NCBI GenBank assembly: GCA_028700625.1 | Contig: JAQVSI010000002.1 | Span: 3,276 to 67,275 of the forward strand | Direction of reading: 5' to 3' | DNA from: Candidatus Shapirobacteria bacterium | GTDB lineage: Bacteria; Patescibacteriota; Microgenomatia; UBA12405 | DNA: 64,000 bases | In this document: piece by piece, positions 1 through 64,000 of the stretch | Position numbering within the stretch: position 1 is the first letter of the stretch | Layout of the letters: the number at the start of each line of letters is the position of its first letter | Position numbers and translations under genes: made by a program | The notes under the pieces: generated by a model | What the model was told of the DNA's origin: nothing | Seen by the model: only the letters and a program-made list of their open reading frames with translations | Databases searched by the model: none

Positions 1-441
1 TTTATCAGTTATATTTAAAATTAAATCTCCTGCTTTAACTCCAGCTTTCTCTGCTGGACTTTTTGGAAGTGGAGACACCACAGCCAAAGTCTTATCTTTA
101 TATCCCAAAGAAATACCAACTCCACCAAATTGACCAGCCAAATCCTCATTAGCACTCTTATTATCAGTTGGTGGTAAAAATACTGTATATGGATCATCAA
201 GAGCCGCTACCATTCCTTGAATAGCTCCATATTCCATATTTTTATCAATCATCTTGTCTTTTTCCAAAAAAGTCTGACTTAATTTATCTTTCACTTTCCA
301 CATTAAAGATAAATTTAACTTATTATTGCTACTTGTTATAACTCCAGCAGTATCCTTTCCAATTTTGAACCCAACCACAAAAACTACCGATAATAAGGCC
401 AAAATAACAAAAGTATTTCTTATATATTTAAAATTCATCAT
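1..441 (-). CDS. ctpA: C-terminal processing peptidase (S41, CtpA-like), N-terminal part; runs off the window edge
   Basis: The minus-strand translation starts MKFKYIRNTF... with a TM anchor, then DPYTVFLPP and a PDZ segment SPAEKAGVKAGDLIL. The start codon is at 439-441. Confidence 0.55.
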   Translation of the reverse strand, partial: MMNFKYIRNTFVILALLSVVFVVGFKIGKDTAGVITSSNNKLNLSLMWKVKDKLSQTFLEKDKMIDKNMEYGAIQGMVAALDDPYTVFLPPTDNKSANEDLAGQFGGVGISLGYKDKTLAVVSPLPKSPAEKAGVKAGDLILNITDK

Positions 442-1188
442 TTATTCTAACACTAATAATAGTTTGTCCTTCAAGGCGTTTACTAACATTTTTCTTTCTT
501 TTCCCAGATTATTTTTCATAAAATCATTCCAAATTTGATCTTCCAGTCTTAATATAGGCAATTTAAGGTCTACTTCTTTTATATCTTTATTACCATTGAC
601 TATTACTGCCTTAACTCCAACCACTATTGCTTTAAACAAAAAAGCTTTATCTAAATTACTAGTAAACAAAACATTACCATCTAACTCATAATTCAAAAAC
701 TTAATTTCATCAATAATCTTAATTTTTCCTTGGCCCCAAGCTTTCAACCCAGTCAAACCCTCCCCTTTATATTCCTTAGCTTTAAATTCTAAAACCATTT
801 TTCCCTCTTCAATTTTGCTAACTCTAGCTTCAACTGGTGTAAAAATTTCTTTCTTTTCATCTTCAACCATCTCTATTATTAAGTTTCTAAATTCATCTAA
901 ACCTAAACATAAACCAGTAGCTGGAAAACAAACTTTATTTTTAAAAATTCCTAAAGTACAAAAAATATCACCAATTTTAACCATTTTATTTTTAAAGGAA
1001 TTGTTTAAATCTTCTCTTACATCATCACTTATAGAAAATAACTTACCACTATAATCAAAAGTCTCAACTTTATGACTATTAAAAACTGCCAATTTATCCC
1101 CAACCTCAACTCTATCTCCAACTTTAACTAATATTTTAGCCTTAGTCGGTAATTTAATTACCCAAATAGATTTATCTTTTAACCTCAT
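442..1188 (-). CDS. hypothetical protein with a biotin/lipoyl-like KVGDRVEVGDKLAV motif
   Basis: 248-aa ORF with no recognisable catalytic motif. Confidence 0.35.
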   Translation of the reverse strand: MRLKDKSIWVIKLPTKAKILVKVGDRVEVGDKLAVFNSHKVETFDYSGKLFSISDDVREDLNNSFKNKMVKIGDIFCTLGIFKNKVCFPATGLCLGLDEFRNLIIEMVEDEKKEIFTPVEARVSKIEEGKMVLEFKAKEYKGEGLTGLKAWGQGKIKIIDEIKFLNYELDGNVLFTSNLDKAFLFKAIVVGVKAVIVNGNKDIKEVDLKLPILRLEDQIWNDFMKNNLGKERKMLVNALKDKLLLVLE

Positions 1189-1203
1189 CTTTTAATTATA
1201 ACC

Positions 1204-1225
1204 AAAAAACCCCGCCAACGCGGGG
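1204..1225 (-). terminator. rho-independent terminator downstream of rpsR
   Basis: Hairpin CCCCGCC-AAC-GCGGGG at 1210-1225. An A-run at 1204-1209 gives a T-run on the minus strand. Confidence 0.6.
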
Positions 1226-1245
1226 TTTAAAATTTTAAAGGGGTT

Positions 1246-1497
1246 TTACTTGGTAGTAAAAGGCATCAAGGCTAAATGTCTAGCTTGTTTAATCGCCTTT
1301 ACTAATTTTCTTTGATGTTTAGAACAAACTCCACTAAATTGAGATCCTAAAATTCTAGATCTAGCCGATAAAAATTCCATCATTTTTTCATATTCTTGCC
1401 AAACAGGAGTAGTATTTGTTTTACAATAAGAACAACCTTTTTCTCGACCTCTTCTTTTTGCTGCTAATATATTATCTCTTTTGCTTTTTTTAATCAT
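1246..1497 (-). CDS. rpsR: 30S ribosomal protein S18
   Basis: 83 aa, basic, with the S18-like core RRGREKGCSYC. It sits in an rpsF-ssb-rpsR arrangement. Confidence 0.8.
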   Translation of the reverse strand: MIKKSKRDNILAAKRRGREKGCSYCKTNTTPVWQEYEKMMEFLSARSRILGSQFSGVCSKHQRKLVKAIKQARHLALMPFTTK

Positions 1498-1506
1498 ATT
1501 TTCTCC

Positions 1507-2025
1507 TTAAAAAGGCATTTCGTCAGCCTTTTTATCCTCAACGGGTTCAGTAACAGGAATTTCTCCTAAATCATCAGGAATAATAATATCTTCAATTGGA
1601 GTATCTTTACCTTCTGTTACTATTGGCAGTTCAGCTTCACCACCACCTAAATCACCAGAAACATTGTTTTCATGATCTCCACCATTACCTTTATTATCAA
1701 GAATTATCATATCATCAATTATAATTTCAGCGATTTGTTTTTTGTTATTTTCTTGATCCATAAAATCTCTATATTGGATCCTTCCATCAACATAAACTCT
1801 TCGACCTTTGGATAAAAGTTGTGAACAAAGTTCAGCTAGTTTATTCCAAGCCACAATTCGGTGAAATTGAGCATCTTCTTTTCTTTCACCTTGTTTAGTA
1901 ACCCAAACTCGATTGGTAGCCAGACCAAAAGAAACCACAGCCATACCAGCTGGGGTATATCTTAATTCTGGATCACGAGTTAAATTACCAATTAACATTA
2001 CTCTGTTTAGACATCTACTTGGCAT
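1507..2025 (-). CDS. ssb: single-stranded DNA-binding protein
   Basis: OB-fold N-terminus, a Gly-rich linker and an acidic C-terminal tail ending DEMPF. Confidence 0.85.
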   Translation of the reverse strand: MPSRCLNRVMLIGNLTRDPELRYTPAGMAVVSFGLATNRVWVTKQGERKEDAQFHRIVAWNKLAELCSQLLSKGRRVYVDGRIQYRDFMDQENNKKQIAEIIIDDMIILDNKGNGGDHENNVSGDLGGGEAELPIVTEGKDTPIEDIIIPDDLGEIPVTEPVEDKKADEMPF

Positions 2026-2037
2026 AGTTTTTTCCTC

Positions 2038-2328
2038 TTACTTTTTTAAAATTAAATAACGAATAATATTTGTTTCTCTATCTAACAAAAGATTAAATTC
2101 TTTTACTTTTAAAGATTCTTTAGAATCCACATCTAAAACCCAAAAATCACCCTTAGTATTATCTTCTATTTCATAAGCTAAATCTTTAATACCCATATGA
2201 TCTTTATTAGAGATCTCTGCTTTTCTACTTTCTAACCAAGAATAAGCTTTATTTAAAACTTTTTCCTTGTCTTCGGTTTTCAAACTTAAAACCAAAATGA
2301 TTTGATATTGATGTTTATTTCCTTTCAT
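2038..2328 (-). CDS. rpsF: 30S ribosomal protein S6
   Basis: 96 aa starting MKGNKHQYQIILVL, directly upstream of ssb and rpsR. Confidence 0.75.
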   Translation of the reverse strand: MKGNKHQYQIILVLSLKTEDKEKVLNKAYSWLESRKAEISNKDHMGIKDLAYEIEDNTKGDFWVLDVDSKESLKVKEFNLLLDRETNIIRYLILKK

Positions 2329-2366
2329 GGACTAATTAGATTAACATATTGAACGTAATTTGACAA

Positions 2367-3728
2367 TTACTTTATTGGTCTTATTTTACAGGTATTTCCT
2401 AAATCTTCAACTAGATAACCCTTATTTTTGATAATTTTCCTCAACCTGTCAGACTCTGCCCAATTTTTAGTCTCTCTAGCTTTTTGCCTATCTTCAATTA
2501 ATTTAGCAATTTCATCTGAAATCTGAAAACTAACATCTGAGACCTCACTCAAGTTTAATCCTAAAACCTTATCAAAATCTAAAATAGTTGCCCATTTTTC
2601 TTCTGGATTTAAATCTGATTTAATCACCTTCCAAACTATCGCCATAGCCTCTGGCATTGCTAAATCATTAGAAATGGCCTCAACAAATTCATTTTTAAAA
2701 TCTAAATTCACTTGAGAAATTTGATCCGTTTTATAACTTCTTAATTTATTTAATGCTGTTTTAGCTGCTTTCAAAGACTCCAAAGAAAAAACTAAACCAT
2801 TTCTATAATGACTACTCAAAACCAAATATCTAAAAAATAAAGGATCATAACCCATCTCTTCAAGCTGTTGAATTGTATAAACATTTCCCAAAGATTTACT
2901 CATTTTTCCTTCTTTAAGGGTTAACCAAGCATTATGCACCCAAAATTTTGCCGTATTATGACCAAAAGCCCCAAAACCTTGAGCTATTTCATTAGAATGA
3001 TGAACCCCAATATGTTCAATTCCACCAGTATGAATATCAAAAGTTTCACCTAAATACTTTGTTGACATAGCAGTACATTCCAAATGCCAACCTGGAAAAC
3101 CTTCACCCCAAGGACTTTGCCATTTCATAATATGATTTGGTTGATTGGTGATCCAAAGCAAAAAATCCCATGGATTTTTTTTATCTTCATCAACTTCAAC
3201 TCGTGATCCAGATTCCAGCTCTTCCAATCTCAAATTAGCAAATTTATCATAATCAGAAAATTTTGAAGTATCAAAAACTAAACCAGTTTTAGTTTTATAA
3301 GTAAATCCCCTCTTTTCCAATTTTTTAGCCAAATTAATTTGCTCTTCAATATGCTCAGTTGCTTTTGGTAAAAAATTAGGAGTAATTATGTTTAATTTAT
3401 CTAGACTATCTATAAATTGTTCTTCATATTTCTTAGCAATTTCCCAAGATGTTAAACCTTCTCTTTTTGCCCCTTTTTCCATTTTATCTTCACCGCTATC
3501 AGCATCTGAAGTATTGTGTCCAACATCAGTTATATTCATCACCCAAGTAACATCATAATCTAAATACCTTAAAACTCTAACTAAAATATCCCAACTTAAA
3601 AAAGCATACATATTTCCAATATGCTGATTCCAATAAACTGTTGGTCCACATGAATAGATACCCACTTTATTTTCTTTTATTGGCTTAAACTCTTGTTTTT
3701 CTCTAACTAAAGTATTATAAAGTTTCAT
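2367..3728 (-). CDS. cysS: cysteine--tRNA ligase
   Basis: HIGN (HIGH) and KMSKS motifs, plus the Zn-binding Cys and His residues of class I CysRS. Confidence 0.9.
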
Positions 3729-3731
3729 CTT

Positions 3732-4214
3732 TTAATCTATTTTACCCTTAAACTCAGCTGTTTGCGACATTTGGCTTTGGTCTGGTTGTTGGGTTTTTCT
3801 TTTATTACCACCCTTATCTTTATGATGCTTATTAGAATTTCCCATCATTTCATCATAGTTAGCAATTTGTTCTTGTCTTTCCACCTCTCTTTGTTTCCTT
3901 AAATTTTCTAAAAAATTTCTTTCTTTTTCTTCCTCTTCTTGTTTCTTTTGATTGGATATTTGTTTAATTTCGCCTTCTATATTTCTTCCAGATATCCGAG
4001 ATCTGACATCTGATATCTCTTTTTGTTTCTTTCTTTCCTCTTCAGCTTTTTTTTGAGCCATTTCTTGTTCACTTAATGGCTTAATATCACCTAAAAGTTC
4101 CTGGGCTGTGATTACAGATTCGGCAATTTTTCCAGTTTCTTCAATCAACTTTTCCACTGTCTCCTGACCTAGTTGTTTCATCCCTTTCCCAAAATCTTTT
4201 ATTATCTGATTCAT
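3732..4214 (-). CDS. hypothetical Lys/Glu-rich coiled-coil protein
   Basis: Low-complexity charged ORF. It contains an ATCTGAN heptamer repeat segment at 3991-4019. Confidence 0.4.
   Translation of the reverse strand: MNQIIKDFGKGMKQLGQETVEKLIEETGKIAESVITAQELLGDIKPLSEQEMAQKKAEEERKKQKEISDVRSRISGRNIEGEIKQISNQKKQEEEEKERNFLENLRKQREVERQEQIANYDEMMGNSNKHHKDKGGNKRKTQQPDQSQMSQTAEFKGKID
3991..4019. repeat. ATCTGAN heptamer repeats
   Basis: GATATCCGAGATCTGACATCTGATATCTC. Confidence 0.5.
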
Positions 4215-4220
4215 AATTTA

Positions 4221-4844
4221 TTATATCTCCCTCCTTCCATCCATAGCTCGGCTCAAAGTTGCCTGATCAGCATACTCTAAATCTGCTCCCATCGGTAAAC
4301 CACTCCCAATTCTTGAAATTTTTAAATTTTTACCCTGTAAATTTTCTAATTTTTTCTTAATATACAAAGCAGTAGCTTCACCTTCCATAGTCGGATTTGT
4401 CGCCAGGATTACTTCTATTTGATCATTAGAAATTAGAAATTGATTATTTACTCTTTTAATCAATTCATCAATTTTCAAATCATCTGGTCCTATGTGTTCT
4501 AAAGGATTAACCACCCCACCTAAAACATGATAAACACCTTTAAACCCTCCAATATTTTCAATTGCCACCACATCAATTGCTCTTTCAACCACACAGATAA
4601 TTTTTTTATTTCTTTGTGAATCTTCACAAATTGAACAAATTTCTCCTTCACAAACCGAAAAACATTCTTTACAAATCTTTACTTCTTTTTTTATTGCCAA
4701 AAGAGATCTAGCAATTTCCGAAACATAAGACTCTGGGGTATTTATTAAATAAAAAACCAATCTGCTTGCACTCTTCGGTCCAATACCCGGCAATCTTTCA
4801 AAAGCCGAAATTAAATTATTGATACTTTTTGGTAATTCCGCCAT
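4221..4844 (-). CDS. recR: recombination protein RecR
   Basis: C4 zinc finger CKECFSVCEGEICSIC and a Toprim domain. The start was moved to an internal Met (MAELPKS) because the longer ORF overlaps ybaB. Confidence 0.85.
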   Translation of the reverse strand: MAELPKSINNLISAFERLPGIGPKSASRLVFYLINTPESYVSEIARSLLAIKKEVKICKECFSVCEGEICSICEDSQRNKKIICVVERAIDVVAIENIGGFKGVYHVLGGVVNPLEHIGPDDLKIDELIKRVNNQFLISNDQIEVILATNPTMEGEATALYIKKKLENLQGKNLKISRIGSGLPMGADLEYADQATLSRAMDGRREI

Positions 4845-4845
4845 T

Positions 4846-4868
4846 TTGGATATTAGAAATTGGAAATT
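4846..4868. repeat. TTGGAAA heptamer repeats at the ybaB-recR junction
   Basis: TTGGATATTAGAAATTGGAAATT. Confidence 0.4.
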
Positions 4869-5115
4869 AAAAAAGTCCCTCAAGCCCTCCCATATCCTTC
4901 ATTCTTTTAGCAGCCATTTCTTGAGATTTTTTCATTGTTTTATTAATAGTGTCAATTAAAATTTTATTTTCAACCCCATTTACTGATAAAAATTTAAGTT
5001 TTTGATCACCAGTTACAATCACCTTAATTCCATTTTCTTCAAGTTCAATCGATTCAGCTTCAATTGCTTTTTTCAATTTATAAGCCTGTGCTAACATTTT
5101 TGTTTTATCAAACAT
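4867..5115 (-). CDS. ybaB: nucleoid-associated protein YbaB/EbfC
   Basis: 82 aa in the conserved dnaX-ybaB-recR gene order. Confidence 0.7.
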   Translation of the reverse strand: MFDKTKMLAQAYKLKKAIEAESIELEENGIKVIVTGDQKLKFLSVNGVENKILIDTINKTMKKSQEMAAKRMKDMGGLEGLF

Positions 5116-5155
5116 AATTTAAATTAACTTTTAATAAACCTATTATAACTTATAA

Positions 5156-5206
5156 AAGCCTCCCATTTTTCAAGGAGAGGTGCTCGAAGGACGGAGGGGT
5201 TTTAAC
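5156..5206. repeat. CCTCCC-TTGACA-GGGAGG hairpin family, copy D
   Basis: Between dnaX and ybaB. The minus strand reads TTAAAACCCC..CCTCTCCTTGAAAAATGGGAGG, followed by TATAAT. Confidence 0.5.
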
Positions 5207-6752
5207 CAAAGATTTCTTTCGCCACATCATAAATATCTCCACCACCAGATTCACTTTTATTTTCCACAAATTGATCGCTCACATTTTCCATTGGAGTATC
5301 ATTTTTAATGACTAAAGGTTCTTTTTTATTTTTTCCCAAGACACATTCAAAACACAAATCAACTCCAAAAACTTTTGTCATACAGTCTTCTACTATTTTT
5401 CTATTTTTTGCTTCTTCCAATCTGTCTTTATGAAAGGGATAAAAAACTTCTAAAAGTAAGATTTTTCCTTTAATTGAACGTGGTCTAGATGCTCTCAAAA
5501 ACGCTTCTACTGAATGATTATAAGGTTTAATTGTCGTCAATAAATTTCTCCATTTCTCCTTAACTTTTTCAACCTCAATCGAACAATTTTTCATTTGTAC
5601 GGGCGTATTACAATACGCCTCTTCAGCTAAAACCTTCACTTCTTCTGTCTTTTCATCTGAGATCTGAGATCTGAAATCTGAAATATCGGGTTTGATATCT
5701 GAGATCTGAGATCTTTTTTGTCCCACAAACTCAACAACTGCCAATTCTAATGGCAACTGATCTATTTCTACTTCTTTTTCTTGTTTAGATGCTTTAACTA
5801 ATAAGTTTATAAAAAATTCAGATTCACTCAAATTTAAACCATTCTGGTTTTCAGAACCCAAACCATAAAAAGATAAAATTTTCTTTTGAAAAAAATTCAT
5901 TAATTTTAATCTAAAACTAGAAAAATCAATTCCCTCTGTTGCCATCTTTTCTAATTTTTCCAAAATTAATTTAATTTCACCTTTATCCAAATCTTTATCG
6001 AAATCTTCTTCACTATAATTACCACTCTTATCCAAATAAAACTTAAAAACTTCCTCTGACTTTAATTTTTTTCCCAACTGCAAATATAATTCATTAAAAT
6101 TTCTCTGCAAATTTCTAAAACTACCATCACTCTTTTCTATAATAAAATCAACTGCCTCCTTAGCAATTTCAATTCCTTCTCCATCAATAATTTTTTTAAG
6201 TGAATTATTTAAAGCATCTTTTCCACCTTTTCTAAAGTCAACCCTTACTAACCTCGATAATACTGTTTCAGGGATTTTTTCGGCATCAGTAGTGCACAAA
6301 ACAAAAATTGTATGTTTAGGCGGTTCCTCAATTAACTTTAGAAGTGCATTAAAAGCATCTTTAGTTAACATATGAACTTCGTCAATAATAAAAACTTTTT
6401 TAGTTAACTTACTTGGTAATAAATAAGCTTTATCTTTTAAACTTCGAACATCTTCAATTCCTCGGTTTGATGCTCCATCCATTTCAATAACATCCATCGC
6501 TGAACCTTTTAATATTTCTTTACAATTATCACATTTTCCACAAGGCTCGCCATCTTTCAAATCATTACAATTAGTTGCTCTGGCCAAAATTCTGGCTGCT
6601 GATGTTTTTCCCGATCCCTTTGGTCCAGAAAATAAAAAAGATTGAGGTACATCTTTAGCTGATAAAAATTTCTTCAAACTAATTGCCACATCGGTCAAAT
6701 CCAAATCTGAAAACTTAATTGGTCTATATTTTAAGTGAAAAACTGACATCAA
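5202..6752 (-). CDS. dnaX: DNA polymerase III subunit tau/gamma
   Basis: Walker A GPKGSGKTS and the Zn module CGKCDNCKEI. It carries in-frame heptamer repeats at 5655-5714 and a degenerate palindromic element at 5597-5619. Confidence 0.85.
   Translation of the reverse strand: MMSVFHLKYRPIKFSDLDLTDVAISLKKFLSAKDVPQSFLFSGPKGSGKTSAARILARATNCNDLKDGEPCGKCDNCKEILKGSAMDVIEMDGASNRGIEDVRSLKDKAYLLPSKLTKKVFIIDEVHMLTKDAFNALLKLIEEPPKHTIFVLCTTDAEKIPETVLSRLVRVDFRKGGKDALNNSLKKIIDGEGIEIAKEAVDFIIEKSDGSFRNLQRNFNELYLQLGKKLKSEEVFKFYLDKSGNYSEEDFDKDLDKGEIKLILEKLEKMATEGIDFSSFRLKLMNFFQKKILSFYGLGSENQNGLNLSESEFFINLLVKASKQEKEVEIDQLPLELAVVEFVGQKRSQISDIKPDISDFRSQISDEKTEEVKVLAEEAYCNTPVQMKNCSIEVEKVKEKWRNLLTTIKPYNHSVEAFLRASRPRSIKGKILLLEVFYPFHKDRLEEAKNRKIVEDCMTKVFGVDLCFECVLGKNKKEPLVIKNDTPMENVSDQFVENKSESGGGDIYDVAKEIFG
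5597..5619. repeat. palindromic element P1, a degenerate copy inside dnaX
   Basis: GTACGGGCGTATTACAATACGCC. It encodes AYCNTPVQ in the dnaX reading frame. Confidence 0.5.
5655..5714. repeat. ATCTGAG heptamer tandem repeats, two blocks inside dnaX
   Basis: CATCTGAGATCTGAGATCTGAAATCTGAAAT ... ATATCTGAGATCTGAGATCT. Confidence 0.6.
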
Positions 6753-6798
6753 AAGATTAAACCAAAATAGCTAATCTTTTACAATAATCGTAAGTGTA

Positions 6799-7161
6799 TC
6801 ATTTCAATAAATTTTCAACACCATGAATCAGCCAACTGTATAAAACAGTATCTAAATTCGACTTTTGAAATTTAATTTCGTACTTTAATTTTTGAGTGCA
6901 AATTACAATATCCCCCAATCTAATTTTCCCATCAGCATCCATTTTTTTTGACATAGGAAATCCTAAAACTTGAGGAATATAATCCATTTTTCGATAGTTA
7001 ATATTTAGATCACGAGCAACTTTTCTTCCCACAAATCTAATACTCAATTCCACATCTTTTATAAATCCTTTTTCTTTTAAAGCTTTAATAGCTAATCTCT
7101 CAATTAAATTCTTATCCAATCCAAAATTCTTATTATTATTTATTAAAATTATATTATCCAT
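6799..7161 (-). CDS. ybeY: rRNA maturation RNase YbeY-like; C-terminus looks truncated
   Basis: The ORF ends at LIHGVENLLK, just after the first His of the expected H..H..H motif. Confidence 0.45.
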   Translation of the reverse strand: MDNIILINNNKNFGLDKNLIERLAIKALKEKGFIKDVELSIRFVGRKVARDLNINYRKMDYIPQVLGFPMSKKMDADGKIRLGDIVICTQKLKYEIKFQKSNLDTVLYSWLIHGVENLLK

Positions 7162-7167
7162 TTTTTT

Positions 7168-7195
7168 GTACGGGCGTATTGCAATACGCCCCTAC
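7168..7195. repeat. palindromic element P2, the intergenic copy
   Basis: GTACGGGCGTATTGCAATACGCCCCTAC, with a perfect 8-bp stem GGGCGTAT/ATACGCCC. Confidence 0.6.
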
Positions 7196-7630
7196 CTATA
7201 TATTTTCTATTTTTTCTTTTACAATTTTTGAAATTAATCCACCATCCACTGTTCCACCAGTTTTAATCATCACTTCTTTCATAACAAATCCAAAATTATT
7301 CCCCTTATCTATTATCGCTTGGTTTACAATTTCTCTAACTTTTTCTTCACTGATATCTTCTGGTAAATATTCTTTAACTACTAAAATTTCATAATCTAAT
7401 TCGTCAACTAAATCTTGCCTGCCGCCTTTTAAAAACATTTCTCTTGATTCTTCCTTATTTTTTAATTCTTTTCTCAAAACCATCATCTCCTCAGCTTCTG
7501 TCAAAGCTCCGGGTGGCAGTTGTAATTCTTTTTTATCAATCAATGAAATCAAAAATCGCAACACATCCACCCGCTTATTATCACGGTTCTTCAACGCATT
7601 AAAACTATCTTGTTTTAATTTATTTCGCAT
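7196..7630 (-). CDS. GatB/YqeY domain protein
   Basis: YqeY-like sequence. The start was moved to the internal Met (MRNKLK) to avoid overlapping rpsU. Confidence 0.6.
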   Translation of the reverse strand: MRNKLKQDSFNALKNRDNKRVDVLRFLISLIDKKELQLPPGALTEAEEMMVLRKELKNKEESREMFLKGGRQDLVDELDYEILVVKEYLPEDISEEKVREIVNQAIIDKGNNFGFVMKEVMIKTGGTVDGGLISKIVKEKIENI

Positions 7631-7838
7631 CGTGTCTCCTAGAATTTTTTGCTTTTCGGCGACATTTATCTCGCCAAACAATTATTTTCTTTTTAGCATA
7701 TCTTTCTTCCGAAGGTTTAACATAAGAAGTTCTTTTTCTAACTTCCTCAGTAATATCCTCTTCCAAACAAAGTCTCCTAAATTTACCTATAATATCGTCT
7801 TTTGATTCTCCTTTATTTTTCTTTACTATAATTGGCAT
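7620..7838 (-). CDS. rpsU: 30S ribosomal protein S21
   Basis: 72 aa, very basic, with KRTSYVKPSEERYAKKK and an RRK-rich tail. Confidence 0.8.
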   Translation of the reverse strand: MPIIVKKNKGESKDDIIGKFRRLCLEEDITEEVRKRTSYVKPSEERYAKKKIIVWRDKCRRKAKNSRRHDAK

Positions 7839-7880
7839 TAAAAATTCACACCTCCTTTAATTAAAAGTTCCTTATTTTAC

Positions 7881-8573
7881 CTATAATTTACTATCTTGTA
7901 AACACTTTATTCTATCCATACTATTTGTTATTGGTAGGTTATTATAAGTACCACCAATTTGGCATTTGTCTACATTTGATGGGGTGACTGTTCCTTTTGA
8001 ACAAGAAATATAGTCTATACTGTTAACAACTCCATCTTTATTATAATCAGTTGTTTTGTCACAAGTAGAAGTATTATTAGTAGTTGTTGATGAAGAAGCC
8101 ACAGGTGCTAATGTTGTAACTGGATTAATTAGTGCTACAGTTGGAACCGGTGTTTCACTAGAAACAACTTCTGAAACCTCACCTTTAGTCTTAAAGCTAT
8201 ACATCATTCCCCCATTGTCAAAAACATTATCACTATCGACCACAATTTTATAATAGTAAGAAGTGTTACTTCTTAAATTAGTTAACAAAATATTGTGATT
8301 AATAGTTGGTTCAACATCTTCTGCCATTAAAAGTAAACTAGCCATATTTGTTCCGTAAAAAATCGAAGCTTTAATCGATTTATCTGTTATCCACGAAATT
8401 GTAGCCGTCTTGCCATCTTCACTAGGAACATTCGTTAAATTCTGAGGTTCGTAACCAGCAATAGCTCCACTCATAAAAGTTTTAGCCACATTCAAACCCA
8501 AAACAGACAAAATTATGACCAAAATCAAAATAGCAAAAATTATAACTGTCTTTAAACTAACTTTTCCCTTCAT
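7881..8573 (-). CDS. secreted or surface protein with an FN3-like domain and a C-terminal dockerin-like repeat
   Basis: Signal/TM N-terminus, an FN3-like YYYKIVV stretch, a Thr/Ser linker, then DYNKDGVVNSIDY matching the DxNxDGxVNxxD dockerin loop. Confidence 0.45.
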   Translation of the reverse strand: MKGKVSLKTVIIFAILILVIILSVLGLNVAKTFMSGAIAGYEPQNLTNVPSEDGKTATISWITDKSIKASIFYGTNMASLLLMAEDVEPTINHNILLTNLRSNTSYYYKIVVDSDNVFDNGGMMYSFKTKGEVSEVVSSETPVPTVALINPVTTLAPVASSSTTTNNTSTCDKTTDYNKDGVVNSIDYISCSKGTVTPSNVDKCQIGGTYNNLPITNSMDRIKCLQDSKL

Positions 8574-9253
8574 AAGAATTTTAAAAATAAAGCTGAAAGT
8601 ATACTAACAGCTCCAAAGACAATCAAACCAACAGTTGAAGCAATTCCTCCAGTCTGTGGTAATTCAGTTGTAGTTGCAGCAGGGGTAGTTGTTGGTGTCG
8701 AACTAGTAGTGGTACCAATTGTGCTATTTATCGTATAAGACCCGCTTCCATTAGCTGAACAAACAATAATGTCTTTAATTGGTGTTGTCTGAACGATATT
8801 TGAATCAGATGGTTGACCGTTACAAGTATAACTAACAATAGCCGTACCAGCTGCTTTTGCCTTAAAAGTAATAACCATTAAATTTCCATTTACCACTTCA
8901 TCACCAGCCGTCATTGAAGAATTACAACTTGCCGAAAATTTTCCAACAGGCCATTCATCTTGTTTATTAAAAGAACAAGATCCTCCAGTTGTTGTTTTAT
9001 TAAAAGCCATAGAAGTCGCTGTTTCTATTTTTGTTATTTCCAATTTAGTAGAATCAAAAGTTCCAATCATATCAACAGCTCCTGCTACTTGACCAGCTGA
9101 ATCAATCAACATGGTTACCGTAAAAGTATCATTAAGATTATATGTCCCTGTTGCAGGAGAAAAAGAAAGATTAGGATCAACTGCAGCTACAACATTACCC
9201 GACATCAACAAAAATGCCGCTGCTAAAAATAAATTCAATACTGTCTTTTTCAT
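8570..9253 (-). CDS. cell-wall-anchored cohesin-like protein (LPXTG)
   Basis: Signal peptide, a roughly 150-aa beta-rich domain with cohesin-like GTFDSTKLEI and ITFKAKAAG stretches, a TS-rich linker, then LPQTGG followed by a hydrophobic tail. Confidence 0.45.
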   Translation of the reverse strand: MKKTVLNLFLAAAFLLMSGNVVAAVDPNLSFSPATGTYNLNDTFTVTMLIDSAGQVAGAVDMIGTFDSTKLEITKIETATSMAFNKTTTGGSCSFNKQDEWPVGKFSASCNSSMTAGDEVVNGNLMVITFKAKAAGTAIVSYTCNGQPSDSNIVQTTPIKDIIVCSANGSGSYTINSTIGTTTSSTPTTTPAATTTELPQTGGIASTVGLIVFGAVSILSALFLKFL

Positions 9254-9255
9254 TT

Positions 9256-9861
9256 TTACTTAATTACATTAATTTCTAACTGATTACTAGCAAAAGGCAA
9301 AGCCTTAGCTGAAGTATTCTCTACAAATAGAGTAACAAATTTCTTATCTTCATTACCAGTAGCAACTTCAAACTTATATAAGCCAACTGTTTTTGCTTTA
9401 ACATCAAAACTAACTAAATTTACTAAATCATCAACATTAAAAGTAATTCCTTGTTTAGTCTCGATTAAATATTTAACCACAATCATTCCATCTTCTTTCA
9501 CTACCTTACCAATAATAGGTTTTTCTAATTTATCATCAAAAATCAATCCGCTAATCTCTAAATTCTTAGAATCATATTTGATTGCAATGTCTATTGCGTC
9601 TAAACTTTTCTTTTCTTTAACTAAAGCTTGTAATTTAATTTGATAATTTTTGCCAATTTTCATTTCTTTAGCATCTGTAACAAAAGACAAATCGAAATAA
9701 TTTTCATTTTTAACCTCTTGAATAATTTCATTTTTTTCAGCAATTACATCTGATGTAACAGTTTTCTTTTCTAGATTAGAAACCAGCATTATGCTTTCAA
9801 AAATAACTACTACAGCTATAACCGGTATTAAAGTTTTTAACATTTTGTTATTTGTTTCCAT
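9256..9861 (-). CDS. membrane-anchored cohesin-like protein
   Basis: N-terminal TM anchor, then IDIAIKYDSKNLEI and VSFDVKAK stretches that resemble cohesin strands. Confidence 0.4.
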   Translation of the reverse strand: METNNKMLKTLIPVIAVVVIFESIMLVSNLEKKTVTSDVIAEKNEIIQEVKNENYFDLSFVTDAKEMKIGKNYQIKLQALVKEKKSLDAIDIAIKYDSKNLEISGLIFDDKLEKPIIGKVVKEDGMIVVKYLIETKQGITFNVDDLVNLVSFDVKAKTVGLYKFEVATGNEDKKFVTLFVENTSAKALPFASNQLEINVIK

Positions 9862-9876
9862 TTTTTTAAATAATTT

Positions 9877-12015
9877 CTAATTAAGACTTTTTGCAGAAAA
9901 TTGTTTTTCTAAAGAATTCTTATAAATTTGTAAATCTAGTCCGTTAACATAACAATCTCCATTTAAGTCAGATTTCAAAACTCCATTAGTAGCAACTTCT
10001 TTATTCCATTCATTCTTCATTGCGGCAAAATCAAAACCATCTATAGAACCATTTCCATCAATGTCTCCATTCAAAATTGACCAATTATATAAAGTTAATG
10101 TTTTGTCAACCAAATCAGATACTTTTATTAAACTAGTATCCCCAGAAACAAATCCACCAGTTTGTTCATTACGACCATAAAGAGTTGTTAATAATTTAAG
10201 GTGGCTATCTTTAATATTGGTTACATATATATAAATTTTATCTGTTAATAAGTAAGTATTATCAAGTTCAAAATCTTTAATTTCATAAACTTGATAACCA
10301 TCATTGACTACTTTAACCGTTGAAAATTTATCATCAACTTTAGTTGCTATCATTTCCCTTGTAATCCCCGCATCTCCAGCCTTGGAAACGTTTACTTTTA
10401 ATTTCATTTGTTGATCTAAACACTTATCGTTAGCACCAGCAAAAACACCAAGCATTGAAACTTGCATTGTTAATTTTGGTGCAGTATAACCAGGATCACA
10501 ATCAACTGTTTCAGTCGCTGGATGAGTTACACCACCTGTACAAGTTCCAGTTTTAGTCCAAGTTTTAGTCTGTTTACCAGTACTAGGACAAGTTGTTGGA
10601 GATAAAGCTGAAGTCCAATTAGCTGTAGTACAAGCAATATCACATCCAGTAACGGCACCACAAAGAGCTTCACTGGAGAAAGTGGTAGTTCCATTGGCTG
10701 CGGTTGAACTTGCACTGTTTTTAGTACATACCCAATTTCCAGTTGAAGTATTACAAGAACCTTTTGTAAAGATAGTATAAGTTGTTTGATTACATCCAGT
10801 GTAATCTTCACATTTTTCTTTATCAGAAAAAGTGGTACTTCCATTAGGCGCTGTTGTACTTGTACTACTAGTACATGAATATTTACCTGTCGAAGTATTA
10901 CAAGAACCTTTTGTGTATATGGTATAAGTTGGAATTGAATTTGGTACACAACAACGATAAGTTGTATCTGTTGGTTTACTCATACATAAACCTTTTTCAA
11001 TTTTTCCAGTTCCCCCATTACAAGAACCACCAACAGTTGATGTTTCCCAAACTTTACATACGCCATCTTTATCAGTACATGGTTTATCTAAAACTGTTGC
11101 CGGAGCACAACATTTAACATCACTACCACTACTCATACAATAATTAGTTAAATAAGTTTTACCATTAGTACAAGCAGTAGTTGTTTTTTGACAAACACCA
11201 CCCGCGTTTACACATTTAGAATCTTGAACAATCACAGTACTGCCACTAGCTACACAAGCACCATTAGAACAAGTTTTCCCGGATGCATAACAAGCTTCTT
11301 TAGAATGCCATCCAAAATTAGTTCCACCCGTAGAGATATTAGGATAGCTACCACATACATATAAAACTGTTTTTGATTGACTAGTAGTATTACCACACTT
11401 AACATCACCACTATTACCAACAACACTCACTGTTTCAGAATCAGCAGCGCAAGTTGAAGGAGTTGAAGTTGAATTTGAATTTGAAGAAGTTGAGGTTGAG
11501 CAAACACCATTCAATAGAAGATTGTCGCAAGTACATTTATAATCCAAAAAAAGAGGATTATTGTCTTTTTTTAGCTTACAACTATAGCCGACATCGCAAC
11601 CAACATTTTTATAACCATTACAATTTGAATCCGAAGAAACACATTGATTTCCAATACAATTACCAGAAGCACACATCTTATCCATAATACAAAGAGCTTT
11701 TATTGTTCTTGGTGTACCAACAAACTCAGGAAAATCTGAATAAGGAACATTCTTCCAGTCACTTTCAGAATACTCACCAGACTTAATTAGGTCATCCCTA
11801 CCAAGACTTGAGAATGTTACTGTTGAATTAGGAACACCCAAAAGTGGAAATGCTTTACTCCTATTTTCTTGACTCTTTTTAACCAAATTAGTGGTTAAGG
11901 GCAAAGCTACTGCTAAAACCAACATAACAACCATAACTACAATTTGGGAAATACCTTTTTGTTTGTTCATTTTATATAAAAATCTTATAGAAAAGTAAAA
12001 CACTTTTGAAAACAA
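9877..12015 (-). CDS. large Cys-rich repeat surface protein with a C-terminal dockerin
   Basis: 712 aa with a signal/TM start and tandem ~45-aa repeats (YTI[YF]TKGSCNTSTG...). The C-terminus has two DxDxNGxIDxxD and DLNGDCYVNGLD calcium-loop repeats. Confidence 0.5.
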   Translation of the reverse strand: MFSKVFYFSIRFLYKMNKQKGISQIVVMVVMLVLAVALPLTTNLVKKSQENRSKAFPLLGVPNSTVTFSSLGRDDLIKSGEYSESDWKNVPYSDFPEFVGTPRTIKALCIMDKMCASGNCIGNQCVSSDSNCNGYKNVGCDVGYSCKLKKDNNPLFLDYKCTCDNLLLNGVCSTSTSSNSNSTSTPSTCAADSETVSVVGNSGDVKCGNTTSQSKTVLYVCGSYPNISTGGTNFGWHSKEACYASGKTCSNGACVASGSTVIVQDSKCVNAGGVCQKTTTACTNGKTYLTNYCMSSGSDVKCCAPATVLDKPCTDKDGVCKVWETSTVGGSCNGGTGKIEKGLCMSKPTDTTYRCCVPNSIPTYTIYTKGSCNTSTGKYSCTSSTSTTAPNGSTTFSDKEKCEDYTGCNQTTYTIFTKGSCNTSTGNWVCTKNSASSTAANGTTTFSSEALCGAVTGCDIACTTANWTSALSPTTCPSTGKQTKTWTKTGTCTGGVTHPATETVDCDPGYTAPKLTMQVSMLGVFAGANDKCLDQQMKLKVNVSKAGDAGITREMIATKVDDKFSTVKVVNDGYQVYEIKDFELDNTYLLTDKIYIYVTNIKDSHLKLLTTLYGRNEQTGGFVSGDTSLIKVSDLVDKTLTLYNWSILNGDIDGNGSIDGFDFAAMKNEWNKEVATNGVLKSDLNGDCYVNGLDLQIYKNSLEKQFSAKSLN

Positions 12016-12060
12016 ATATCAACGTGTCACTTTTATATTAATCTGAAAATAAGCTGATTC

Positions 12061-12690
12061 TTACTTAGTTAGCCTGCAACAAACTGGAGTTTTTCCAGAA
12101 CAAGTAGTTCCATTAATCACTGATCCACCCTTACCTATAGTACAAGTTCTCACATTACCAACACAAACACCACCTTTAGCAATACAACTTGGTTTTGGGG
12201 TTGGTGTTGCCTTGGCTAATTTACAACACTTAATATCATTAGCTCCATAAGTTCCTAAACATAACTTTGAATTCGATCCAATTACAGTTCCTCTAGAACC
12301 ATCAAAACTACAAGTCGAGCCATCTTTTACAGTAGTATAGTTACCCACTCGAGTACAAACCCCACCTGCATTTACACAACCCTCAGCCCCTGGTAATTTA
12401 CCAGTATCAGGCAAACAACAATAATAAGAAGTATTTTTACATAATCCTTTTACGGCCATTCCATTATATCCAGTGGATGTACTACAACTACCAGTTTGAT
12501 TATACGCATTACAAGTACCATATAATAATTTCCCCGTTAAATCCTTACTACTACAAGCCGCCACTCCTGCCGCACTACTTCTAGTATCCTGTCTATTTTG
12601 AATCACAGTTAAAAGAGCCAATCCAGCAATTGAAATAATTAACAAAATTAACAAAAGTTTTAGATTGCTTTTCTTTTTTATTTGTTTCAT
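12061..12690 (-). CDS. Cys-rich secreted protein, paralogous to modules of the 9877-12015 protein
   Basis: Signal peptide and a shared CVNAGGVC / YYCCLPDTGK motif. Confidence 0.4.
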   Translation of the reverse strand: MKQIKKKSNLKLLLILLIISIAGLALLTVIQNRQDTRSSAAGVAACSSKDLTGKLLYGTCNAYNQTGSCSTSTGYNGMAVKGLCKNTSYYCCLPDTGKLPGAEGCVNAGGVCTRVGNYTTVKDGSTCSFDGSRGTVIGSNSKLCLGTYGANDIKCCKLAKATPTPKPSCIAKGGVCVGNVRTCTIGKGGSVINGTTCSGKTPVCCRLTK

Positions 12691-12709
12691 TAATCAATGA
12701 TAACAGATT

Positions 12710-13780
12710 TTATTTTTTCAAAACTCGACCAATGTCTCCCACTGTAATCAACACAATCAAACTTAAAAGCAAAATCATTCCAATATTGTTTACTACCATT
12801 TCTAATTTTTGATTGGCTTTTTTCTTAAAAATCATTTCATAGAAAACAAAAATTATTCGACCTCCATCCAAAGCCGGAAAAGGTAAAACATTAACTATTG
12901 CCAAATTTACAGAAACTATTCCAAAAAAATGAACAACTGCTAAAAATCCTTGATTTTTATTAATTGCACTAGTTGCTTCAAACATTCCAATTGGACCACT
13001 AACATCTTTTGGAACATTCCCAGTAAATAATCCTCCAATCATTTTAAAAACACCATTTCCAATAATTTTTCCCCAAAAATAAGCTTCTTTAAAACCAGCC
13101 CCAATTCCTTCATAAAATCGATACCAAGGCACTTTAATCATCTCTGTGTTTGAAATAGCAATTCCAATTGCCCCTTCCCCTTCTGGTGGATTTGCTCTTA
13201 CTTCCACCTCTTTTTGTACGGGCGTATCGCCATACGCCCCTACAATCTCTAATTTGATATTTTCCCCTTTATATTTCCCAACCTCTGTTGTTAGTTCATC
13301 TGGTTTTTTAATTTCTTTATCTTGTACTTTCACGATAATGTCTTCTTCTTTCAATCCTGCTTTTTCAGCTGGTGAATTTTTTGCAATTCCAATAATCTTA
13401 ACTTTGTTTGTTTCGGTCGGCACTCCTAAAATTGTATAAACCACACTAAAAATTAAAATTGCCAAGACCAAATTCATGAACACTCCACCCAACACAATTA
13501 TTAACTTTTGCCATGGCTTTTTATGATTAAAAGAATTCCCTCCCTTACCATCACCATCTTCTCCATATAATTTACAAAATCCACCAATTGGTAACCAATT
13601 TATACTATATATAGTATCCCCAATTTTTTTACCAATTATTCTTGGAGGTAAACCCAAACCAAATTCTTCAACTCTGACTCCATTTTTTCTAGCTGCAAAA
13701 AAATGACCAAGTTCATGAACTAAAACTAAAATTGATAGCGCAACTATAAAAATTATCAAATCCATTCTTGATTTTAACAA
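12710..13780 (-). CDS. rseP: RIP metalloprotease RseP (M50 site-2 protease with PDZ)
   Basis: HELGHF zinc motif, a PDZ segment, and LDGG close to the C-terminus. The palindromic element at 13216-13243 lies in frame inside it. Confidence 0.8.
   Translation of the reverse strand: MLKSRMDLIIFIVALSILVLVHELGHFFAARKNGVRVEEFGLGLPPRIIGKKIGDTIYSINWLPIGGFCKLYGEDGDGKGGNSFNHKKPWQKLIIVLGGVFMNLVLAILIFSVVYTILGVPTETNKVKIIGIAKNSPAEKAGLKEEDIIVKVQDKEIKKPDELTTEVGKYKGENIKLEIVGAYGDTPVQKEVEVRANPPEGEGAIGIAISNTEMIKVPWYRFYEGIGAGFKEAYFWGKIIGNGVFKMIGGLFTGNVPKDVSGPIGMFEATSAINKNQGFLAVVHFFGIVSVNLAIVNVLPFPALDGGRIIFVFYEMIFKKKANQKLEMVVNNIGMILLLSLIVLITVGDIGRVLKK
13216..13243. repeat. palindromic element P3, inside rseP
   Basis: GTACGGGCGTATCGCCATACGCCCCTAC. 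It encodes GAYGDTPVQ in frame. Confidence 0.6.
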
Positions 13781-13794
13781 AACAAAACTTAAAA

Positions 13795-13872
13795 TTCGAA
13801 GTTATAATTTTTTGTGTCCTTGAACGTGCGACACACATTCACCAGACATAAAAAATTTGTAACGAGAATTTT
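13795..13872. repeat. intergenic ~80-95-nt repeat, family X, copy 1
   Basis: TTCGAAGTTATAATTTTTTGTG..GAACGTGCGACACACATTCACCAGACATAAAAAATTTGTAACGAGAATTTT. Confidence 0.55.
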
Positions 13873-13881
13873 AAGTTTTGT

Positions 13882-14433
13882 TTAACCACGAATTTCCAAT
13901 TCTTTTTTCTTAGCTGTTTCTTCTAATTTTCCAATATAAAGATCTGTAGTTTTTTGTAATTCAGTTTCATCTCTTTTAAATTCATCTTCAGAAACTGATT
14001 TATCTTGTTTAGCTTTTTGCAAATCATTTCTAAAATCTGCCCTAGCATCTCTAATCATTACTCTAGCTCCCTCTAGTTTTCTACCAAGAAGTTTTACATA
14101 ATCTTCTCTTTGTTCTACTGTCAACATTGGTAAACTCATTCTAATAATAGTTCCGTCAACAGAAGGTGTCATTCCTACATTTGCCACCACAATTCCATTG
14201 CTGATTTCTCTAATTAAAGCTTGATCCCATGGTTCAAAAGTTAGACTTCGAACATCAGGAACTCCAATTGAACCTAATTCAATCAATTTCATTTTTTGGC
14301 CACCATAAACCGTCACCACCACATTTTCAATCAATCCCGGAGTTGCTCTTCCTGTTCTAATAGAGGCAATATCGTTAGTAAACAGAGCTACTATTTTATC
14401 CATTCTGTTTTTTACATCTGCAAAATTTATCAT
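13882..14433 (-). CDS. frr: ribosome recycling factor
   Basis: 183 aa matching RRF throughout. Confidence 0.9.
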   Translation of the reverse strand: MINFADVKNRMDKIVALFTNDIASIRTGRATPGLIENVVVTVYGGQKMKLIELGSIGVPDVRSLTFEPWDQALIREISNGIVVANVGMTPSVDGTIIRMSLPMLTVEQREDYVKLLGRKLEGARVMIRDARADFRNDLQKAKQDKSVSEDEFKRDETELQKTTDLYIGKLEETAKKKELEIRG

Positions 14434-14450
14434 ATGTCAAATTATACCAA

Positions 14451-14510
14451 AAAAAAGCTCCCCTTCATCAAGGGGAGCTGGCGAGTAAAACGAGTCTGAG
14501 GAGTTTAAAT
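14451..14510. repeat. hairpin family, copy B
   Basis: Between tsf and frr. The hairpin GCTCCCCTTCATCAAGGGGAGC is followed by a T-run and then TATAAT on the minus strand. Confidence 0.5.
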
Positions 14511-14963
14511 CTCAAACCTAGAAAATCTATTAATCTTCATGTTTTCACCAAATTTAACAATCAAAGCTTTAACCATTTCTTCAATAGTTTTGCTTGGATC
14601 TTTAATAAATTCTTGTTTCATCAAATCTTCAACAGTTTCTGGATTCATAGCTGCCACTTGTAAACATATTTCTTTTGTTAAGTTAATGAAATCTTCGTGT
14701 TTAGCCACAAAATCAGTTTCACATAAAAGCTCAACCATAACTCCAATTTTACCTGTGGTATGAGTATAAGTAGCAACTCGTCCTTGGTGAGTTTCTCTTT
14801 CAGCTTTAGTTTCTGCTTTTTTAAAACCTTTTTCTTTCAAAATTTGTTTGGCTTTTGTTTCATCACCATCAGCTTCTTCCAAAGCAGATTTAATTTCCAT
14901 AATTCCAAGACCCATCTCAGCTCTTAATTTTTTAACTAATTCAATTATTTTTTTATTATCCAT
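14505..14963 (-). CDS. tsf: elongation factor Ts (short form)
   Basis: UBA-like N-terminus LGIMEIKSALEEADGDETKAKQILKEKG followed by the EF-Ts core. Confidence 0.75.
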   Translation of the reverse strand: MDNKKIIELVKKLRAEMGLGIMEIKSALEEADGDETKAKQILKEKGFKKAETKAERETHQGRVATYTHTTGKIGVMVELLCETDFVAKHEDFINLTKEICLQVAAMNPETVEDLMKQEFIKDPSKTIEEMVKALIVKFGENMKINRFSRFEI

Positions 14964-14985
14964 ATTTTTAATTTTAAAAATTAAT

Positions 14986-15036
14986 GTCCTCCCTTCTTCA
15001 AGGGAGGATGTCCGTAAAACGGACAGGTGGGTTTAA
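14986..15036. repeat. hairpin family, copy C
   Basis: Between rpsB and tsf: TCCTCCCTTCTTCAAGGGAGGA plus GTCCGTAAAACGGAC. Confidence 0.5.
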
Positions 15037-15037
15037 G

Positions 15038-15967
15038 TTATTTTACTCCTGCTGCTTTAATTGCTTTACCAATTTCTTCAACAATCAAAGTCACACTTTT
15101 AACACTGTCATCATTAGCAGGGATTGCTAAATCAATTTTAAAAGGATTTGCATCACTATCAACGATTCCAGTAATTTTTACATTTTTAATTTTTGCTTCT
15201 TTAATAGCTGTTTTTTCAAAACCAGCATCAACTACAAACAAAATATCAAAAAATTTATCGACATTAACTAAACCCCCAACAATCTTTTCTAATCTAATTA
15301 TTTCTTTATTCATTTGCGATAACTCTTTTTTAGTAGAGTCAACAAACTTTCCTTTTTCAATTCCTTCTTTAAAATCAGTTAATTTTTTAATATTCTTTTT
15401 AATTTGTTCCCAATTGGTAATAGTTCCTCCTAACCATCTATCGGTAACATAAGGAACTCCAGCTTCTATGGCCACTCTTCGGACAACTTCTCTAGCTTGT
15501 CTTTTAGTACCCACTAAAACTATTTGTTTACCATTTCTTTTAGCGTTATAAATGAAATTACAAGCTTTTTCTAAAGCTTCAAGAGTTTTAACCAAGTCAA
15601 AAACTTGAACTCCGTCTTTTTGAGTATAAATATTTTCTAATGATTTTGGATGAGTTTTAGAAATTTTGTGTCCTAAATGACTTCCAGCATTCAATAAATC
15701 CTTAAGTCCAACAGTTAAACTATATTTCTTGTCTTCTTTTACAGCTTCCTTTTTTTCTACTTCCACATCTTTTAAAGCTTCCGTAGCTTTAGCAAAGGAA
15801 GCTTTTTGAGCAGCAACTTTCTCGTTCATCTTTTTGATGTTTTCAGAAGTAATATTGCTTTGAGTTTTGCTTTTAACAACCAATGCTTTTTTAACCATAG
15901 ATTTTCCGCTACGATTGACGGTTTTTACGATCACTTTATTTTTTTCTGTCATTTTGTTTTTACCCAT
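15038..15967 (-). CDS. rpsB: 30S ribosomal protein S2 with a Lys-rich N-terminal extension
   Basis: S2 core begins at LLNAGSHLGH after about 85 Lys-rich residues. Confidence 0.85.
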   Translation of the reverse strand: MGKNKMTEKNKVIVKTVNRSGKSMVKKALVVKSKTQSNITSENIKKMNEKVAAQKASFAKATEALKDVEVEKKEAVKEDKKYSLTVGLKDLLNAGSHLGHKISKTHPKSLENIYTQKDGVQVFDLVKTLEALEKACNFIYNAKRNGKQIVLVGTKRQAREVVRRVAIEAGVPYVTDRWLGGTITNWEQIKKNIKKLTDFKEGIEKGKFVDSTKKELSQMNKEIIRLEKIVGGLVNVDKFFDILFVVDAGFEKTAIKEAKIKNVKITGIVDSDANPFKIDLAIPANDDSVKSVTLIVEEIGKAIKAAGVK

Positions 15968-16085
15968 CCGTAGCTTTTAGCGAAGGAGGGTCCTCCTTAC
16001 TTATATTTTTAACACCGGGTTTTTACCCCAGGATTCTTGTGTTAAAAATTTAAAAATTATTAACTTGGAAATTATATCATATATA

Positions 16086-16638
16086 AACAAAGTCAGAGAG
16101 CGGAAAGGAAACCCCGAAGGGAAAAGAGAAAGCACCTAAGTGCTTCTCTTTTTTTGGAAAAAATTAAACATTTTCGGCAAATACCATCGGATACCCATTG
16201 GCACCAACCACAGGAAACACAAAGAATTGAATCTTTCCGTAAAAACAAAACTAAAAAAACCAATCATAGTTAAATTTAATTCAACAAATTGAACCATAAA
16301 CCTAACCATTTTCTTGTTATTTTTCATCATTTCTTTAGTTAAAAGAACCATTTGGACAATATTTACCAAAAAAACAAAAAAAAACATAAATTTAACAGTA
16401 GATAGAATACCTAAAGGACGAGATACAATTAAAAAAAACAAAGAAGCCATAAATGCAAACAATTTGATTAAATCAATCAACAAGATATCACTCATTTTTC
16501 TTTTCATTTTGATTTCCTTTCTATTCCCAAGTATTTAGTTTGATAAAAACATTTTTTATCCACCATTCACAATCAAACACGTTAATTAATCTTAAAATTT
16601 TCCTCATATTCTTCCTCCTCATTCTCTCTGACTTTGTT
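16086..16638. mobile_element. MITE-like element bounded by perfect 15-bp terminal inverted repeats
   Basis: AACAAAGTCAGAGAG at 16086-16100 and its exact reverse complement CTCTCTGACTTTGTT at 16624-16638. The flanks are TA-rich and there is no transposase gene inside. Confidence 0.35.
16136..16507 (-). CDS. small hydrophobic protein (3 predicted TM) carried inside the inverted-repeat element
   Basis: 123-aa ORF lying entirely between the two inverted repeats. Confidence 0.3.
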   Translation of the reverse strand: MKRKMSDILLIDLIKLFAFMASLFFLIVSRPLGILSTVKFMFFFVFLVNIVQMVLLTKEMMKNNKKMVRFMVQFVELNLTMIGFFSFVFTERFNSLCFLWLVPMGIRWYLPKMFNFFQKKRST

Positions 16639-16831
16639 AAAGAACATGTACCCGTAGGCACTTCGGCTATATATAAAAGGTATAAATACCATTAAAAAAT
16701 AGTTAGACTAGTCACAGCGATATTGCCATGTTAGTGCTGACATCATACCACTTTTATGTACTTTTGTCAATATTATAAGATAAATTTTACCCTCTCCTTC
16801 ATTTTAGTTAAAATATTGTTAAAATAATCTT

Positions 16832-18997
16832 ATGTCTGATACTGCCAATCTCTCGATATTTGAAGTCCGTTTACCCCAAAACAACGAACATACTTTTGAG
16901 TCAATGTCTGCCCTGCTTTCAAATTTTACCCAATTTTCAAGTCTTTCTTTCTTTGAAAAATTAATTGGCAAGAAAAAAACCATTGTTTCTCTAGAAATAG
17001 TTTTAAAAGAAGGTCAAATTCATTTCTATATTGCTGCTCTTTCCAACAATAGCGAATTTCTCCGTTCTCAAATCTTAGCTCAATATTCCACCGCCATTTT
17101 AAGAGACACAAAAGATTTCCTTCTCAATCTTGATCCAGAATTACCAATCACTTATACTCAACTTGGTTTAGCTAGATCCTACGATTATCCAGTCAAAACT
17201 GCTAAAGATTTCAAAGACACCGACCCTTTAACCTCTGTTCTCGCTCCCCTTTCTAGATCTAATAACATTAAAGATTTTTTTATGTTCCAAATTCTTCTAA
17301 GTGGAGCTCCAAAAAATTGGCAGAGTAATATAATTGGTACTATTCAAAACGGAATTTTGGTAGACCAAGAAAGAAACCTTCGCACTGCCCATCCCGATAA
17401 AGCTATTTTGGAACAAAAAATTCAATTTCCAGGTCTTTATACTCAAATGAATCTTCTTACCAACAACCCTGCTCTAATGGTTTCCGTTTCTTCCTCTTTT
17501 GGTGCCTACACTAATCCTCGTGGTAATTTTATTAAAAGCTTCACTCCAGGGTTTTTTACAAAAAAGAAACTTAAAGAATCAATTTACCTTCGTAAATTTA
17601 ATCCAAAATTAAAAAGTCAAATTTTTAACACCGAAGAATTAGCTGCCATTTGGCATTTTCCAAATCTAAACACTAAACTTCCCAACATTGCTTGGGGTAA
17701 AAAACTCTATTCTGACCCCCCTGAAAATCTTCCAATTGCTGACGATTTAACTGCAGAAGAAAAAAACAAAATCACCTTTTTTGCCAAAACTGAATATCGC
17801 AACAAAGATTCGATTTTTGGCATCAAAGAAGGCGAAGATCGCCGTCGCCACACCTATATTATCGGTAAATCTGGTACTGGTAAAACTACTCTTATCGCCA
17901 ATATGGCCATCGATGATATTCGTAAAGGTCGCGGTGTAGCTGTTATCGATCCTCATGGTGATTTATGCAATAACATTCTTGACTATATTCCTAGTAATCG
18001 TGTTAATGATTGTTGTTATTTCAACCCCGCCGATCCAGATTATGTCTATCCTCTAAACGTTTTAGAAACCAAAAATGAATCCCAAAAAGAGCTGATTGCT
18101 TCTGGTGTTCTCTCTATTTTTAAAAAGCTTTATGGAAATATTTCTTGGGGTCCTCGTCTTGAACATATTTTAAGAAATACTGTTTTAACTTTAGTCAACA
18201 CTCCAGGAAGCGATCTTACTCACATTGTCGAAATTTTAACCAATAAAAACTACCGAGAAAAAGTTGTTTCTAAATTAACCAATCAAACTTTAATTAATTT
18301 TTGGCAAAATGAATTTAGTAGAATGGATCCAAAATTTCAAAATGAAGCTGTTTCTCCTATTTTAAACAAAGTTGGCCAATTCATTTCTTCAACCAATATC
18401 AGAAATACTGTTGCTCATGCCAAATCAAAAATAAATATCCAAGAAATTATGGACCAAAAGAAAATTTTAATTGCCGATCTTTCGACTGGTCGTCTTGGTG
18501 AAGATAATTCTGCTCTTTTAGGTGCCATGTTAATTACTCAAATTCAACTTTCAGCCATGAATCGTGTTTTTCAAACCAGCGATGAACGTTCCGATTTTTA
18601 TCTCTATGTCGATGAATTCCAAAACTTTGCCACTGAGGCTTTTATTAAAATTCTTTCAGAAGCCCGTAAATTTAAATTAAATCTTATTGTTGCCAATCAA
18701 TACATGTCCCAATTGGACAAACCAATTCAAGATGCTATTCTAGGCAACATTGGTTCAATTATGTCTTTTGTGGTCGGTAATCAAGATGCTTTTATCCTTG
18801 CCAAAGAATTTGGACCTCAATTCCCACCAGAAGATTTAATCAAAATTGGTAAATATCAGATAGTCTGTAAACTTTCTATCGATTCTGAAACAACTCAACC
18901 TTTCTATGCCACCACCCTAGCTCCACTTTCTTGTAAAAATCAACAACGCGACAAATTAATCCACACCTCTCAAGAACGCTGGGGTAAAAAGAAGTAA
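16832..18997 (+). CDS. TraD/VirD4-like P-loop ATPase (T4SS coupling-protein or DUF87-like) with a ~330-aa N-terminal domain of unknown function
   Basis: Walker A IIGKSGTGKTTLIAN, Walker B LYVDEFQNF, and a C-terminal TraG-D-like region. There are no N-terminal TM helices. Confidence 0.5.
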   Translation: MSDTANLSIFEVRLPQNNEHTFESMSALLSNFTQFSSLSFFEKLIGKKKTIVSLEIVLKEGQIHFYIAALSNNSEFLRSQILAQYSTAILRDTKDFLLNLDPELPITYTQLGLARSYDYPVKTAKDFKDTDPLTSVLAPLSRSNNIKDFFMFQILLSGAPKNWQSNIIGTIQNGILVDQERNLRTAHPDKAILEQKIQFPGLYTQMNLLTNNPALMVSVSSSFGAYTNPRGNFIKSFTPGFFTKKKLKESIYLRKFNPKLKSQIFNTEELAAIWHFPNLNTKLPNIAWGKKLYSDPPENLPIADDLTAEEKNKITFFAKTEYRNKDSIFGIKEGEDRRRHTYIIGKSGTGKTTLIANMAIDDIRKGRGVAVIDPHGDLCNNILDYIPSNRVNDCCYFNPADPDYVYPLNVLETKNESQKELIASGVLSIFKKLYGNISWGPRLEHILRNTVLTLVNTPGSDLTHIVEILTNKNYREKVVSKLTNQTLINFWQNEFSRMDPKFQNEAVSPILNKVGQFISSTNIRNTVAHAKSKINIQEIMDQKKILIADLSTGRLGEDNSALLGAMLITQIQLSAMNRVFQTSDERSDFYLYVDEFQNFATEAFIKILSEARKFKLNLIVANQYMSQLDKPIQDAILGNIGSIMSFVVGNQDAFILAKEFGPQFPPEDLIKIGKYQIVCKLSIDSETTQPFYATTLAPLSCKNQQRDKLIHTSQERWGKKK

Positions 18998-18998
18998 A

Positions 18999-20996
18999 CT
19001 ACGGTTTTTTCCACCCTGCCCACTTACAGATTGGATATTTTGAACAACCAAAAAATTTTCTACCAGTCTTGGTTTTTCTTACCACTCCTTCAGCCCCACA
19101 TTCTGGACAATTGAATCCTGCTGCTTCTTGAAATTGTTTTGTATATTTACAATCTGGGAATCGACTACAAGAAATAAATTTACCAAATTTACCCAATCTA
19201 ACAACCAAATCACCTTCCTTGCATTCTGGACATTTTTCTCCAGTCCTTTCAACTTCAACTTTTACTCTTTCACTATTTCCTTCGGCTAATTTCAATTCTT
19301 TTTCAAATTTTTTCCAAAATTCTTTCATCATTTCCTTCCAATCTGTCTTCCCTAAGGAAACTTTATCTAAATCCTCTTCCATTTCTGCTGTAAAAGGTAA
19401 AGATAAAACATTGGCAAAGTTTTTTACCAAAAATTCATTAGTTGCTTGTCCTAAAACTGTTGGTTTAAATCTTCCTTCCTCTCTGTCAATATATTGTCTT
19501 AATAAAATAGTTGAAATAATTGGAGCATAAGTACTAGGTCTACCAATTCCTTGTTTTTCTAAACTAGACACTAAACTAGCATCACTATAACGAGGCATTG
19601 GATTAGTTTCCGACTCTAATAACCAATTTTTTTTACCATCAATTTTTTCATTTTCCTTAAGTTCTGGCAACACTTGATCTTCATGTTTATCGCCAGTAAT
19701 TTTCAAAAATCCATCGAATAACATTCTTACTCCTTTTGATTCAAAAGTACCGTTTCTATTGGCAAATAATATTGTTGTATTTTTCATTATTGCCGATGCT
19801 GCTTGAGTTGCTACTGCCCTTTTCCAAATCATTTCATACAATTTACTCTCTCTCAAATCACTTTCATCAACAAAATTTTTTGAAACATTTGTTGGTCTAA
19901 TTGCCTCATGTGCTTCTTGAGCATTTTTGGCAGTATTTTTATAAAATCTAACTTTTTCCACCACGTAATTTTGGCCAAATTTTTCTCCAATATATTTTCT
20001 AAAATCAGCAATAGATTTTTCTGACAAATAAACCGAATCCGTTCTGTGATAAGTGATTAAACCTTTTTCGTACAATTTTTGAGCAATACTCATTGTTTGT
20101 TTACCTGACCATCCCATTTTTCGAGAAGCGGCTTGTTGCAATTTTGAAGTAGTAAAAGCTGGTAATGGTAATCTGTGGAGTTCTTTTTCTATAATTTTAG
20201 TTATTAAAAACTCTTTCTCCATCTGATTAATATAACTTTCCGCATCATTTTTATCTTTAAAAATCGAAGTAGTAAAAGAATATTCCCCATCAAATAATTT
20301 TATTTTTTCTGTTTTATAGATATTTTTATCATCTATTTTGATCAATTCAGCCTTAAATTTTTTTCCATCCTTTTTTAATTCACTATAAACAGAAAAATAT
20401 TTTTCTTTCAAAAAAGCCAAGATCTCTTTTTCTCTTTCACAAATAAGTCTCACTGCCACCGATTGCACTCTTCCAGCCGACAGTCCTCTTCTAACTTTTT
20501 TCCATAAAATCGGAGACAAGCTATAACCCACTACTCTGTCCAAAACTCTTCTGCCTTGTTGAGCATTAACTAAAGCCATATCTATATCTCTAGATTGTTT
20601 TAAAGCCTCTTCGATGGCTTCTTTAGTAATTTCATGAAAAGTAACTCTGGTAATATTTTTTTTATCAATCAAACCTTTAACTTTCGATTCCAATATCCAC
20701 TTAACATGCCAAGAAATAGCCTCTCCTTCACGATCAGGATCGGACGCTAATAATATTTGTTTTGCTGATTTTGCTTCTTTAACCAATTCATCTACAACAT
20801 TCTTTTTCTTAATATCAATCACATATTCCACTTCAAAATTTTTGAAATCAATCGCCATCTTATTTGATGGCAAATCTCGAATATGTCCAACTGTTGCTAA
20901 AACTTTATAATCTCCACCTAAATATTTTCCGATGGTTCTGGCTTTTGTTGGTGACTCCACAATTAATAGTTTCTTCATTTTATCTTTCATTGTCAT
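18999..20996 (-). CDS. topA: DNA topoisomerase I
   Basis: Toprim N-terminus, the active-site Tyr region, and C-terminal C4 zinc ribbons. Confidence 0.9.
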   Translation of the reverse strand: MTMKDKMKKLLIVESPTKARTIGKYLGGDYKVLATVGHIRDLPSNKMAIDFKNFEVEYVIDIKKKNVVDELVKEAKSAKQILLASDPDREGEAISWHVKWILESKVKGLIDKKNITRVTFHEITKEAIEEALKQSRDIDMALVNAQQGRRVLDRVVGYSLSPILWKKVRRGLSAGRVQSVAVRLICEREKEILAFLKEKYFSVYSELKKDGKKFKAELIKIDDKNIYKTEKIKLFDGEYSFTTSIFKDKNDAESYINQMEKEFLITKIIEKELHRLPLPAFTTSKLQQAASRKMGWSGKQTMSIAQKLYEKGLITYHRTDSVYLSEKSIADFRKYIGEKFGQNYVVEKVRFYKNTAKNAQEAHEAIRPTNVSKNFVDESDLRESKLYEMIWKRAVATQAASAIMKNTTILFANRNGTFESKGVRMLFDGFLKITGDKHEDQVLPELKENEKIDGKKNWLLESETNPMPRYSDASLVSSLEKQGIGRPSTYAPIISTILLRQYIDREEGRFKPTVLGQATNEFLVKNFANVLSLPFTAEMEEDLDKVSLGKTDWKEMMKEFWKKFEKELKLAEGNSERVKVEVERTGEKCPECKEGDLVVRLGKFGKFISCSRFPDCKYTKQFQEAAGFNCPECGAEGVVRKTKTGRKFFGCSKYPICKWAGWKKP

Positions 20997-21024
20997 CTAT
21001 TCCCGACCAGCTGTCAACTACAAA

Positions 21025-21294
21025 TTACCTATTTTTGATCGATACTAAACCAATTTTTTCTTGTCCGCGAGTCACCAAAATATCAACAATTGTTCCATTT
21101 CCAGCCTTTTTTGCTTCATCCCAAAGACGATCTTCTGGATAATAACCCCTAACGTTTAATCTTTCTTCTCTACTATCACGGTGAACTGTTGCCACAAAGC
21201 CATCTCCATCTCTCAATAATTTTGACAACTCTACTCTTGATTTAAAATTTCCCACTTTATTCTTAAAAGCTTCTTTTATTTTTTCTAAACTCAT
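21025..21294 (-). CDS. hypothetical small protein, possibly OB-fold-like
   Basis: 89-aa ORF with no clear family. Confidence 0.3.
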   Translation of the reverse strand: MSLEKIKEAFKNKVGNFKSRVELSKLLRDGDGFVATVHRDSREERLNVRGYYPEDRLWDEAKKAGNGTIVDILVTRGQEKIGLVSIKNR

Positions 21295-21340
21295 TTTATT
21301 TTTAAAATATTATAGGCATATTATAATACTTTTTTTAAAA

Positions 21341-22978
21341 TTATTCTGAAATAATTTTTTTATCCACTTTTCTTGGAACAACCGTATTCGTTTCATCAAA
21401 CCATTCTTTCAAAATATCTCCCACAATTGGTGCCGCCACATCAGATCCTTCTCCTCCTCTCTCCACTAATACCGTAATTGAAATTTGCGGATCATCAGCT
21501 GGCGCAAAAGCCGTCAACCAAGCTTGAGTATCTTTACTACCATCACCAACTTCTGCCGTTCCTGTTTTACAAGCAATTTCTGTTTTAAAATTAAACAAAG
21601 GCCATGCCGTTCCACCCGATTTACAGGCATTTTTCATCCCCTGAACAATAGTTTCCCAGTTTTCATTTTTTATTTTTAAATCGGTACATTCCACCTTAGA
21701 ATCTTTCAAAACACTCATTTTGCATTTAACTCCCTTATTGGCAATAATATTAGTCATTTGATTAACCTGAAGTGGAGTAATACTTAAACCTCCTTGTCCT
21801 ATAGATAAATGATAAGTATCACCCAAATACCAATTTTCTCCCTTAACTTCTTTTTTCCATTTTTCATTTGGCACAATTCCATCCAATTCACCACTCAATT
21901 CCACTCCTGTCTTATTTCCGTAACCATATTTTTTAGTCCAATCATAAATTCTATTTAAACCCAATTTTTCTCCCAATTTATAAAAAAAGATATCATTTGA
22001 TCTCTGAATTGCTTTAATTATATTTACCATTCCATCACTTTTTCCACTCCAAGTCTTATAAGTATAATCTCCCACTTTTAAAACACCAATGTCTTCAATC
22101 TCTGTACTTTTATCTATCACTCCACTTTCAAGTCCTGCTGTTGCCATTACTATTTTAAATACTGATCCTGGACTATATCTTCCAGAAATTGTCCTATTCA
22201 TCATCGGCAAATTTTCATTGTCAGTTAAATATTCTTTAATTTTTTCTTGATTCGCATCATAAGAAAAAGCATTTGGATCAAAAGCTGGACTTGAAACCAT
22301 GTTAATTATCTTTCCGGTTTTTGGCTCACTAATTATCACTACTGCTTTTTTCCCATCTAAAAGTTTATAAATTTTCTCTTGCCAATAAGCATCTATCGAT
22401 AAATATAAATTTTTTGAAACTACAGGTTCTTGCCTTCCCAACTCTCTAACATACTTACCCCTAGCATCCACTTCAACCAATCTTCTTCCGTCAATTCCTC
22501 TAATTTGACAATCCAAAAATGATTCGATCCCACTTCTTCCCATCACCTCATTATCGCCCAATTTAATTTCACATTTGTTTTCATTTTTATCATCTTGATT
22601 AATTTTCCCCACATAGCCAGTAATAAAGGACATAGATTCCCCATATGGATAAAATCTTTTTAATTCATAAGCCAAATCTTTTCCCTCAAATTTATATCCA
22701 TGAAAATCTCCTACTCCTTCATAGATTTTACTGTCTCCATCCATTCTAAAATATTGATAAACACTTTTTGCTACAATTCTTCCTTTTCTATCCAAAATAA
22801 CTGACCTTGCTGCTGGAATTTTTTTTTCCATAAGCTTATTTTCTATGGCCAAATCTTTATAATATTTCCCTTTAACCACACTTAATTTCAAAATTGACAC
22901 CAAAATAATTCCCAAACTTAAAATTAAGCCAAATTTCATTAACCAATATTTCCAAGAACTGTCGTCTATTTGGTTCAT
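21341..22978 (-). CDS. mrdA: penicillin-binding protein 2 / peptidoglycan D,D-transpeptidase
   Basis: N-terminal TM helix and a KTGTAEV box. It sits directly downstream of mreB. Confidence 0.75.
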   Translation of the reverse strand: MNQIDDSSWKYWLMKFGLILSLGIILVSILKLSVVKGKYYKDLAIENKLMEKKIPAARSVILDRKGRIVAKSVYQYFRMDGDSKIYEGVGDFHGYKFEGKDLAYELKRFYPYGESMSFITGYVGKINQDDKNENKCEIKLGDNEVMGRSGIESFLDCQIRGIDGRRLVEVDARGKYVRELGRQEPVVSKNLYLSIDAYWQEKIYKLLDGKKAVVIISEPKTGKIINMVSSPAFDPNAFSYDANQEKIKEYLTDNENLPMMNRTISGRYSPGSVFKIVMATAGLESGVIDKSTEIEDIGVLKVGDYTYKTWSGKSDGMVNIIKAIQRSNDIFFYKLGEKLGLNRIYDWTKKYGYGNKTGVELSGELDGIVPNEKWKKEVKGENWYLGDTYHLSIGQGGLSITPLQVNQMTNIIANKGVKCKMSVLKDSKVECTDLKIKNENWETIVQGMKNACKSGGTAWPLFNFKTEIACKTGTAEVGDGSKDTQAWLTAFAPADDPQISITVLVERGGEGSDVAAPIVGDILKEWFDETNTVVPRKVDKKIISE

Positions 22979-24087
22979 TCTTTTAATCCAGACACCAATT
23001 TAACTTGTTTTAACATCTCTCTGTTTTGAATCAATTCACCACAACCTTTAATTACCATCATTCCTGCTTCTTCCAAAACCCTAGTAAAAATTTTTGTCTC
23101 ACTCTCGATTAATTGCGCTAAACCATTTATTTTCCCCCCATTTCCCACTAAAATAATTCCTCTTTTTAATATATCTTCCATCAATTCTGGAGGTGTTTCA
23201 TCCAAAACCGTTGAAACTAATTTAACTATTTTTATTAACTCCATAGCCATCGCTTCTTTTATTTCCGTCTCTGTTATTCTAACTGTTTTTGGCAAACCAC
23301 TTTCCAAGTCTCGACCTCTCACCAAAGCTGTTTTTTTCTCCCCATCTTTATCTAAATTACCAGTTTCCATTTTTATTTTTTCAGCACCATTAACTCCAAT
23401 CAATATTCCGTATTTCATCTTCACGTAGTTAATAATACTAATGTCTAGATCATTACCAGCTGTTTTAATTCCTCTCCCAACAACCACTCCTCCCATTGAA
23501 ATTACACTTACTTCAGTTTTGCCTCCCCCCACATCCACAATAACCAAACCAGAACAACTATCAGTAGGTAAACCAATCCCAATTGCTGCCAAAACCACTT
23601 CTTCCAAGAGAACAACTTCTTTTGCTCCAGCATTTAAAAAAATAGATTTTACAGCTCTTTTTTGAACTTGGTTAATTGAACTTGGCACTCCTACAATTAC
23701 TTTTGGTTTAAAAAACTTAGGATATTTAGACGGAATTTCATAAATAAGCTTTAAGTAATAAGAAATCAAACTTTCCAGTGCCTCCAAATCAGAAATAACT
23801 CCATTTTTGATAGGACTTACAACTTCGATTTGTTTTGGTTCTCGATTAAGCATTTCTTTGGCTTTAAAACCAAAAGCAATTGGTCCACTTTTTTTTGATT
23901 TTGGTGCCGATAACCCTGTCCATCTCTTTTTTTTCTGACGAGCAATCATAGTTGGTTCATCAATAATCACTCCTCTGTCTTTTAAATAGATCAAAGTATT
24001 ACTACTACCAAGATCAACTCCAACTTCCCAACTAAAAAGTGAGAAAAATATTTTTATTTTATTCTTTAGTAATGCAAACTTGGTCAC
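22975..24087 (-). CDS. mreB: rod shape-determining protein MreB (with insertions)
   Basis: Actin-fold motifs DLGSSNTLIY and VIVDVGGGKTEV. Confidence 0.8.
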   Translation of the reverse strand: MTKFALLKNKIKIFFSLFSWEVGVDLGSSNTLIYLKDRGVIIDEPTMIARQKKKRWTGLSAPKSKKSGPIAFGFKAKEMLNREPKQIEVVSPIKNGVISDLEALESLISYYLKLIYEIPSKYPKFFKPKVIVGVPSSINQVQKRAVKSIFLNAGAKEVVLLEEVVLAAIGIGLPTDSCSGLVIVDVGGGKTEVSVISMGGVVVGRGIKTAGNDLDISIINYVKMKYGILIGVNGAEKIKMETGNLDKDGEKKTALVRGRDLESGLPKTVRITETEIKEAMAMELIKIVKLVSTVLDETPPELMEDILKRGIILVGNGGKINGLAQLIESETKIFTRVLEEAGMMVIKGCGELIQNREMLKQVKLVSGLKE

Positions 24088-24132
24088 TTTAAAATTATAA
24101 CAAGTTAGAGCTCTTAAGTTACAATAGAACTT

Positions 24133-26136
24133 ATGAAGTCTTTTATTAAGTCTGTTCGTTTTCTGTTTTTGACCCTCTTTTTTGTCACTCCTTTAATTTT
24201 TACCCAGTCCAATTCCGAGCTTTTCGAATTACCAAAAATGTATTTTGTATATCTTTTAACCATTTTAATAACTACTTTTCATCTAGTTAATGTCTTTAAA
24301 AAACAAGCTCCTCTATTTAAAAAAACTTTTCTAGACATCCCTTTGCTTTTATTTCTAATTTCTCAAATAATTTCCACTATTTATTCAATCGATCCTCATA
24401 CTTCCTTTTTTGGTTATTACTCCAGACTTAATGGCGGTCTTTTATCGTTAATCTGTTATGCCCTTTTGTACTGGATTCTTTCGATTTACATCAATTCTAA
24501 TTTCAAAAAACAAATCATTAATTTTTCATTACTTTCCGGTTTTTTAATTTCTATTTATGCTATTGCCCAGCATTTTGGTATCGATAAAAATTTATGGGTT
24601 CAAGACGTTCAATCTCGAGTTTTTTCCACCCTCGGCCAACCAAATTGGCTCGCCGCCTATCTTTGTATCCTACTTCCATTTTCTATTTACAAATTTTTTC
24701 AATCAATCAATACGTACGGGCGTATTGCCATACGCCCCTATCTTTATTTATTTTTAACATTAATTTTTTATATTTCTATTCTTTTCACCAAATCCAAATC
24801 TGGTATCATTGCCTGCCTCATTTCCCTTTTTGTATACTTCACCTTCTCTTTCTTAAAAAACAAAAATTCTCGAAAATTGTTAATTCTTAATTATTCATTA
24901 TTAATTATTCTTTCGCTTTTAATCGCTAATCCAATCAAAGATCAACTTTTCCCTCCTAAATTGGAAATTGGAAATTCGACATTAGAAATTAATAACAAAT
25001 TAAACATTACCCCCTCAGGTGATATCCGAAAAATTGTTTGGACTGGCGCCGTTGATCTTTGGAAAAAATTTCCTATTTTTGGCACTGGTGTTGAAACTTT
25101 TGCGTATTCCTATTATTGGACTCGTCCTGTTAAACATAATTTAACCTCTGAATGGGATTTTCTCTACAACAAAGCCCATAACGAATATATTAATTATCTA
25201 GCCACCACCGGTGCCATCGGTCTAATCACTTATTCAATTTTAATATTTACTTTTCTTTTTTCTTTAATCAAAAATTTAATTAGAAATTGGAAATTAGAAA
25301 TTGAAAATTTATCTCTAGTTATTTTAACTTCATATATTTCTATTCTCATTACCAATGCCGCCGGCTTCTCTGTAGTTTCCACTTCACTTTTCTTCTTCCT
25401 CCTCCCCGCTCTTTTAATTCCCGATCAAAATACTAAAGTAGAGACGTTGCATGCAACGTCTCTACACAAATTCTTAATTATTCCTCTAATTTTAATTAGT
25501 TTTATCTTCACTAAAAGAATAATCTTCTTTTATCTAGCCGACATTGCCTACAGCCAAGCCGAAACTTATGATTCTAGAAATAATTATAAAACTGCTCTTT
25601 CTTATCTTCAAATAAGTCATCAGTTCAACCCCAAAGAACCCTTATATACTGACAAACTAGCTACTATTTACTCAAAAATTGCTTTAAATAGTGAAAAACA
25701 AGAAGATATCGACAAATCTATAAATTATTCTAATCTAACTATTAAAATTTCTCCTAGTAATATTAATTTTTGGAAAGAACGAGCTCAAGTTTATCTTTAT
25801 CTTTCAGGAGTTGATTCAAAATATTTTTCCGAAGCCATTATTTCTCTCGATAAAGCTAGTCTTTTAGCCCCAACCGACGCCAAAATTTATTATTCAATTG
25901 GTCAATTCCTAGAAACTGCCAGTCTTCAAAAAGAAGCTATTCCTTATTATCAAAAAGCCATTGAATTAAAACCAAATTACGATTATGCCTATTTTGCTCT
26001 GGGCAAAATTTATTTATCTCAAAAAGAAAATATATTAGCTAAAAAAAATCTACAAAAAGCCGTTGATTATTCTTATCCCACCAACTCCGAAGCCGAAAGA
26101 CTACTTAAAACCATTTTCCCTGCCACCTCTTTATAA
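24133..26136 (+). CDS. O-antigen ligase / Wzy-like polytopic membrane protein with C-terminal TPR repeats
   Basis: About 12 TM helices followed by TPR repeats (AYFALGKIYL). It contains the palindromic element at 24714-24741 and heptamer repeats at 24958-24990 and 25279-25310. Confidence 0.5.
   Translation: MKSFIKSVRFLFLTLFFVTPLIFTQSNSELFELPKMYFVYLLTILITTFHLVNVFKKQAPLFKKTFLDIPLLLFLISQIISTIYSIDPHTSFFGYYSRLNGGLLSLICYALLYWILSIYINSNFKKQIINFSLLSGFLISIYAIAQHFGIDKNLWVQDVQSRVFSTLGQPNWLAAYLCILLPFSIYKFFQSINTYGRIAIRPYLYLFLTLIFYISILFTKSKSGIIACLISLFVYFTFSFLKNKNSRKLLILNYSLLIILSLLIANPIKDQLFPPKLEIGNSTLEINNKLNITPSGDIRKIVWTGAVDLWKKFPIFGTGVETFAYSYYWTRPVKHNLTSEWDFLYNKAHNEYINYLATTGAIGLITYSILIFTFLFSLIKNLIRNWKLEIENLSLVILTSYISILITNAAGFSVVSTSLFFFLLPALLIPDQNTKVETLHATSLHKFLIIPLILISFIFTKRIIFFYLADIAYSQAETYDSRNNYKTALSYLQISHQFNPKEPLYTDKLATIYSKIALNSEKQEDIDKSINYSNLTIKISPSNINFWKERAQVYLYLSGVDSKYFSEAIISLDKASLLAPTDAKIYYSIGQFLETASLQKEAIPYYQKAIELKPNYDYAYFALGKIYLSQKENILAKKNLQKAVDYSYPTNSEAERLLKTIFPATSL
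24714..24741. repeat. palindromic element P4, inside the O-antigen-ligase-like gene
   Basis: GTACGGGCGTATTGCCATACGCCCCTAT. It encodes TYGRIAIRPY in frame. Confidence 0.6.
24958..24990. repeat. TTGGAAA heptamer repeats
   Basis: AAATTGGAAATTGGAAATTCGACATTAGAAATT. Confidence 0.45.
25279..25310. repeat. TTGGAAA / TTAGAAA heptamer repeats
   Basis: TTAGAAATTGGAAATTAGAAATTGAAAATTT. Confidence 0.45.
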
Positions 26137-26657
26137 AACTTTCCATTTTCTTCTTTAATATGATCAACAAAAACAATTCCATCCAAATGATCAGATTCAT
26201 GTTGCCACACAATTGCATCAAAACCAATTAATGTTTTGTTTTTTGTCACCAATTTTCCTTTTTCAATTTCTTGCCAAAAAACCTCTATTTTTAAAAACCT
26301 CTTAACTGTTCCAAAAAAACCAGGAAAAGACAAACATCCTTCCAAAAAATCATCCTCTTTCCCATTTTCATCAACTAATTTAGGGTAAACTTTTTCTCCA
26401 TAAGTTTTAACTATTTTAGGATTAATAAAAACCAAAACACTGTCTTTACTCCCCATTTCTTTACTTCCAAAAAACCTTTTACTTATTCCAATCTGTGGCG
26501 CCGCCAAACCTGCTGCATTATCGCCTGCCTGTAATATTTTTTTTAAATCTTTAATTTCTTCCAGTAATTTTTTATCAACTTCTTTGATTTCCTCTGTCTT
26601 TTGTCTTAAAATTTCAGCTGGATAAAGAACAATTTTTCTCATACGGTATTTTACCAA
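26073..26657 (-). CDS. def: peptide deformylase
   Basis: GLAAPQIG, EGCLS and HESDHLDG motifs. Confidence 0.8.
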   Translation of the reverse strand: MVKYRMRKIVLYPAEILRQKTEEIKEVDKKLLEEIKDLKKILQAGDNAAGLAAPQIGISKRFFGSKEMGSKDSVLVFINPKIVKTYGEKVYPKLVDENGKEDDFLEGCLSFPGFFGTVKRFLKIEVFWQEIEKGKLVTKNKTLIGFDAIVWQHESDHLDGIVFVDHIKEENGKFYKEVAGKMVLSSLSASELVG

Positions 26658-26660
26658 ATC

Positions 26661-27515
26661 TTGATAAACTATCTCATGACTAACATTATTTTCTTTGGTT
26701 CATCCGAACATTCTGTCATCATTCTTAAAAAACTTCTTGAAATTAAAGATTTTAATGTTTTGGCCGTTTTTACTAAACCAGACAAAGCCACTGGTCGCGC
26801 TCAAGAAATCACTAAAAATCCAGTTTCCTCTTTCGCCAACCAAAACAACCTCAAACTTATCCAAATTGAAGAATTTACTCAAGAAGTCAAATCTGAGATC
26901 CGAGATCTTAAATCTGATATCGCTTTATGTGTCGCTTTCGGTCCTCCTTATTTTGATCAAGAAATGATTGCTATTCCCAAATTTAAAATCGTTAACATCC
27001 ATCCATCACCATTACCAAAATATCGCGGTGCCACCCCCGGCCCTTGGCAAATAATCAATGGCGAAACTAAAAGCGCTGTCACTTTCTTCCAAATCGATGC
27101 TCTGCCCGACCACGGCCCCATTATTGCCCAAATTCCATTTGAAATTAGTTCACAAGAAACCGCCACCAGTTTTTATCAAAAAGCTTTTAATATTGCTTCT
27201 GATAATTTAGAAAATGTTTTAAAGTCTTATATTTCCAACCCAACCAATTTAACCACTCAAAATGATACTCAAAAAACCTATTTTCCAAAATTCAACAAAG
27301 ACAATGCCAAAATTGACTGGAACTGGGACGAAATCAAAATCAATCGCTTTATTCACGCTTTAAACCCTTGGCCAATTGCTTGGACTTTTGTTAACAATCA
27401 ACAAGGTCAAAAATTAAAAATGAAGATGTTTTCCAGAACCTTAGTCCAAATCGAAGGCAAGAAAATCACTCCTTGGTCAGAAATTTCAAAATATTATACT
27501 ATAAATAAATCCTAA
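26661..27515 (+). CDS. fmt: methionyl-tRNA formyltransferase
   Basis: Formyltransferase N-domain with IVNIHPSPLPKYRGATP. It is divergent from def and carries an in-frame heptamer repeat at 26891-26924. Confidence 0.8.
   Translation: MINYLMTNIIFFGSSEHSVIILKKLLEIKDFNVLAVFTKPDKATGRAQEITKNPVSSFANQNNLKLIQIEEFTQEVKSEIRDLKSDIALCVAFGPPYFDQEMIAIPKFKIVNIHPSPLPKYRGATPGPWQIINGETKSAVTFFQIDALPDHGPIIAQIPFEISSQETATSFYQKAFNIASDNLENVLKSYISNPTNLTTQNDTQKTYFPKFNKDNAKIDWNWDEIKINRFIHALNPWPIAWTFVNNQQGQKLKMKMFSRTLVQIEGKKITPWSEISKYYTINKS
26891..26924. repeat. ATCTGAN heptamer repeats inside fmt
   Basis: ATCTGAGATCCGAGATCTTAAATCTGATATCGCT. Confidence 0.5.
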
Positions 27516-27810
27516 CATTAGGCCAAATTTAAATTCAATTTTTAAATTTATTGGAAAATTTCACCATTAATGAATTGTCTTTTTTCTGCAAACTTCCGCC
27601 TTTTTGTAATTTATTTTTAATTATTAATTCTTAATTATTAATTTTTTAAAAATAAAATTTAACCATATAATAGGAATTATTTTCAAAAATTTGACAAAAA
27701 TTATTTCAAATTTAGTTTACAAAAAATTAAATTTTGCCGATAAATAGGATTTTATTTTTTTGACATTTTTTTTAAATCCTTTTTAATTAATTAAAGGAGG
27801 AAAACAAAAT

Positions 27811-27924
27811 ATGGCAGTCAAAAAAAAGAAAGCAGCTAAAAAAGTTGCAAAGAAAAAAGTTGTCAAAAAAGTAGCCAAGAAAAAAGCTACTAAAAAAGTC
27901 GCCAAAAAAGCTAAAAGAAAATAA
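27811..27924 (+). CDS. small Lys/Ala-rich basic protein (37 aa), histone H1-like or HU-like in composition
   Basis: Strong SD AAAGGAGG 8 nt upstream. The sequence is MAVKKKKAAKKVAKKK..., and a terminator follows 24 nt downstream. The ORF is below the track's length cutoff. Confidence 0.4.
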   Translation: MAVKKKKAAKKVAKKKVVKKVAKKKATKKVAKKAKRK

Positions 27925-27947
27925 AGGAAAAAATTTTCAAACTTAAA

Positions 27948-27974
27948 ACGGTGCTTATTTAAGTGCCGTTTTTT
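27948..27974. terminator. bidirectional terminator between the K-rich gene and rpmB
   Basis: Hairpin ACGGTGCTTA-TT-TAAGTGCCGT with A-runs and T-runs on either side. Confidence 0.55.
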
Positions 27975-28161
27975 GTTCTTCAGCTTCTTTTTTAAGTCTT
28001 TTTAAACATTTGGTACAAAAAATACCGCTAATTTTATTTTCTCCCACATCTAAAGTGACCTTTTGAATATTAGCCATAAAAGTTCTAGGTGTTCTATTTT
28101 GGGCGTGTGATCGGTTTTGACCAATCCTTGTTCCCTTGTTACATAAACTGCATGTTCTCAT
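27955..28161 (-). CDS. rpmB: 50S ribosomal protein L28
   Basis: CSLCNKGTRIGQNRSHAQNRTPRTF, the L28 zinc-ribbon-like signature. The start was set at the internal Met. Confidence 0.65.
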   Translation of the reverse strand: MRTCSLCNKGTRIGQNRSHAQNRTPRTFMANIQKVTLDVGENKISGIFCTKCLKRLKKEAEEQKTALK

Positions 28162-28199
28162 AGTAAGGTATAATATCAAAACAAACTATTTTTTGAAAT

Positions 28200-28805
28200 A
28201 TGGTAAATATAATTTCTTTAATTATCTCTGTAATTGCTCTTATTATTGCTATCACTATTCATGAATTTTCTCATGCTTTAACTGCCGATCGTCTTGGCGA
28301 TCCAACTCCCCGCTCCCAAGGTCGTCTAACCCTAAATCCCCTCCGACACCTCGATCTTGTCGGCACTATTATGATTTTTTTAGTTCATTTTGGTTGGGGA
28401 AAACCAGTCCAAATTGACCCTTATAATTTAAAAAATCCCAAAAGAGATGAGTTATTAATTTCTTTAGCTGGCCCAGCTAGCAATTTAATTTTAGCCGCTC
28501 TTTTGTCTTTAATAATTCGTTTTGTTCCATTAAATGACTTAAGTGGATTTTTAATTTACACCATAATTCAACTCAATGTTTTATTAGCTATCTTTAATTT
28601 AATCCCTATTCCACCCCTTGATGGTTCAAAAATCTTTTTAAATTTACTTCCCAATAATATTTCCACAAAATGGCAAGAAGCTTTCAATCAATATGGATTC
28701 ATTCTCCTTATTATCTTTCTTTTTCTTCCCATCATTAACGGAGAAACTTTAATTAGTGTAATTATCACCCCAATTATGAGTGTTATCTTAAATTTTCTTA
28801 TTTAG
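28200..28805 (+). CDS. M50-family (site-2 protease-like) membrane metallopeptidase
   Basis: HEFSHAL zinc motif and several TM helices. Confidence 0.6.
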   Translation: MVNIISLIISVIALIIAITIHEFSHALTADRLGDPTPRSQGRLTLNPLRHLDLVGTIMIFLVHFGWGKPVQIDPYNLKNPKRDELLISLAGPASNLILAALLSLIIRFVPLNDLSGFLIYTIIQLNVLLAIFNLIPIPPLDGSKIFLNLLPNNISTKWQEAFNQYGFILLIIFLFLPIINGETLISVIITPIMSVILNFLI

Positions 28806-29003
28806 TTCTTCGACCATTTTATCAATTTCGCCAGCAGTCAATCCATGAACCAAAGCCCCTTGCTCTAAGGTTTCCATCGAAGCTGCCATACAACCCACAC
28901 AATGAAAACCATAATCATCAGTCAAAATCGATGCCAAGTTTGGATTTTGCTCTATTAAATCTAGAATTAGAATATCTTTGTTTATTTTTGTCTTGTTTTT
29001 CAT
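28788..29003 (-). CDS. DUF1858-like small redox-associated protein
   Basis: FHCVGCMAASMETLEQGAL core. Confidence 0.4.
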   Translation of the reverse strand: MKNKTKINKDILILDLIEQNPNLASILTDDYGFHCVGCMAASMETLEQGALVHGLTAGEIDKMVEELNKKI

Positions 29004-29192
29004 TGGTCAAATTATAGCAAAAATGTTAAAATAAAGTGTCCTATCAAGAGCAGTACTTTAAGAAGGTGTTTTTTCTAACTAATCATCTTAAATGGGAAAC
29101 GCGTTTTCAAGGTTTGCACTTTGGAATAGTTTTCCACCACGTTTTTTTAGCGTGGAAAAGCCGTTATTAAAGAAAACTTTTGGTGGGACTCT

Positions 29193-30335
29193 TTATTTCA
29201 AATCTTTTTTCACTCTGTCTAAAATTATTTTTAGACTTTTTTCATTATTTTGAGCTTCCTTTTTAATTGTCTCTTTGAATTTATTTTTAAAATATTTTGG
29301 GTCATCCAAATATTGATATAAAAAATTAACCAACCTACCACTTTTTTCCCTAATCCAACCCAATTTTTTCTTTTTAATTAAATCAATATTCCCATCCTCC
29401 TGACCTCCAATATGAGTAATTGCCACAAAAGGTTTCTGACAAGCAACACAATCAAATAAAAAATTTGGACCCGCTTTTCCAAAAACAATATCACAAGCCC
29501 CAAGTACTTCAGCCATATTATCAATCCAACCCATATTTTTTATATAAACAATATCGTCTTTTCTTAGTCTTGCCAAAATCTTAATATAATTTTCCACCAT
29601 CCTATAAACAAATTTATCTGTTCCTGTATTAATCACAAAAGCCACTTTTTTCTTAATAAAAAGCAATGTTGGCAACAATTTAGTCAAAGAATTGGTTCCT
29701 AAACTACCTCCACCCACAAAAATAACCGGTCTATCATCATTAATTCCTAATTTTTTTCTCACTTCTTTTTTATTAAAGCTTTTATACATTTCAGGCCTTA
29801 CCCACCAACCAGTTTTAAAAATTTCATTTTCCTTAATATCATACTTCTTGGCAAAATTTACTCCCACTTCATCATAAACTATATTTAAGTCACACCCCTT
29901 AACAAAAGAAATTGGATTAATTGTCCAAGGATCTGCCACCACTGTCCATAATTTGAAATTTTTCTTTTCCTTTTTTCGCCAATTAACCAAACTGTGAGAG
30001 TGAAAAAAATAAGCTGAAATTATTAAATCTGGTTTTATCTTATTAATTTCTTTTTTTAATCTAGGTAAATTAAAAATAGAACTCTTATTTACCAAATCTC
30101 TAGCAAACTTTTTATCAAAAACTCGATGAGCCAATCTATTTGAGGCCGGTATATAACGATAAGCCAGTGTATATAGATCATCACCAAATCCAGTCTCTGC
30201 TTTTATCTCAGCATAAACTACTTCGTAATCATTTTCTTTTTCATTTTCTTTAAGATAATTAAAAATAGCTTTAGCTATTGATCTATGCCCCCAAGGCATA
30301 TGATCAGTTAATACAAGAATTTTTTTCTTATTCAT
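29193..30335 (-). CDS. GT28-family glycosyltransferase (MGDG synthase / UgtP-like)
   Basis: N-terminal ILVLTDHMPWGHRS and a C-terminal GT-B half. Confidence 0.55.
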   Translation of the reverse strand: MNKKKILVLTDHMPWGHRSIAKAIFNYLKENEKENDYEVVYAEIKAETGFGDDLYTLAYRYIPASNRLAHRVFDKKFARDLVNKSSIFNLPRLKKEINKIKPDLIISAYFFHSHSLVNWRKKEKKNFKLWTVVADPWTINPISFVKGCDLNIVYDEVGVNFAKKYDIKENEIFKTGWWVRPEMYKSFNKKEVRKKLGINDDRPVIFVGGGSLGTNSLTKLLPTLLFIKKKVAFVINTGTDKFVYRMVENYIKILARLRKDDIVYIKNMGWIDNMAEVLGACDIVFGKAGPNFLFDCVACQKPFVAITHIGGQEDGNIDLIKKKKLGWIREKSGRLVNFLYQYLDDPKYFKNKFKETIKKEAQNNEKSLKIILDRVKKDLK

Positions 30336-30387
30336 GCTTTTATTTTACCTTAAAATTTTAAAAGTCATCTTGATATAATAACCTGTC

Positions 30388-30463
30388 GCCTGAGTAGCTC
30401 AGTTGGTTAGAGCACCAGTTTTGTAAACTGGTTGTCGTGAGTTCAAATCCCACCTCAGGCTCA
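30388..30463 (+). tRNA. tRNA-Thr (anticodon UGU)
   Basis: A cloverleaf can be drawn by hand: acceptor GCCTGAG/CTCAGGC, anticodon loop TTTGTAA, T-loop GTTCAAATC. Confidence 0.8.
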
Positions 30464-30486
30464 TTTTTTGATAAAATACCAAACGT

Positions 30487-30559
30487 GCCCAGATAGCTCA
30501 GTTGGTAGAGCATCCCCTTGGTAAGGGGAAGGTCTTGGATTCGAGTTCCAATCTGGGCT
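30487..30559 (+). tRNA. tRNA-Thr (anticodon GGU)
   Basis: Acceptor GCCCAGA/TCTGGGC and anticodon loop TTGGTAA. Confidence 0.8.
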
Positions 30560-30593
30560 CAAAGGAGGGCATGCCCTCCGAAGCTTTAGCGAA

Positions 30594-30679
30594 GGAGGGG
30601 TGCTCCGAATGGTAAGGAACTTGTTTTGAAAACAAGCGTCAGCAATGACATGCAGGTTCAACTCCTGTCCCCTCCGCCA
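30594..30679 (+). tRNA. tRNA-Ser (anticodon UGA), type II with a long variable arm
   Basis: Acceptor GGAGGGG/CCCCTCC, anticodon loop TTTGAAA, variable arm GTCAGCAATGACATG, and an encoded CCA. Confidence 0.75.
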
Positions 30680-30700
30680 AAATATTGCTAAACTTATTTA

Positions 30701-31045
30701 GTGACCAAAATTAGAATTACAATTTATTCCATTATTTTTATTTTTCTTTTAGCAGGTCTATCTATTTGTATTTTTAGTCTTACAAAAAATAACAATAAAA
30801 ATACTTCTGAAACTTCAGAAATTACACCCAGTCCTCTAATCGAAATCACTTGGGCAGAGGCAGTAGATCTTGTTCAAAATTGTCAAATTAAATCCGTATT
30901 TCAAAAACATGATTTAACGGTCACTTTAACTGATAAAAACAATCAGGTTTTTAAAACACTTGAACCAAATATTGATGACATTTTCAACGAAACAAACCAT
31001 CTTCGATCCGATTGTAATGACACAATTCAAACCATCACTGAATAA
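30701..31045 (+). CDS. hypothetical secreted or membrane protein
   Basis: Signal/TM N-terminus with no recognised domain. Confidence 0.35.
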   Translation: MTKIRITIYSIIFIFLLAGLSICIFSLTKNNNKNTSETSEITPSPLIEITWAEAVDLVQNCQIKSVFQKHDLTVTLTDKNNQVFKTLEPNIDDIFNETNHLRSDCNDTIQTITE

Positions 31046-31117
31046 AAAAGTGATAAAATATATATAGATAAGAATTAATAGCTTTTTTAAAATTACAAGT
31101 TAAATAAGGAGATCTTT

Positions 31118-31438
31118 ATGAATATACAGATCAACGGTGTTAACTTAAAAGTTTCTGCAACAGTCAAGGCTATTATTAAAAATAATCTTGTCCGCAAGCT
31201 CGATCAGCTCTTAGTCAATTTTAATGAAGAAATAAAGACTGGCTTTGTTCACCTCGAAAAAGACAAATACAAACATTTTCATGCTAAGTTTGATATGGCT
31301 CTTCCTGGGCAAGATGGTCATCTTTTTGCCAAAAGCGAGAACATCGAATTGGTTTCCGCCATAGTTAATATAAGGGAGCAATTAGAAAAGCAAATTAAAA
31401 AATACAAGCAAGACAAGGTAAATTACAGTCTTGGATAA
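31118..31438 (+). CDS. hpf: ribosome hibernation promoting factor (RaiA/HPF family)
   Basis: MNIQI...VKAIIKNNLVRKLDQLL and HAKFDMALPGQDGHLFAKSENIELVSAI. Confidence 0.7.
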   Translation: MNIQINGVNLKVSATVKAIIKNNLVRKLDQLLVNFNEEIKTGFVHLEKDKYKHFHAKFDMALPGQDGHLFAKSENIELVSAIVNIREQLEKQIKKYKQDKVNYSLG

Positions 31439-31465
31439 ATTAAATAAACTTGATAAACTACCAAC

Positions 31466-31645
31466 ATGGCTAAATCTAAAAAAACACCTCGTATTTTAAT
31501 CGCCCTAGTTTGTTCGGTCTGTGGCGCTCAAAATTATTTAACTGAAAAAAATAAAACCAATACTCCTGACAAGCTAAAATTTGTCAAATACTGTCGTTGG
31601 TGCAAGAAAAAAACCGAGCATAAAGAATCAGCTAAATTAAAATAA
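31466..31645 (+). CDS. rpmG: 50S ribosomal protein L33
   Basis: 59 aa, MAKSKKTPRILIALVCSVCG...YCRWCKKKTEHKE with a zinc ribbon. Below the ORF track's length cutoff. Confidence 0.7.
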   Translation: MAKSKKTPRILIALVCSVCGAQNYLTEKNKTNTPDKLKFVKYCRWCKKKTEHKESAKLK

Positions 31646-31821
31646 ATAGAGTTTGTAATATAATTAGTTATGAGTCGATCATCACAAAAGCCAAAAAATG
31701 ACAATCGGTCAACAGTTATTAAAGGTTTTGTTAAACCAGAAATACCAAACTTCCCCGGAAATAAATCACCCGTAAACTTTAAACCAAACTCTCGTTTGGG
31801 AACCATCAACCGCGGTCGTCG

Positions 31822-32160
31822 TTAAGCTTTAATTATATCTCGAATCAATTTATCAATCCAATATAATTTTTGGACCCCATTTTCCAATTTAAAATAATGG
31901 AAAATATAAGGCACTAATAAAACTAAAAGTAATCCATCAATCACTAATAAAATTGGTTGCGGATAAATTAACGTAAACATCATCACTACTATAAATTTAA
32001 TTGCAAAAGCTAAAGTCACAAGTAAATGAATCAATCTTTCATGCTGTAAAAATTTTATTGTCTCTCGATGATGTTTTAAAACACTTTCCCAATTTTCTTT
32101 TTTACTACCTTCCAATTTTTGATTAATTTCGCCCAAATATTTGTTTAAAAAATTTATCAT
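31822..32160 (-). CDS. hypothetical membrane protein
   Basis: Two TM helices. Confidence 0.3.
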   Translation of the reverse strand: MINFLNKYLGEINQKLEGSKKENWESVLKHHRETIKFLQHERLIHLLVTLAFAIKFIVVMMFTLIYPQPILLVIDGLLLVLLVPYIFHYFKLENGVQKLYWIDKLIRDIIKA

Positions 32161-32162
32161 AT

Positions 32163-32666
32163 TTATTTTTTCTTGGTGTATTCTTGCACTTCATCGTGGA
32201 CAAATTCCAACTTAATCCCCACTTTTTTAAACATTTTTTCTGTTTCCTCACCAGCGTGATATTTTCTTTCACAAACCACCCTCACAATTCCACAATTAAT
32301 TAATAACATGGCACAGGTTCTACATGGGGTCATTCTACAATAAACAGTAGCTCCATCAACTGAAACTCCCAGTTTTGCTGCCTGACAAAGTGCATTTTGC
32401 TCAGCATGGACCGTTCTTACACAATGTTCTGAAACACTTCCATCTTCATTCAACATTTTTTTAAACTGGTGACCAACTTCATCACAATGATCCAAACCTT
32501 TTGGAGAACCCACATAACCAGTCACCAAAATTTGTTTGTTTCTCACAATAACACATCCACTCTTTCCCCTGTCGCAAGTAGCTCTTTTAGAAATTGCTTC
32601 CATCACTTCCATAAAATATTCATCCCAACTTGGTCTTTTATTTAATTTGGTCATAAATTTCCTCAA
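32163..32666 (-). CDS. dCMP (deoxycytidylate) deaminase
   Basis: HAEQNA and the zinc motif PCRTCA. Confidence 0.75.
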   Translation of the reverse strand: MRKFMTKLNKRPSWDEYFMEVMEAISKRATCDRGKSGCVIVRNKQILVTGYVGSPKGLDHCDEVGHQFKKMLNEDGSVSEHCVRTVHAEQNALCQAAKLGVSVDGATVYCRMTPCRTCAMLLINCGIVRVVCERKYHAGEETEKMFKKVGIKLEFVHDEVQEYTKKK

Positions 32667-33192
32667 TTTGTTGATTTAAATAATTAATATCTTTGTTATT
32701 TGTGATTGTAAAGTCCGCCATTTCTATACACTTTTTTAAATTTTGTTTATTTGGGTCATCTGATGTCATTTCCCTTTCCTCATCAGCCAAAAATTTTTCA
32801 AAAGAAATATTATCAGTTGAACTTAACCTATTAGTTATCCTTTCGTATCTAATTTTGGGATCTGCATCTACTGCCAACAAAATAAAATTACCCTTTTGTT
32901 TTAAAGATTCCACTTCTCCTTGTGTTCTTAAACTTTCGATAATACAGTCATTTCCAGATTCTAAGGCTCTTTTAAACAATTCATCAGCTACAAAACTTGG
33001 ACTATTTTTTTGTCTTAAATCATTAGCTACTGCAACCATATTGTCTCGATTATTTTCTAGACCTCTTTTTTCAATTTCTTCAACCAAAAAAGCCCTAGCT
33101 GAAAAATGTTTAAATCCTTTTTTACCAACTAAATATTCAACAATAGTTCCTTTTCCTGCTCCTATTGTTCCTGTAATGCCAATTATTATCAT
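32638..33192 (-). CDS. P-loop nucleotide kinase (CoaE or dNMP-kinase-like)
   Basis: IGITGTIGAGKGT P-loop. Confidence 0.4.
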   Translation of the reverse strand: MIIIGITGTIGAGKGTIVEYLVGKKGFKHFSARAFLVEEIEKRGLENNRDNMVAVANDLRQKNSPSFVADELFKRALESGNDCIIESLRTQGEVESLKQKGNFILLAVDADPKIRYERITNRLSSTDNISFEKFLADEEREMTSDDPNKQNLKKCIEMADFTITNNKDINYLNQQIEEIYDQIK

Positions 33193-33242
33193 TTAAACCA
33201 ATTTATCACCAAATCAGCTTCAAAACAATCTATCATTTTGTG

Positions 33243-33314
33243 CAGGCCCATGAGGATTCGAACCTCAAATGGAGATTTTGGAGATCCCAGTGATAACCAT
33301 TTCACTATGGGCCT
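33243..33314 (-). tRNA. tRNA-Trp (anticodon CCA)
   Basis: Minus-strand cloverleaf: acceptor AGGCCCA/TGGGCCT, D-stem GTGA/TCAC, anticodon loop CTCCAAA, T-arm TGAGG-TTCGAAT-CCTCA. Confidence 0.7.
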
Positions 33315-33343
33315 AAGTTTGAGATTTAATATTCTACCAAATT

Positions 33344-33754
33344 TTACTTAATTTGGCTTAAATCACCATTAATTATAATTGGACAAAAACCACCTATCTC
33401 ATCTTTTAAAATGCCTTCAGGAATCTGATTATATAAAAATATTTTTTTATTTAATCTAAAAGCATCATACATTTCCAAAAAAGTCGCTCCGCCAATATAA
33501 TTTTTGTAATCATCTTTATCAAAGTTTAAAACCAAAACCGCATCATTTTTACTAACAGAATCAACACTTTTTCTAAGCATTGTTGCTTTCCATTCAGCTC
33601 TTTCTTTTTCTCCTAAAGAACGAAAACTATCCTCAATATCAGTTTTGGGATATGTATTAGGAAAAGTTAATTTATGACCTAATTTTTCCAATTCTTTTTG
33701 AATAGGTGGAATCAAAGGATAAAATCTCTTACTACAAATTATAAAGATTTTCAT
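33344..33754 (-). CDS. hypothetical protein, possibly nucleoside 2-deoxyribosyltransferase-like
   Basis: Starts MKIFIICSKRF. The longer N-terminal extension in the ORF track overlaps tRNA-Ala and was discarded. Confidence 0.35.
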   Translation of the reverse strand: MKIFIICSKRFYPLIPPIQKELEKLGHKLTFPNTYPKTDIEDSFRSLGEKERAEWKATMLRKSVDSVSKNDAVLVLNFDKDDYKNYIGGATFLEMYDAFRLNKKIFLYNQIPEGILKDEIGGFCPIIINGDLSQIK

Positions 33755-33756
33755 AG

Positions 33757-33829
33757 TGGACCCAAGGGGACTCGAACCCCTGACCTTCCCCATGCCATGG
33801 GGACGCGCTACCAACGACGCTATGGGCCC
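33757..33829 (-). tRNA. tRNA-Ala (anticodon GGC)
   Basis: Acceptor GGGCCCA/TGGGTCC with the G3:U70 Ala identity pair, and anticodon loop ATGGCAT. Confidence 0.7.
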
Positions 33830-33880
33830 TTCAATGTTTCTTATTTTATCAAATTTTCTTTTGTGTTAACATTAGCTCGT

Positions 33881-34765
33881 ATGACCAATATAACTAAAGC
33901 CGTCATTGCCGCCGCTGGCCGAGGCACTCGTTTTCTTCCTGTTGTTAAATCTTATCCAAAAGAGCTAGTCCCTATTCTTTCTAAACCTAATATTCAATAT
34001 TTAATCGAAGAAGCCATTGGTGCTGGGATTACAGAAATTGTTATTATCCACAGATTAGGTGAAAATTCAATTGAAAAATATTTCTCTCCAGATCAAGATC
34101 TAGAAAATTATTTAATTCAAAATAATAAACTCGAATATCTCGACAGTTTAAAAAATATATGGTCCAAAGTTAAGCTAACTTTTATTCCTCAACCAGCCAA
34201 TCTTCCTTATGGTAATGGCTCCCCTGTTCTTGCCGCCAAAGAATTCATCGGTACCGACGACTTCGTTTATATGTTTGGCGACGATCTAACTGTCGAGCCT
34301 GTTGCTGGTCAATTTTTATCCAAAATGATCGCCACTTTTGCTCAATACCAACCAGCTTCAGTTATTGCTGTTAAAGATGTTGGTAAAGAAGAAATTTCTC
34401 GTTATGGTTCAGCTCAATATATTGAAGATCCAAATTACCCTCATCGAATCTCTGCGATGCTTGAAAAACTCCCAGCCAATCAAGCCCCATCAACTTTCGG
34501 TCAGGGTGGTCGTTTTGTTATTTCCAATAAGATAATTAGTATTCTAGAAAATCAATCAACCGGTCTTGGTAATGAACTTTGGTTAGCTGATGCTCAAAAC
34601 AACATGGCCAAAAACGATATTGTTCTTACTCAAGCTTTTGAAGGTGAAGAAGATTGGATGACCACCGGCGATCCTCTTCGTTGGCTTGAAGCCAATATTG
34701 CCGTCGCTCTTCAAAACCCTCAATTCAAAGACGATTTAACTCAATTTATTAACAATTTAAAATAA
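33881..34765 (+). CDS. galU: UTP--glucose-1-phosphate uridylyltransferase-like nucleotidyltransferase, paralog 1
   Basis: AAAGRGTRFLP motif. The start was set at MTNITKAV. Confidence 0.7.
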   Translation: MTNITKAVIAAAGRGTRFLPVVKSYPKELVPILSKPNIQYLIEEAIGAGITEIVIIHRLGENSIEKYFSPDQDLENYLIQNNKLEYLDSLKNIWSKVKLTFIPQPANLPYGNGSPVLAAKEFIGTDDFVYMFGDDLTVEPVAGQFLSKMIATFAQYQPASVIAVKDVGKEEISRYGSAQYIEDPNYPHRISAMLEKLPANQAPSTFGQGGRFVISNKIISILENQSTGLGNELWLADAQNNMAKNDIVLTQAFEGEEDWMTTGDPLRWLEANIAVALQNPQFKDDLTQFINNLK

Positions 34766-34773
34766 TTAAAAAA

Positions 34774-34852
34774 TCGAAATCACAATTTTTTGCAATATCG
34801 AACGTGCTACGCACATTCGCCAATTGTAAAAATTTCCGTGATGAGAATTTTT
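34774..34852. repeat. family X, copy 2, lying between the two galU paralogs
   Basis: Same architecture, with compensatory changes in the central hairpin. Confidence 0.55.
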
Positions 34853-34873
34853 AATTAAATTTAAAATAAAAAA

Positions 34874-35749
34874 ATGATTAAAAAAGCTGTAATTGCTGCC
34901 GCTGGAAGAGGAACTCGATTCTTACCAGTCGTCAAGGCCTATCCAAAAGAACTAGTCCCTATTCTTTCTAAACCTAATATTCAATATTTAATCGAAGAAG
35001 CCATTGGTGCTGGTATTACTGATATTGCCATCGTGATTCGCTCTGGTGAAACTAAAATTCAAAACTATTTTTCGGAAGATGTTAATCTAGAAAAATATCT
35101 TCTAGAAAACAACAAAATTGAGTATCTAGACAGCCTTAAATCGATTTGGTCCAAGGCTAAGCTCAGTTTCATCGTTCAACCAGAAAATCTACCCTATGGA
35201 ACTGGTTCCCCTCTTTTAGCCGCCAAAGAATTTGTCGGCTCCGATCCTTTTGTCTATATGTATGGCGATGATCTAACAATTGAACCTAATGCTGGTCAAT
35301 TTTTATCAAAAATGATCGCCACTTTTGAAAAATACCAAGCCAGTGAAGTTATTGCTGTCAAAGATGTCGGCATTGAAGAAATTAACAGATATGGCTCTGC
35401 TCAATACATAAATGATCCAAATTATCCAAACCGAATTTCTGCCATGCTTGAAAAACTACCAGCCTCAGAGGCCCCTTCAACTTTTGCCCAAGGCGGTCGT
35501 TTTGTGGTTACTTCCAAGATTTTTGCCATTTTAGAGCAACAAGGTCTTTCTCGTGACGGCGAACTTTGGTTTTCAGATGCCAGCAATACCCTAGCCAAAA
35601 CAGAAATAGTCCTAACTGAAAGTTTTAGTAAAGACGAAAATTGGATAACCACTGGCGATCCTCTCCGTTGGCTCAAAGCCAATATTACCCTCGCTCTTCA
35701 AGACCCAAACCTAAAAGACAACTTTCTTAAATATCTACAATTCCTTTAA
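34874..35749 (+). CDS. galU: UTP--glucose-1-phosphate uridylyltransferase-like nucleotidyltransferase, paralog 2
   Basis: About 70% identical to the upstream paralog. Same AAAGRGTRFLP motif. Confidence 0.7.
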   Translation: MIKKAVIAAAGRGTRFLPVVKAYPKELVPILSKPNIQYLIEEAIGAGITDIAIVIRSGETKIQNYFSEDVNLEKYLLENNKIEYLDSLKSIWSKAKLSFIVQPENLPYGTGSPLLAAKEFVGSDPFVYMYGDDLTIEPNAGQFLSKMIATFEKYQASEVIAVKDVGIEEINRYGSAQYINDPNYPNRISAMLEKLPASEAPSTFAQGGRFVVTSKIFAILEQQGLSRDGELWFSDASNTLAKTEIVLTESFSKDENWITTGDPLRWLKANITLALQDPNLKDNFLKYLQFL

Positions 35750-35750
35750 C

Positions 35751-35793
35751 TAAAACCCTCCGCCCTTCGGGCACCTCCCTTGACAGGGCGGCT
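35751..35793. repeat. hairpin family, copy F
   Basis: TAAAACCCTCCGCCCTTCGGGCACCTCCCTTGACAGGGCGGCT, immediately after the stop of the second galU paralog. Confidence 0.55.
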
Positions 35794-35907
35794 TACATAT
35801 TAAAAACATATTTTTATATAAAATATTTCTCCCTATAGTTAATTTATTATTGATACTTAGTTTTAAAAACAGCCTTGTTTGTGCCTATTTTTTACTAAAC
35901 TTACTTA

Positions 35908-35936
35908 TTGACAAGGACCTATAATAGATATATAAT
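35908..35936 (+). promoter_or_regulatory. sigma70-like promoter: TTGACA, 17-bp spacer, TATAAT
   Basis: Perfect -35 at 35908-35913, a 17-bp spacer, and a perfect -10 at 35931-35936. Confidence 0.5.
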
Positions 35937-35943
35937 GATATTA

Positions 35944-36088
35944 GAATTAATAAAATAATTCGAACTTTTAAAAATAAACTTAGTTTAAAGACAAAGGAGA
36001 GATTTGGAGTGTGGCTCCTCTAGAGTTTCGCACCCCGCTTCTCCTTTGACTTTAAATATTAAAGCTCCGCTACTGCGGGGCTTTTTTA
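35944..36088 (+). ncRNA. candidate small RNA (~145 nt) running from the promoter to an intrinsic terminator
   Basis: A consensus promoter is followed by the hairpin GCTCCGC-TACT-GCGGGGC and a T6 run at 36064-36087. The only ORF across it starts at TTG and reads through the terminator. Confidence 0.3.
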
Positions 36089-36107
36089 TGATCACAAATC
36101 CCTCTAA

Positions 36108-36184
36108 ATCTCCCTTTGACCTAAAGGGAGACTTTATTTTTATAACCCCTCCTTTAAGTCAAAGGAGGGGTAGGGGTGGATTTT
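36108..36184. repeat. dual-hairpin repeat, family Y, copy 1
   Basis: TCTCCCTTTGACCTAAAGGGAGA ... CCCCTCCTTTAAGTCAAAGGAGGGG TAGGGGTGGATTTT. Confidence 0.5.
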
Positions 36185-36510
36185 ATATCCTATAACCTTG
36201 ACAAATAAGCACTTTTGCAGTACAATACATTCACAATAATCTTTATGATTATTATGGCGTTTAGTGAAAGCAGGCATTTGCGCTTACTTTCCCAAAACAC
36301 CGTTCTTTAAAAAATAGTTGTTATTTGGAAAGTCTATAAATTTTCTTTATATATCTTGTAATATGTACCATCTTGGGCTCAACTCTTGAACCTAAAATGG
36401 TACATATTAGTAAAAACAAGAGAAATAAGTGGCATTAAAACCGCTTTTTATAATATATAGAAGCATGGGAAACCAAAAGGTAGGCCCGCTTCGGAAAGGA
36501 GAAAACATGA

Positions 36511-37287
36511 ATGGCTACGAAACCGGCTAAAGAATGTCTTTATTGTCACTCAAAAACAAGAAACACAAAAGCCAATTTTTGTTGGAACTGCGGAAAACCG
36601 TACCAACAAAACATTAAACTAATGATAACCTATATAGGTTATCGGATACTAGGAGGTATCACTATGAAAGAAAGCAAAGCAAAATTACTAATAGACGAAG
36701 AAGAAATGGAAGAAGAAAGAAGAGAAAAAAAAATGAAAACATTAAAAATCATCCTTAGAATTTTTGGAGTAATCTTTTTGATTGCCCTCATTTTGCTTGC
36801 AGGTTGGTTCCTCAGAGGTTGTAAATCTATTAATGTAAATAGTCCAACCCCGACACCAACCATCGCTGTAACAGCCACCCCTACTCCAACACCTATTGCT
36901 GAAGGAAAAAGTGAACAAACAGACGCCAACACCGTTCGTTTATTCATCTTAAACCCAACAGCATCACCGCAAACACAAATCGGACATCCGTCAATTTATG
37001 TTGAAACACACGTTTCAGGAAATCCGATTAAATATGTTTTCGATATTCCACAAGAATACGTTGGCATCGTCGGTGGCTATAATGTTGACGGAGTAGACAA
37101 AGGTGTATACAAAGCTTTTGGCCCTGGTCATTACGAAATCGTCGTCACTGACGGATTTGGTCTTATTACTAATGACAATTGGGCTCAAGCCGAGTTCGAA
37201 TTCCGTATCCAACAGGCCATTGATTATAAGTGGGCACATGCTCATATTATTCCTGGCCCTCTTGTAGACCCAACAATCACCAAATAA
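36511..37287 (+). CDS. hypothetical protein: N-terminal zinc ribbon, TM helix, Pro/Thr linker, C-terminal domain
   Basis: CLYCHS...CWNCG, a TM helix, then TPTPTIAVTATPTPTP. Confidence 0.4.
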   Translation: MATKPAKECLYCHSKTRNTKANFCWNCGKPYQQNIKLMITYIGYRILGGITMKESKAKLLIDEEEMEEERREKKMKTLKIILRIFGVIFLIALILLAGWFLRGCKSINVNSPTPTPTIAVTATPTPTPIAEGKSEQTDANTVRLFILNPTASPQTQIGHPSIYVETHVSGNPIKYVFDIPQEYVGIVGGYNVDGVDKGVYKAFGPGHYEIVVTDGFGLITNDNWAQAEFEFRIQQAIDYKWAHAHIIPGPLVDPTITK

Positions 37288-37356
37288 CAACTATCCGGCT
37301 GGAAGAAAGCTCTTTATTTAGCATTTATTTGCTACTTAAAACTTTCTTACCAGCCC

Positions 37357-37405
37357 CGATCATCCGATGCGTGTCGGATCTGATGAGTCCAAAAGGACGA
37401 AATCG
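37357..37405 (+). ncRNA. hammerhead ribozyme, type III
   Basis: CGAUC|AUCCGA-UGCGUG-UCGGAU-CUGAUGA-GUCC-AAAA-GGAC-GAAA-UCG. The full conserved core is present with stem I of 6 bp, stem II of 4 bp and stem III of 4 bp. Confidence 0.7.
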
Positions 37406-37416
37406 AAAAGAATACT

Positions 37417-38286
37417 ATGAAAATTAAAAATCCCTTAGTCACCATCTACATGCCAGTTTTTAATGCTACCCCTTATCTTAGCCAGGCCATCGAAAGTATT
37501 TTAAACCAAAGTTTTTCCAATTTTGAATTTATTATTGTTGATGATGCTTCGACCGACGATTCTTGGAAAATAATTAAATCCTACGCTAAAAAAGATTCTC
37601 GTATAGTCACTATTAAAAATCAAATTAATTTAGGAGTCAGTTTAACTTCAAATGTCGCTATTTCTAAGGCTCGAGGTAAATTTTTAGCCCGTATGGATGC
37701 CGATGATATTTCTTTTACTAATCGTATTGAAAAGCAAATTAAATTCTTAAACAAACATTCTAAAGTCGTTGCCGTTGGTGGTCAATGTGTCGTTATTGAT
37801 GAAAATAACAACATTATTGGTAATAAAAATTTTCCTTCTCAAAATAAAAAATTAAAAGATATGATTTTTTGGGCTGTTCCCATTCAACAACCATCAATGA
37901 TGATTAATTTAAAAAAATTGCCTAAAAATTTTATTTGGTACACTCCAAACCAATCTTCTGCTGAAGAAATTAACCTTATGTTTAGATTTATGCTCTATGG
38001 ACAAATTGCCAATCTCGAAGACAATTTACTTTTTTATCGTCATTTAGACAATAGTCTTTCTCATAAAAATCCAAAAGCTACTTTTAAATTAACTTTAAAA
38101 AGTCGTTTTAATGCCTTAAAACTTGGCTTTAAACCTAGTATTAAAGCTATTATATTAAATTTAATGCAAATGACAGTCATTGCCCTAATCCCCAATAATT
38201 TAATTTATGATATTTGGTATCGAATTCGTGGTATTAAAAAACCAAACGGTCTTACTGTTGGGACTTTTGCCAAAGCTCAAGTATAA
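37417..38286 (+). CDS. GT2-family glycosyltransferase
   Basis: YMPVFNATPYL...IIVDDASTDDS...ARMDADD. Confidence 0.75.
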   Translation: MKIKNPLVTIYMPVFNATPYLSQAIESILNQSFSNFEFIIVDDASTDDSWKIIKSYAKKDSRIVTIKNQINLGVSLTSNVAISKARGKFLARMDADDISFTNRIEKQIKFLNKHSKVVAVGGQCVVIDENNNIIGNKNFPSQNKKLKDMIFWAVPIQQPSMMINLKKLPKNFIWYTPNQSSAEEINLMFRFMLYGQIANLEDNLLFYRHLDNSLSHKNPKATFKLTLKSRFNALKLGFKPSIKAIILNLMQMTVIALIPNNLIYDIWYRIRGIKKPNGLTVGTFAKAQV

Positions 38287-38294
38287 TTTAAATA

Positions 38295-40928
38295 ATGGCT
38301 TTAATAGATAAATTAAAAGCACACTTCGACAAAATAATTTTAGCTTTAGTTCTATTAGTCTTAATTTGTCAAAATTTTACTCCTCATACTTGGCTTATTG
38401 GTTGGGACAACCTTCTTCCCGAACTAAATATCTGGTTAAATTTAAAAAGATCATTTCTGGCGGTCTGGCAGGAATATCAAGGCCTTGGTTTGGTTGGTGG
38501 CATGGGTCATGCTACTGAATTAATCAGACAACTAATAATTCTTCCCTTTACTTTAGTACTTCCTCACAATTTAATCCGCTATTTTTGGCAATTCTTAATG
38601 TTAATTTTAGGCACTTTTAGTCTCAATATTGGTCTAAAAAAAATATTCCACTTGTCAAAAACAACCAGTCTTTTAACTTCCCTTTTTTATCTATTAAATT
38701 TTGGCACTGTTCAATATTTTTGGGTTCCTTTTGAACCATTTTCTACATTTTGGGGATTTTTTCCAGCTCTTTTTTTTCTTCTTTGGAACTACTTAAAAAA
38801 TCCCAATCGTAAAAATCTAATTTACCTTATTTTAATTAACTTTCTCGCCATTCCTAGTTTTTATGTCCAAACTATTTTTATAGTTTATTTAATTTGTCTT
38901 TTTATAATTCTTTTCTCTCATTTAATTTTCAATCTTAAAAAAATTCCAGTAAAACTCTATTCTTCTCTCCTCTTAATTGTCTTTCTTTTAAATTCTTTTT
39001 GGCTTCTCCCATTTTCCTATTATTTAAAAAATGATCTAAACAACACCACTCAAGCCTATGGTAATTTAATGGCCACTCAAGAAACTTTTGATCGTAATCA
39101 AAATAGAGGAACCATCTCTGATTTTTTACTTCTCCGTAACTACTATTTTGATTTTCCAAAAGACAAAAGCACTCTTATGGCTCCTTGGACATCTTTTTTT
39201 TACAACCAATACAATCTAATTTGTGGTTATATTGTTTCCCTGTTTGTCATTATCGGTCTAATCTTTCTTATTTCAAGAATTAAACAAAAATCACCAATTA
39301 AATTATCTATTTTATTAATCTTTCTATTATCTTCGATTGCCTTACTTTCAGACACTCCTATTTTTTCTCAAATAAACTATTTAATTCACCAGATTCCTAT
39401 TATTAACCAAGTTTTTAGATCTCCATGGACAAAATTCTTAGTTCCTACTGCTTTTACTTTCTCTGTTCTTTTAGCTTTTGGACTTGAATTTATCTTCAGG
39501 CTTCTTAAAAAAATCAAATATAATCCAATTTTTTCCAAATCTCTAGTTAGTCTTATTTTTATTTTTGCCCTTTTAAAATTTAGTTTTCCTGTTTTTAAAG
39601 GTCAATTTTTCTCTCCTCAAATAAAACAAAACATTCCACAAGAATATTTTGAACTTTTCACTTTTTTCAACAAAATCTCCCCCACTGCTAGGATTATGAA
39701 TTTACCTCAAGGATCTTTTTGGGGTTGGACCAATTACCGCTGGAATGTCAATGGCTCCGGTTTTATTTGGTATGGTTTAAAACAACCAATCCTCGACCGA
39801 TCTTTTGATGTTTGGAACCTTAAAAATGAAAATTATTATTGGGAATTAACTTCTGCCCTCCAACAAAAAAATCCACAAGCTCTAAATAATATTATTGATA
39901 AATATTCGGTTGAATATATTATTTTTGATAAAAATATTTATTATCCAGATGAAAAGATTTTTGGAAAGCTAGCAACTTCAGGAACAGATATTTTAAATCA
40001 AATTAAAAATTTAAAATTAATTAAAAACATTGGTTCTATATCTATTTACCAAAATCAAAACCCAACTAAAATTTATACTACTAATAATCTCAACAGTAGT
40101 CTTCCAATTGCTCATTTTGATCCTAATTTTAAACCTCAATTTTTACCTTCTTCCGATTCTATTATCTACCCTTTCGATCATAGTATTTTAAAAGAATCTC
40201 AAAATGCAAAAACCAGCACAAATAACGAAATTTATTTTCATCTCCAAAATAAAAATTCTCATAATCTCTTAGCTTTTAATTTTTCTAATCTAAAATTTGA
40301 TCAAGATTATCTTCTTAAAATAGAAACCAAAAATACCAACGGTCAAAGTCCAATTATTTCTGTTTTTGATAATAACAATCATTATTATTTTTTCAAAAAT
40401 CAACTTAAAAAATCAAAAGAATGGCAAATTACCTGGCTTTTAATTCCTAAAATGGAAAATTTTTCTTTTGACACTGGACTAACAGTTTTATTTGACAACC
40501 CAAGTTTTAATAAAACTGATTCTATAAATGAAGTTAAAAATCCTGAAATTTATCCATATCAAAACAATATTCCTCTTATAGACAACTATCAAGCACCTAC
40601 TAACAATTATTTAGATTCAAAATCAAGCATATTTTTTTACAAAACCAAATTAAACCAGAGCAATAATCAGTATTTAGTCTTACCTCAATCATTTCATAAA
40701 GGTTGGAGTGCTTTTTATCTCGATGGTTTAAAACCAGTTTTTCTAAAAGATCATGTTCTCTATAACAATTGGGCCAACGCCTGGCAAATTCCCTCAGATC
40801 TGACATCTGATAGTCTGAAATCTGAGATCTATATTGCTTTCTGGCCTCAAATCTTCGAGTTTTTCGGTTTCGCCCTTCTAATTTCTACCTTCATTTTGAT
40901 ATTTAAAAACAAAAAAGAAATCAAATAA
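38295..40928 (+). CDS. large polytopic membrane protein (YfhO or GT-C-like), likely glycan-related
   Basis: 877 aa with more than 12 N-terminal TM helices, directly downstream of the GT2 gene. It carries a heptamer repeat at 40797-40830. Confidence 0.45.
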   Translation: MALIDKLKAHFDKIILALVLLVLICQNFTPHTWLIGWDNLLPELNIWLNLKRSFLAVWQEYQGLGLVGGMGHATELIRQLIILPFTLVLPHNLIRYFWQFLMLILGTFSLNIGLKKIFHLSKTTSLLTSLFYLLNFGTVQYFWVPFEPFSTFWGFFPALFFLLWNYLKNPNRKNLIYLILINFLAIPSFYVQTIFIVYLICLFIILFSHLIFNLKKIPVKLYSSLLLIVFLLNSFWLLPFSYYLKNDLNNTTQAYGNLMATQETFDRNQNRGTISDFLLLRNYYFDFPKDKSTLMAPWTSFFYNQYNLICGYIVSLFVIIGLIFLISRIKQKSPIKLSILLIFLLSSIALLSDTPIFSQINYLIHQIPIINQVFRSPWTKFLVPTAFTFSVLLAFGLEFIFRLLKKIKYNPIFSKSLVSLIFIFALLKFSFPVFKGQFFSPQIKQNIPQEYFELFTFFNKISPTARIMNLPQGSFWGWTNYRWNVNGSGFIWYGLKQPILDRSFDVWNLKNENYYWELTSALQQKNPQALNNIIDKYSVEYIIFDKNIYYPDEKIFGKLATSGTDILNQIKNLKLIKNIGSISIYQNQNPTKIYTTNNLNSSLPIAHFDPNFKPQFLPSSDSIIYPFDHSILKESQNAKTSTNNEIYFHLQNKNSHNLLAFNFSNLKFDQDYLLKIETKNTNGQSPIISVFDNNNHYYFFKNQLKKSKEWQITWLLIPKMENFSFDTGLTVLFDNPSFNKTDSINEVKNPEIYPYQNNIPLIDNYQAPTNNYLDSKSSIFFYKTKLNQSNNQYLVLPQSFHKGWSAFYLDGLKPVFLKDHVLYNNWANAWQIPSDLTSDSLKSEIYIAFWPQIFEFFGFALLISTFILIFKNKKEIK
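40797..40830. repeat. ATCTGAN heptamer repeats inside the large membrane protein gene
   Basis: AGATCTGACATCTGATAGTCTGAAATCTGAGATCT. Confidence 0.5.
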
Positions 40929-40929
40929 A

Positions 40930-41024
40930 TTCGAAGTCATAATTTTTTGTGGCCTTGCCTGCCCGCCTCTGGAGGGAACGTGCGACGCACATTCACCAGA
41001 CATAAAAAATTGTGACGAGAATTT
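40930..41024. repeat. family X, copy 3, carrying a 25-nt GC-rich insertion
   Basis: Between the convergent 38295-40928 gene and glyA. Confidence 0.55.
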
Positions 41025-41031
41025 ATTAAAA

Positions 41032-42186
41032 TTAAAGATTTTTTATTATCCCTGCAATCTTATTTCCTAATTCTTCAAATTCCTTTTCTTTCCACCCTCT
41101 GGTTGTCATAGCTGGAGTTCCCAGTCTAATTCCCGATGGACTAAAAGGACCAGCTTTGTCATGAGGAATAGTATTGGCATTAACCACAATTCCATTTTCT
41201 TCAAGTTTTACAGCTGCCGCTTTTCCTTTTTCAAATCCCACTTCCACCACCATCAAATGATTTTCAGTTCCAAACACATTTAAACCATTTTTTCTTAATG
41301 AATCAGCCAAAGCTTTTGCATTTTTGATAATTTGAGATGCATAATCCTTAAATTCTTGAGTATCACATTCACCAAAAGCCACTGCTAATGCTGCAATTTG
41401 ATTTTCATGAGGACCACCCTGCAAGCCTGGAAATACTGCCCTGTCAATTTTTTTTGCCAATTCTACATCTTTCTCAAACCCTTTTTTAGTTACCCCAATC
41501 ACTGCACCTCGTGGCCCTCGCAAGCTTTTATGAGTAGTACTAGTAATTATATGGACATATTCATTTGGACTTGGATGAACCCCTCCCACCACTAAACCAG
41601 CAATATGAGAAATATCCGCCACCAACCATGCTCCAACTTTATCAGCAATTTCTCCAAATCTTTTAAAATCTAGAATATAAGGATAAGCAGTAGTTCCTGC
41701 CATTATCATTTTTGGTTTTTCTCTTAAAACCAATTCTTCTAATTTGTCATAATCAATTCGACCATCTGCCTCAACATCATATTGCAAACTTTCAAAAAAT
41801 TTTCCCGAAAAAGTGATTTTTGGATGACCATGAGTTAAATGTCCACCAGCCGAAAGTTTTAAACCACAAATTTTATCCCCTCTTTCCAAAAGTGCCATTT
41901 GCACTGCACTATTAGCCGGACTTCCAGAATAAGATTGAACGTTTAAATGTTCCACTCCTAAAACTTTTTTTCCTCTCTCAATTGCTAAATTTTCAATTTG
42001 ATCCACAAATTCATTTCCCTGATAATATCTTCGACCAGGATACCCCTCGGCATATTTATTGGTCAAACAGCTTCCCAAAGCCATTAAAACCTCATCCGAA
42101 GCAAAATTTTCACTTGGAATTAAATGAATTAAATTTTTCTGTCTTTCTTCTTCTTTTTTAATCAAATCTCTAATTTGTTGATCCAT
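41032..42186 (-). CDS. glyA: serine hydroxymethyltransferase
   Basis: The PLP-lysine region TTHKSLRGPRG, plus GGHLTHG. Confidence 0.9.
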   Translation of the reverse strand: MDQQIRDLIKKEEERQKNLIHLIPSENFASDEVLMALGSCLTNKYAEGYPGRRYYQGNEFVDQIENLAIERGKKVLGVEHLNVQSYSGSPANSAVQMALLERGDKICGLKLSAGGHLTHGHPKITFSGKFFESLQYDVEADGRIDYDKLEELVLREKPKMIMAGTTAYPYILDFKRFGEIADKVGAWLVADISHIAGLVVGGVHPSPNEYVHIITSTTHKSLRGPRGAVIGVTKKGFEKDVELAKKIDRAVFPGLQGGPHENQIAALAVAFGECDTQEFKDYASQIIKNAKALADSLRKNGLNVFGTENHLMVVEVGFEKGKAAAVKLEENGIVVNANTIPHDKAGPFSPSGIRLGTPAMTTRGWKEKEFEELGNKIAGIIKNL

Positions 42187-42208
42187 GTCTTAATTTTAAC
42201 TAATAATT

Positions 42209-43168
42209 TTACAAAAGTTTACTTTGTTCTTCCCATTTGAAAAGTTCCCCCAAAGATCTTTCCATATGAATTCTATATATTATTTTACTTAAAAGTGGCG
42301 CCAAAGAAATTATTTTCATCTTCTTAATTCTTTTTTCTTTAGGAATTGGAACAGAATCTAGAAAAATAACTTGATCAGCCAAACTATCGTTTAGTCTTTT
42401 CACTGCTTCACCACTTAAAAGTGCATGAGTAGCCGCTATTATTATTTTTTTAGCTCCATATTTTTTTGTTGCTTCGGCTGCTCCACAAATTGATCCGCCA
42501 CCATCCACAATATCATCAATTATTAAAGCAGTTTTTCCTTTAACATCACCAACCACATGTGCCACTTCACATTGACTGTGTTGGCGTCTAATTTTATCTA
42601 TAATGGCAATCGGTGTCCCCAATAAATCAGCTATTTTATTAGCTCTTTTTGCTCCACCAATATCTGGTGACACTACCACCAGATCTTCATACTTTTTTGT
42701 CTTAATATATTTAGCAATTAATGGATATCCCACCAAATGATCAACTGGAATATCATAAAATCCCTGTATTTGTTCAGCATGAAGATCAACTGTCACTAAT
42801 CTGTCGATTCCTGCTTTAGTAATTAAATTAGCCACTAATTTTGCCGATATTGGTTCGTGTGACTGAGTCCTTCTGTCTTGTCTTGAATAACAAAGTTGAG
42901 GACAAATTAAATTAACTCGACGAGCCGATGATCTTTTTAAGGCGTCAACCAAAATTAAAGTCTCCATCAAGCAATCATTCACTGGATTAATCATCGTTTG
43001 AATTATAAAAACATCATCTCCTCTTACTTTTTTACCCAATCTCGCATAAATTTCCCCATTAGGAAATTTTTTGATAATCACTGGAGTTAAATCCAATTTT
43101 AACCTTTTGGCAATTTTTTTTGCCAATTCTGGATGTGATGTCCCAGCAATTAGTTGTATTCCATTCAT
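42209..43168 (-). CDS. prs: ribose-phosphate pyrophosphokinase
   Basis: DLHAEQIQGFY and the PRPP-binding DDIVDGGGS. Confidence 0.85.
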   Translation of the reverse strand: MNGIQLIAGTSHPELAKKIAKRLKLDLTPVIIKKFPNGEIYARLGKKVRGDDVFIIQTMINPVNDCLMETLILVDALKRSSARRVNLICPQLCYSRQDRRTQSHEPISAKLVANLITKAGIDRLVTVDLHAEQIQGFYDIPVDHLVGYPLIAKYIKTKKYEDLVVVSPDIGGAKRANKIADLLGTPIAIIDKIRRQHSQCEVAHVVGDVKGKTALIIDDIVDGGGSICGAAEATKKYGAKKIIIAATHALLSGEAVKRLNDSLADQVIFLDSVPIPKEKRIKKMKIISLAPLLSKIIYRIHMERSLGELFKWEEQSKLL

Positions 43169-43773
43169 ATTATTTTTTTATTTTTTAACTTTTCTAAAAT
43201 ATCTTTATGAATAATATCCATATCTCTATTCCCGTCGATTACGACCACATCATCACCCATTTTTTCACAAAACCACAAATAAGACCTTCTACATTGTTCC
43301 AATTTTTCCTTTCTTTCAAAAATTGTTTTTGTTGATCTTCCCTCATCAATTCTTTTTATTGCCGTTTCTGCGTCAATATCAAGAAAAATAGTCAAATCTG
43401 CTCTTGGAACCACATTTTCATTTAACTCCAACATCATTTGTTTCTTTTCTTCTTCAGTATAAGCCACTGTCGAACCATAATATCTATCAGATATAACAAA
43501 TTCATCATTTTCAATTGCTGGTTCTATTACTTTTTTATAATGGTCTCTTCTGTCTGCCACAAAACACAACTGCAATGCCAAAGGATCCATTTTTTCTCCA
43601 CCATTAAGAGTAACCTCTATTAATTTTCCCACTGGTAAATTTCTAGTATGTTCACAAGTTACTATTGTTTTAATTCCGTTTTGTTCAAAATAATTCTGCA
43701 ATTTTTCGATTTGAGTACCCTTACCGCAGCCATCAATCCCTTCAAAAACAATAAATTTTCCTTTTTTATTCAT
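43165..43773 (-). CDS. tmk: thymidylate kinase
   Basis: FIVFEGIDGCGKGTQ. Confidence 0.8.
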   Translation of the reverse strand: MNKKGKFIVFEGIDGCGKGTQIEKLQNYFEQNGIKTIVTCEHTRNLPVGKLIEVTLNGGEKMDPLALQLCFVADRRDHYKKVIEPAIENDEFVISDRYYGSTVAYTEEEKKQMMLELNENVVPRADLTIFLDIDAETAIKRIDEGRSTKTIFERKEKLEQCRRSYLWFCEKMGDDVVVIDGNRDMDIIHKDILEKLKNKKII

Positions 43774-44494
43774 TTCTTATTCTACTTTTTAATTCTGCCC
43801 CTTTAATTGTCTTCCATAAACCGCAACTCATATCACCTTCAAAACATATTCCCTGCGACACACAACTTGGTCCAGCATTTTCAAAAAGTATTGGCGCTTT
43901 TTTCTTAACCACTCTTAACATTTCTCTAGCCAAGGCTTGTATTTCCCATTGAGCCCTTCGACAACACCTTAAAGTTAAAAAATGTAACAAAGCTCTAGCA
44001 TCCATAGTCACCACAATTTTTGTTTTTAAAGATTGAGGTTGACAATATCTAGCATCCTCAGCCTTAACTCCTAAATCAATCAATTCATTATAAAGTTTTT
44101 GAGTATTTTCAAAATGTTTTTTAACTTTTTTCAAAACTTTTTTATCACCATTCAAAATTGCTGGTGGAATTACATATTGAGCCTCACCTCTCTTGACATA
44201 TCTTCCTGATTGAATTGAATAAGAACAACCAATTCTATGTCTAATTAGTTGAATTTCAGTTACCCGACTAACTCCTTCAATCGAAAAAGTAAAAGATGCA
44301 TGTTCTAAGGTTGAAGTATGTCCTGAAGCCATTACTTGTCTTATTAATCTCTCCCTAGTTTCTTTATTAGTTTTTTCTTTTAATTCTTTAGCTCCCACCT
44401 GGCTATAACATTGTCTAATCGCTGCCACGATATTTTGTTCTGGATTGGTTGTATAACTCAATAAATTAACTTTCAATTTAACATTTTTAGCCAT
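43766..44494 (-). CDS. thyX: FAD-dependent thymidylate synthase ThyX
   Basis: RHRIGCSYSIQSGRY, the ThyX signature. Confidence 0.85.
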   Translation of the reverse strand: MAKNVKLKVNLLSYTTNPEQNIVAAIRQCYSQVGAKELKEKTNKETRERLIRQVMASGHTSTLEHASFTFSIEGVSRVTEIQLIRHRIGCSYSIQSGRYVKRGEAQYVIPPAILNGDKKVLKKVKKHFENTQKLYNELIDLGVKAEDARYCQPQSLKTKIVVTMDARALLHFLTLRCCRRAQWEIQALAREMLRVVKKKAPILFENAGPSCVSQGICFEGDMSCGLWKTIKGAELKSRIRNE

Positions 44495-44712
44495 TTTTAT
44501 TTAAAAAATCTAATCTAAGACAGATTAAACCAGTAGCTTTTTTAAATCAATTAAACAAACTATATCAAAAATATTTAAGCCAAAAATCTACGGTTAATAT
44601 TCTAAAATTATTAAATTTCAAAAAAAAATATATCTATTAAAACCTCTATTTCGTCTATAAAAATTCTATTTAGTGAATCAAAGTAAATCATTTTATATAT
44701 CATAAGATATCA

Positions 44713-45642
44713 TTAACAAAAAGGACATTTTTCTCCAGAATACCAACAACCACATTTTTTACACTCCATAAATCCTTCTGGAATTTTCCCATGTTTTACT
44801 TCACCGTTAGATAAAATATAATAACCAATCTTTTCTCCAAAATTTCCCACTGTTGTTGTCACTGAACAACCAAAACTTTGTTCTGTTTTAGCTCCAGTCA
44901 TTGCTCCATACATAAAATCTTCCAATTTATTTCGACTAATTACAATTTCTTTTTCATCTTTTCTATTTCTTAAAGCATTAAAACAAGCCGAATATAATCT
45001 AAAAATTACATCACTATCTTCCGTTAAATTATTTCCAAAATTATTTTTAAATTCTTTTAAATATTTACCAACCACTTTTTCAATGTAATCAAATTCAAGC
45101 GAATTTTTTGATTCACACAAATCAAATAAACTAAAGATTTCAGCCAATTTTAAATTGACTCCCGTTGGGGATTTTAAGATTTCTTTTTCATCTTTAATTT
45201 CTTCTTGACCACCCAAAACACTTCTCATTTTCTTCATATCTCCAAAATCATTTTTCACTACAATTCTATTCCAAACTATTTTTTCATCCACTTTTCTCCA
45301 AAAATCAACAGAATTAGTTAAATAACCAAATTCTTCATTTTTAGGACTAAAATAAACCCAGGTTTTTTTAGGATCTTGACTCAACCCGCTCTCTATTTTT
45401 TTAATTGCCTGATTTTCTTCATCATTTCCCAATTCCGAAACCAAATCACCTGAAAACAAATCAACAATTCTTCCATTTTCTATCACAAAATTTTTAGAAA
45501 ATTTTACTATACCAAAATCCTCAGCTAATTGAGTTGTTAACTCTAATTTCAAATTTAAATCTCTTTTTTCTAAATCTACTCTCCCTAAAAAAACAACTTC
45601 TTTTTCTGCTGAATAACCATTTCGTTCTATTTTTTCTTTCAT
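44713..45642 (-). CDS. hypothetical protein with a C-terminal zinc ribbon
   Basis: CKKCGCW...CPFC at the C-terminus. Confidence 0.35.
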   Translation of the reverse strand: MKEKIERNGYSAEKEVVFLGRVDLEKRDLNLKLELTTQLAEDFGIVKFSKNFVIENGRIVDLFSGDLVSELGNDEENQAIKKIESGLSQDPKKTWVYFSPKNEEFGYLTNSVDFWRKVDEKIVWNRIVVKNDFGDMKKMRSVLGGQEEIKDEKEILKSPTGVNLKLAEIFSLFDLCESKNSLEFDYIEKVVGKYLKEFKNNFGNNLTEDSDVIFRLYSACFNALRNRKDEKEIVISRNKLEDFMYGAMTGAKTEQSFGCSVTTTVGNFGEKIGYYILSNGEVKHGKIPEGFMECKKCGCWYSGEKCPFC

Positions 45643-45723
45643 ATTACTCTTGCTCGAAAGTTTTAGAGATCCGACTTTACGGTTGCGGCACAGTCTAGGA
45701 ATTACACCTAGTTCCCTATTAAA

Positions 45724-46176
45724 TTATTTTTTAATTTGTTCGACTGATTTTATAAATAAATAATCTGAAAGTCTATTGAAATATTTTAGTATATCTTTAT
45801 TAATTTTTTGCTGTTTATTCAAAGTAACAATCCTTCTTTCTGCTCTTCTGCAAACAGTCCTTGCCCAATTTAATTCTAAAGATTCTTTTTCTTTAAATTT
45901 TACAAACTTAGTTAATTTATAATCTTTGGAACTTATTTCTTTCTCCATTTTTTCGATTGGAAATTGGAAATTGGAAGTTGGAAATTTAATTCCACACCCC
46001 AATTCTCCCATTATTCTCCCCAAATCATCAATAATTTTTTTATTAACTTTAATTAACTCTAAAACCGCTTGTAATTCATCAATGGTTCCAACAGCCTCAA
46101 GTAATGGATTGTCTTTATCCACTATTTTTCCTAAAAAATAACTTTTACCTTCATCACCTTTTTTTGTTGTTATCAT
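45724..46176 (-). CDS. PduO-type ATP:cob(I)alamin adenosyltransferase
   Basis: TKKGDEGKS...EAVGTIDELQ. Adjacent to the B12-dependent RNR, and carries an in-frame heptamer repeat at 45956-45987. Confidence 0.55.
   Translation of the reverse strand: MITTKKGDEGKSYFLGKIVDKDNPLLEAVGTIDELQAVLELIKVNKKIIDDLGRIMGELGCGIKFPTSNFQFPIEKMEKEISSKDYKLTKFVKFKEKESLELNWARTVCRRAERRIVTLNKQQKINKDILKYFNRLSDYLFIKSVEQIKK
45956..45987. repeat. TTGGAAA heptamer repeats inside the PduO-like gene
   Basis: ATTGGAAATTGGAAATTGGAAGTTGGAAATTT. Confidence 0.5.
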
Positions 46177-46182
46177 TTTTGT

Positions 46183-48654
46183 TTATGAACATTTACTATA
46201 TCCACAAAAATCATTAGTACATTTAAAACAGCCTTCTTCAGCTCGAAGAGGACTTCCACAATCTGGACAAGAAATTGTTTTACTTTCCAATTCAGCTTGT
46301 TTATTTCTAACCTCATTAAGCGAATTAATGTCAATTGCATCTTTTTCACCAGCAAACATATCTAGCTGTTCACCTCTTGAAACTTCTAAAAGAGTTTTAC
46401 CAACAGCATCAAACATACTTAAAACGGTTCCTGTTCCCAGCCCCATTTTTTGTCCACAAGAAATACCAACCATTTGATCGGCAATTTCATCTAAAGTAGC
46501 CCCATATTTTAAAGCTAAAGAAGCTAATCTTCCTGTTGCTTCGGCTGCTCCAGCCACAAATCCACCACTCTTACCTAAAGTCACAAAAACTTCCACTGGA
46601 CCATCTCCTGCCTCATAAAAAACAGAAGTAAAAACACTTCCCAAATCACATTTTTTCTTCAATCTAATTCCCCTAGCCATTAATGGGGTTGCCTTTTTTT
46701 TACCCACCGAAGCTAATTTTTCAGCAGCGGAAGAGGACTTTGGTGTTTCTTTAACTTTTTGCATTGGCTCAAAAGATCGTGAACCACTTCTATAAATAGT
46801 AATTCCTTTAGTTCCCAACGCATAAGACTTTAAATAAGCTTGTCTAACATCATCAACAGTTGATTGTTCTGGTAAATTAATGGTTTTTGAAACTGCATTA
46901 TCAGTATATTTCTGGAAAGCTGCCTGAACTCTGATATGCCACTCTGGATCAATTTCCAAAGCTGTAACAAAAATAGATTTCAAATCATCGGGAAAATCTT
47001 CAATTCCTTTTAAAATTCCTCCATTTTTAACAATTTTTTCAATTAATTCTTCAGAATAAATATTTCTTTTCTTTAATTCTTCAACCAAAACAGGATTAAC
47101 ACTATAAAGAGTCTTACCTTCAACTGTATTTTTTTGATAACCCAAAGAAAATACAGGTTCAATTCCTGAACTAGTATCAGCCAACATACTTATAGTTCCT
47201 GTTGGAGCAATTGTTGTCAAAGCCATATTTCGTGGTCGATAGTCAGTATTTGCATAAACACTCACATCCCACAAAGGAAAAACTCCTCTTATTTTTGCGA
47301 GTTCACAAGTTGCTTCTCTGGCCGATTCGGTTACAAACTTCATCATTTTTTCTGCCCAAATAATTCCCTCTTCTGAATCGTACTTAACACCCATTTTAAA
47401 CAAAGCATCGGCAAACCCCATCACTCCAACTCCAATTCTTCGAGAACTAGTCACCATATCTCTAATTTTTTGGACCGGAAATTCATTGATTTCTACCACA
47501 TTGTCTAAAAAATGAACTCCAATTTTAATAGTCTCTTTAAGTTCTTCCCAATTAATATCTCCATTTTTTACGAATCTTGCCAAATTAACACTTCCTAAAT
47601 TACAAGCATCATAAGGTAACAAAGGCTGTTCTCCACAAGGATTAGTTGCTTCAATTCTACCCACACTTGGAATTGGATTCGAATTTGCATCATTCATTCT
47701 ATCTATAAAAACCAAACCTGGATCACCAAATTGCCAAGCTAACCTAGTAATCAAAATAAACACTTTATAAGCATTCAATTTCATTGAGACCAACCCATTC
47801 CTAGGATTAATTAAGTCATAACCCTCTCCTTCTTTATTAGCCTTAGCCCACTCATATAATTTTTTAACTCCAATTTCGACCTCTCTCAATTTTTCATCTG
47901 CACTTCTATTTTGTTCCGCCAATTTTATCTCTTCAACCACTTCTTCTGGAATAGAATCATCAATCACAAATTTTTTATCAACCTCAATCTTTTCCATAAA
48001 ATCATTTGTCACAGCCAAAGAGATGTTGAAATTAGTTAAACTCCATTCATCTAATTTTGCCACTGCAAATCTTAAAACATCTGGATGGTCAATACTAAGC
48101 ATTCCCATATTAGCCCCTCTGCGCACTCCACCTTGTTTAATTTGAGCGGTTACATCATTGTAGGCTTGCATAAAACTGACTGGGCCCACTGTTGTTCCAC
48201 CACTTGATTTAATATAATCACCACTTGGTCTTAGTCTGGAAAAAGAAAAACCAGTTCCACCTCCACTTTTATGAATCAAAGCCATATTCGACATGGTTTC
48301 CAAAATGGATTCCATTGAATCATCTATTGGTAAAACAAAACAAGCCGATAATTGCTGTTTGGACTTACCAGCATTTACCAAACATGGCGTATTTGGTAAA
48401 AATTTTTGCTCTGCCATCAATTGATAAAAAGATTTAGCTAATTTATCAATCCCTTCTTCATTAATTCCAAAAACACTATCACCTTTGGCCACATTACTAG
48501 AAACCCTCCAAAAAATATCTTTTACTGTTTCTAAAGATTTTCCTTCTTCATCTTTTTTGGAATATCTAGTTTCTGCAATATATTTAGCGTTAGGTGAAAG
48601 AATTGGTTCAGACAATTCATTAACATTAATATCTCTCCTACTTATATCTGTCAT
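46183..48654 (-). CDS. nrdJ: adenosylcobalamin-dependent (class II) ribonucleotide reductase
   Basis: The NPCGEQPL active-site motif, a C-terminal zinc ribbon, and about 820 aa. Confidence 0.85.
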   Translation of the reverse strand: MTDISRRDINVNELSEPILSPNAKYIAETRYSKKDEEGKSLETVKDIFWRVSSNVAKGDSVFGINEEGIDKLAKSFYQLMAEQKFLPNTPCLVNAGKSKQQLSACFVLPIDDSMESILETMSNMALIHKSGGGTGFSFSRLRPSGDYIKSSGGTTVGPVSFMQAYNDVTAQIKQGGVRRGANMGMLSIDHPDVLRFAVAKLDEWSLTNFNISLAVTNDFMEKIEVDKKFVIDDSIPEEVVEEIKLAEQNRSADEKLREVEIGVKKLYEWAKANKEGEGYDLINPRNGLVSMKLNAYKVFILITRLAWQFGDPGLVFIDRMNDANSNPIPSVGRIEATNPCGEQPLLPYDACNLGSVNLARFVKNGDINWEELKETIKIGVHFLDNVVEINEFPVQKIRDMVTSSRRIGVGVMGFADALFKMGVKYDSEEGIIWAEKMMKFVTESAREATCELAKIRGVFPLWDVSVYANTDYRPRNMALTTIAPTGTISMLADTSSGIEPVFSLGYQKNTVEGKTLYSVNPVLVEELKKRNIYSEELIEKIVKNGGILKGIEDFPDDLKSIFVTALEIDPEWHIRVQAAFQKYTDNAVSKTINLPEQSTVDDVRQAYLKSYALGTKGITIYRSGSRSFEPMQKVKETPKSSSAAEKLASVGKKKATPLMARGIRLKKKCDLGSVFTSVFYEAGDGPVEVFVTLGKSGGFVAGAAEATGRLASLALKYGATLDEIADQMVGISCGQKMGLGTGTVLSMFDAVGKTLLEVSRGEQLDMFAGEKDAIDINSLNEVRNKQAELESKTISCPDCGSPLRAEEGCFKCTNDFCGYSKCS

Positions 48655-49100
48655 TTTTTATTTTTAAAATTAATAATAAGTTTTTCAAAGTCATCAATTT
48701 CGTTTAAGTCTAAATAAACCGTAGCGAATCTGATGTATGCCATTGGATCAAGGTTTTTTAATTTTTCCAAAATTAAAACTCCAATTTCTTTTGAGGGAAT
48801 TTCTACACTTGGCCAATTTAACAGCTTCATTTCAATCTCATCAATCAATTTAGTCTTTTCATCTTCAGACATTCTCCAACAAGCCTTATCTATACATTTT
48901 CCCAATTTTTCTCTAGAATAATCTTCAGTTTTTCCTGATTTTTTAATTACTTTTAAATCTATGCTACCCACTCTTTCATAAGTTGTAAATCTTTTTTTAC
49001 ATTTTAGACATTCTCTCCTCCTTCTAGTAACTTTTCCATCTTCAGCTTCTCTACTCTCTAAAACGTTAGATTCACCAAAACCACAATATGGACACAACAT
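48651..49100 (-). CDS. nrdR: transcriptional repressor NrdR
   Basis: Zinc ribbon CPYCG...CLKCKKRF followed by an ATP-cone domain. Confidence 0.85.
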   Translation of the reverse strand: MLCPYCGFGESNVLESREAEDGKVTRRRRECLKCKKRFTTYERVGSIDLKVIKKSGKTEDYSREKLGKCIDKACWRMSEDEKTKLIDEIEMKLLNWPSVEIPSKEIGVLILEKLKNLDPMAYIRFATVYLDLNEIDDFEKLIINFKNKK

Positions 49101-49128
49101 TTTTGTTAGTTTTATTATAATTAATAAA

Positions 49129-49144
49129 ACACTATCTCTAGTGT
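49129..49144. promoter_or_regulatory. NrdR box
   Basis: ACACTATCTCTAGTGT matches the palindromic NrdR-box consensus acaCwAtATaTwGtgt. It lies 29 nt upstream of the nrdR start. Confidence 0.5.
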
Positions 49145-49235
49145 ATGCTAAACATCATACCCACCACCAATAGACCACGTCAATAGACTAAAATATATCA
49201 AAATTGAATTATGCAATTATTCCGCGGAAAACAAA

Positions 49236-49703
49236 TTATTTAATCATAAGGTCGACCACTACATTTTTTAAAACCCTCCGCCCTGCGGGCACCTCCCTTG
49301 ACAGGGCGGCTTTTCTTTCTTGAATAACTTTTAATATTTCGTCTTTAACTGTTTCTAAATTATTTAATACTTCTTCATTTTTAAATCTTATTGTTTTTAT
49401 ATTTAGACAATTTAAAAACTTATCTCTTTCTTTATCGTAACTTTGTTTTTTAAGATGATAAACACCATCAATCTCTATACATAATAATAATTTAGAACAA
49501 TAAAAATCAAGAATAAATCTATGTAATGGTTTTTGTCTGGTAAATTTATAGCCTGATGGTTTATTTTTTAAAAACTCATACCAAATTTTTGATTCAGCTT
49601 TAGTTGGATTTTTTCTATTAAATTTAGCCGGATATTTTAATTGCTCTAAATACTTCAAATTGCCTTTTTGAGTCATTATTTCTATACATGTAATATTTTT
49701 CAC
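49236..49703 (-). CDS. DUF559 (Vsr-like endonuclease domain) protein whose C-terminus is extended through a repeat element
   Basis: FTRQKPLHRFILDFYCSKLLLCIEIDG. It has a GTG start, and the last 14 or so codons are encoded by repeat copy G (49269-49311). Confidence 0.5.
   Translation of the reverse strand: MKNITCIEIMTQKGNLKYLEQLKYPAKFNRKNPTKAESKIWYEFLKNKPSGYKFTRQKPLHRFILDFYCSKLLLCIEIDGVYHLKKQSYDKERDKFLNCLNIKTIRFKNEEVLNNLETVKDEILKVIQERKAALSREVPAGRRVLKNVVVDLMIK
49269..49311. repeat. hairpin family, copy G
   Basis: About 93% identical to copy F. It lies inside the 3' end of the DUF559 ORF. Confidence 0.55.
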
Positions 49704-49722
49704 ATAATAATTATTTCATTTA

Positions 49723-49775
49723 TAGCCTCCCTGTCAAGGGAGGTGGCGAGTGAAACGAGACGAAGGGTTTTAAAA
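49723..49775. repeat. hairpin family, copy A
   Basis: CCTCCCTGTCAAGGGAGG plus GGCGAGTGAAACGAG, in the divergent promoter region of DUF559 and secE. Confidence 0.5.
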
Positions 49776-49792
49776 TACTGTTATAATATCTC

Positions 49793-49984
49793 ATGCAAAA
49801 AATCATTAAATTTTTAAAAGAAGTGGTGGTTGAATTCAAAAATATAACTTGGCCCAAAAAAGAGACTTTAATTCAGCTAACAATTGTGGTAATATCAATC
49901 TCAATTATAATCTCCCTCATTTTGGGTGGTTTTGATTATCTTTTTACTATTTCTTTTGCTTTTCTAAACAAAATTAGCAAATAA
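49793..49984 (+). CDS. secE: preprotein translocase subunit SecE
   Basis: 63 aa with one TM helix, immediately upstream of nusG. Confidence 0.7.
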   Translation: MQKIIKFLKEVVVEFKNITWPKKETLIQLTIVVISISIIISLILGGFDYLFTISFAFLNKISK

Positions 49985-49987
49985 ATT

Positions 49988-50584
49988 ATGCCAAAAACTT
50001 CTGCAAAAACTAACAAAAAAGAGTTTTTATTCAAACTCTCTCCTTTCGAACCTACTATTGACGCCGCCTGGTACGTTATAAACACCTATTCTGGTCACGA
50101 ATATAAAGCTATTGAAGCCTTAAAAATCAGAATAAAAACCATGGGTCTAGAAGATAGTATTTTTCAAGCCATTGTTCCTATTCAAAGTAAAATGATTATC
50201 CGCCGTGGACAAAAAGTTAAGTCTCAAGAAAAAACCTTTCCTGGTTACGTCTTAATTCAAATGGTTTTAACCGATGATTCTTGGATCACTGTTCGTACAA
50301 CCCAAGGTGTTACTGGATTTATTGGTATAGAAAATACTCCATCCCCTATCTCTCAAAAAGAAGTCGATCAAATTCTTCAAACCACCGAAGAAGATAAACC
50401 AAAATATCAAACCCCTTTCACTATTGGAGACGTTGTCAAAATTACCAATGGCCCTTTTGCTGATTTCATTGGTACAATTGAATCTATTGACCAAGAAAAA
50501 GGAAAAATTAGAGTCTTAATCTCTATCTTCGAACGAGAAACCCCAGTCGAACTCGACTTTTTACAAGTTAGTAAAGAACTATAA
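49988..50584 (+). CDS. nusG: transcription termination/antitermination factor NusG
   Basis: NGN domain plus the KOW motif GDVVKITNGPFADFIG. Confidence 0.85.
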   Translation: MPKTSAKTNKKEFLFKLSPFEPTIDAAWYVINTYSGHEYKAIEALKIRIKTMGLEDSIFQAIVPIQSKMIIRRGQKVKSQEKTFPGYVLIQMVLTDDSWITVRTTQGVTGFIGIENTPSPISQKEVDQILQTTEEDKPKYQTPFTIGDVVKITNGPFADFIGTIESIDQEKGKIRVLISIFERETPVELDFLQVSKEL

Positions 50585-50588
50585 ATTT

Positions 50589-51014
50589 ATGGCAAAAAAA
50601 ATAAAAATAATCGTCAAACTTACCATTCCTGCAGGAACTGCTAATCCAGCTCCTCCAGTCGGTACTGCTCTTGGACCTCAGGGTATCAAGATTATGGAAT
50701 TCTGTAATGAATTCAATGAAAGAACCAAAGATATGAGAGGTTCTTTAATTCCTTCCGTTATTACTATCTATGAAGATCGTTCTTTTGATTTCATTATCAA
50801 AAAACCTCCAGTTTCTGACATGATCAAAAAAATGACTGGTATTACCAAAGGTGCTACCACTGCTGGTCGTGAAAAAGTTGGAAAATTAACTATGGCTCAA
50901 GTTGAAGAAATAGCCAAAGCTAAAATTGTCGATTTAAACACCAACGATTTAGAAGCTGCTAAAAGATCAGTTATGGGCACTGCCAAATCCATGGGAATTG
51001 AAATAATTCAATAA
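50589..51014 (+). CDS. rplK: 50S ribosomal protein L11
   Basis: PAGTANPAPPVGTALGPQGI. Confidence 0.9.
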   Translation: MAKKIKIIVKLTIPAGTANPAPPVGTALGPQGIKIMEFCNEFNERTKDMRGSLIPSVITIYEDRSFDFIIKKPPVSDMIKKMTGITKGATTAGREKVGKLTMAQVEEIAKAKIVDLNTNDLEAAKRSVMGTAKSMGIEIIQ

Positions 51015-51020
51015 AATAAA

Positions 51021-51060
51021 TTGCCCTGTCAAGGGAAATGTCACAAAGTGACAAAGGGTT
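51021..51060. repeat. hairpin family, a distant copy in the rplA leader
   Basis: TTGCCCTGTCAAGGGAAA plus GTCACAAAGTGAC. Confidence 0.35.
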
Positions 51061-51094
51061 TATTCCTTTAAAATTATTAATTAAAAAACCAAAT

Positions 51095-51865
51095 ATGAGC
51101 AAAACCACTCAAGAAAATAAACTCAAAAAAAACAAATTGAGCGAAGCGAAATCCCGATCTATCGGGACCAAAGTGGAAGAGATTGTCAAAACTGATGAAT
51201 CTCAAAAGGCCGTAGAAGAAGTTATCGAAACTTCAGAGGCTCCACAAGAAGTTAGTACCGTTCAAAAAGTCGCCAAAAAGCGATCTAAAAAATATTTAGC
51301 TGCTAAAGCTAAAATCGATGTCACAAAGTACTATTCTTTAAAAGAAGCCGTTAAATTAGTTAAAGAAACTTCCTTATCCAAATTTGAAGGTAAAATTGAA
51401 GCCCACGTTACCGGTTTGGACATTGGTAATATTGGTGAAATAACTTTTCCTAATTTAGAAACCGCCAGCAAAAAAGTGGTTATTTTAAATGACACCATCT
51501 TAGCTGAGATTAAAGAAAATAAAGTTAATTTTGATATTTTAATCGCTACTCCAGCCACTATGCCAAAACTCTTACCTTTGGCTAAGGTTTTAGGACCAAA
51601 AGGTTTAATGCCAAATCCCAAAAATGGTACTTTAACCGACAAACCAGAAGAATCTCTTAAAAAACTTTCAGTTGCTAAAACAATTTTAAAAACTGAAAAG
51701 AAAGCTCCTATTATTCACATTGTTGTTGGTAAAACTTCTCAACCAGATTCAGAAATTATTGCCAATGTTGAAGAATTAATTAAAGTTGTTAAAGCCAATA
51801 AAATCAAAAAATTAGCTCTTTGTGCCACCATCGGCCCTTGTGTTAAAATAATGATTACTGCTTAA
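51095..51865 (+). CDS. rplA: 50S ribosomal protein L1
   Basis: L1 core. The start was set at MSKTTQ. The mRNA-like hairpin at 51021-51060 lies just upstream. Confidence 0.8.
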   Translation: MSKTTQENKLKKNKLSEAKSRSIGTKVEEIVKTDESQKAVEEVIETSEAPQEVSTVQKVAKKRSKKYLAAKAKIDVTKYYSLKEAVKLVKETSLSKFEGKIEAHVTGLDIGNIGEITFPNLETASKKVVILNDTILAEIKENKVNFDILIATPATMPKLLPLAKVLGPKGLMPNPKNGTLTDKPEESLKKLSVAKTILKTEKKAPIIHIVVGKTSQPDSEIIANVEELIKVVKANKIKKLALCATIGPCVKIMITA

Positions 51866-51933
51866 ACTAAGTTTTCAAATTAAACCCCCGCAAATTGTGG
51901 GGGTTTTTCGTTTAAAAAAAGTTATACTTAACC

Positions 51934-52569
51934 ATGTTCAATATCATTTATTTGTCTGAGATTATTTTATATTTTGCCATCTATTCTCTTATTGGTTGGG
52001 CTTTGGAAGTTTTATATGCCAGCTATGAATCAAAAAAATTTGTCAATCGTGGTTTTCTTTTTGGACCTGTTTGTCCAATTTATGGCATTGGTGTTCTTTT
52101 TTTAATCACAATACTAGGACCAATTGCTAATCATCCCTTTTTGTTTTTTATTGGCGCCATCATTACAACTTCCGCTCTTGAATATTTAACCGGATTTATT
52201 TTAGAATCAATTTTTAAAACCAATTGGTGGGATTATTCTGATCAAAAATATAATCTCGATGGTAAAATTTGTTTAAAATTTTCCATTTATTGGGGTTTTC
52301 TAAGCCTCTTTCTTTTTTATTTTATTCATCCATCAATAGTTTCTTTTGTCTCCTTAATTATTTTAAAAACTTCTTTTTATTTATCTTTAGCCATTTTTAT
52401 GTATTTTTTAATCGACTTTATTATTAGTCTAATTTTTATTATTAATTTAAGAAGTATTTTTCATAAACTAGATCATCTAAAAGACCAGTATGAAGATGAT
52501 TTTCTAAAGTTCAAAAGACGTAGCAGACGTCTCTTCAAAGCCTTCCCACACATAAAACTGGTAAAATAA
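51934..52569 (+). CDS. membrane protein, DUF1113 / ABC_trans_CmpB-like
   Basis: GPVCPIYG and WDYSD motifs with 5-6 TM helices. Confidence 0.4.
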   Translation: MFNIIYLSEIILYFAIYSLIGWALEVLYASYESKKFVNRGFLFGPVCPIYGIGVLFLITILGPIANHPFLFFIGAIITTSALEYLTGFILESIFKTNWWDYSDQKYNLDGKICLKFSIYWGFLSLFLFYFIHPSIVSFVSLIILKTSFYLSLAIFMYFLIDFIISLIFIINLRSIFHKLDHLKDQYEDDFLKFKRRSRRLFKAFPHIKLVK

Positions 52570-52574
52570 GACTA

Positions 52575-53768
52575 GTGAAACAAAAAATATCTCTCTTTAT
52601 CCTCTACTACCTCCGTTTTTTTGCCAAAATTCAAATTTCAAAAGTTAGATTTCTTCAAAAAAGAAAACATCGACAACTTGATATTGTTGGTATTACTGGT
52701 TCTGCTGGTAAAAGTTCCACCTTACTTGCTTGTCAAACCGTTTTTCCAAAAACTTACAAAGTAAAAACTAATGACAATTGCAATTCTGAGTCTGGACTGC
52801 CTCTTAGTCTGCTTGGTCTTAAAATTAACAACTATAATTTCGTTACTTGGTTGAAAATAATTGTTTTAATCCCCCTTAAATATCTCACCAACTGGAAATC
52901 TTACGACATTTTGATTTTAGAAATGGGCATCGATTCAGCTTCTTGGCCAAAAAATATGGATTATCTTCTTTCTGTTGTTAAGCCTAATATTGGAATTTTT
53001 CTTAATGTTAGTCCTGTTCATATGTTAAATTTTGATTCTCTAGATGAAATTGCTATGGAAAAAGCTAAATTAGTTAACCAAGCCAGTGTTGCCATTATTA
53101 ATGATCAAGATAAATTAGTTAAAAAATACACCCAAAACAAAAATATAATTAAAATAACTCCAACTAAAATTAAATTTTCCAATTTTTATCTTCCAGATAT
53201 TTATCAAATCAGTTTTGGTACAGCCTTATCTCTGGCCAGAATTTTTAATATTAATTACGACCAAGCTATTAAAAATATTCAAGAAAATTTTTCTCTTCCT
53301 CCATCCCGTTCCTCTATCTTAGAAGGCATAAAAAATACCACAATTATAGATAGTTCATATAATTCTTCCCCTATTGCCTGCCAGGAACTTTTAAAATTTT
53401 TAACTACTTTTAAAACCAAAAAAATTGCTGTCTTGGGCGACATGCGAGAACTTGGTAAATCAAGCCCAGAAGAGCATCAAAAAATTTATGAACTAGCTAC
53501 TAAATCAGCTGATCTAATTATTAGCGTAGGACCAGAAACTAAAAAATACTTTGGCGATAAATCTCAAAAGTTTGACAATTGGTGGACGGCTGCTGAATTT
53601 TTAAAAGAAAATATAAAAGGTAGTGAAACTATTTTAGTCAAAGGTTCTCAAAACACTATTTTTCTAGAAGAATTAGTCAAGTCAATCTTAAAAAATCCTT
53701 CTGACTCTTCCAATCTTTGCCGTCAATCACCTTACTGGCTCAAAGTTAAATCTAAATTTAAGCTTTAA
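52575..53768 (+). CDS. Mur ligase family protein (MurF or CapB-like)
   Basis: GITGSAGKSST P-loop of the Mur ligase central domain. Confidence 0.5.
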   Translation: MKQKISLFILYYLRFFAKIQISKVRFLQKRKHRQLDIVGITGSAGKSSTLLACQTVFPKTYKVKTNDNCNSESGLPLSLLGLKINNYNFVTWLKIIVLIPLKYLTNWKSYDILILEMGIDSASWPKNMDYLLSVVKPNIGIFLNVSPVHMLNFDSLDEIAMEKAKLVNQASVAIINDQDKLVKKYTQNKNIIKITPTKIKFSNFYLPDIYQISFGTALSLARIFNINYDQAIKNIQENFSLPPSRSSILEGIKNTTIIDSSYNSSPIACQELLKFLTTFKTKKIAVLGDMRELGKSSPEEHQKIYELATKSADLIISVGPETKKYFGDKSQKFDNWWTAAEFLKENIKGSETILVKGSQNTIFLEELVKSILKNPSDSSNLCRQSPYWLKVKSKFKL

Positions 53769-54333
53769 ACTCTTTATCTTTCTTCATTTCTCTTTCAATC
53801 AAATTTCTCAAAAACACTGATCTTGGCAACATTTTTTTCTGGGATACCCAATCTAAATAATTCAATATTTTTGCATTAACAAAAAAATTGAATCTCACGT
53901 CAATTAAACTACTAGCCTTTTTTAAAGCTTTCTCCATTATTTCTTCTACATCTTCCTCTAAGTATTCCGAAATTATCAATTTTTGATCACTAATACCTTT
54001 AATAAAATTTGGAACATGTTCTTTTTTATGCAAAGCAATCACTGGTTTGTTCATTTCCAAAGCTTTACTAACTAAATAACCCATTGACATACTATGACCA
54101 GAAACTTCCATTACCACTATATCTGCCTTTTTAACCGAATCCAATGATTCTAGATAATTCACTTTTTTAACTTTTAATGGAGCAATACTTATGTTTTTTA
54201 CTCCACTTTTTACCCATTTCATTACTTTATCACTAACCATTTTCGCTTCAGCCGACAAATAAGAATACATTTTTGCATACAATTTGGGATTGGCTTCTAC
54301 TAATCTGGAAGATGCAATGAAATATATTTTCAT
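53758..54333 (-). CDS. hypothetical protein
   Basis: N-terminus MKIYFIASSR resembles that of the 33344-33754 protein. Confidence 0.3.
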   Translation of the reverse strand: MKIYFIASSRLVEANPKLYAKMYSYLSAEAKMVSDKVMKWVKSGVKNISIAPLKVKKVNYLESLDSVKKADIVVMEVSGHSMSMGYLVSKALEMNKPVIALHKKEHVPNFIKGISDQKLIISEYLEEDVEEIMEKALKKASSLIDVRFNFFVNAKILNYLDWVSQKKMLPRSVFLRNLIEREMKKDKEFKA

Positions 54334-54541
54334 AAATTATATAAAAAAATTTATAATTATTAGCTATAGGGTAGTATAACTTAAAATCATTTTTTTATAA
54401 ACCCTATTGCAGTCTAAAGATTAAAGGTTATAATTCGAATAAAAGTATAAGAATAAATTAAAATAGTTTAAATTGCTAACTTTTTTTATATTTAGTTCTT
54501 TAAAAATTCGAAAACACATAAAGTAAAGGAGGTTTTAACTT

Positions 54542-55102
54542 ATGATTCAGATTCCAGTTCTAGGTAAAGAAGATATCCCAAAAGTCATCGAAGCTTTCAA
54601 AGGTGGTAACTATCCCATAATTCCAGATTTTATTGATGTAACCAGAGAGTATATAGACCCCCAAGAAATTATGGAAGAATTCTCTTGTGGTGTTCAGGTG
54701 GAAAGGAAAGCCTACATTATTGAATGTACCATAAAAAATGAAGGGTTTAATCCTAGAAAAATTTTATTTGAACAAAGATTTTCTCAAGGCCCATGTTGGA
54801 TTAGTGGATATGTTGATTATCTACCCAAAAGAAAAATATCCCTTTTTAACAGAAGATATATAGAAAAACCAATTGATCTTGCAACTTGTCGTATTACAAA
54901 AGGTTTAATTGATAATTATCTTCAAATTAATAACACTAAAGGTAATCTTTATGGCATTGGACTTATTGGAGACGAGTTTATCCGTCTTAAACAATTGTTA
55001 GTCTTCGAAATTGTCCATTTTAATGATTATCGATCGACCAAAAATCTTATTACCGATTTCATTAAAATTAATTTTACCCCTATTAAAATTCCCTTTATTT
55101 AA
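54542..55102 (+). CDS. hypothetical protein
   Basis: Strong SD AAAGGAGG upstream. Confidence 0.3.
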   Translation: MIQIPVLGKEDIPKVIEAFKGGNYPIIPDFIDVTREYIDPQEIMEEFSCGVQVERKAYIIECTIKNEGFNPRKILFEQRFSQGPCWISGYVDYLPKRKISLFNRRYIEKPIDLATCRITKGLIDNYLQINNTKGNLYGIGLIGDEFIRLKQLLVFEIVHFNDYRSTKNLITDFIKINFTPIKIPFI

Positions 55103-55224
55103 AAAGAAATGAGATTATCTAATGAATTCCAAAGAAACTCGTCTTTATCAAATTAATCCACTATGGCTGCAATTAGCGTAATCAAAGACACTAATGTTTT
55201 CGAACAATCATCCCTTGAAGGGTC

Positions 55225-56277
55225 TCATTCTTTGGATTTATCCAAAATTTTGAGACCCTTTTCTTTAAAAAACTTTATATCCTGATCCATTACACTTTGC
55301 CAATCTTGTTTCAAATTGTGATCATTTCCTTGCCTAATATCTAAAATTATTTCCTTTCCTAATTTCTTTAATTTTTTTTGCAAATCTTGTTGCCATTCAA
55401 CCTCACACCACACATCATCTGTTCCCTGATGAATCAAAATTGGTGCTTCTATCCAATCGTAAAAGTTATCAATTGAATAAAGTTTACTGTCATATTCTTT
55501 TTCAAAATCTTCTATCTTTTGTCTTACTTTCAAACTTCCTTCACTTTGATCATCAACCATTTCTAAAACACTTTTAGGAAACGGATTTGTCATCGGTGCC
55601 CACAAAACTGTTGGATAATTTTGTCCACTAATTTCCAAAACTGAAATAGCAATTTGTCCACCATTACTATGAGCCCAAATTCCAATTTTTTCACTGTCGA
55701 CTATATCTAAATTCTTAACTGATTCAATTAAATCCAAGACTGATATTACCTTTTCAAATCTAGCTTCTAAAATATCATTTGATTCAGCATCTGATAATCC
55801 AAAACCTAAAAAATCCAAACTTATTGTTATAAAACCATTTCGAGCTAACTCATCAGCTGCTTTCCAACTACCCGATCCCACAAAGTATCCTTCTGATTCA
55901 GCAAAACCCCTAATCATAATAATCGCTGGTAATTTATTACTCATTGGAGTTATTGGCACATTCATCATCCCACTTATTTTCTTGCCATTTGATTCAAAAC
56001 TAATTGCCTTACTCTCAAAATCCACTGAATCTTTTCTAGCTTCCTCAACCACTAAAACTTTTCCTATTTTTTTAATTTCTGAAGCTATATTTTCTCTTTT
56101 TCTCAAATTTTCAAAATTATATTTAGCTAACCAACCTGTATTTTTTTCTTTTTTTATTTCTTCAATTTTATCAGTTTTAATCAATGGATTAATTATTTTT
56201 GTTTTTCTATTTTCAAAAAACCAATAGAAAAATACAACCACAATTAAAAACATTAATAAAACCCAAAAATTTTTCAT
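55225..56277 (-). CDS. alpha/beta hydrolase (dienelactone hydrolase or S9-like)
   Basis: N-terminal TM helix and the nucleophile elbow GIWAHSNGG. Confidence 0.55.
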   Translation of the reverse strand: MKNFWVLLMFLIVVVFFYWFFENRKTKIINPLIKTDKIEEIKKEKNTGWLAKYNFENLRKRENIASEIKKIGKVLVVEEARKDSVDFESKAISFESNGKKISGMMNVPITPMSNKLPAIIMIRGFAESEGYFVGSGSWKAADELARNGFITISLDFLGFGLSDAESNDILEARFEKVISVLDLIESVKNLDIVDSEKIGIWAHSNGGQIAISVLEISGQNYPTVLWAPMTNPFPKSVLEMVDDQSEGSLKVRQKIEDFEKEYDSKLYSIDNFYDWIEAPILIHQGTDDVWCEVEWQQDLQKKLKKLGKEIILDIRQGNDHNLKQDWQSVMDQDIKFFKEKGLKILDKSKE

Positions 56278-56422
56278 TTCTTAATTTTACCTAAAAATTT
56301 GACTTCTAACCATATTTGCCATAAAATCGCAGCACTAAGTTAAAAAGATTTAGAACAAAAGCGTTCTTTACTTTTTTGTTCTTTTACATATATTCACAAT
56401 AAAAAAGAAAGGAGGAAATTTT

Positions 56423-56680
56423 ATGAGATATATGGCTATTCAAATTATGGATCACGAATTCAATTTATTCTCCTCACTAGAATCAAGAAAAATTCTTAAA
56501 GAGAGAGGATTTTTTTCAATCAAATTATCAACCGATACTCATTGTATTTTAGTAAAAATAAAAGATCTTTTTAAAATAAAAAAAGCGATATCTTTCTTTT
56601 TATTAAACGACGATGGTACCGAAATTAGTAATTGTGATATTGAAAAAATCTTTAGAGAAGAAAAGATATCTTGTCAATAA
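56423..56680 (+). CDS. hypothetical protein
   Basis: 85-aa ORF with SD AAAGGAGG. Confidence 0.25.
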   Translation: MRYMAIQIMDHEFNLFSSLESRKILKERGFFSIKLSTDTHCILVKIKDLFKIKKAISFFLLNDDGTEISNCDIEKIFREEKISCQ

Positions 56681-57798
56681 TTTTAAAAGTACAAAACTTA
56701 AGTAAAAGAGGGAGATATTATATGAAACTATCACTTCACATTGCTCTGTTCTTAATCATCATATCGTTGATTGTAGGAATTTTTTCTAGTAATTTTCTAA
56801 GTGAAAAAATAACCTTTCCAAATCAAGAAACAGTCACCATAACTCCAATTCCAACACCAACCTTAATCCCAACTTTAACCCCTACTCCAGAAGTTATCGA
56901 AATTAAAATATCAGCAATTGGTGATTGCACAGTTGGATTTGACAGCAGCAAAATTGATTATGATAAATCTTATATCAATCAAAGCCCCGAAGATCTGTCC
57001 TATTATTTCAATAATGTAGTAAACATTCTTTCTAAAGACGATTTAACTATAGCCAATTGTGAAGGTGTTTTTACCAATTCAACTAATAAAAGAGTTAAAA
57101 ATGAAACCCCTTATTTCAGCTTTAAAGGTCCACCAGAATTCGCCGAAGTTTTTAAATTAGGCAGTGTTGAATATGTAAATCTCTCCAATAATCATAGTTA
57201 TGATTATTGGGAAGAAGGACTAACCGATACTAAAGAAAACTTAAATAAATATTCCGTCGGACATTTTGGAGGATGTTACGACAAGGAAGAAATTATTTAT
57301 TTTAAAAAAGATGAAATTACTATTGCCCTTCTTGGTTACAACGTCTTGTGTTTAGATTATAAAACTGAAGCCAACAAAATTATAAAAGATTTAACTTTAG
57401 CTTCGAGCCAATCAGACATTCAAATTATTTCTATTCATTGGGGAAAAGAAAGAACCAAAACTCCAAACGAAGATCAAATTTGGTTAGCTCATTATCTAAT
57501 TGATAAAGGTGTCGACTTAGTTCTTGGTACTCATCCTCATGTTATTCAGCCTATTGAAGTTTATCAAGACAAAGTCATTGTTTATTCTCTTGCTAATTTT
57601 ACCTATGGTGGACACCTCAATCCTCAACCGGAAACATTTATTTATCAACAAAACTTTAAATTTATTGATAATAAATTAATAAGCAGTGATTGGGAGATTG
57701 TTCCTTGTCTAATGTATTCAGGCAAAATCAACAATTATCAACCAACAATTGCTAATGAAACTAAAGCTAAAGAGATTTTGGATTTTTTACTTCCATAA
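56671..57798 (+). CDS. CapA-like metallophosphatase (poly-gamma-glutamate biosynthesis family)
   Basis: TM helix, a PT-rich linker, then IHWGKE...GTHPHV. Confidence 0.55.
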   Translation: MSIILKVQNLSKRGRYYMKLSLHIALFLIIISLIVGIFSSNFLSEKITFPNQETVTITPIPTPTLIPTLTPTPEVIEIKISAIGDCTVGFDSSKIDYDKSYINQSPEDLSYYFNNVVNILSKDDLTIANCEGVFTNSTNKRVKNETPYFSFKGPPEFAEVFKLGSVEYVNLSNNHSYDYWEEGLTDTKENLNKYSVGHFGGCYDKEEIIYFKKDEITIALLGYNVLCLDYKTEANKIIKDLTLASSQSDIQIISIHWGKERTKTPNEDQIWLAHYLIDKGVDLVLGTHPHVIQPIEVYQDKVIVYSLANFTYGGHLNPQPETFIYQQNFKFIDNKLISSDWEIVPCLMYSGKINNYQPTIANETKAKEILDFLLP

Positions 57799-58026
57799 GT
57801 TTTGTGTTTACCCGCCCGAGGCGTTTTTGAACTCATGTTCAACAACATCACCTCGGGCCTTTTAATAACTAATCTATTTACAAAGCAAAATCTAATTGAT
57901 ACAATAAACCCAATCTAACCGAAGACAGTAGGCATTCAAATAAGTCCCACCGAGGTCAAAACAATTTATTTGTCTTGATTAATACCCTCGCTTCTTCGGC
58001 GAGGTTTTTTTATTTATTAAACCAAT
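57799..58026 (+). promoter_or_regulatory. rplJ (L10) leader with attenuator-like hairpin
   Basis: CCTCGCTTCTTCGGCGAGG plus a T7 run at 57986-58011, preceded by an alternative pairing GCCCGAGG...CCTCGGGC. Confidence 0.4.
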
Positions 58027-58545
58027 ATGCCAAATCAAGCTAAAGTCGATCAAGTCTCCGACATTACAGCTAAATTTGAACAAGCTAAATCTTGTGCTTT
58101 GATCCAATATCAAGGTCTTAATGCTATTGACATTTCCACTCTTCGTGACAATGTCCGTGCCAATGGTGGTCGTATTGAAGTTGTCAAAAACAGCCTCATT
58201 ACTCGCGCCCTTGCCAATCTCGGCATTACTCTTCCTGAAACATTGGTTGGACCAACCGCTATTACCTTCTGTAATGAAGATGAAGTAGGTCCTCTCAAAG
58301 AAGTTGACAAAGTCAACAAAACTCAAGAATTTATCACCTTCAAATATGGTGTCTATGACAAGAAGTTACTTGGATTTGATGAGCTTAAACAATTTTTAGC
58401 TCTTCCTTCCAAATCAACTCTCATCACCCAACTTTTGGGTGGATTGGTCAATCCATTGCAACGTCTTACTTACAGTATGCGTTACAATCAAAATCAGTTA
58501 GCTCTAGCTCTAAAAGCTGTTGTTGACAAACAAGAACAAAATTAA
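58027..58545 (+). CDS. rplJ: 50S ribosomal protein L10
   Basis: 172 aa. Confidence 0.85.
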   Translation: MPNQAKVDQVSDITAKFEQAKSCALIQYQGLNAIDISTLRDNVRANGGRIEVVKNSLITRALANLGITLPETLVGPTAITFCNEDEVGPLKEVDKVNKTQEFITFKYGVYDKKLLGFDELKQFLALPSKSTLITQLLGGLVNPLQRLTYSMRYNQNQLALALKAVVDKQEQN

Positions 58546-58578
58546 TTGTTCAATTATTAAAAATTAAAAAACAAAAAT

Positions 58579-58971
58579 ATGGAATTATCCGCAAAATTGC
58601 AAAAAATATTAGATTCTATCTCTGAGCTTTCAGTTGTAGAATTATCAGAACTCGTTAAAGGTATCGAAGAAAAATTCGATGTTAAAGCTGTTGCCGTGTC
58701 ACCTGCTGCCGCTGCACCTACTGCTGGCGCTGGCGCTGCACCTGCACCTGCTGAAGAAAAATCTGAATTTGATGTTATCATCACTTCTGCTGGCGCAAAT
58801 AAAATTGCTGTCATCAAAGCTGTCCGAGAATTTAAACCAGAACTTGGTCTTAAAGAAGCCAAAGATATGGTTGATGCCTGTCCAGCTGATTTAGGTACTA
58901 TGAAAAAAGAAGCTGCTAATGATGCTAAAGCAAAATTAGAAGCCGCTGGAGCACAAGTTGAATTAAAATAA
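58579..58971 (+). CDS. rplL: 50S ribosomal protein L7/L12
   Basis: Ala/Pro-rich hinge and a C-terminal domain ending [12 protein letters not shown]. Confidence 0.9.
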
Positions 58972-58992
58972 TTTTATTTTAACTATTAAAAA

Positions 58993-59014
58993 CCCGCCGT
59001 TTGGCGGGTTTTTT
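58993..59014. terminator. bidirectional intrinsic terminator between rplL and the manC-like gene
   Basis: CCCGCC-GTTT-GGCGGG flanked by an A5 run and a T6 run. Confidence 0.6.
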
Positions 59015-59033
59015 AGTTACTAAAAATTTTTAT

Positions 59034-60092
59034 TTATAATAATTCTTCGTTATTTCCCTCTTTTAATTTATCAACTACCTGTCCCACCTTTCCTGTTTGG
59101 TCCTTTTTAGTAATCAATAAAGCATCACCAGTATCCACCACCACTAAATCATCAACCCCAATCACTGCAATAAATTTTTTATCTTTTTTATAAATAAAGT
59201 TATTATTACTTTCAATTTCCAAAGTTTCACCATCTGTTTTATAAAAACCTCTATCACTCATATAATTAGCCACCGATTCCCAAGTTCCAAAATCCACCCA
59301 ATTAAATGGCAATTCAACCACCAAAGATTCATTATTTTTATAAACTAATTTAGTTACATCTTCTATTCCTGCTTTTGGCATTTTTGCATATTCGGTAACT
59401 ACATCACCACCATTTGCAATATTTACTAATGGCTCATACCATTCAATTTTATATTTTTGATACATTTTTAATAAATTATTTGGTGTCATCGTGGTGTGAT
59501 TGGCATGCAAAAGTAATTTACCTGTTCCTAAATACTGTTTTATTTTATCTTCTTCAGTTCTATCGATATAATCAGCTACCTCAAAAATATCAACTCCATT
59601 TTCTTCACTAACTAAATTTCCTTTAACTAAATAATCTACTCCTCTAATAATTGATTGTGGAGTAAAACCACCAGTAATATATTTATCACTTTCATTGGCC
59701 AATTTTTCCACTTCTCCAATCATAGTTAAAAAATTTTCATCTGATTCTCTTAAAACATCAGCCTGAACCAATATAAATGGTTCATCTCCAAAACCTTTTT
59801 TGATTAGCTGAGCAGCAGCAAATCCAGTTGCTGGCCCTTGATTCCTCATTTCTGGTTCGATAAAAATATTTTCCTCAATAATTTCTGAAACCATATTTTT
59901 GGCAATCTTAGCCTGAGTTTCATTTGTTTGTAAAAATATTTCCTCTGGGCTAAATCTCTTTCTCAAAGCTTCCCAGTTCAATTCAAACAATGATTTACCA
60001 TTAACCAATGGTAAAAAATGTTTTGGCATTGTGCTTCGGCTCATTGGCCACATTTTACTGCCAATTCCACCACAAATTATTACAGGTTTCAT
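59034..60092 (-). CDS. manC: mannose-1-phosphate guanylyltransferase-like nucleotidyltransferase (N-terminal domain only)
   Basis: MKPVIICGGIGSKMWP. Confidence 0.6.
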   Translation of the reverse strand: MKPVIICGGIGSKMWPMSRSTMPKHFLPLVNGKSLFELNWEALRKRFSPEEIFLQTNETQAKIAKNMVSEIIEENIFIEPEMRNQGPATGFAAAQLIKKGFGDEPFILVQADVLRESDENFLTMIGEVEKLANESDKYITGGFTPQSIIRGVDYLVKGNLVSEENGVDIFEVADYIDRTEEDKIKQYLGTGKLLLHANHTTMTPNNLLKMYQKYKIEWYEPLVNIANGGDVVTEYAKMPKAGIEDVTKLVYKNNESLVVELPFNWVDFGTWESVANYMSDRGFYKTDGETLEIESNNNFIYKKDKKFIAVIGVDDLVVVDTGDALLITKKDQTGKVGQVVDKLKEGNNEELL

Positions 60093-60108
60093 ATTATTAT
60101 TATATAAT

Positions 60109-60582
60109 ATGAAGATGACAAAAATGAAACTAATTAAAAAAACTGAAAAATGGTTACAAAAAAATCACTTATCTTTTTCTTTAAAAGATATCGAGCGTCC
60201 ATGGGGTGCTTTTTGGCACATTTCTCCAGATTCTTTAAATAATTTTTTAGATCTTTTTTTTCCTAATTTCAATCCTAACAATCAATTTATTAGTCCTAAA
60301 ATACTTCTTGTAGAACCTCACAAAAGACTTTCTCTTCAAATTCACCATAAACGTTCAGAAGAATGGTATGTTGTCGATGGACCTGTTAAGGTAGTAGCTG
60401 ATAATAATGAATTAATTTTAGAAAAAGGACAATCTATTACTCTTAAAAAAGAAGAAACTCATCGTCTTTGTGGTCTAGAAAAAGCAGGAATAGTAGCTGA
60501 AATATGGATACATAATGATCCATCAGATCCTTCAACAGAAGAGGATATTATTCGACTTGAAGATGATTTTACTAGAAATTAA
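60109..60582 (+). CDS. cupin domain protein (ManC C-terminal or PMI type II-like), encoded divergently from manC
   Basis: HHKRSEEWYVVDG...ETHRL. Confidence 0.5.
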   Translation: MKMTKMKLIKKTEKWLQKNHLSFSLKDIERPWGAFWHISPDSLNNFLDLFFPNFNPNNQFISPKILLVEPHKRLSLQIHHKRSEEWYVVDGPVKVVADNNELILEKGQSITLKKEETHRLCGLEKAGIVAEIWIHNDPSDPSTEEDIIRLEDDFTRN

Positions 60583-61568
60583 TTCCTACAAAAATTTACA
60601 ATATTTTCCACCGTTGTTTCAACAATTCTTTCAATTGCCTCTTTGGTATTAAAAGCGTTATGAGGTGTAAAAATTACATCATCCCTATCTCTAAGCATAT
60701 GAAAGCTCAACACTTCTTGCAAATTATCTTTGGTAATTTTTTTACTCATTACCACACTCATACTTTCCAATAAATTCTCTTCCTCAGTCACATCTAAAGC
60801 CGCTCCAGCCAATATTTTATTATTAAGGGCCCACACAATTGCTTCAGTTTCAATAACTGCCCCTCGCGAAGTATTAATTAGAAAACTCCCCTCTTTCATT
60901 AATTTAATATTTTTCTTATTAACCATATGAAAAGTTTCTGGAATTGCTGGCACATGAAAGGTAACAAAATCCGCTTCTTTCAAACAAATTTCCAAATCCA
61001 CTAACTTACAACTAATTTTTTTTGCTTCTTCAGCTTTTAAGACCGGATCCACTCCCAAAACTTTCATTCCAAAACCTTTAGCAATCTTAATCACATTTTG
61101 TCCTATCTTTCCAACTCCAATCACTCCTAATGTTTTTCCAAATAAATCAACTCCTGTCAGACCTTCTGGATTAAATTCCCCATCTTCCACCGATTGATGA
61201 GCCACTACTATTTTTTTTGTAATAGCCAACAACAATGCAAAAGTATATTCTGCTACCGTATTTGAACCATAAATTGGCACATTAAATATTTTTATTTTTC
61301 TTTTTTTACACTCATCAACATCTATATGGTCCATCCCTGTCGATCTTGTTACAATCATTTTTAAATTTGGCAATTTAGCCAAAATTTCTTTATCTAATTT
61401 TGAGTAAATAAAAGGAGAAATAATGTCATATTTTTCGGCCAATTCTAAATTATCTTGTACTTCGTCTTCAAAAATTCCAATTCCAAAACTATCTATTTTG
61501 ATAATTTCTTTTTCGATTATTTCCCTCTCCCAACTTTTAACTCCAAAAAATGCAATTTTATAATCCAT
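60579..61568 (-). CDS. D-isomer-specific 2-hydroxyacid dehydrogenase
   Basis: Rossmann motif GVIGVGKIGQ. The start was set at MDYKIAFFG because the longer ORF runs into repeat Y2. Confidence 0.7.
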   Translation of the reverse strand: MDYKIAFFGVKSWEREIIEKEIIKIDSFGIGIFEDEVQDNLELAEKYDIISPFIYSKLDKEILAKLPNLKMIVTRSTGMDHIDVDECKKRKIKIFNVPIYGSNTVAEYTFALLLAITKKIVVAHQSVEDGEFNPEGLTGVDLFGKTLGVIGVGKIGQNVIKIAKGFGMKVLGVDPVLKAEEAKKISCKLVDLEICLKEADFVTFHVPAIPETFHMVNKKNIKLMKEGSFLINTSRGAVIETEAIVWALNNKILAGAALDVTEEENLLESMSVVMSKKITKDNLQEVLSFHMLRDRDDVIFTPHNAFNTKEAIERIVETTVENIVNFCRN

Positions 61569-61603
61569 AAACAATTCTATCAAATCTCTCTCGGCTTCGC
61601 CGT

Positions 61604-61689
61604 TTCTCCCTTTGACTAAAGGGAGACTCAATTAAAAATTGATAAAATTTTCCCCTCCTTTCGTCAAAGGAGGGGTTGGGGTGGATTTT
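61604..61689. repeat. family Y, copy 2
   Basis: Same two hairpins and the same GGGGTGGATTTT tail. It overlaps the spurious N-terminal extension of the dehydrogenase ORF. Confidence 0.5.
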
Positions 61690-61766
61690 GATTATTGACA
61701 CATTAATATGCAATATGTTTTACTGATATTAATTAATCATTATTGTGATATAAGAGGAGCCAATCA

Positions 61767-62027
61767 ATGGACTATCAAACAGAATCGCAAGAGAAACTTG
61801 TGAAACAAAATTCTTCCACTCCAAAAAAAGTTAACGGAGTCTCTATCGACAATCTTCCCGACCTCCTAACCGTGGCCGAAGTCGCCGATCTATTACGCGT
61901 TAGTAAATTAACCATCAAAAGATGGGGTAAACGAGGTAAATTGCCAGCTATCCGAATTAATGCTCGTGGTGACCGACGTTATAGAAAAGAAGCCGTTCTT
62001 TGGTTACTTGGTATCCAAACCGAATAA
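61767..62027 (+). CDS. excisionase or MerR-family helix-turn-helix protein
   Basis: LLTVAEVADLLRVSKLTIKRW. Confidence 0.45.
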   Translation: MDYQTESQEKLVKQNSSTPKKVNGVSIDNLPDLLTVAEVADLLRVSKLTIKRWGKRGKLPAIRINARGDRRYRKEAVLWLLGIQTE

Positions 62028-62097
62028 ATCAGTATTTTCACAGCTTTAGCAAAGAATATCCTGCCCTTTTTTATTCAAGTTAATCGCCCAGCAGTTA

Positions 62098-62295
62098 TTA
62101 AATATTTTTGCTTTGTTTATTTAATTCAATCTTTTTTTTTGCCTGAACAAAATCAATTACTCTTCTTTTTTTATTGTCAATAAATTTTTGATGATTTGAT
62201 TCTTCAATACAAGTTCTTATTTTACCCCGCCTAACAATATCTTCAACGTTAATATTTTCAAAAACTATTTGCTCAAAATCATTTTTTTCACTCAT
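62098..62295 (-). CDS. hypothetical small protein
   Basis: 65-aa ORF. Confidence 0.25.
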
Positions 62296-63275
62296 GTTAA
62301 CACTCTCCCTTTTGGTGTTCTTTTAATTAATCCTTTTTTCATTAAAAATGGTTCATAGACCTCAGTAATTGTGCCCACATCTTCGGTTAGCGCGGCCGCA
62401 ATATTTTCCACTCCCACCGGCCCTCCACTATATTGTTTTCTAATAATTTCTAAATATTTTCTATCAGCATCAGATAATCCATCTTTATCCACTCCCAACA
62501 TTTTTAAAGCCTTGTCTACATGTTCAGCTGTAATAATTGCTTGCCCATCTGTAGCTTTATGCGAAAGAGGGTTTACTTGGGCATAATCCCGTACTCGTCG
62601 CAAAAGTCGATTAGCAATTCTTGGAGTTCCTCGAGATCTTTTTGAAATCGATTCCGCCGCCTCTGATTCAATTTTAACTTTTAAAACTTCTCCCGTTCTT
62701 TCAATAATTTCTTTTAAATCATTATCATCATAAAAATCTAGTTGTTGAACGTAACCAAATCGATCTCTCATTGGCCCTGAAATTAATCCAATTCTAGTCG
62801 TTGCTCCAACTAAGGTAAATTTTTGTAAATTAAGCCTAACAGTCTTTGCTGATGGTCCTTTTCCAAGAACAATATCCAAAGCAAAATCTTCCATGGCACT
62901 GTAAAGCATTTCTTCCACTAATTTATTTAAACGATGAATTTCATCAATAAACAAAAAATCACCTTTTTTAAGACCAGTTAAAATTGAAGCCAAATCTCCT
63001 GCTCTAGTCAAAGCTGGACCAGAAGTCATTTTAATATTACTCCCCATTTCTCGAGCCATCAAACAAGCTAAAGTTGTTTTACCAAGTCCTGGTGGACCAT
63101 AAAATAAAATATGATCTAAAGCTTCGTTTCTGTTCTTAGCCGCTTCCAAAAAAATATTTAATTGTTGTTTTAATTTTTCTTGTCCAATAAATTCATTTAA
63201 TTTTTGTGGTCGCAAACTTTTCTCCACTATTTTTTCACTAACTTCGGCTTTAGGATTTAAATTTGTATCCGTCAT
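62292..63275 (-). CDS. ruvB: Holliday junction helicase RuvB
   Basis: [11 protein letters not shown], the RuvB Walker A region. Confidence 0.9.
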
Positions 63276-63841
63276 ATTTTACTTAAACACCATTCTAATT
63301 TTTCTTCAATTGTAATTAATTCAGTTGGCAATTTTGCCACCACTTTTTCAATTTCTTTTCTTTCAAAACCAAGCTGTTTTAAACTTAAAGTCAAATCATT
63401 CTCTGTTTTTTCATCATCTTTAGTCAAATCCAATTCTCCTAATCCGCCAATTTTTGATTTCAAATCAATAATAATTCTTTGAGCTGTCTTTTTGCCAATT
63501 CCTTTAATTTTTTCAAAAAATCCAACATCTGCATTTCCAATTGCTTTAATAATTTCTTCACTATCAACTTGACCCATTATTTGGGCTCCACTTTTTGGTC
63601 CCACTCCCGACACAGAAATTAACATTTTAAATAAATTAACTTCATTAATTGTTTCAAATCCAAACAAACTAACATCATTTTCAGAAACTGATTGATAAGT
63701 ATAAATTTTAATTTTTTCTCCAACTGTTCTTTTCTTTAAAAAATTCAATCCACACCAAACCAAATAACCAACATCTTGCACTTCAATATCTACAAAATTA
63801 TTACCAATTGTTAAAATCTCTCCTTTTAAACTCGAAATCAT
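63272..63841 (-). CDS. ruvA: Holliday junction DNA-binding protein RuvA
   Basis: 189 aa with HhH motifs. Confidence 0.8.
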
Positions 63842-63940
63842 AAACTCATTTTAACACCCTGCCCGCAATCGCTAAAGCGATAGCTTTTGCAGGCGGGTAA
63901 ACCAAACAAAACCCAAAGACTATCCAACCACCCACAAACT

Positions 63941-64000
63941 ATATCAAATCACCAAATTTTTGTTAGTAAATAAATAAGTCAAAGCCACTGCCACTGCATC
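63941..64000 (-). CDS. ruvC: RuvC-like resolvase, C-terminal fragment at the window edge
   Basis: The minus strand encodes ...DAVAVALTYLFTNKNLVI then a stop. DA.A.A resembles the RuvC C-terminus. Confidence 0.3.

Follow-up and report, generated by a model that had tools for sequence, protein, structure and literature searches.

A likely GTAG-headed, REP-like hairpin repeat translated in frame within the PDZ domain of RseP in a Shapirobacteria genome

The DNA analysed here, i.e., the window, is a stretch of 64,000 nucleotides from a metagenome-assembled genome of Candidatus Shapirobacteria (CPR/Microgenomates), and at 12710..13780 its minus strand carries the gene of an M50 site-2 protease, RseP, with one PDZ domain. 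Counted from the first start, the RseP open reading frame (ORF) encodes 356 residues with Pfam matches to Peptidase_M50 and PDZ, and both the HELGH motif and the NxxPxxxLDGG motif (as NVLPFPALDGG) are intact. Inside this gene, at 13216–13243, lies an imperfect palindrome of 28 nt, which reads GTACGGGCGTATCGCCATACGCCCCTAC on the plus strand and GTAG-GGGCGTAT-GGCG-ATACGCCC-GTAC on the minus (gene) strand. In the latter orientation, GGGCGTAT and ATACGCCC form a perfect 8-bp stem around a 4-nt loop, and outside the stem the GTA and TAC termini pair with each other (G1-C28, T2-A27 and A3-T26), with G4/G25 as the lone mismatch. The G+C content of the palindrome is 64%, compared with about 31% for the window, the GC skew of which is negative throughout. 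A preliminary description of this DNA held that the palindrome lies in frame inside rseP, encodes GAYGDTPVQ, and has a reverse-complement translation identical to the ORF protein. This was borne out: the minus-strand ORF holds LEIVGAYGDTPVQKEVEVRANPPEGEG exactly, and 13216–13243 is read as VGAYGDTPVQ, from V180 to the first base of Q189, with the gene left intact.

As RNA, the rseP palindrome has a predicted folding energy of − 21.1 kcal/mol (z = − 5.8), and none of 200 shuffled sequences folds equally well. Across the family described below, folding energies range from − 12 to − 21 kcal/mol, with a lowest z of − 6.6. The core GGGCGTAT-N4-ATACGCCC, when at most three mismatches are allowed, is found at four sites in the window versus none in 100 shuffles. 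The rseP copy also occurs in an independent JGI assembly (L152), and a second copy from the window, at the yqeY/ybeY junction, occurs in another (L132), so the palindromes are not an assembly artefact. No Rfam family match overlaps any of the window copies. An intrinsic terminator was considered and rejected, as the hairpin has no U-run, and a terminator scan calls the nearby tsf terminator but not this hairpin; on the gene strand the hairpin precedes an A-run, and on the other strand a T-run precedes the hairpin.

Copies in the window were detected by repeat finding, by a hairpin scan and by a covariance model run with its filters off, all of which agree. Over the whole 64 kb the covariance model returned five copies and no further match up to E = 10. 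The rseP copy (13216..13243, minus strand, subfamily 1) scores 42.8 bits (E = 2.4e-11). A second subfamily-1 copy, with a GTAG head and a score of 42.9 bits, is intergenic (7168..7195, minus strand) and, together with an A-run, occupies all of the 34 nt that separate the yqeY stop (7196) from the ybeY start (7161). A third, degenerate subfamily-1 copy lies in a variable linker of dnaX (5597..5624, minus strand; 34.1 bits) and has a GAAG head and a 7-bp stem. It is translated as EEAYCNTPVQ in the same frame as in rseP; the preliminary description had called its AYCNTPVQ near-identical to the RseP peptide. The fourth subfamily-1 copy (24714..24741, minus strand; 38.8 bits, ATAG head) lies in a Wzy_C/TPR gene (24133..26136, plus strand), the product of which is a Wzy-like membrane protein; the head of this copy is on the minus strand, and the plus-strand gene reads the tail strand as TYGRIAIRPY. 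The same Wzy gene contains a copy of a sister subfamily, subfamily 2, at 25438..25465 (no strand assigned; 36.4 bits), which is read as VETLHATSL and is a perfect 28-nt palindrome, GTAGAGACG-TTGCATGCAA-CGTCTCTAC. Thus, four of the five copies are intragenic, inside long conserved ORFs. All five are solitary and kilobases apart with flanks that differ from copy to copy, and the GTAG head is on the minus strand in all four subfamily-1 copies.

In an alignment of 36 RseP orthologs (72–99% identical), the site of the element proved to be the most variable part of the protein in both length and sequence, and nowhere else in the PDZ region does length vary strongly. The peptide is missing from most orthologs, which have at this site an unrelated sequence that is shorter by 3–6 residues. 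In the AlphaFold model of RseP (pLDDT 80.7), residues 174–180 form a strand, residues 181–187 (GAYGDTP) a loop, and residues 188–193 a second strand. Alignment to RseP of Aquifex aeolicus (PDB 9j82) places the segment on the turn R-NGK of ...LKILR-NGK-MIEKEL... in the PDZ domain. The model and the alignment thus agree in putting VGAYGDTPVQ on the last β-hairpin turn of the RseP PDZ domain. The preliminary description had proposed these two checks, an ortholog alignment and a structural mapping to see whether the position is in a loop, and the outcome is a hypervariable site on a β-hairpin turn. Its placement of the insertion between the PDZ segment and the C-terminal half of the protease needs correction, however, since the insertion is inside the PDZ domain, in the turn that joins its last two β-strands.

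The same description argued that the peptide reflects inserted DNA rather than conservation at the protein level, and it named, as the observation that would speak against this, the peptide occurring in orthologs that have no palindrome. The absence of the peptide from most of the 36 orthologs and the position on a β-hairpin turn support that argument. The orthologs with related peptides (L001, with GGASYASPVQ, and L004, L005 and L002) carry a variant or decayed palindrome at exactly this position of their DNA, so the opposing observation was not made. Moreover, the same DNA is found in unrelated contexts, namely the intergenic position 7168–7195 and the Wzy gene, where it is read from the opposite strand and in another frame as YGRIAIRPY. 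The peptide inserted in RseP probably has no function of its own, and the insert adds a harmless loop to the protein.

Alignments of DnaX and Wzy give a similar result: every coding copy falls in a loop or linker of variable length, which most orthologs do not have. At the first Wzy site, the pattern YGR-xxx-RPY is found in 13 of 40 orthologs, and the inner residues are IAI, IMI, ATA, GVT, GMT or AAA. The site is occupied in five genomes by five distinct inner sequences, and the DNA is palindromic in 13 of 15 inner pairs. Because the inner residues are free while the DNA is still palindromic, the constraint is on the nucleic-acid hairpin and not on the peptide. Of the six frames in which the element can be read, five are open and one is closed, by the TAG of GTAG, and therefore an in-frame copy in a loop or linker leaves the gene unbroken. 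This would account for the survival of the copies in rseP, dnaX, Wzy and the cysS gene of relatives. Over the Shapirobacteria loci compared, about seven independent sites are coding (two in dnaX, one in rseP, three in Wzy and one in cysS) versus about four that are intergenic.

Occupancy of these sites among relatives is patchy. In rseP of L001, GGAGGGGCGAGTTACGCCTCGCCTGTACAAAAAGAG stands at the codon identical to that of GTAGGGGCGTATGGCGATACGCCCGTACAAAAAGAG in the window and forms a hairpin with another inner stem (E = 0.001 with the covariance model). The rseP-site copies of L002, L004 and L005 are decayed, and no copy is present at this site in L007, L162 and L163. The latter two, with an RseP identity of 82–83%, are the closest relatives of the window among those with DNA compared; their 39 kb of syntenic sequence covers three of the sites, i.e., rseP, yqeY/ybeY and dnaX, and contains no copy. 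The yqeY/ybeY junction is occupied in the window and in L006 (with another inner stem, ATTCATGAAT) and empty, with 0–14 nt between the genes, in six further genomes. Copy density in relatives ranges from 0 to 4 per 12–22 kb, and a metagenome scan for the variant specific to the window returned 30 stretches, of which those with low GC mostly represent the same three sites. No target-site duplication is visible at the yqeY/ybeY, rseP and Wzy sites, and comparison with L002, L004, L005, L007, L162 and L163 gave no clean pair of empty and filled sites with defined ends or a target duplication. Same-codon copies in rseP are found in three lineages (the window; L001, L002 and L004; and L005) and are missing from closer relatives, a pattern for which both a single old insertion and random new insertions need extra assumptions.

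The general form of the element is 5′-GTAG-GGGCG-N3-loop4-N3′-CGCCC-(G/C)TAC-3′ (28 nt), and the inner 10 nt of this form behave differently within and between genomes. The average number of these 10 bases in common is 7.9 for copies within one genome, 3.9 for copies that occupy one site in different genomes and 3.8 for unrelated pairs, all three values being from a small sample. High sharing within a genome is seen for the four window copies and for both subfamily-1 copies of L131, and the two subfamily-2 copies of L131 are identical across all 28 nt; the two copies of L001/L128, which have 5 of 10 inner bases in common, are the exception. As far as can be judged from these sequences, this points away from simple vertical descent and towards renewal within the genome, with copies either re-inserted at preferred sites or converted by one another.

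The distribution of the element extends beyond Shapirobacteria. A scan of genomes, one per species, with the pattern TAGGGGCG-N10-CGCCCGTAC matched at least 120 stretches, and among the matches listed are members of Cyanobacteria, Planctomycetota, Chloroflexota, Acidobacteriota, Omnitrophota, Kiritimatiellae, Bacteroidota, Gemmatimonadota, Patescibacteria and other groups. The base preceding TAG, which was left free in the pattern, is mostly G in this cross-phylum set. Across 73 distinct sequences, the three outer pairs of the free inner 10 nt are of the Watson–Crick type in 92–96% of cases, compared with 30–41% after permutation, and all four pair types occur. In an alignment of 47 sequences (A2), 97.3% of the cells are paired and 92 cells have changed on both sides, values that none of 500 shuffles matches. 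Given the G before TAG, the pairing of the inner bases and the covariation relative to shuffles, the cross-phylum matches are not due to chance. Predicted phage contigs, too, commonly carry members of both subfamilies (56 and 116 stretches, and as many as 4 copies in 11 kb); these copies have the same inner palindromy and are located at the ends of structural genes. No gene for a RAYT, the tyrosine transposase associated with repetitive extragenic palindromes (REPs), was found on these contigs. The hairpins form one class, in which the outer sequence is conserved and the inner stem covaries, and which is present in many bacterial phyla and in phages.

RAYT genes were searched for in the window and in all loci examined, using tblastn and a profile HMM built from four RAYT-like ORFs. 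Such ORFs were found in four bacterial loci only (L010, L108, L123 and L161). They have an RSIRLxGYDY N-terminus, the HUH motif MPNH(I/F/V)H and the tyrosine of RNYYE; in NCBIfam they match NF047646 (REP-associated tyrosine transposase) best, and one of them also matches Pfam Y1_Tnp. In L108, L123 and L161 the ORF has a hairpin no more than 150 nt away, with additional copies inside the ORF in L108 and L123, and the sole copy of L010 is inside the ORF. In L161 the stem of the hairpin, GGGCGTAT..ATACGCCC, is of the same type as that in the window. Four such loci among about 150 short stretches, chosen solely for their hairpins, is far above expectation for a gene present at most once in a genome. 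Against a REP reading, the window and about 230 kb of DNA from related Shapirobacteria yielded no RAYT-like gene with either tblastn or the HMM. When the ORFs located up to about 1 kb from the hairpins were clustered, those in genomes fell into generic families only and those on viral contigs into phage structural genes. An association of such hairpins with genes for four-helix-bundle proteins (23S IVS) was therefore not supported.

The properties of the rseP hairpin can be compared with those of known repeats. In GTAG-type REPs (Quentin et al. 2018, PMC6006769), GTAG or GTGG stands 0–2 nt before a hairpin whose stem is fully paired, 7–20 bp long and has at least three G/C in its first four positions, with a loop of 2–5 nt. 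The rseP copy agrees with these rules: on the minus strand, GTAG at 13243–13240 is 0 nt from the foot of the hairpin, the 8-bp stem is fully paired and starts with GGGC, and the loop has 4 nt. However, the tag of a REP is expected to be unpaired (Di Nocera et al. 2013, PMC3733652), whereas the GTA of the rseP copy is paired with the TAC at its 3′ end. In the CTAC-ended copies of L108 and L131 (8428), and likewise in subfamily 2, the tag is paired over its full length (GTAG with CTAC). REPs are also expected to be extragenic, which only one of the five window copies is. On sequence grounds, the element is best filed as a GTAG-type REP-like repeat in a new phylum with an unusual, mainly intragenic distribution, its membership in the class being incomplete. 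The preliminary description had not named this class.

The REP-like kind is known, and intragenic REPs have already been described. Di Nocera et al. (2013, PMC3733652) sorted REPs from eight phyla into GTAG and CGTC superfamilies, the families of which range in size from under 20 copies to thousands. Some of the REPs that they reported are wholly intragenic, in frame and translated, especially in genes for replication and repair, and the authors argued that flexible linkers and loops can accommodate such insertions. GTAG REPs have been associated with RAYT/TnpA-REP transposases (Nunvar et al. 2010, PMC2817692; PMC3733652; PMC6006769). Like GTAG REPs, the Shapirobacteria element has a 5′ GTAG that abuts a GC-rich, paired 8-bp stem with a 4-nt loop, has a length within 20–40 nt, is dispersed and falls into subfamilies with complementary changes in the stem, and the same hairpin class flanks RAYT-like genes in other phyla. 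With five copies in 64 kb, it may likewise be a multi-copy family of its genome. We note five differences. First, the GTAG of the Shapirobacteria copies is mirrored by a 3′ (G/C)TAC and is hence largely paired. Second, the element is a near-perfect 28-nt palindrome, many copies of which have heads on both strands. Third, REPs are usually species-specific, whereas the outer 9 nt are here conserved across phyla. Fourth, unlike classical REPs, the Shapirobacteria copies are mostly intragenic (7 of about 11 independent sites). Fifth, the Shapirobacteria DNA searched, i.e., the window and the 230 kb or so from relatives, contained no RAYT-like gene. In the literature we found no report of REPs in CPR bacteria or of these exact sequences, and the supplementary files of Di Nocera et al., the part of that source to which comparison with GTAG-1 to GTAG-24 is limited, contain no GTAGGGG or GTAGAGACG strings.

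Several other systems resemble the element in part. It shares with miniature inverted-repeat elements (MITEs) such as Correia elements a small size, a non-autonomous nature and a position near or inside genes; a MITE was nevertheless rejected, as MITEs are 50–500 bp long, and this element is a single hairpin without terminal inverted repeats around a non-palindromic core and without a target-site duplication. A CRISPR repeat was rejected too, since the copies are single and kilobases apart and form no regular array. The GC clusters of yeast mitochondria are short GC-rich palindromic hairpins in AT-rich genomes, occasionally located within coding sequence, and they resemble the present element as GC-rich hairpins scattered over a very AT-rich genome. 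However, they are organellar, belong to other sequence families, lack a GTAG head, and have a mobility mechanism that is different or unknown. The Rickettsia palindromic elements (RPEs), reportedly described by Ogata et al. in 2000, are the classical in-frame palindromic repeats. The Shapirobacteria copies are like RPEs in that they are in-frame, translated palindromes in surface-exposed loops of housekeeping proteins of a small AT-rich genome, with the protein preserved. They differ from the RPE-1 type (about 100–150 bp, of other sequence families) in being a unit of 28 nt with unconserved flanks. PMC3733652 counts RPE-4 and RPE-6 among the CGTC REPs; these have a CGTC tag instead of GTAG, and the hosts of RPEs are alphaproteobacteria, not CPR bacteria.

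Taken together, we consider it probable that the rseP palindrome, translated through in a variable surface turn of RseP, belongs to a dispersed family of short, GTAG-headed hairpin repeats of the REP-like kind. As for other GTAG REPs, a RAYT of the HUH/Y1 type that recognizes GTAG and the hairpin may make or renew copies on single-stranded DNA; gene conversion between copies would be an alternative route of renewal. Either route could explain why inner stems are alike within a genome and unlike at shared sites. Selection would then purge copies that are out of frame or in structurally important places, and where intergenic DNA is scarce, mainly in-frame insertions in loops would remain.

An alternative reading is that the hairpins are selected cis signals of the host, either as RNA elements that affect processing, stability or the pausing of translation or as DNA sites bound by a conserved protein. 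In its favour, the hairpin is maintained at the same site across species through two-sided changes, the outer sequence is conserved over phyla and phages, the copies on phage contigs are at gene ends in structural operons, and the four subfamily-1 copies of the window share one chromosomal orientation. A single orientation in four of four copies has, however, a p value of about 0.125, and presence is patchy, with L162 and L163 lacking copies at all three syntenic sites covered and with decayed rseP copies in L002, L004 and L005. The sites are in unrelated genes and always in the most tolerant loops, and neither a U-tract, as in an intrinsic terminator, nor an Rfam family is associated with the hairpin. 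We therefore regard a host signal as unlikely. A bolder proposal, which we likewise hold to be unlikely, is that a RAYT-less REP-like family resides mostly in essential genes of these reduced CPR genomes, with its sites repeatedly overwritten by the current inner-stem variant of each genome, or else that a conserved host factor reads the GTAGGGGCG hairpin in many phyla. If true, the overwriting would imply an undescribed mechanism of hairpin-targeted copy correction or re-insertion, possibly supplied in trans by phages.

It is highly improbable that the hairpins are phage-acquired recognition or target sites in a conflict between phage and host, e.g., for a nuclease, a methylase or a phage-borne homing function. 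The abundance of both subfamilies on predicted viral contigs and the paired CGTCTC/GAGACG motifs of subfamily 2 would suit such a role, but no nuclease or other gene recurs as a neighbour save the RAYT-like genes of the four bacterial loci, the variable inner stem speaks against a fixed recognition sequence, and the Shapirobacteria copies lie within conserved housekeeping synteny and not in a prophage. The chance that each palindrome arose locally by template-switch (quasi-palindrome) mutation, instead of as a copy of one element, is smaller still. Self-templating by the hairpin could maintain the complementarity of the arms and create new inner stems, and as a maintenance mechanism it is possible; as an origin it is contradicted by the identical 9-nt outer arms at unrelated sites in genomes, phyla and phages, which cannot be independent. 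Finally, the notion that RseP and DnaX have GAYGDTPVQ as a conserved protein motif with an incidental palindrome, suggested by the ..SPVQKEVEV common to a few RseP orthologs, is effectively refuted by the length variability of the region, the absence of the peptide from most orthologs, the intergenic and opposite-strand occurrences of the same DNA, and the palindrome that orthologs with the peptide also share in their DNA.

The reading of the palindrome as a REP-like repeat accounts for an odd, poorly conserved loop in an otherwise well-conserved protease. It also carries a warning for annotation, in that short GC-rich palindromes in AT-rich CPR genomes create lineage-specific inserts, here VGAY..TPVQ, YGR...RPY and VET....SL, that are not protein motifs. 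GTAG-type REP-like repeats would thereby be extended to the Candidate Phyla Radiation (CPR). Its genomes have little intergenic space, and most of the surviving copies are in frame, within loops and linkers. For the biology of REPs and RAYTs, the element would represent a class in which the outer sequence is conserved over many phyla and is common on phage contigs, and in which genome-specific inner stems at shared sites may provide a testable handle on how REPs are renewed.

Copies of the 28-nt REP-like hairpin also lie within RAYT-like genes themselves, i.e., the ORFs at positions 3933–4499 of L108, 2669–3595 of L123 and 1041–1946 of L010, three of the fetched loci. The hairpin copies are in frame and encode the peptides GGSRTAPT, VRAQHVAPL and VRATHASPL, and because of these internal copies the three ORFs score lower against curated RAYT models. 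In some genomes, the hairpin forms regular tandem arrays, with a period of 109 nt in Candidatus Ribeiella (L020, 5449–5802), 62–63 nt in Capnocytophaga canis (L032, 4198–4349) and 47 nt in L124 (3719–3980).

On predicted phage contigs of IMG/VR (L164–L299 and beyond), the two hairpin subfamilies are common, with 56 and 116 stretches and as many as 4 copies within 11 kb. Their usual position is the end of a gene for a portal, head, tail or tape-measure protein. A search for a RAYT-like ORF on the hairpin-bearing IMG/VR viral contigs found none.

The window carries recurring short tandem repeats (5659–5697, 3991–4029 and 26895–26933; 24959–25002, 25277–25321, 4836–4868 and 45940–45998), among which two types, a GAGATCTGA-type and a TTGGAAATT-type, were distinguished. 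The dnaX linker and the Wzy gene are among the repeat sites, with the encoded peptides RSQISDIKPDISDFRSQISD and NWKLEIENL, respectively, and each gene bears both short tandem repeats and REP-like hairpin copies. A third, GC-rich hairpin family (CCTCCC..TTGACA/GTCAAGGGAGG, with TGGCGAG or a T-run following in many cases) occurs at 14456–14479, 14987–15008, 36145–36171, 49726–49743 and 61652–61675, and the copy at 14456, the sole one scanned, is terminator-like; a longer repeat listed with this family lies at 35734–35819 and 49252–49337. Several Wzy orthologs carry a sequence resembling this third family, read as CPTCPVKGRW, where the window has the GTAGAGACG palindrome.

A tandem duplication at 33896–35724 (period 987 nt, 74–86% identity) apparently represents two paralogous genes. 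Rfam matches above the gathering score mark an AdoCbl-II riboswitch (45656–45731, minus strand) and a ribosomal protein L10 leader (57901–58019, plus strand), and five tRNAs lie at 30388–30676 and 33243–33829. Immediately downstream of rseP, two minus-strand genes (9877–12015 and 12061–12690) encode low-complexity secreted proteins rich in cysteine, in which C-x-C and KCC motifs recur; in relatives, the syntenic genes give faint dockerin/cohesin matches.

Finally, a repeat of ~100 nt with an internal 39-nt inverted repeat is present in three copies (13780–13883, about 40935–41040 and about 34760–34870), one of which occupies the frr–rseP gap; in most syntenic relatives (L001–L003 and L006), this gap measures only ~20 nt. 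The repeat has no match in Rfam, and it could be a MITE-like element, a small RNA or a leader.

Follow-up and report, generated by a model that had tools for sequence, protein, structure and literature searches.

Candidate BoxC/PIT/TM-class repeats in a candidate phyla radiation genome and their co-location with DUF559 nuclease genes

A window of 64 kb (the whole stretch of DNA analysed here) from a candidate phyla radiation (CPR) genome carries 11 copies of a dispersed repeat built from three blocks, two of which bracket a DUF559 nuclease gene. Judged by their layout, these repeats appear to be CPR relatives of the BoxC / PIT / TM class (“potential intrastrand triplex”). Repeat and DUF559 gene lie together almost universally in this DUF559 subfamily, from CPR genomes to the ycjD gene of E. 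coli. We consider it probable that the family is a triplex-class dispersed repeat paired with a DUF559 nuclease in a REP/RAYT-like manner, and that its effects on transcription are by-products. Knowledge of BoxC/PIT/TM repeats in E. coli dates from the 1990s, with more than 3600 copies later counted in 262 proteobacterial genomes. To our knowledge, they still have no assigned enzyme, mechanism of mobility or function, and DUF559, a very large family of small nucleases, likewise has no assigned function.

Results

Eleven copies in the window

The first-pass annotation of this DNA had proposed a dispersed REP-like family and listed seven copies, all of which we found in place. A covariance model seeded from other genomes only, with no window sequence in the seed, revealed a further four that it had missed (copies H, I, J and K), which form two inverted pairs, each back to back, at 36094-36186 and at 61580-61691. 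Copy A (5156-5205, minus strand; 33.7 bits in the covariance model) follows dnaX and has weak hairpins and one triad mismatch; its head, TTAAAACCCC, contains the dnaX stop codon (5202-5204). Copy B (14454-14509, minus strand; 28.3 bits) occupies the tsf/frr spacer and includes the tsf stop (14505-14507) in its head. Its first hairpin, CTCGTTTTACTCGCC, is degenerate and of a subtype shared with copy F, and its second has a stem of 10 bp followed by T8. The best-formed copy of the window is copy C (14984-15037, minus strand; z -5.8; 60.1 bits, E 2e-17), which lies in the rpsB/tsf spacer with two perfect hairpins and nine perfect triads. Copy D (35750-35794, plus strand; 25.8 bits) stands immediately 3' of the stop of a galU-like gene, and in an alternative fold its 3' arm GGGCGG pairs better with a 5' CCGCCC.

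The left half of the first inverted pair, copy H (36094-36134, plus strand; 15.2 bits, nine perfect triads), is a short variant without the extra hairpin, and the right half, copy I (36144-36186, minus strand; 31.0 bits, ten perfect triads), reads CCCCTCCTTT-loop-AAAGGAGGGG-TA-GGGGTGGATTT. The second pair consists of copy J on the left (61580-61629, plus strand; 21.7 bits), with a short first hairpin, and copy K on the right (61650-61691, minus strand; 38.2 bits), of the same subtype as copy I. Each pair joins a TCTCCCTTT-type half to a CCCCTCCTTT-type half, and copies E and F are likewise unlike in type. These last two form the ends of the DUF559 unit. Copy E (49268-49312, plus strand; 25.4 bits), downstream of the gene, codes for part of the C-terminal tail of the DUF559 protein (…ALSREVPAGRRV…), and copy F (49722-49773, minus strand; 16.8 bits), upstream of it, has a non-hairpin spacer, GTCTCGTTTCACTCGCC, an end type also present at locus L119. 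Finally, copy G (51016-51064, minus strand), in the rplK/rplA spacer, is diverged in sequence and was kept as a member despite its 11.1 bits (E 0.1) because its three blocks (TTTCCC / GGGAAA / AAAGGG) co-vary; we regard its membership as probable, not certain.

Several details of the first-pass annotation had to be revised. It had placed the stop codon of the upstream gene inside the conserved head at four copies, which holds for dnaX and tsf, but the stops of rpsB (15038-15040) and of the galU-like gene (35747-35749) lie just 5' of the head. The near-identical pair is not the one it had named (49723 and 51021) but copies D and E, which share 43 of 45 bases. The dispersed family itself is upheld, with copies from 5 kb to 62 kb in the window and >118 loci in other genomes found with a strict 22-base pattern; far from being confined to one region, the copies span 57 kb and recur elsewhere. 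Rfam scans, by gathering threshold and by E-value, returned no family at any copy. Other candidates in the window were rejected: a match of the search with the core CCTCCCTTGANNGGG at 55209-55223 is an unrelated hairpin, those at 12355-12397 and 1204-1249 are likewise unrelated hairpins or due to chance, and a generic three-block finder matched 30513-30572 (tRNA) and 46233-46271 (coding) by chance.

A three-block layout with a mirror repeat

Read along the G-rich strand, the element consists of a pyrimidine block, a loop, the complementary purine block, a second loop and a mirror-image purine block. Block 1 (CCTCCC…) is separated by a loop of 4-8 nt from its Watson-Crick partner, block 2 (GGGAGG…), and block 3, the mirror purine block, reads GGAGGG or GGTGGG and leads into TTT. 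The second loop measures 2-19 nt and, in this lineage, is often enlarged by a fast-changing extra hairpin; short window-type variants in other genomes read GGGAGGGG-TTA-GGGGAGGG. The conserved head recognised earlier, TTAAAACCC(T/A)CC, is the complement of the third block. This layout fits 11 of 11 window copies with 0-1 triad mismatch, and the generic finder, which uses no family model, recovers copies B, C, D, E, F, H, I, J and K.

In a set of 145 distinct copies, 91.7% of positions are mirror-compatible between head and pyrimidine arm, compared with 79.9 +/- 0.9% when heads and arms are swapped between copies; 0 of 2000 such shuffles, which ignore the relatedness of the copies, reach the observed value. 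The co-varying mirror states are C/C and T/T; opposite an A-T pair, the third block has either A or T, both of which are permitted in purine-motif triads. Both hairpins co-vary as well, with 91.6% of cells paired versus 79.1% in shuffles and changes on both sides in 13 of 14 hairpin pairs. In inverted pairs, the outer block of one half is also the Watson-Crick complement of the outer block of the other; the mirror block might serve some purpose other than a triplex.

The repeats follow the three-block rule of the broad BoxC/PIT/TM class, are dispersed in many copies in both orientations, and form inverted pairs of two subtypes. The strict TM_ECO consensus, CCCTCNCCC N3-6 GGGNGAGGG N3 GGGNGAGGG, has 0 matches in the window, and because of this the common descent of the window repeats and BoxC, though it appears likely, falls short of proof.

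A DUF559 nuclease gene bracketed by inverted copies

Copies E and F bracket, as an inverted pair with heads outward, a gene for a DUF559 (PF04480) Vsr-fold endonuclease of the PD-(D/E)xK nuclease family (49236-49703, minus strand; conserved domain 49311-49676), an arrangement absent from the first-pass annotation. The protein matches PF04480 at 1.9e-29, scoring 102.1 bits against a cut-off of 20.6, and PDB entry 3HRL at 3.9e-19, and residues E68, D70, H74, D81 and R84 are invariant in 8 sequences. It is not a YcjD orthologue, since it scores 61 bits with the NCBIfam YcjD equivalog (PRK09767/YcjD), below the cut-off of 218. The RAYT partner that had been suggested for the repeats did not appear in a Pfam scan of the ORFs next to the window copies.

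Among loci selected by the element, all 8 DUF559 genes abut an element and 4 are bracketed heads-outward. We also drew a sample of 80 loci, picked by a DUF559 peptide motif alone. Here the covariance model found a match within 200 nt of the gene at 47 of the 80 loci, with a match density of 2.46 per kb near the gene versus 0.042 per kb further away. The model-free three-block finder placed a motif within 200 nt at 76 of the 80, and on both sides of the gene at 49 (6.43 motifs per kb near DUF559, 0.21 per kb distally and 0.01 per kb in shuffled sequence). At L119, the DUF559 unit, whose protein is 79% identical, has the same two end types in different flanks, and close relatives differ in whether they have the unit. 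The genome fragments examined hold one DUF559 gene to many repeats.

The association extends to E. coli, where ycjD adjoins a BoxC with the exact TM_ECO pattern; that pattern also lies next to two metagenomic DUF559 genes, and there are matches in L103, L173 and L196. Of 5426 complete E. coli genomes, 3378 have ycjD as a single copy at one fixed locus, and the reported distribution of the gene covers phylogroups A, B1 and C as well as ST69 and ST182 (PMC12817139). Published TM_ECO counts stand at 1-2 in B2 strains, 18-30 in A/B1/C and 6-15 in D/E/F; the D/E/F strains mostly lack ycjD.

Spread, turnover and sites occupied

The family occurs widely among Shapirobacteria-like CPR genomes and also outside them, the covariance model yielding 172 matches in 85 sources. 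Its taxonomic breadth as given by record titles is somewhat overstated, because several ‘uncultured Gammaproteobacteria’ MAGs (32-36% GC) resemble Shapirobacteria and their labels look wrong. Copies of one genome have the first hairpin in common, subfamilies multiply within genomes, and near-identical copies occur in unrelated contexts of the same genome. A copy may stand alone or be joined to one of the other subtype in an inverted pair. Copies are found just behind stop codons, sometimes donating the TAA, and also in-frame within TsaD, MiaB-like, RimK, CCA-adding enzyme and FkbM Pfam domains; in essential proteins they are tolerated, apparently in surface loops.

Occupancy of orthologous sites varies, as in the RimK-like and TsaD genes. 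In the syntenic L044, presence or absence differs in the rpsB-tsf, tsf-frr and frr-rseP spacers: copy C is absent from the rpsB-tsf spacer there, and copy B has an orthologous copy. Some orthologous copies are retained with altered sequence, some orthologous sites in sister genomes hold unrelated palindromes, and contigs with an identical RRF protein, compared for strain polymorphism, have the same arrangement. The compared loci (window, L119, L044 and TsaD) showed neither a target-site duplication nor a clean empty site; TTAA-like flanks are indistinguishable from the A/T-rich third block.

Two other identities were considered and rejected. Co-oriented runs one gene apart (L083, L040) recall integron attC sites, but R'/R'' core sites are absent and the genes ahead of the copies are housekeeping genes. 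The idea that CACCTCC...GGGAGG mimics a Shine-Dalgarno / anti-Shine-Dalgarno pair for the following gene was dismissed because GGGAGG stands 22-40 nt from the next start codon.

Discussion

Under the explanation we hold to be probable, that of a triplex-class repeat with a DUF559 partner, the nuclease would act on transiently single-stranded DNA, recognising the folded element there and nicking it. Through such nicks the repeats would be copied or maintained, in the way that REP/REPIN elements are by RAYT transposases, and transcription effects such as termination at copy B would arise as by-products. We infer the mobilising role of DUF559 purely from co-location, and we know of no transposition chemistry for DUF559.

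The first-pass annotation had instead described a compact terminator-plus-promoter module acting at the RNA level, in which a hairpin and T-run terminate transcription, a TTGACA loop serving as -35 restarts it together with TATAAT, and the whole is copied between spacers. This now seems to us distinctly improbable. In its favour, copies lie directly behind stop codons, and copy B, which is terminator-like because its 10-bp second-hairpin stem leads into T8, would pass for a textbook terminator. T-rich tails follow the second hairpin in 41% of copies versus 17% of the background, so that some host use in termination is possible, and single copies such as B probably do end transcription as a by-product. 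The T-run is clear at copy B only, however, and weaker at A and E, while most copies lack a proper one. Of 34 spacer copies between co-directional genes, 20 have the same orientation as the genes and 14 the opposite one, other copies are in-frame within coding domains, and a terminator has no need of the conserved mirror third block. Moreover, purine-motif triplexes do not form in RNA, and the PIT elements of E. coli had no promoter or terminator activity in assays (PMC4666352). As for restarting, real -10 boxes do follow A and B, and TTGACA-16/17-AATAAT, read from the sequence, lies ahead of the DUF559 gene in the window as well as in L119. Nevertheless, -10-like hexamers are not enriched at promoter spacing (16-18 nt from the TTGA loop in 9 of 154, as at other spacings), and the extended -10 box of frr is conserved in the syntenic L044 outside the elements, and so is kept independently of them.

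Unlikely, in our judgement, is that DUF559 is a free-standing homing endonuclease that merely settled in the middle of an inverted pair, or exploits the arms as repair homology, with the repeats spreading by other means (another enzyme, replication slippage or gene conversion). Vsr-fold EDxHD homing endonucleases do exist, I-Bth0305I for example. Empty pairs (36094-36186 and 61580-61691) share with DUF559-filled pairs both the heads-outward geometry and the two differentiated halves, and the presence of the unit in some close relatives and its absence from others would also fit. Against this, the gene sits as a single copy at a fixed locus in the 3378 E. coli genomes, fragments with one gene to many repeats are not what an actively homing gene would leave, and most inverted pairs are empty. 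In addition, E. coli repeat numbers track the presence of ycjD, a correlation confounded by phylogeny though unexpected for a mere passenger. We see only an outside chance that the element is a host-beneficial, non-mobile DNA structure (for example a supercoiling sink, or a site at which replication or recombination pauses) and DUF559 a repair nuclease that processes such structures. Co-variation preserves structure in all three blocks and the extra hairpin, orthologous copies are kept with changed sequence, and TM_ECO loci have been linked to local genome instability (PMC4666352). Such a role is hard to square with near-identical copies in unrelated contexts of one genome, copy numbers that differ strongly between close strains, insertions within essential proteins and unrelated palindromes at the same site in sister genomes. 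That the copies are unrelated G+C-rich terminator hairpins, alike by chance or convergence, is already refuted. The genome has 32% G+C, so that any stable hairpin here will be C/G-rich, but the core CCTCCCTTGANNGGG with up to 2 mismatches has 6 matches in the window against 0.36 expected, a number reached in 0 of 100 shuffles. Model E-values fall to 2e-17 with a seed free of window sequence, the unpaired head and loop sequences are shared, and the identical architecture recurs at >100 loci elsewhere.

With the triplex-class repeat and its DUF559 partner as our preferred explanation, it is possible, though we put it forward tentatively, that DUF559 (YcjD-like) nucleases are the missing partner enzyme of BoxC/PIT/TM, a single system running from E. 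coli to CPR that, in reduced genomes, also colonises essential genes in-frame. If true, this would supply a function for a very large domain-of-unknown-function family and explain repeats orphaned since the early 1990s. The old BoxC question is now directly testable in E. coli, with ycjD and 23 TM_ECO copies. Aside from such a role, the repeat class appears to extend into the candidate phyla radiation in an expanded form, with a hairpin in its second loop; in CPR it invades essential proteins in-frame, and repeat and nuclease gene are physically coupled almost without exception. For annotators, the repeats account for odd G/P/S/L-rich tails and inserts in predicted CPR proteins. A literature search, subscription-only papers aside, found no paper linking DUF559 or ycjD to repeats and none describing such repeats in CPR, nor is the DUF559 link mentioned in Holder et al. 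2015 (PMC4666352).

Comparison with known systems

Intrinsic terminators resemble the family in the G+C-rich stem and T-run of copy B, and weakly of A and E, but the orientation of the family is independent of transcription, and its head and mirror block are needless for termination. Rickettsia palindromic elements, attributed to Ogata et al. 2000, are reportedly 100-150 bp long, lie in-frame in essential genes and add short surface peptides. They too are said to be small palindromic repeats within essential protein genes, but of unrelated sequence, without the three-block layout and without an associated nuclease gene.

The inverted-pair form, with its terminal inverted arms, the intergenic position near gene ends and the occasional effects on transcription are shared with MITEs such as Correia/NEMIS (reviewed in PMC10969869). 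The window family has no discernible target-site duplication in its A+T-rich flanks and no parent insertion sequence with a recognised transposase that we could find, and half-elements alone are its commonest form. REP/REPIN-RAYT systems (PMC3116915, PMC3337134, PMC3733652) are closer in several ways: both consist of short structured repeats with a conserved unpaired tag beside a palindrome, occurring as singlets and inverted doublets, in many copies per genome and in genome-specific subfamilies, and in both, inverted copies flank one resident enzyme gene that is usually single-copy. The window family differs in having the head (T)TAAAACCC(T/A)CC rather than a GTAG or CGTC tag, in its third mirror block, and in that the bracketed gene encodes a PD-(D/E)xK Vsr-fold nuclease, not a tyrosine HUH (Y1, IS200-like) transposase. 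A separate repeat family in the window, D3, carries GTAG.

For TM_ECO, Holder et al. published the pattern, the inverted pairs of two subtypes and the TTA second loop, together with in vitro triplex folding, of E. coli sequence only, and found the triplex undetectable in double-stranded DNA or in vivo (PMC4666352); they cite earlier work by Hoyne/Maher 2000. The window repeats depart from BoxC/PIT/TM_ECO in the length and sequence of their blocks (6-10 nt, CCTCCC/GGGAGG versus CCCTCNCCC/GGGNGAGGG), in a second loop that is often 12-30 nt long, with a co-varying hairpin of its own, in the A/T triads (TTT/AAA) that extend the motif, and in their CPR host of 32% G+C. They also occur in-frame in genes, whereas TM_ECO has been reported as always intergenic (PMC4666352). 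In common, the two have the order of pyrimidine, purine and mirror purine blocks on one strand, G.G-C plus A/T.A-T triads, and a TTA second loop in short variants. Both are dispersed in dozens of copies in both orientations, with frequent inverted pairs of two subtypes and without a known transposase, and just as a BoxC copy stands beside ycjD in E. coli, window copies stand beside the DUF559 gene.

Repeat copies in the window

The first-pass annotation had described a hairpin repeat at seven places, and its layout is present at all seven when each is read on the strand starting TTAAAACCC. In this window of 31.9% G+C, the core CCTCCCTTGANNGGG occurs six times with at most two mismatches, against 0.36 occurrences expected by chance. 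A covariance model (R1), seeded with eight copies that all came from other genomes and none from the window, was run across the whole window with filters off and scored these copies at 33.7 bits (A, 5156-5205, minus strand), 28.3 (B, 14454-14509, minus), 60.1 (C, 14984-15037, minus), 25.8 (D, 35750-35794, plus), 25.4 (E, 49268-49312, plus), 16.8 (F, 49722-49773, minus) and 11.1 (G, 51016-51064, minus). R1 also revealed four copies that had been overlooked, arranged as two back-to-back inverted pairs (H/I, 36094-36134 plus and 36144-36186 minus; J/K, 61580-61629 plus and 61650-61691 minus), giving a total of 11 in 64 kb. A near-identical pair had been placed at 49723 and 51021; such a pair does exist, but it consists of 35750-35794 and 49268-49312, which agree at 43 of 45 bases.

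Co-variation of the hairpins and a mirror block

The repeats form a real, three-block family in which both hairpins and a mirror block co-vary. Four parts make up a copy: the head, (T)TAAAACCC(T/A)CC, which is unpaired; a first hairpin, variable in sequence between subfamilies but almost always kept paired; a linker of 1-3 nt; and a second hairpin, CCTCCC(TT)-loop-(AA)GGGAGG. Across 145 distinct copies, 91.6% of helix cells are paired, compared with 79.1% in shuffles and 51-70% in slid controls, and changes on both sides are seen in 13 of 14 helix pairs. On the G-rich strand the order is pyrimidine block, loop, purine block, second loop and mirror purine block, the last being the complement of the head, as in copy I (CCCCTCCTTT-AAGTC-AAAGGAGGGG-TA-GGGGTGGATTT). 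With no more than one mismatch each, all 11 window copies follow the purine-motif triad rule, in which G stands opposite G-C and either A or T opposite A-T; this holds for the divergent copy G too, whose blocks have changed jointly to TTTCCC / GGGAAA / AAAGGG. In the 145 copies, 91.7% of positions show mirror compatibility between head and arm, versus 79.9 +/- 0.9% when shuffled; 0 of 2000 shuffles attain the observed figure, which is strong but, with the kinship of copies ignored, not a probability. The co-varying head/arm states are C/C and T/T, and the T/A alternation of the head falls exactly opposite an A-T pair.

Position relative to genes

Stop codons had been placed within the head of four copies; this holds for dnaX and tsf, but rpsB and the galU-like gene stop immediately 5' to the head. 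In about 20 copies from various genomes, the head shares its first bases with the stop codon of a co-oriented ORF upstream. T-rich tails follow 41% of copies, against a background of 17%, and copy B has a 10-bp stem followed by T8; some copies, B above all, probably terminate transcription. The proposal of a terminator-plus-promoter module nevertheless fails as a general account, since elements between co-directional genes occur in both orientations (20 same, 14 opposite), many copies lie in-frame within real proteins, inside Pfam domains, -10-like hexamers at 16-18 nt from the loop TTGA show no enrichment, and the extended -10 box of frr is kept outside the elements in L044, a locus syntenic with window 13244-20372 (roughly 80-90% amino-acid identity).

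The in-frame hosts include TsaD (two inserts), MiaB-like radical SAM enzymes (in two phyla and both orientations), RimK-type ATP-grasp proteins, the CCA-adding enzyme and an FkbM methyltransferase; such residence inside proteins is a behaviour known for Rickettsia palindromic elements. Two MiaB-like enzymes carry two in-frame elements each (L115 4052-5272, from a CPR-like MAG, and L075 5458-6894, from a Melainabacteria MAG). In both, one element follows the same GQNV(N/D)SYG motif, in opposite orientation, marking either an insertion hot spot or an unusually insert-tolerant loop.

Distribution and turnover

The family is wide in distribution, its copies turn over at orthologous sites, and in-frame copies are tolerated in proteins. 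A 22-base pattern gave at least 118 matching stretches in a species-representative genome collection which, with the 11 window copies, bears out a dispersed family extending beyond one region. Most matches listed come from Candidatus Shapirobacteria, Parcubacteria, Microgenomates, Peribacteria and Saccharibacteria, and others from Melainabacteria/Gastranaerophilales, some Bacteroidota, Oligoflexia and G+C-rich Proteobacteria. In the stretches listed, R1 found 172 matches spread over 85 sources, as many as nine of them within 8 kb. The window's own sequence resembles that of Shapirobacteria. Several MAG loci recorded as 'uncultured Gammaproteobacteria' (L002, L010, L021, L027, L038, L067, L083 and others) have 30-36% G+C, genes at least 75% identical to those of Shapirobacteria and nearly identical elements (L067 is nearly identical to L040, and the TsaD of L083 is 75% identical to that of L007); judged by sequence, this taxonomic label is probably wrong.

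The first hairpin is common to the copies of one genome, which fits spread by subfamily, and orthologous element sites differ among relatives. Where the window has copy C between rpsB and tsf, L044 has an unrelated palindrome; between tsf and frr the window has copy B, and L044 the orthologous copy plus an inverted partner; and between frr and rseP L044 carries an entire DUF559 unit, the window a different repeat. At one place in a RimK-like gene the element is absent from one genome and present as different variants in two, and the first TsaD insert is missing from one genome, long in another and a different, short variant in a third. No target-site duplication was found at the elements, nor any direct evidence of transposition.

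Co-location with DUF559 genes

The repeats are tightly co-located with genes of DUF559, a Vsr-fold nuclease family. An ORF at 49236-49703 (minus strand) sits between the inverted copies E and F, whose heads point outward, and encodes a DUF559 protein (PF04480, E 1.9e-29) whose nearest solved structure is 3HRL, an 'endonuclease-like protein' (3.9e-19). It is YcjD-like, with a score under the equivalog cut-off, and its C-terminal tail is encoded by element E. At loci selected by element, among the matches listed, all eight DUF559 genes have an element directly beside them, and four are flanked by inverted copies with heads outward, as in the window.

An unbiased set was provided by 80 metagenomic loci (29-62% G+C) chosen by DUF559 peptide motif alone, with 1.5-kb flanks. 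In 47 of the 80, an R1 match lay no more than 200 nt from the gene, at a density of 2.46 per kb near the gene versus 0.042 further out, most commonly with '+' upstream and '-' downstream. A model-free finder, accepting any three-block motif with 7-nt blocks and at most one mismatch, placed a motif within 200 nt at 76/80 loci (on both sides in 49), with densities of 6.43 per kb near, 0.21 distal and 0.01 in shuffled sequence. The DUF559 protein of another locus, L119, is 79% identical to the window's; its unit likewise has a non-hairpin spacer at the upstream end and a hairpin at the downstream end, and lies in unrelated flanks. No link of DUF559 or ycjD, the E. coli DUF559 gene, to repeats was found in openly searchable papers.

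Cross-check at E. coli ycjD

The E. coli BoxC repeats have been re-described as PIT (potential intrastrand triplex) elements and later as TM_ECO, with the pattern 5'-CCCTCNCCC N3-6 GGGNGAGGG N3 GGGNGAGGG; MG1655 contains 23 of them, and a set of 262 proteobacterial genomes 3610 (Holder et al. 2015, PMC4666352). They occur in both orientations, and the five inverted pairs of MG1655 always join a TTA-loop to a CCG-loop type; the single strand forms a stable triplex in vitro, but none was seen in duplex DNA, nor in vivo; PIT elements showed no promoter or terminator activity in earlier assays; no mobile-element connection was found; and the motifs are associated with local genome instability (PMC4666352).

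The exact TM_ECO pattern is found 168 nt downstream of the ycjD (b1289) stop codon, which is itself overlapped by a degenerate inverted copy. With 23 copies in 4.6 Mb, such proximity is unlikely to be due to chance, and the strict pattern also adjoins two metagenomic DUF559 genes. BoxC was first noticed beside envM (fabI), the neighbouring gene of ycjD. Between the perfect and the degenerate copy (L199, K-12 NC_000913.3 1351205-1351425) lies a partial duplicate of the ycjD 3' end, with GAATATTCTCCAGCACCGTCTCC present twice, which looks like the scar of a rearrangement at the element.

Among sequenced strains, we take CFT073, UTI89, IHE3034, S88 and similar to be phylogroup B2, MG1655, HS, BL21, 55989, IAI1, SE11, W and similar to be A, B1 and C, and 042, UMN026, IAI39, SMS-3-5, O157:H7 and similar to be D, E and F. 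TM_ECO counts per strain in these three sets are 1-2, 18-30 and 6-15, respectively (Holder Table S1, PMC4666352). As ycjD is reported in phylogroups A, B1 and C plus ST69 and ST182, with eefRABCD at the same place in other groups (2026 paper, PMC12817139), repeat number tracks ycjD presence, a comparison confounded by phylogeny. The gene is single-copy in 3378 of 5426 complete E. coli genomes.

Other repeats and features in the window

A second repeat family, GTAC-GGGCGTAT-TGCA-ATACGCCC-CTAC, occurs at 5596-5626, 7167-7196, 13215-13244 and 24713-24742; its reverse complement begins GTAG and so resembles GTAG-tagged REPs. Of the four copies, three are located within long ORFs (dnaX, 5202-6752; 12710-13780; 24133-26136), and a relative in L040 is in-frame in a RimK-like gene at the exact site of a triplex-type element in L082. 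A third repeat is built from a palindrome of 19 bp, GAACGTGCGaCGCACaTTC, with CCAGACAT after it, and is intergenic at 13822-13857, 34800-34835 and 40976-41011, the first copy lying midway within a 39-nt inverted repeat (13780-13883); this third repeat may serve as a binding site for a regulator or represent one more mobile palindrome. Two matches exceed their Rfam gathering scores: an AdoCbl-II riboswitch (45656-45731, minus strand, 44.6 bits), adjoining a gene cluster whose last member is nrdR (48651-49100), and an L10 leader (57901-58019, plus strand, 52 bits). Tandem galU-like NTP-transferase paralogues (33698-34765 and 34874-35749, the second followed by copy D) share 74-86% DNA identity along most of their extent, with an offset of 987 nt.

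Discussion

The finding is real and of greater interest than a set of terminators. Because RNA does not form purine-motif triplexes (PMC4666352), we infer from the conserved mirror block that the role is played at the level of DNA, probably on the single strand. The DUF559 nuclease may act on the folded element, and this action would drive the copying or maintenance of the repeats. The arrangement would then follow the logic of RAYT and REP/REPIN systems, which it resembles in having one resident gene between inverted copies and many repeats elsewhere. The main rival takes DUF559 to be a homing endonuclease, with the inverted pair as its landing pad; a structural role of the element in the host is less likely.

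The type of element is already known: these repeats share the layout of BoxC and are a CPR variant of the BoxC/PIT/TM repeats. An Rfam scan at all window copies returned no family. The window has no match to the exact TM_ECO pattern, so that the window family is a variant and not TM_ECO itself. Its blocks are shorter and of other sequence, its motif is extended by A/T triads, and its second loop often contains a hairpin. Short relatives in other genomes, GGGAGGGG-TTA-GGGGAGGG, bridge the two forms. What is new here, relative to those known repeats, is the hairpin-bearing second loop, the in-frame colonisation of essential genes and a near-universal coupling to DUF559 genes that seems to have gone unreported before.

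What the first reader, a model, noticed from the sequence alone, without database searches (positions are those of the whole stretch)
37357..37405. Complete type III hammerhead ribozyme motif 12 nt upstream of a glycosyltransferase gene
Seen in the sequence: 5'-CGAUC^AUCCGA-UGCGUG-UCGGAU-CUGAUGA-GUCC-AAAA-GGAC-GAAA-UCG-3'. Every invariant core nucleotide of the hammerhead consensus is present: CUGAUGA, GAAA, and the A15.1:U16.1 pair closing stem III. The cleavage site is GAUC^A, predicted after C37361. Stem I is a perfect 6-bp hairpin with a hexaloop, stem II is 4 bp with an AAAA loop, and stem III is the 4-bp pair CGAU/AUCG. The motif directly abuts a 59-nt nested hairpin (37297-37355) that follows the stop codon of the upstream zinc-ribbon gene. 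It ends 12 nt before the ATG of the GT2 gene at 37417. Established knowledge: this is the minimal hammerhead consensus, and bacterial hammerheads are known but uncommon. Inference: it may cut a co-transcript between the two genes, which would leave a 5'-OH end starting AUCCGAUG in the glycosyltransferase mRNA leader.
Basis: partly seen in the sequence, partly recalled or inferred. Interest (0 to 1): 0.85.

Follow-up and report, generated by a model that had tools for sequence, protein, structure and literature searches.

The report
Conserved hammerhead ribozyme upstream of glycosyltransferase
A real, evolutionarily conserved self-cutting RNA (a type III hammerhead ribozyme) sits between a surface-protein gene and a glycosyltransferase operon in the chromosome of a Candidatus Shapirobacteria (CPR) bacterium. 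That gives a rare case of a bacterial hammerhead tied to one particular host gene rather than to a phage.

Summary
Rfam's Hammerhead_3 model misses it (17.8 bits against a threshold of 48.5). The comparative evidence is nevertheless strong.

- **Conservation:** orthologous GT2 loci from 19 distinct Patescibacteria/Microgenomates contigs carry a type III hammerhead at the same place.
- **Core:** it is invariant apart from a few single-position variants (N7, 15.1:16.1, 10.1/11.1) in five relatives.
- **Covariation:** 14 of 16 stem pairs show compensatory changes, 93% of cells are paired, and 0 of 500 shuffles match this.
- **Independent model:** a covariance model built only from phage and metagenome hammerheads hits the window site at 67.8 bits (E about 2e-19). 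The next best hit in the window scores 12.4 bits.

The ribozyme always follows a co-oriented membrane/surface-protein gene and a strong hairpin that lacks a U-tract. In 17 of 19 GT2-linked loci the cleavage site lies 44-68 nt before the GT2 start codon.

**Most likely role (inferred):** constitutive self-cleavage of a co-transcript. This would leave a hairpin-capped upstream mRNA and a GT2/877-aa mRNA with a 5'-OH end carrying a stem I hairpin.

The ribozyme class is known and widespread, with 78 viral contigs and at least 120 metagenome contigs matching. What appears to be new is the CPR host and the fixed, non-phage gene association. Cleavage itself is untested.

The parts
37357..37405 (+). 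Complete type III hammerhead ribozyme (49 nt)
   Evidence: Sequence read. It is the only descriptor hit in the window. Model R1 scores it 74 bits. The independent model R2 scores it 67.8 bits, E=2.3e-19, with filters off.
37357..37360 (+). Stem III 5' strand, CGAU (U37360 = U16.1)
   Evidence: Pairs with 37402-37405. All stem III pairs covary among orthologous loci.
37361..37362 (+). Predicted scissile bond: C17 (37361) ^ A1.1 (37362)
   Evidence: Position follows from the hammerhead consensus. In 20 aligned relatives H17 is C, U or A and never G. Cleavage was not tested.
37362..37379 (+). Stem I: 6 bp (AUCCGA/UCGGAU) with hexaloop UGCGUG
   Evidence: This helix is 100% paired across the 20 sequences, and 6 of 6 pairs show compensatory change. 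The loop fits the class consensus U-G-N-R-U-R seen in 70 phage and metagenome hammerheads.
37380..37386 (+). Core C3 U4 G5 A6 U7 G8 A9
   Evidence: Invariant in 20 of 20 relatives, except N7=C in L004.
37387..37398 (+). Stem II: GUCC/GGAC with AAAA loop
   Evidence: Relatives have GUUC/GAAC, GCCC/GGGC and GGC/GCC, with loops of various sizes.
37399..37405 (+). G12 A13 A14, then the stem III 3' strand A15.1-UCG
   Evidence: GAA is invariant in 20 of 20 relatives.
37297..37355 (+). Strong nested hairpin without a U-tract, ending 1 nt before the ribozyme
   Evidence: A strong hairpin without a T-run lies upstream of the ribozyme in nearly every related locus. Near-identical copies occur in L005 and L010. 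It is unique in the window. The terminator scan does not flag it.
37406..37416 (+). A-rich 11-nt spacer (AAAAGAAUACU) between the ribozyme and the GT2 start codon. It has no clear Shine-Dalgarno sequence.
36511..37287 (+). Upstream gene: 258-aa protein with an N-terminal CxxC..CxxC zinc-ribbon-like motif, one TM segment, a Thr/Pro-rich linker and a C-terminal domain
   Evidence: A co-oriented gene of this or a related family precedes all 16 ribozymes for which upstream sequence is available.
37417..38286 (+). GT2 family glycosyltransferase (289 aa) with a C-terminal TM segment
   Evidence: Pfam PF00535, E=2.9e-34. A 100% identical protein is annotated from Candidatus Shapirobacteria.
38295..40928 (+). 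877-aa polytopic membrane protein, a conserved partner of the GT2 gene
   Evidence: Synteny in L001-L017. TM profile. No family or PDB hit.
36198..36226 (+). Candidate promoter for the co-transcript (TTGACA-17-TACAAT, 11 of 12 matches)
   Evidence: This is a consensus match only.

Best explanation
Window 37357-37405 encodes a genuine, functional type III hammerhead ribozyme in the chromosome of a Candidatus Shapirobacteria (Patescibacteria/CPR) bacterium. It is transcribed as part of an RNA that runs from the upstream surface-protein gene (36511-37287) into the GT2/877-aa gene pair.

The ribozyme folds co-transcriptionally and cuts itself after C37361. The likely aid to folding is a loop 1/loop 2 tertiary contact, as in other compact natural type III hammerheads. 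Cleavage gives two products:
- an upstream mRNA whose 3' end (2',3'-cyclic phosphate) lies 6 nt after a very stable hairpin;
- a downstream GT2 mRNA that begins with a 5'-OH inside the stem I hairpin and carries the ribozyme body as a 55-nt leader.

The cut therefore separates the two cistrons physically. This would let their stability and translation differ, acting as a natural counterpart of a ribozyme insulator.

Shown here: the motif, its conservation and covariation, its fixed position, and the gene context. Inferred: transcription through the site, cleavage, and the consequence for expression.
For: 1. **Motif rarity.** There is a perfect consensus core, and the motif is expected about 0.0007 times per window or less.

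2. **Orthologous conservation.** A scan with a GT2 alignment returned loci in which a type III hammerhead lies directly upstream of the GT2 orthologue. This holds for 13 of 17 species-representative loci with at least 57% GT2 identity, plus L017 at 45%. It also holds in L238, L278, L279 and L281.

3. **Covariation.** On 20 sequences, 93.3% of cells are paired and 14 of 16 pairs show compensatory change. The covariation score is 0.626, against 0.160 for shuffles (0 of 500 reach it) and at most 0.111 for slid controls. RNAalifold returns the three-stem fold by itself. The core is invariant and H17 is never G.

4. **Independent model.** Model R2, built from 70 phage and metagenome hammerheads, scores the window site at 67.8 bits with the next hit at 12.4 bits. 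It finds 19 sites in the GT2 loci and none in the hammerhead-less loci.

5. **Context.**
- All genes are co-oriented, with conserved synteny NTP-transferase / surface protein / hammerhead / GT2 / 877-aa.
- No promoter-like site lies between 36761 and 37417.
- A hairpin without a U-tract precedes the ribozyme in nearly all loci.
- The distance from cleavage site to ATG is 44-68 nt in 17 of 19 GT2-linked loci.

6. **Precedent.**
- Phage hammerheads flank genes and cleave polycistronic RNAs in vitro.
- One halovirus hammerhead lies 13 nt before a start codon, with a mapped 5' end near the cleavage site (PMC3088659).
- 55 of 71 viral type III hammerheads with the same stem II end 16-40 nt before an ORF start.
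Against: - There is no experimental cleavage or transcript-end data.
- Rfam RF00008 does not reach its threshold, either here or in any of 15 related loci.
- The nearest-neighbour fold of the isolated 49-mer does not form stem III and is only marginally better than shuffles.
- The element is dispensable. Close orthologues (L002, L282, L283 at 83% GT2 identity, and L004, L014, L015) lack it. At least L002/L282 and L004 have a hairpin plus T-run instead.
- In L012 a terminator-like hairpin with a T-run lies between the ribozyme and the GT2 ATG. In L003:1650-1698 and L004:663-712 the ribozyme is not near any downstream start. 5'-end definition of GT2 therefore cannot be its only role.
- Predicted start-site accessibility does not change on cleavage for the window sequence (0.71 versus 0.71).
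- The training set for R2 was retrieved with a 22-base pattern taken from this motif. Only stem I, loop 1, stem III and the geometry are truly independent.
Confidence: 0.8

Rival explanations
1. The cut mainly serves the upstream gene. Hairpin plus hammerhead would be a 3'-end-forming module, a terminator surrogate that leaves a hairpin-protected 3' end. Proximity to the GT2 start would be secondary.
For: - In 16 of the 17 loci examined, the ribozyme follows a co-oriented surface-protein gene by 69-170 nt; L001 has no upstream sequence because of the contig end. A strong hairpin lies in between.
- Two copies (L003:1650-1698, L004:663-712) keep this upstream arrangement but are followed by long AT-rich, promoter-containing spacers rather than a start codon.
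- In L012 a terminator-like hairpin follows the ribozyme.
- Hammerhead-less orthologues carry a hairpin plus T-run at the equivalent place.
Against: 19 of 21 copies sit within -1 to 15 nt of the GT2 start (58 nt in L012). That distance is much tighter than the stop-to-ribozyme distance. A 3'-end-forming role and a 5'-end-defining role follow from the same cut and are not exclusive.
Confidence: 0.3
2. The ribozyme is a translational switch. Stem III, and in some loci stem II, masks the GT2 initiation region. Cleavage and release of the short 5' fragment, or regulated cleavage, then turns GT2 translation on.
For: - In L007, L008, L011 and L018 the A of the ATG is the last base of the stem III 3' strand. 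In L009 the ATG abuts the stem, and in L006 it is 1 nt away.
- In those loci AAAAGGA of loop 2/stem II lies 9 nt before the ATG, like a Shine-Dalgarno sequence.
- Predicted unpaired probability around the ATG rises after cleavage in L007 (0.26 to 0.40), L008 (0.46 to 0.65), L018 (0.26 to 0.60) and L013 (0.36 to 0.53).
- The genome is largely SD-less and looks rich in leaderless mRNAs, so an internal cistron may need special help.
- Self-cleavage in 5' UTRs has been reported to enable translation in eukaryotic RNA viruses (bioRxiv 10.1101/2024.05.16.594327).
Against: - The window sequence and its close relatives show no change in accessibility (0.71 versus 0.71; L278 goes from 0.80 to 0.66), and they have 11-15 nt of free A-rich spacer.
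- There is no aptamer-like domain in the 49-nt ribozyme.
- The nearest-neighbour model is a poor guide to hammerhead junctions.
Confidence: 0.15
3. The ribozyme is a selfish or phage-derived remnant that persists in this intergenic region without a host function.
For: - The same compact type III class is abundant in viral contigs (78 IMG/VR contigs).
- The literature links prokaryotic hammerheads to phages (PMC3088659, PMC6155905).
- Presence is patchy among close orthologues.
- The hairpin plus hammerhead of the window is about 90% identical to that of L005, although the GT2 proteins are only 63% identical. This could mean transfer of the cassette.
Against: - The position is fixed relative to the same two host genes across GT2 identities from 45% to 89%.
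- Stems evolve by compensatory change in situ.
- The six neighbouring proteins scanned against Pfam returned no phage or integrase families. The neighbours are NTP-transferases, GT2, SHMT and tRNAs.
- There is only one copy in 64 kb.
Confidence: 0.08
4. The hammerhead consensus occurs here by chance, or the conserved hairpins act at the DNA or protein-binding level with no catalysis.
For: Rfam's curated model does not call it. The 49-mer's fold z-score is weak.
Against: - Chance expectation is about 0.0007 per window or less.
- The catalytic-core positions (C3-A9 and G12-A14) stay invariant apart from N7, which is free in the consensus, while all three stems covary.
- The class-specific model gives E of about 1e-19.
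Confidence: 0.02

Closest known systems
Compact type III hammerheads of phage and prophage intergenic regions (Perreault et al. 2011, PMC3088659; de la Pena & Garcia-Robles 2010, as cited in PMC6155905)
   Same: - Same core and same architecture: 6-bp stem I with a U-G-N-R-U-R hexaloop, and a 4-bp stem II GUCC/GGAC with an NAAA loop.
- DNA-encoded and located between co-oriented genes, usually just upstream of an ORF start.
- Proposed to process polycistronic RNA.
   Different: - Here the element is in a bacterial chromosome, and the neighbouring proteins scanned returned no phage families.
- It sits in a CPR lineage.
[quoted passage not shown]
Type III hammerheads of plant virus satellite RNAs (sTRSV, sLTSV)
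   Same: The core is identical, and stem II is nearly identical (CUGAUGAGUCC-NNNN-GGACGAAAC). Stem I has 6 bp and a loop beginning UG. The pattern search also picked up contigs of 322-457 nt, a size typical of satellite RNAs, although their identity was not checked. The comparison with sTRSV is from my own knowledge.
   Different: The satellite ribozymes process rolling-circle multimers of circular RNA replicons. This one is a single copy inside a chromosomal mRNA.
HHphage of haloviruses HF1/HF2
   Same: It lies 13 nt upstream of the start codon of the first gene of a polycistronic transcript, and a mapped 5' end lies near the cleavage site (PMC3088659). That is analogous to the 11-nt spacing here.
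   Different: It belongs to an archaeal virus, is a variant hammerhead that needs high Mg2+/salt, and has no conserved upstream hairpin module.
RiboJ, a synthetic ribozyme insulator (Lou et al. 2012; recalled from memory, not read here)
   Same: It is a type III sTRSV-derived hammerhead placed in a 5' UTR. It cuts off whatever is upstream and leaves a defined 5'-OH leader containing the ribozyme body.
   Different: It is engineered and has an added downstream hairpin to expose the RBS. The element here is natural, and its effect on expression is unmeasured.
glmS ribozyme
   Same: It is a self-cleaving RNA in a bacterial 5' UTR whose 5'-OH product determines mRNA fate.
   Different: It is an unrelated fold and is metabolite-dependent. 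Its cleavage destabilises the mRNA through RNase J1 (from my own knowledge). Here the 5' end is buried in stem I, which would be expected to protect it.

Membership tests
Hammerhead ribozyme | Conserved catalytic core C3-U4-G5-A6-N7-G8-A9 and G12-A13-A14 | tested here: met
   CUGAUGA is at 37380-37386 and GAA at 37399-37401. The core is invariant in 20 of 20 related sequences, with N7=C once.
Hammerhead ribozyme | A15.1:U16.1 pair closing stem III, and a non-G nucleotide at the cleavage position 17 | tested here: met
   A37402:U37360 form the pair and C37361 is position 17. Eighteen of 20 relatives have A:U, and two (L005, L003:1650-1698) have U:A. H17 is C, U or A and never G.
Hammerhead ribozyme | Three helices around the core, supported by covariation | tested here: met
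   93.3% of cells are paired, 14 of 16 pairs show compensatory change, 0 of 500 shuffles reach this, and slid controls are low. RNAalifold gives the same fold.
Hammerhead ribozyme, type III topology | Stems I and II closed by loops, with the 5' and 3' ends in stem III | tested here: met
   All 21 related copies have the same topology.
Hammerhead ribozyme (natural, fast-cleaving) | Tertiary contact between loop 1 and loop 2 (or a pseudoknot) | tested here: inconclusive
   Loop 1 (UGCGUG) fits the conserved U-G-N-R-U-R pattern and loop 2 fits NAAA, as seen in 70 class members.
Hammerhead ribozyme | Site-specific Mg2+-assisted self-cleavage giving 2',3'-cyclic phosphate and 5'-OH ends | not testable with these tools
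   This needs in vitro transcription or cleavage assays, or end-specific RNA-seq.
Rfam RF00008 Hammerhead_3 | Score at or above the curated gathering threshold (48.5 bits) | tested here: not met
   No hit at the gathering threshold. The best score is 17.8 bits, E=0.23 on 221 nt, with a mis-registered stem III. None of 15 related loci is called either. A class-specific model gives 67.8 bits.
Phage/prophage-associated bacterial hammerheads | Location in a prophage, near integrase or phage genes | tested here: not met
   The neighbours are two NTP-transferases, a surface protein, GT2, an 877-aa membrane protein, SHMT and tRNAs. Only about 9 kb around the site was annotated.
Intrinsic (Rho-independent) terminator, for the upstream hairpin 37297-37355 | G+C-rich hairpin followed directly by a U-tract | tested here: not met
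   The hairpin is followed by CCCGAUCAUCC. It is not flagged by the terminator scan. Hammerhead-less orthologues do have a T-run.
Allosteric/riboswitch-type ribozyme (glmS-like control) | A ligand-binding domain coupled to the catalytic core | tested here: not met
   The 49-nt ribozyme has no extra domain. Only L017 carries a 115-nt structured insertion in stem II, of unknown meaning.

The most novel reading that the evidence does not exclude
CPR genomes appear to translate mostly leaderless or SD-less mRNAs. In these genomes the hairpin-plus-hammerhead module may be an alternative to 'terminator plus new promoter' for expressing an internal cistron. Under this reading, self-cleavage would be required to make the GT2/877-aa message translatable and stable, by creating a nearby, hairpin-protected 5'-OH end and freeing the stem III strand that reaches the start codon. 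At the same time it would cap the upstream surface-protein mRNA with a hairpin. If correct, this would be the first defined physiological role for a chromosomal, non-phage bacterial hammerhead. Natural 'knock-out' orthologues that carry a terminator instead would serve as comparators.
Probability: 0.25. Interest if true: 0.75.

Novelty: new member of a known kind. Interest (0 to 1): 0.55.

Why it matters
The biological role of prokaryotic hammerheads is still described as an open question (PMC6155905), and most known examples sit in phage or prophage DNA next to changing genes (PMC3088659). This element differs in several useful ways.

- The same ribozyme sits at the same place in a conserved, apparently housekeeping cell-envelope glycosylation cluster, across many Patescibacteria.
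- It is paired with a fixed upstream hairpin.
- Sister lineages have lost it and carry a hairpin with a T-run (terminator-like) at that position.

That is a natural comparative system for asking what a bacterial hammerhead does to operon expression.

The case also shows that standard Rfam annotation misses this whole compact class. I found no paper in the searchable library that links hammerheads to CPR bacteria.

Tried and rejected
- **Rfam at gathering and at E-value thresholds:** there was no usable hit. I treat this as a false negative of the model, because class-specific models succeed.
- **Folding energy of the 49-mer:** the z-score is weak, and the predicted structure replaces stem III, so it is not used as evidence.
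- **Start-codon unmasking by cleavage, tested with partition-function accessibilities:** there is a modest effect in the L007/L008/L018/L013 group and none for the window sequence. It is kept only as a minority rival.
- **'Terminator plus promoter replaces hammerhead' in hammerhead-less loci:** hairpin plus T-run is seen in L002/L282 and L004. No convincing promoter was found between it and the ATG, so the swap is only half supported.
- **Hairpin 37297-37355 as a repeated or mobile element:** it is unique in the window and present only in L005 and L010 among 277 loci, so this idea is rejected.
- **Other hammerhead-like descriptor hits (L020, L027, L028, L037, L060, L065, L077):** all lie inside coding sequence, most in the GT2 'DADD' motif region, and are not called by the models. 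They are false positives.
- **L050:6468-6514 (16 bits, E=0.11):** this is noise.
- **Family assignment of the 877-aa protein and the 258-aa protein (Pfam, NCBIfam, PDB):** nothing significant was found.
- **The look-up of encoding contigs with the window's own GT2 protein:** the protein is not on record.

Full report
**1. The observation**

Every position of the hammerhead consensus is present:
- C3-A9 and G12-A14;
- the A15.1:U16.1 pair;
- C at position 17;
- a 6-bp stem I with a hexaloop, a 4-bp stem II with a tetraloop, and a 4-bp stem III.

The 59-nt nested hairpin at 37297-37355 is real. So are the upstream ORF (36511-37287), which has an N-terminal CxxC...CxxC motif, and the GT2 gene starting at 37417.

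A home-made type III descriptor finds only this site in the 64-kb window. In first-order Markov randomised windows a relaxed descriptor fires 0.067 times per window. At the observed stem lengths it fires 0.0007 times, and with Watson-Crick pairs only it fired 0 times in 1500 windows.

Folding energy is not persuasive on its own. The isolated 49-mer forms stems I and II, but the nearest-neighbour model replaces stem III, and the z-score is -1.75.

**2.

Rfam 15 at gathering thresholds reports tRNAs, an L10 leader and an AdoCbl-II riboswitch in the window, but no hammerhead. In E-value mode on 221 nt, RF00008 gives 17.8 bits (threshold 48.5), E=0.23, with a mis-registered stem III. Rfam also calls none of the hammerheads in 15 related loci. 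This compact class is simply below that model's reach.

**3. Comparative evidence**

The GT2 protein is 100% identical to a protein annotated from a Candidatus Shapirobacteria MAG. Scanning one genome per GTDB species with an alignment of GT2 homologues returned orthologous loci from Patescibacteria/Microgenomates MAGs. Several of these carry wrong organism labels.

A type III hammerhead sits directly upstream of the GT2 start in 13 of the 17 loci with at least 57% GT2 identity. It also does so in L017 (45% identity), where stem II carries a 115-nt structured insertion. Closer relatives fetched by exact-protein look-up add more cases:

| Locus | GT2 identity | Finding |
|---|---|---|
| L278 | 89% | Same ribozyme, one loop-1 change |
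| L279/L280 | 86% | Ribozyme with a different stem I and stem III |
| L281 | 84% | Ribozyme with a different stem I and stem III |
| L282/L283 | 83% | No ribozyme, as in L002 |

A covariance model built from ten of these sequences found six further, non-training copies at 18-47 bits, and only one copy in the window.

On the 20-sequence alignment, 93.3% of cells are paired and 14 of 16 pairs show compensatory changes. The covariation score is 0.626, against 0.160 for shuffles (0 of 500 reach it) and at most 0.111 when partners are slid. RNAalifold predicts the same three-stem fold by itself. The core is invariant, and position 17 is never G.

**4. An independent model**

Of these, 188 parse as type III. 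Most have a 6-bp stem I and a hexaloop of consensus U-G-N-R-U-R; 130 distinct sequences have exactly this 6+6+6 layout.

The score is 67.8 bits, E about 2e-19, with filters off, and the next hit in the window scores 12.4 bits. The same model finds 19 sites in the GT2 loci and none in the hammerhead-less loci.

One caveat applies. The training set was retrieved with a pattern taken from this motif, so the core and stem II match by construction. Stem I, loop 1, stem III and the spacing are the independent part.

**5. Context**

Synteny is conserved: NTP-transferase(s), a fast-evolving membrane-anchored or lipoprotein-like surface protein, the hammerhead, GT2, an 877-aa polytopic membrane protein, then SHMT on the other strand. 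The neighbouring proteins scanned returned no phage families.

The gene upstream of the ribozyme is always co-oriented. Its stop codon lies 69-170 nt before the ribozyme, and that gap holds a strong hairpin that is not followed by a T-run.

No promoter-like site lies on the + strand between 36761 and 37417. A good candidate (TTGACA-17-TACAAT) lies at 36198-36226, upstream of the surface-protein gene.

The distance from the predicted cleavage site to the GT2 ATG is 44-68 nt in 17 of 19 GT2-linked copies. In other words, the ribozyme ends between -1 and 15 nt from the start codon. In L007, L008, L011 and L018 the A of the ATG is the last base of stem III.

There are three exceptions:
- L012 has a terminator-like hairpin with a T-run between the ribozyme and the ATG.
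- L003:1650-1698 and L004:663-712 keep the upstream gene-hairpin-ribozyme arrangement but are followed by long AT-rich, promoter-bearing spacers.

Hammerhead-less orthologues show a hairpin followed by a T-run at the equivalent place (L002/L282: T8; L004: flagged by the scan).

**6. How it most likely works**

*Shown:* a hammerhead under purifying selection for its core and for pairing in all three stems, at a fixed place between two co-oriented genes.

*Inferred:*
- It is transcribed from the upstream promoter.
- It folds and cleaves after C37361.
- It leaves an upstream mRNA that ends just after a stable hairpin.
- It leaves a downstream mRNA that starts with a 5'-OH nucleotide already paired in stem I.

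Such ends would be expected to resist 3' and 5' exonucleases respectively. The simplest reading is an intercistronic processing site that uncouples the amounts of the surface protein and of the two membrane glycosylation enzymes.

Precedents are of three kinds.
- Prophage hammerheads cleave polycistronic RNAs in vitro (PMC3088659).
- The halovirus hammerhead lies 13 nt before a start codon, with a mapped 5' end at the cleavage site (PMC3088659).
- In my viral sample, 55 of 71 ribozymes of this class end 16-40 nt before an ORF.

The synthetic RiboJ insulator works the same way (from my own knowledge).

I give 0.8 to 'real self-cleaving hammerhead processing this co-transcript'. Which consequence matters most is open. 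The candidates are upstream 3'-end formation, downstream 5'-end definition, and translational unmasking. The accessibility calculation supports unmasking only in the subgroup whose stem III reaches the ATG, not in the window sequence.

A further point may bear on the role. Only 7 of 52 large ORFs in the window have a Shine-Dalgarno-like motif, and many have a TAnAAT box 6-7 nt before the ATG. This includes the 877-aa gene. The genome may therefore rely on leaderless mRNAs, which would make expression of an internal cistron without its own promoter a special problem.

**7. Comparison with what is known, and novelty**

The ribozyme is a member of the hammerhead class, type III, and of a compact subclass that is abundant in phage and metagenome data. 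All sequence and structure criteria are met; catalysis is untested; the Rfam threshold is not met.

It differs from described bacterial hammerheads in two respects:
- its host lineage is CPR/Patescibacteria;
- it has a constant association with one orthologous chromosomal operon, rather than with prophages and changing genes.

Full-text searches found no paper combining hammerheads with CPR, Patescibacteria or Microgenomates. I rate it a new member of a known kind, of moderate interest. The motif itself is no surprise to a specialist. Its value is that it offers a clean natural system, with hammerhead-less sister loci, for the unresolved question of what bacterial hammerheads are for (PMC6155905).

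Noticed in passing
window 35995-36050 (+), with promoter-like site 35908-35936 and terminator 36061-36084; also L278:66-140, L279:32-180, L004:943-1100: A 56-nt hairpin element (AAAGGAGAGAUUUGGAGUGUGGCUCCUCUAGAGUUUCGCACCCCGCUUCUCCUUUG) lies downstream of a 12/12 consensus promoter and upstream of an intrinsic terminator. Its 31-nt core is 100% identical in L278, L279/L280 (two tandem copies) and L004 (two tandem copies), although the neighbouring proteins are only 65-89% identical. The fold z-score is -5.97, and no Rfam family matches. It is a candidate small RNA or cis element upstream of the surface-protein gene.
   Followed up: partly
window, whole (52 ORFs of at least 150 aa): Only 7 of 52 large ORFs have a Shine-Dalgarno-like motif. 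Many have a TAnAAT box 6-7 nt before the ATG (for example TATAAT 7 nt before the 877-aa gene at 38295). This suggests widespread leaderless mRNAs in this Shapirobacteria genome.
   Followed up: partly
L005:2932-2982 and L003:1650-1698: These are natural hammerhead variants in which the conserved A15.1:U16.1 pair is flipped to U15.1:A16.1 (GAAU...; the cleavage triplet ends AAC). All else is intact and stem III differs between the two. Their activity is unknown.
   Followed up: no
L006:2933-2981 and L012:1490-1538: In these hammerheads the G10.1:C11.1 pair next to the core is replaced by a U/U mismatch (CUGAUGA-UUCC-AAAA-GGAU-GAAA). L012 also has a terminator-like hairpin plus T-run between the ribozyme and the GT2 ATG.
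   Followed up: no
L017:2469-2623: This hammerhead, upstream of a 45%-identical GT2 gene, carries a roughly 115-nt structured insertion in stem II (MFE -55.1 kcal/mol, z = -2.72). It was missed by both covariance models.
   Followed up: partly
L006-L009, L011, L012, L018 and L004:630-660 (the 25-35 nt just upstream of the ribozyme): A purine-rich spacer (for example GGAAAGAAAGAAGAAAGAGAUU) recurs between the upstream G+C-rich hairpin and the hammerhead. It would form the 3' tail of the upstream cleavage product. Its role is unknown.
   Followed up: no
window 37297-37405 versus L005:2880-2982: The hairpin plus hammerhead is about 90% identical in DNA between the window and L005, although their GT2 proteins are only 63% identical. 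Closer GT2 relatives (L001, L016, L279, L281) have differently sequenced stems. Possible explanations are cassette transfer, gene conversion or strong sequence constraint.
   Followed up: partly
window 38295-40928 (+): This 877-aa protein has about 8-10 N-terminal TM segments, a large extracytoplasmic domain and a C-terminal TM. It is conserved next to the GT2 gene but has no Pfam, NCBIfam or PDB sequence match. The architecture recalls a GT2 / large GT-C-type glycosyltransferase pair (for example CsbB/YfhO), and the Thr/Pro-rich upstream protein would be a conceivable substrate. This is speculation.
   Followed up: partly
window 45656-45731 (-), 57901-58019 (+), 30388-30676 (+), 33243-33829 (-): An AdoCbl-II riboswitch (44.6 bits), a ribosomal protein L10 leader (52 bits) and five tRNA genes were called by Rfam at gathering thresholds.
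   Followed up: no
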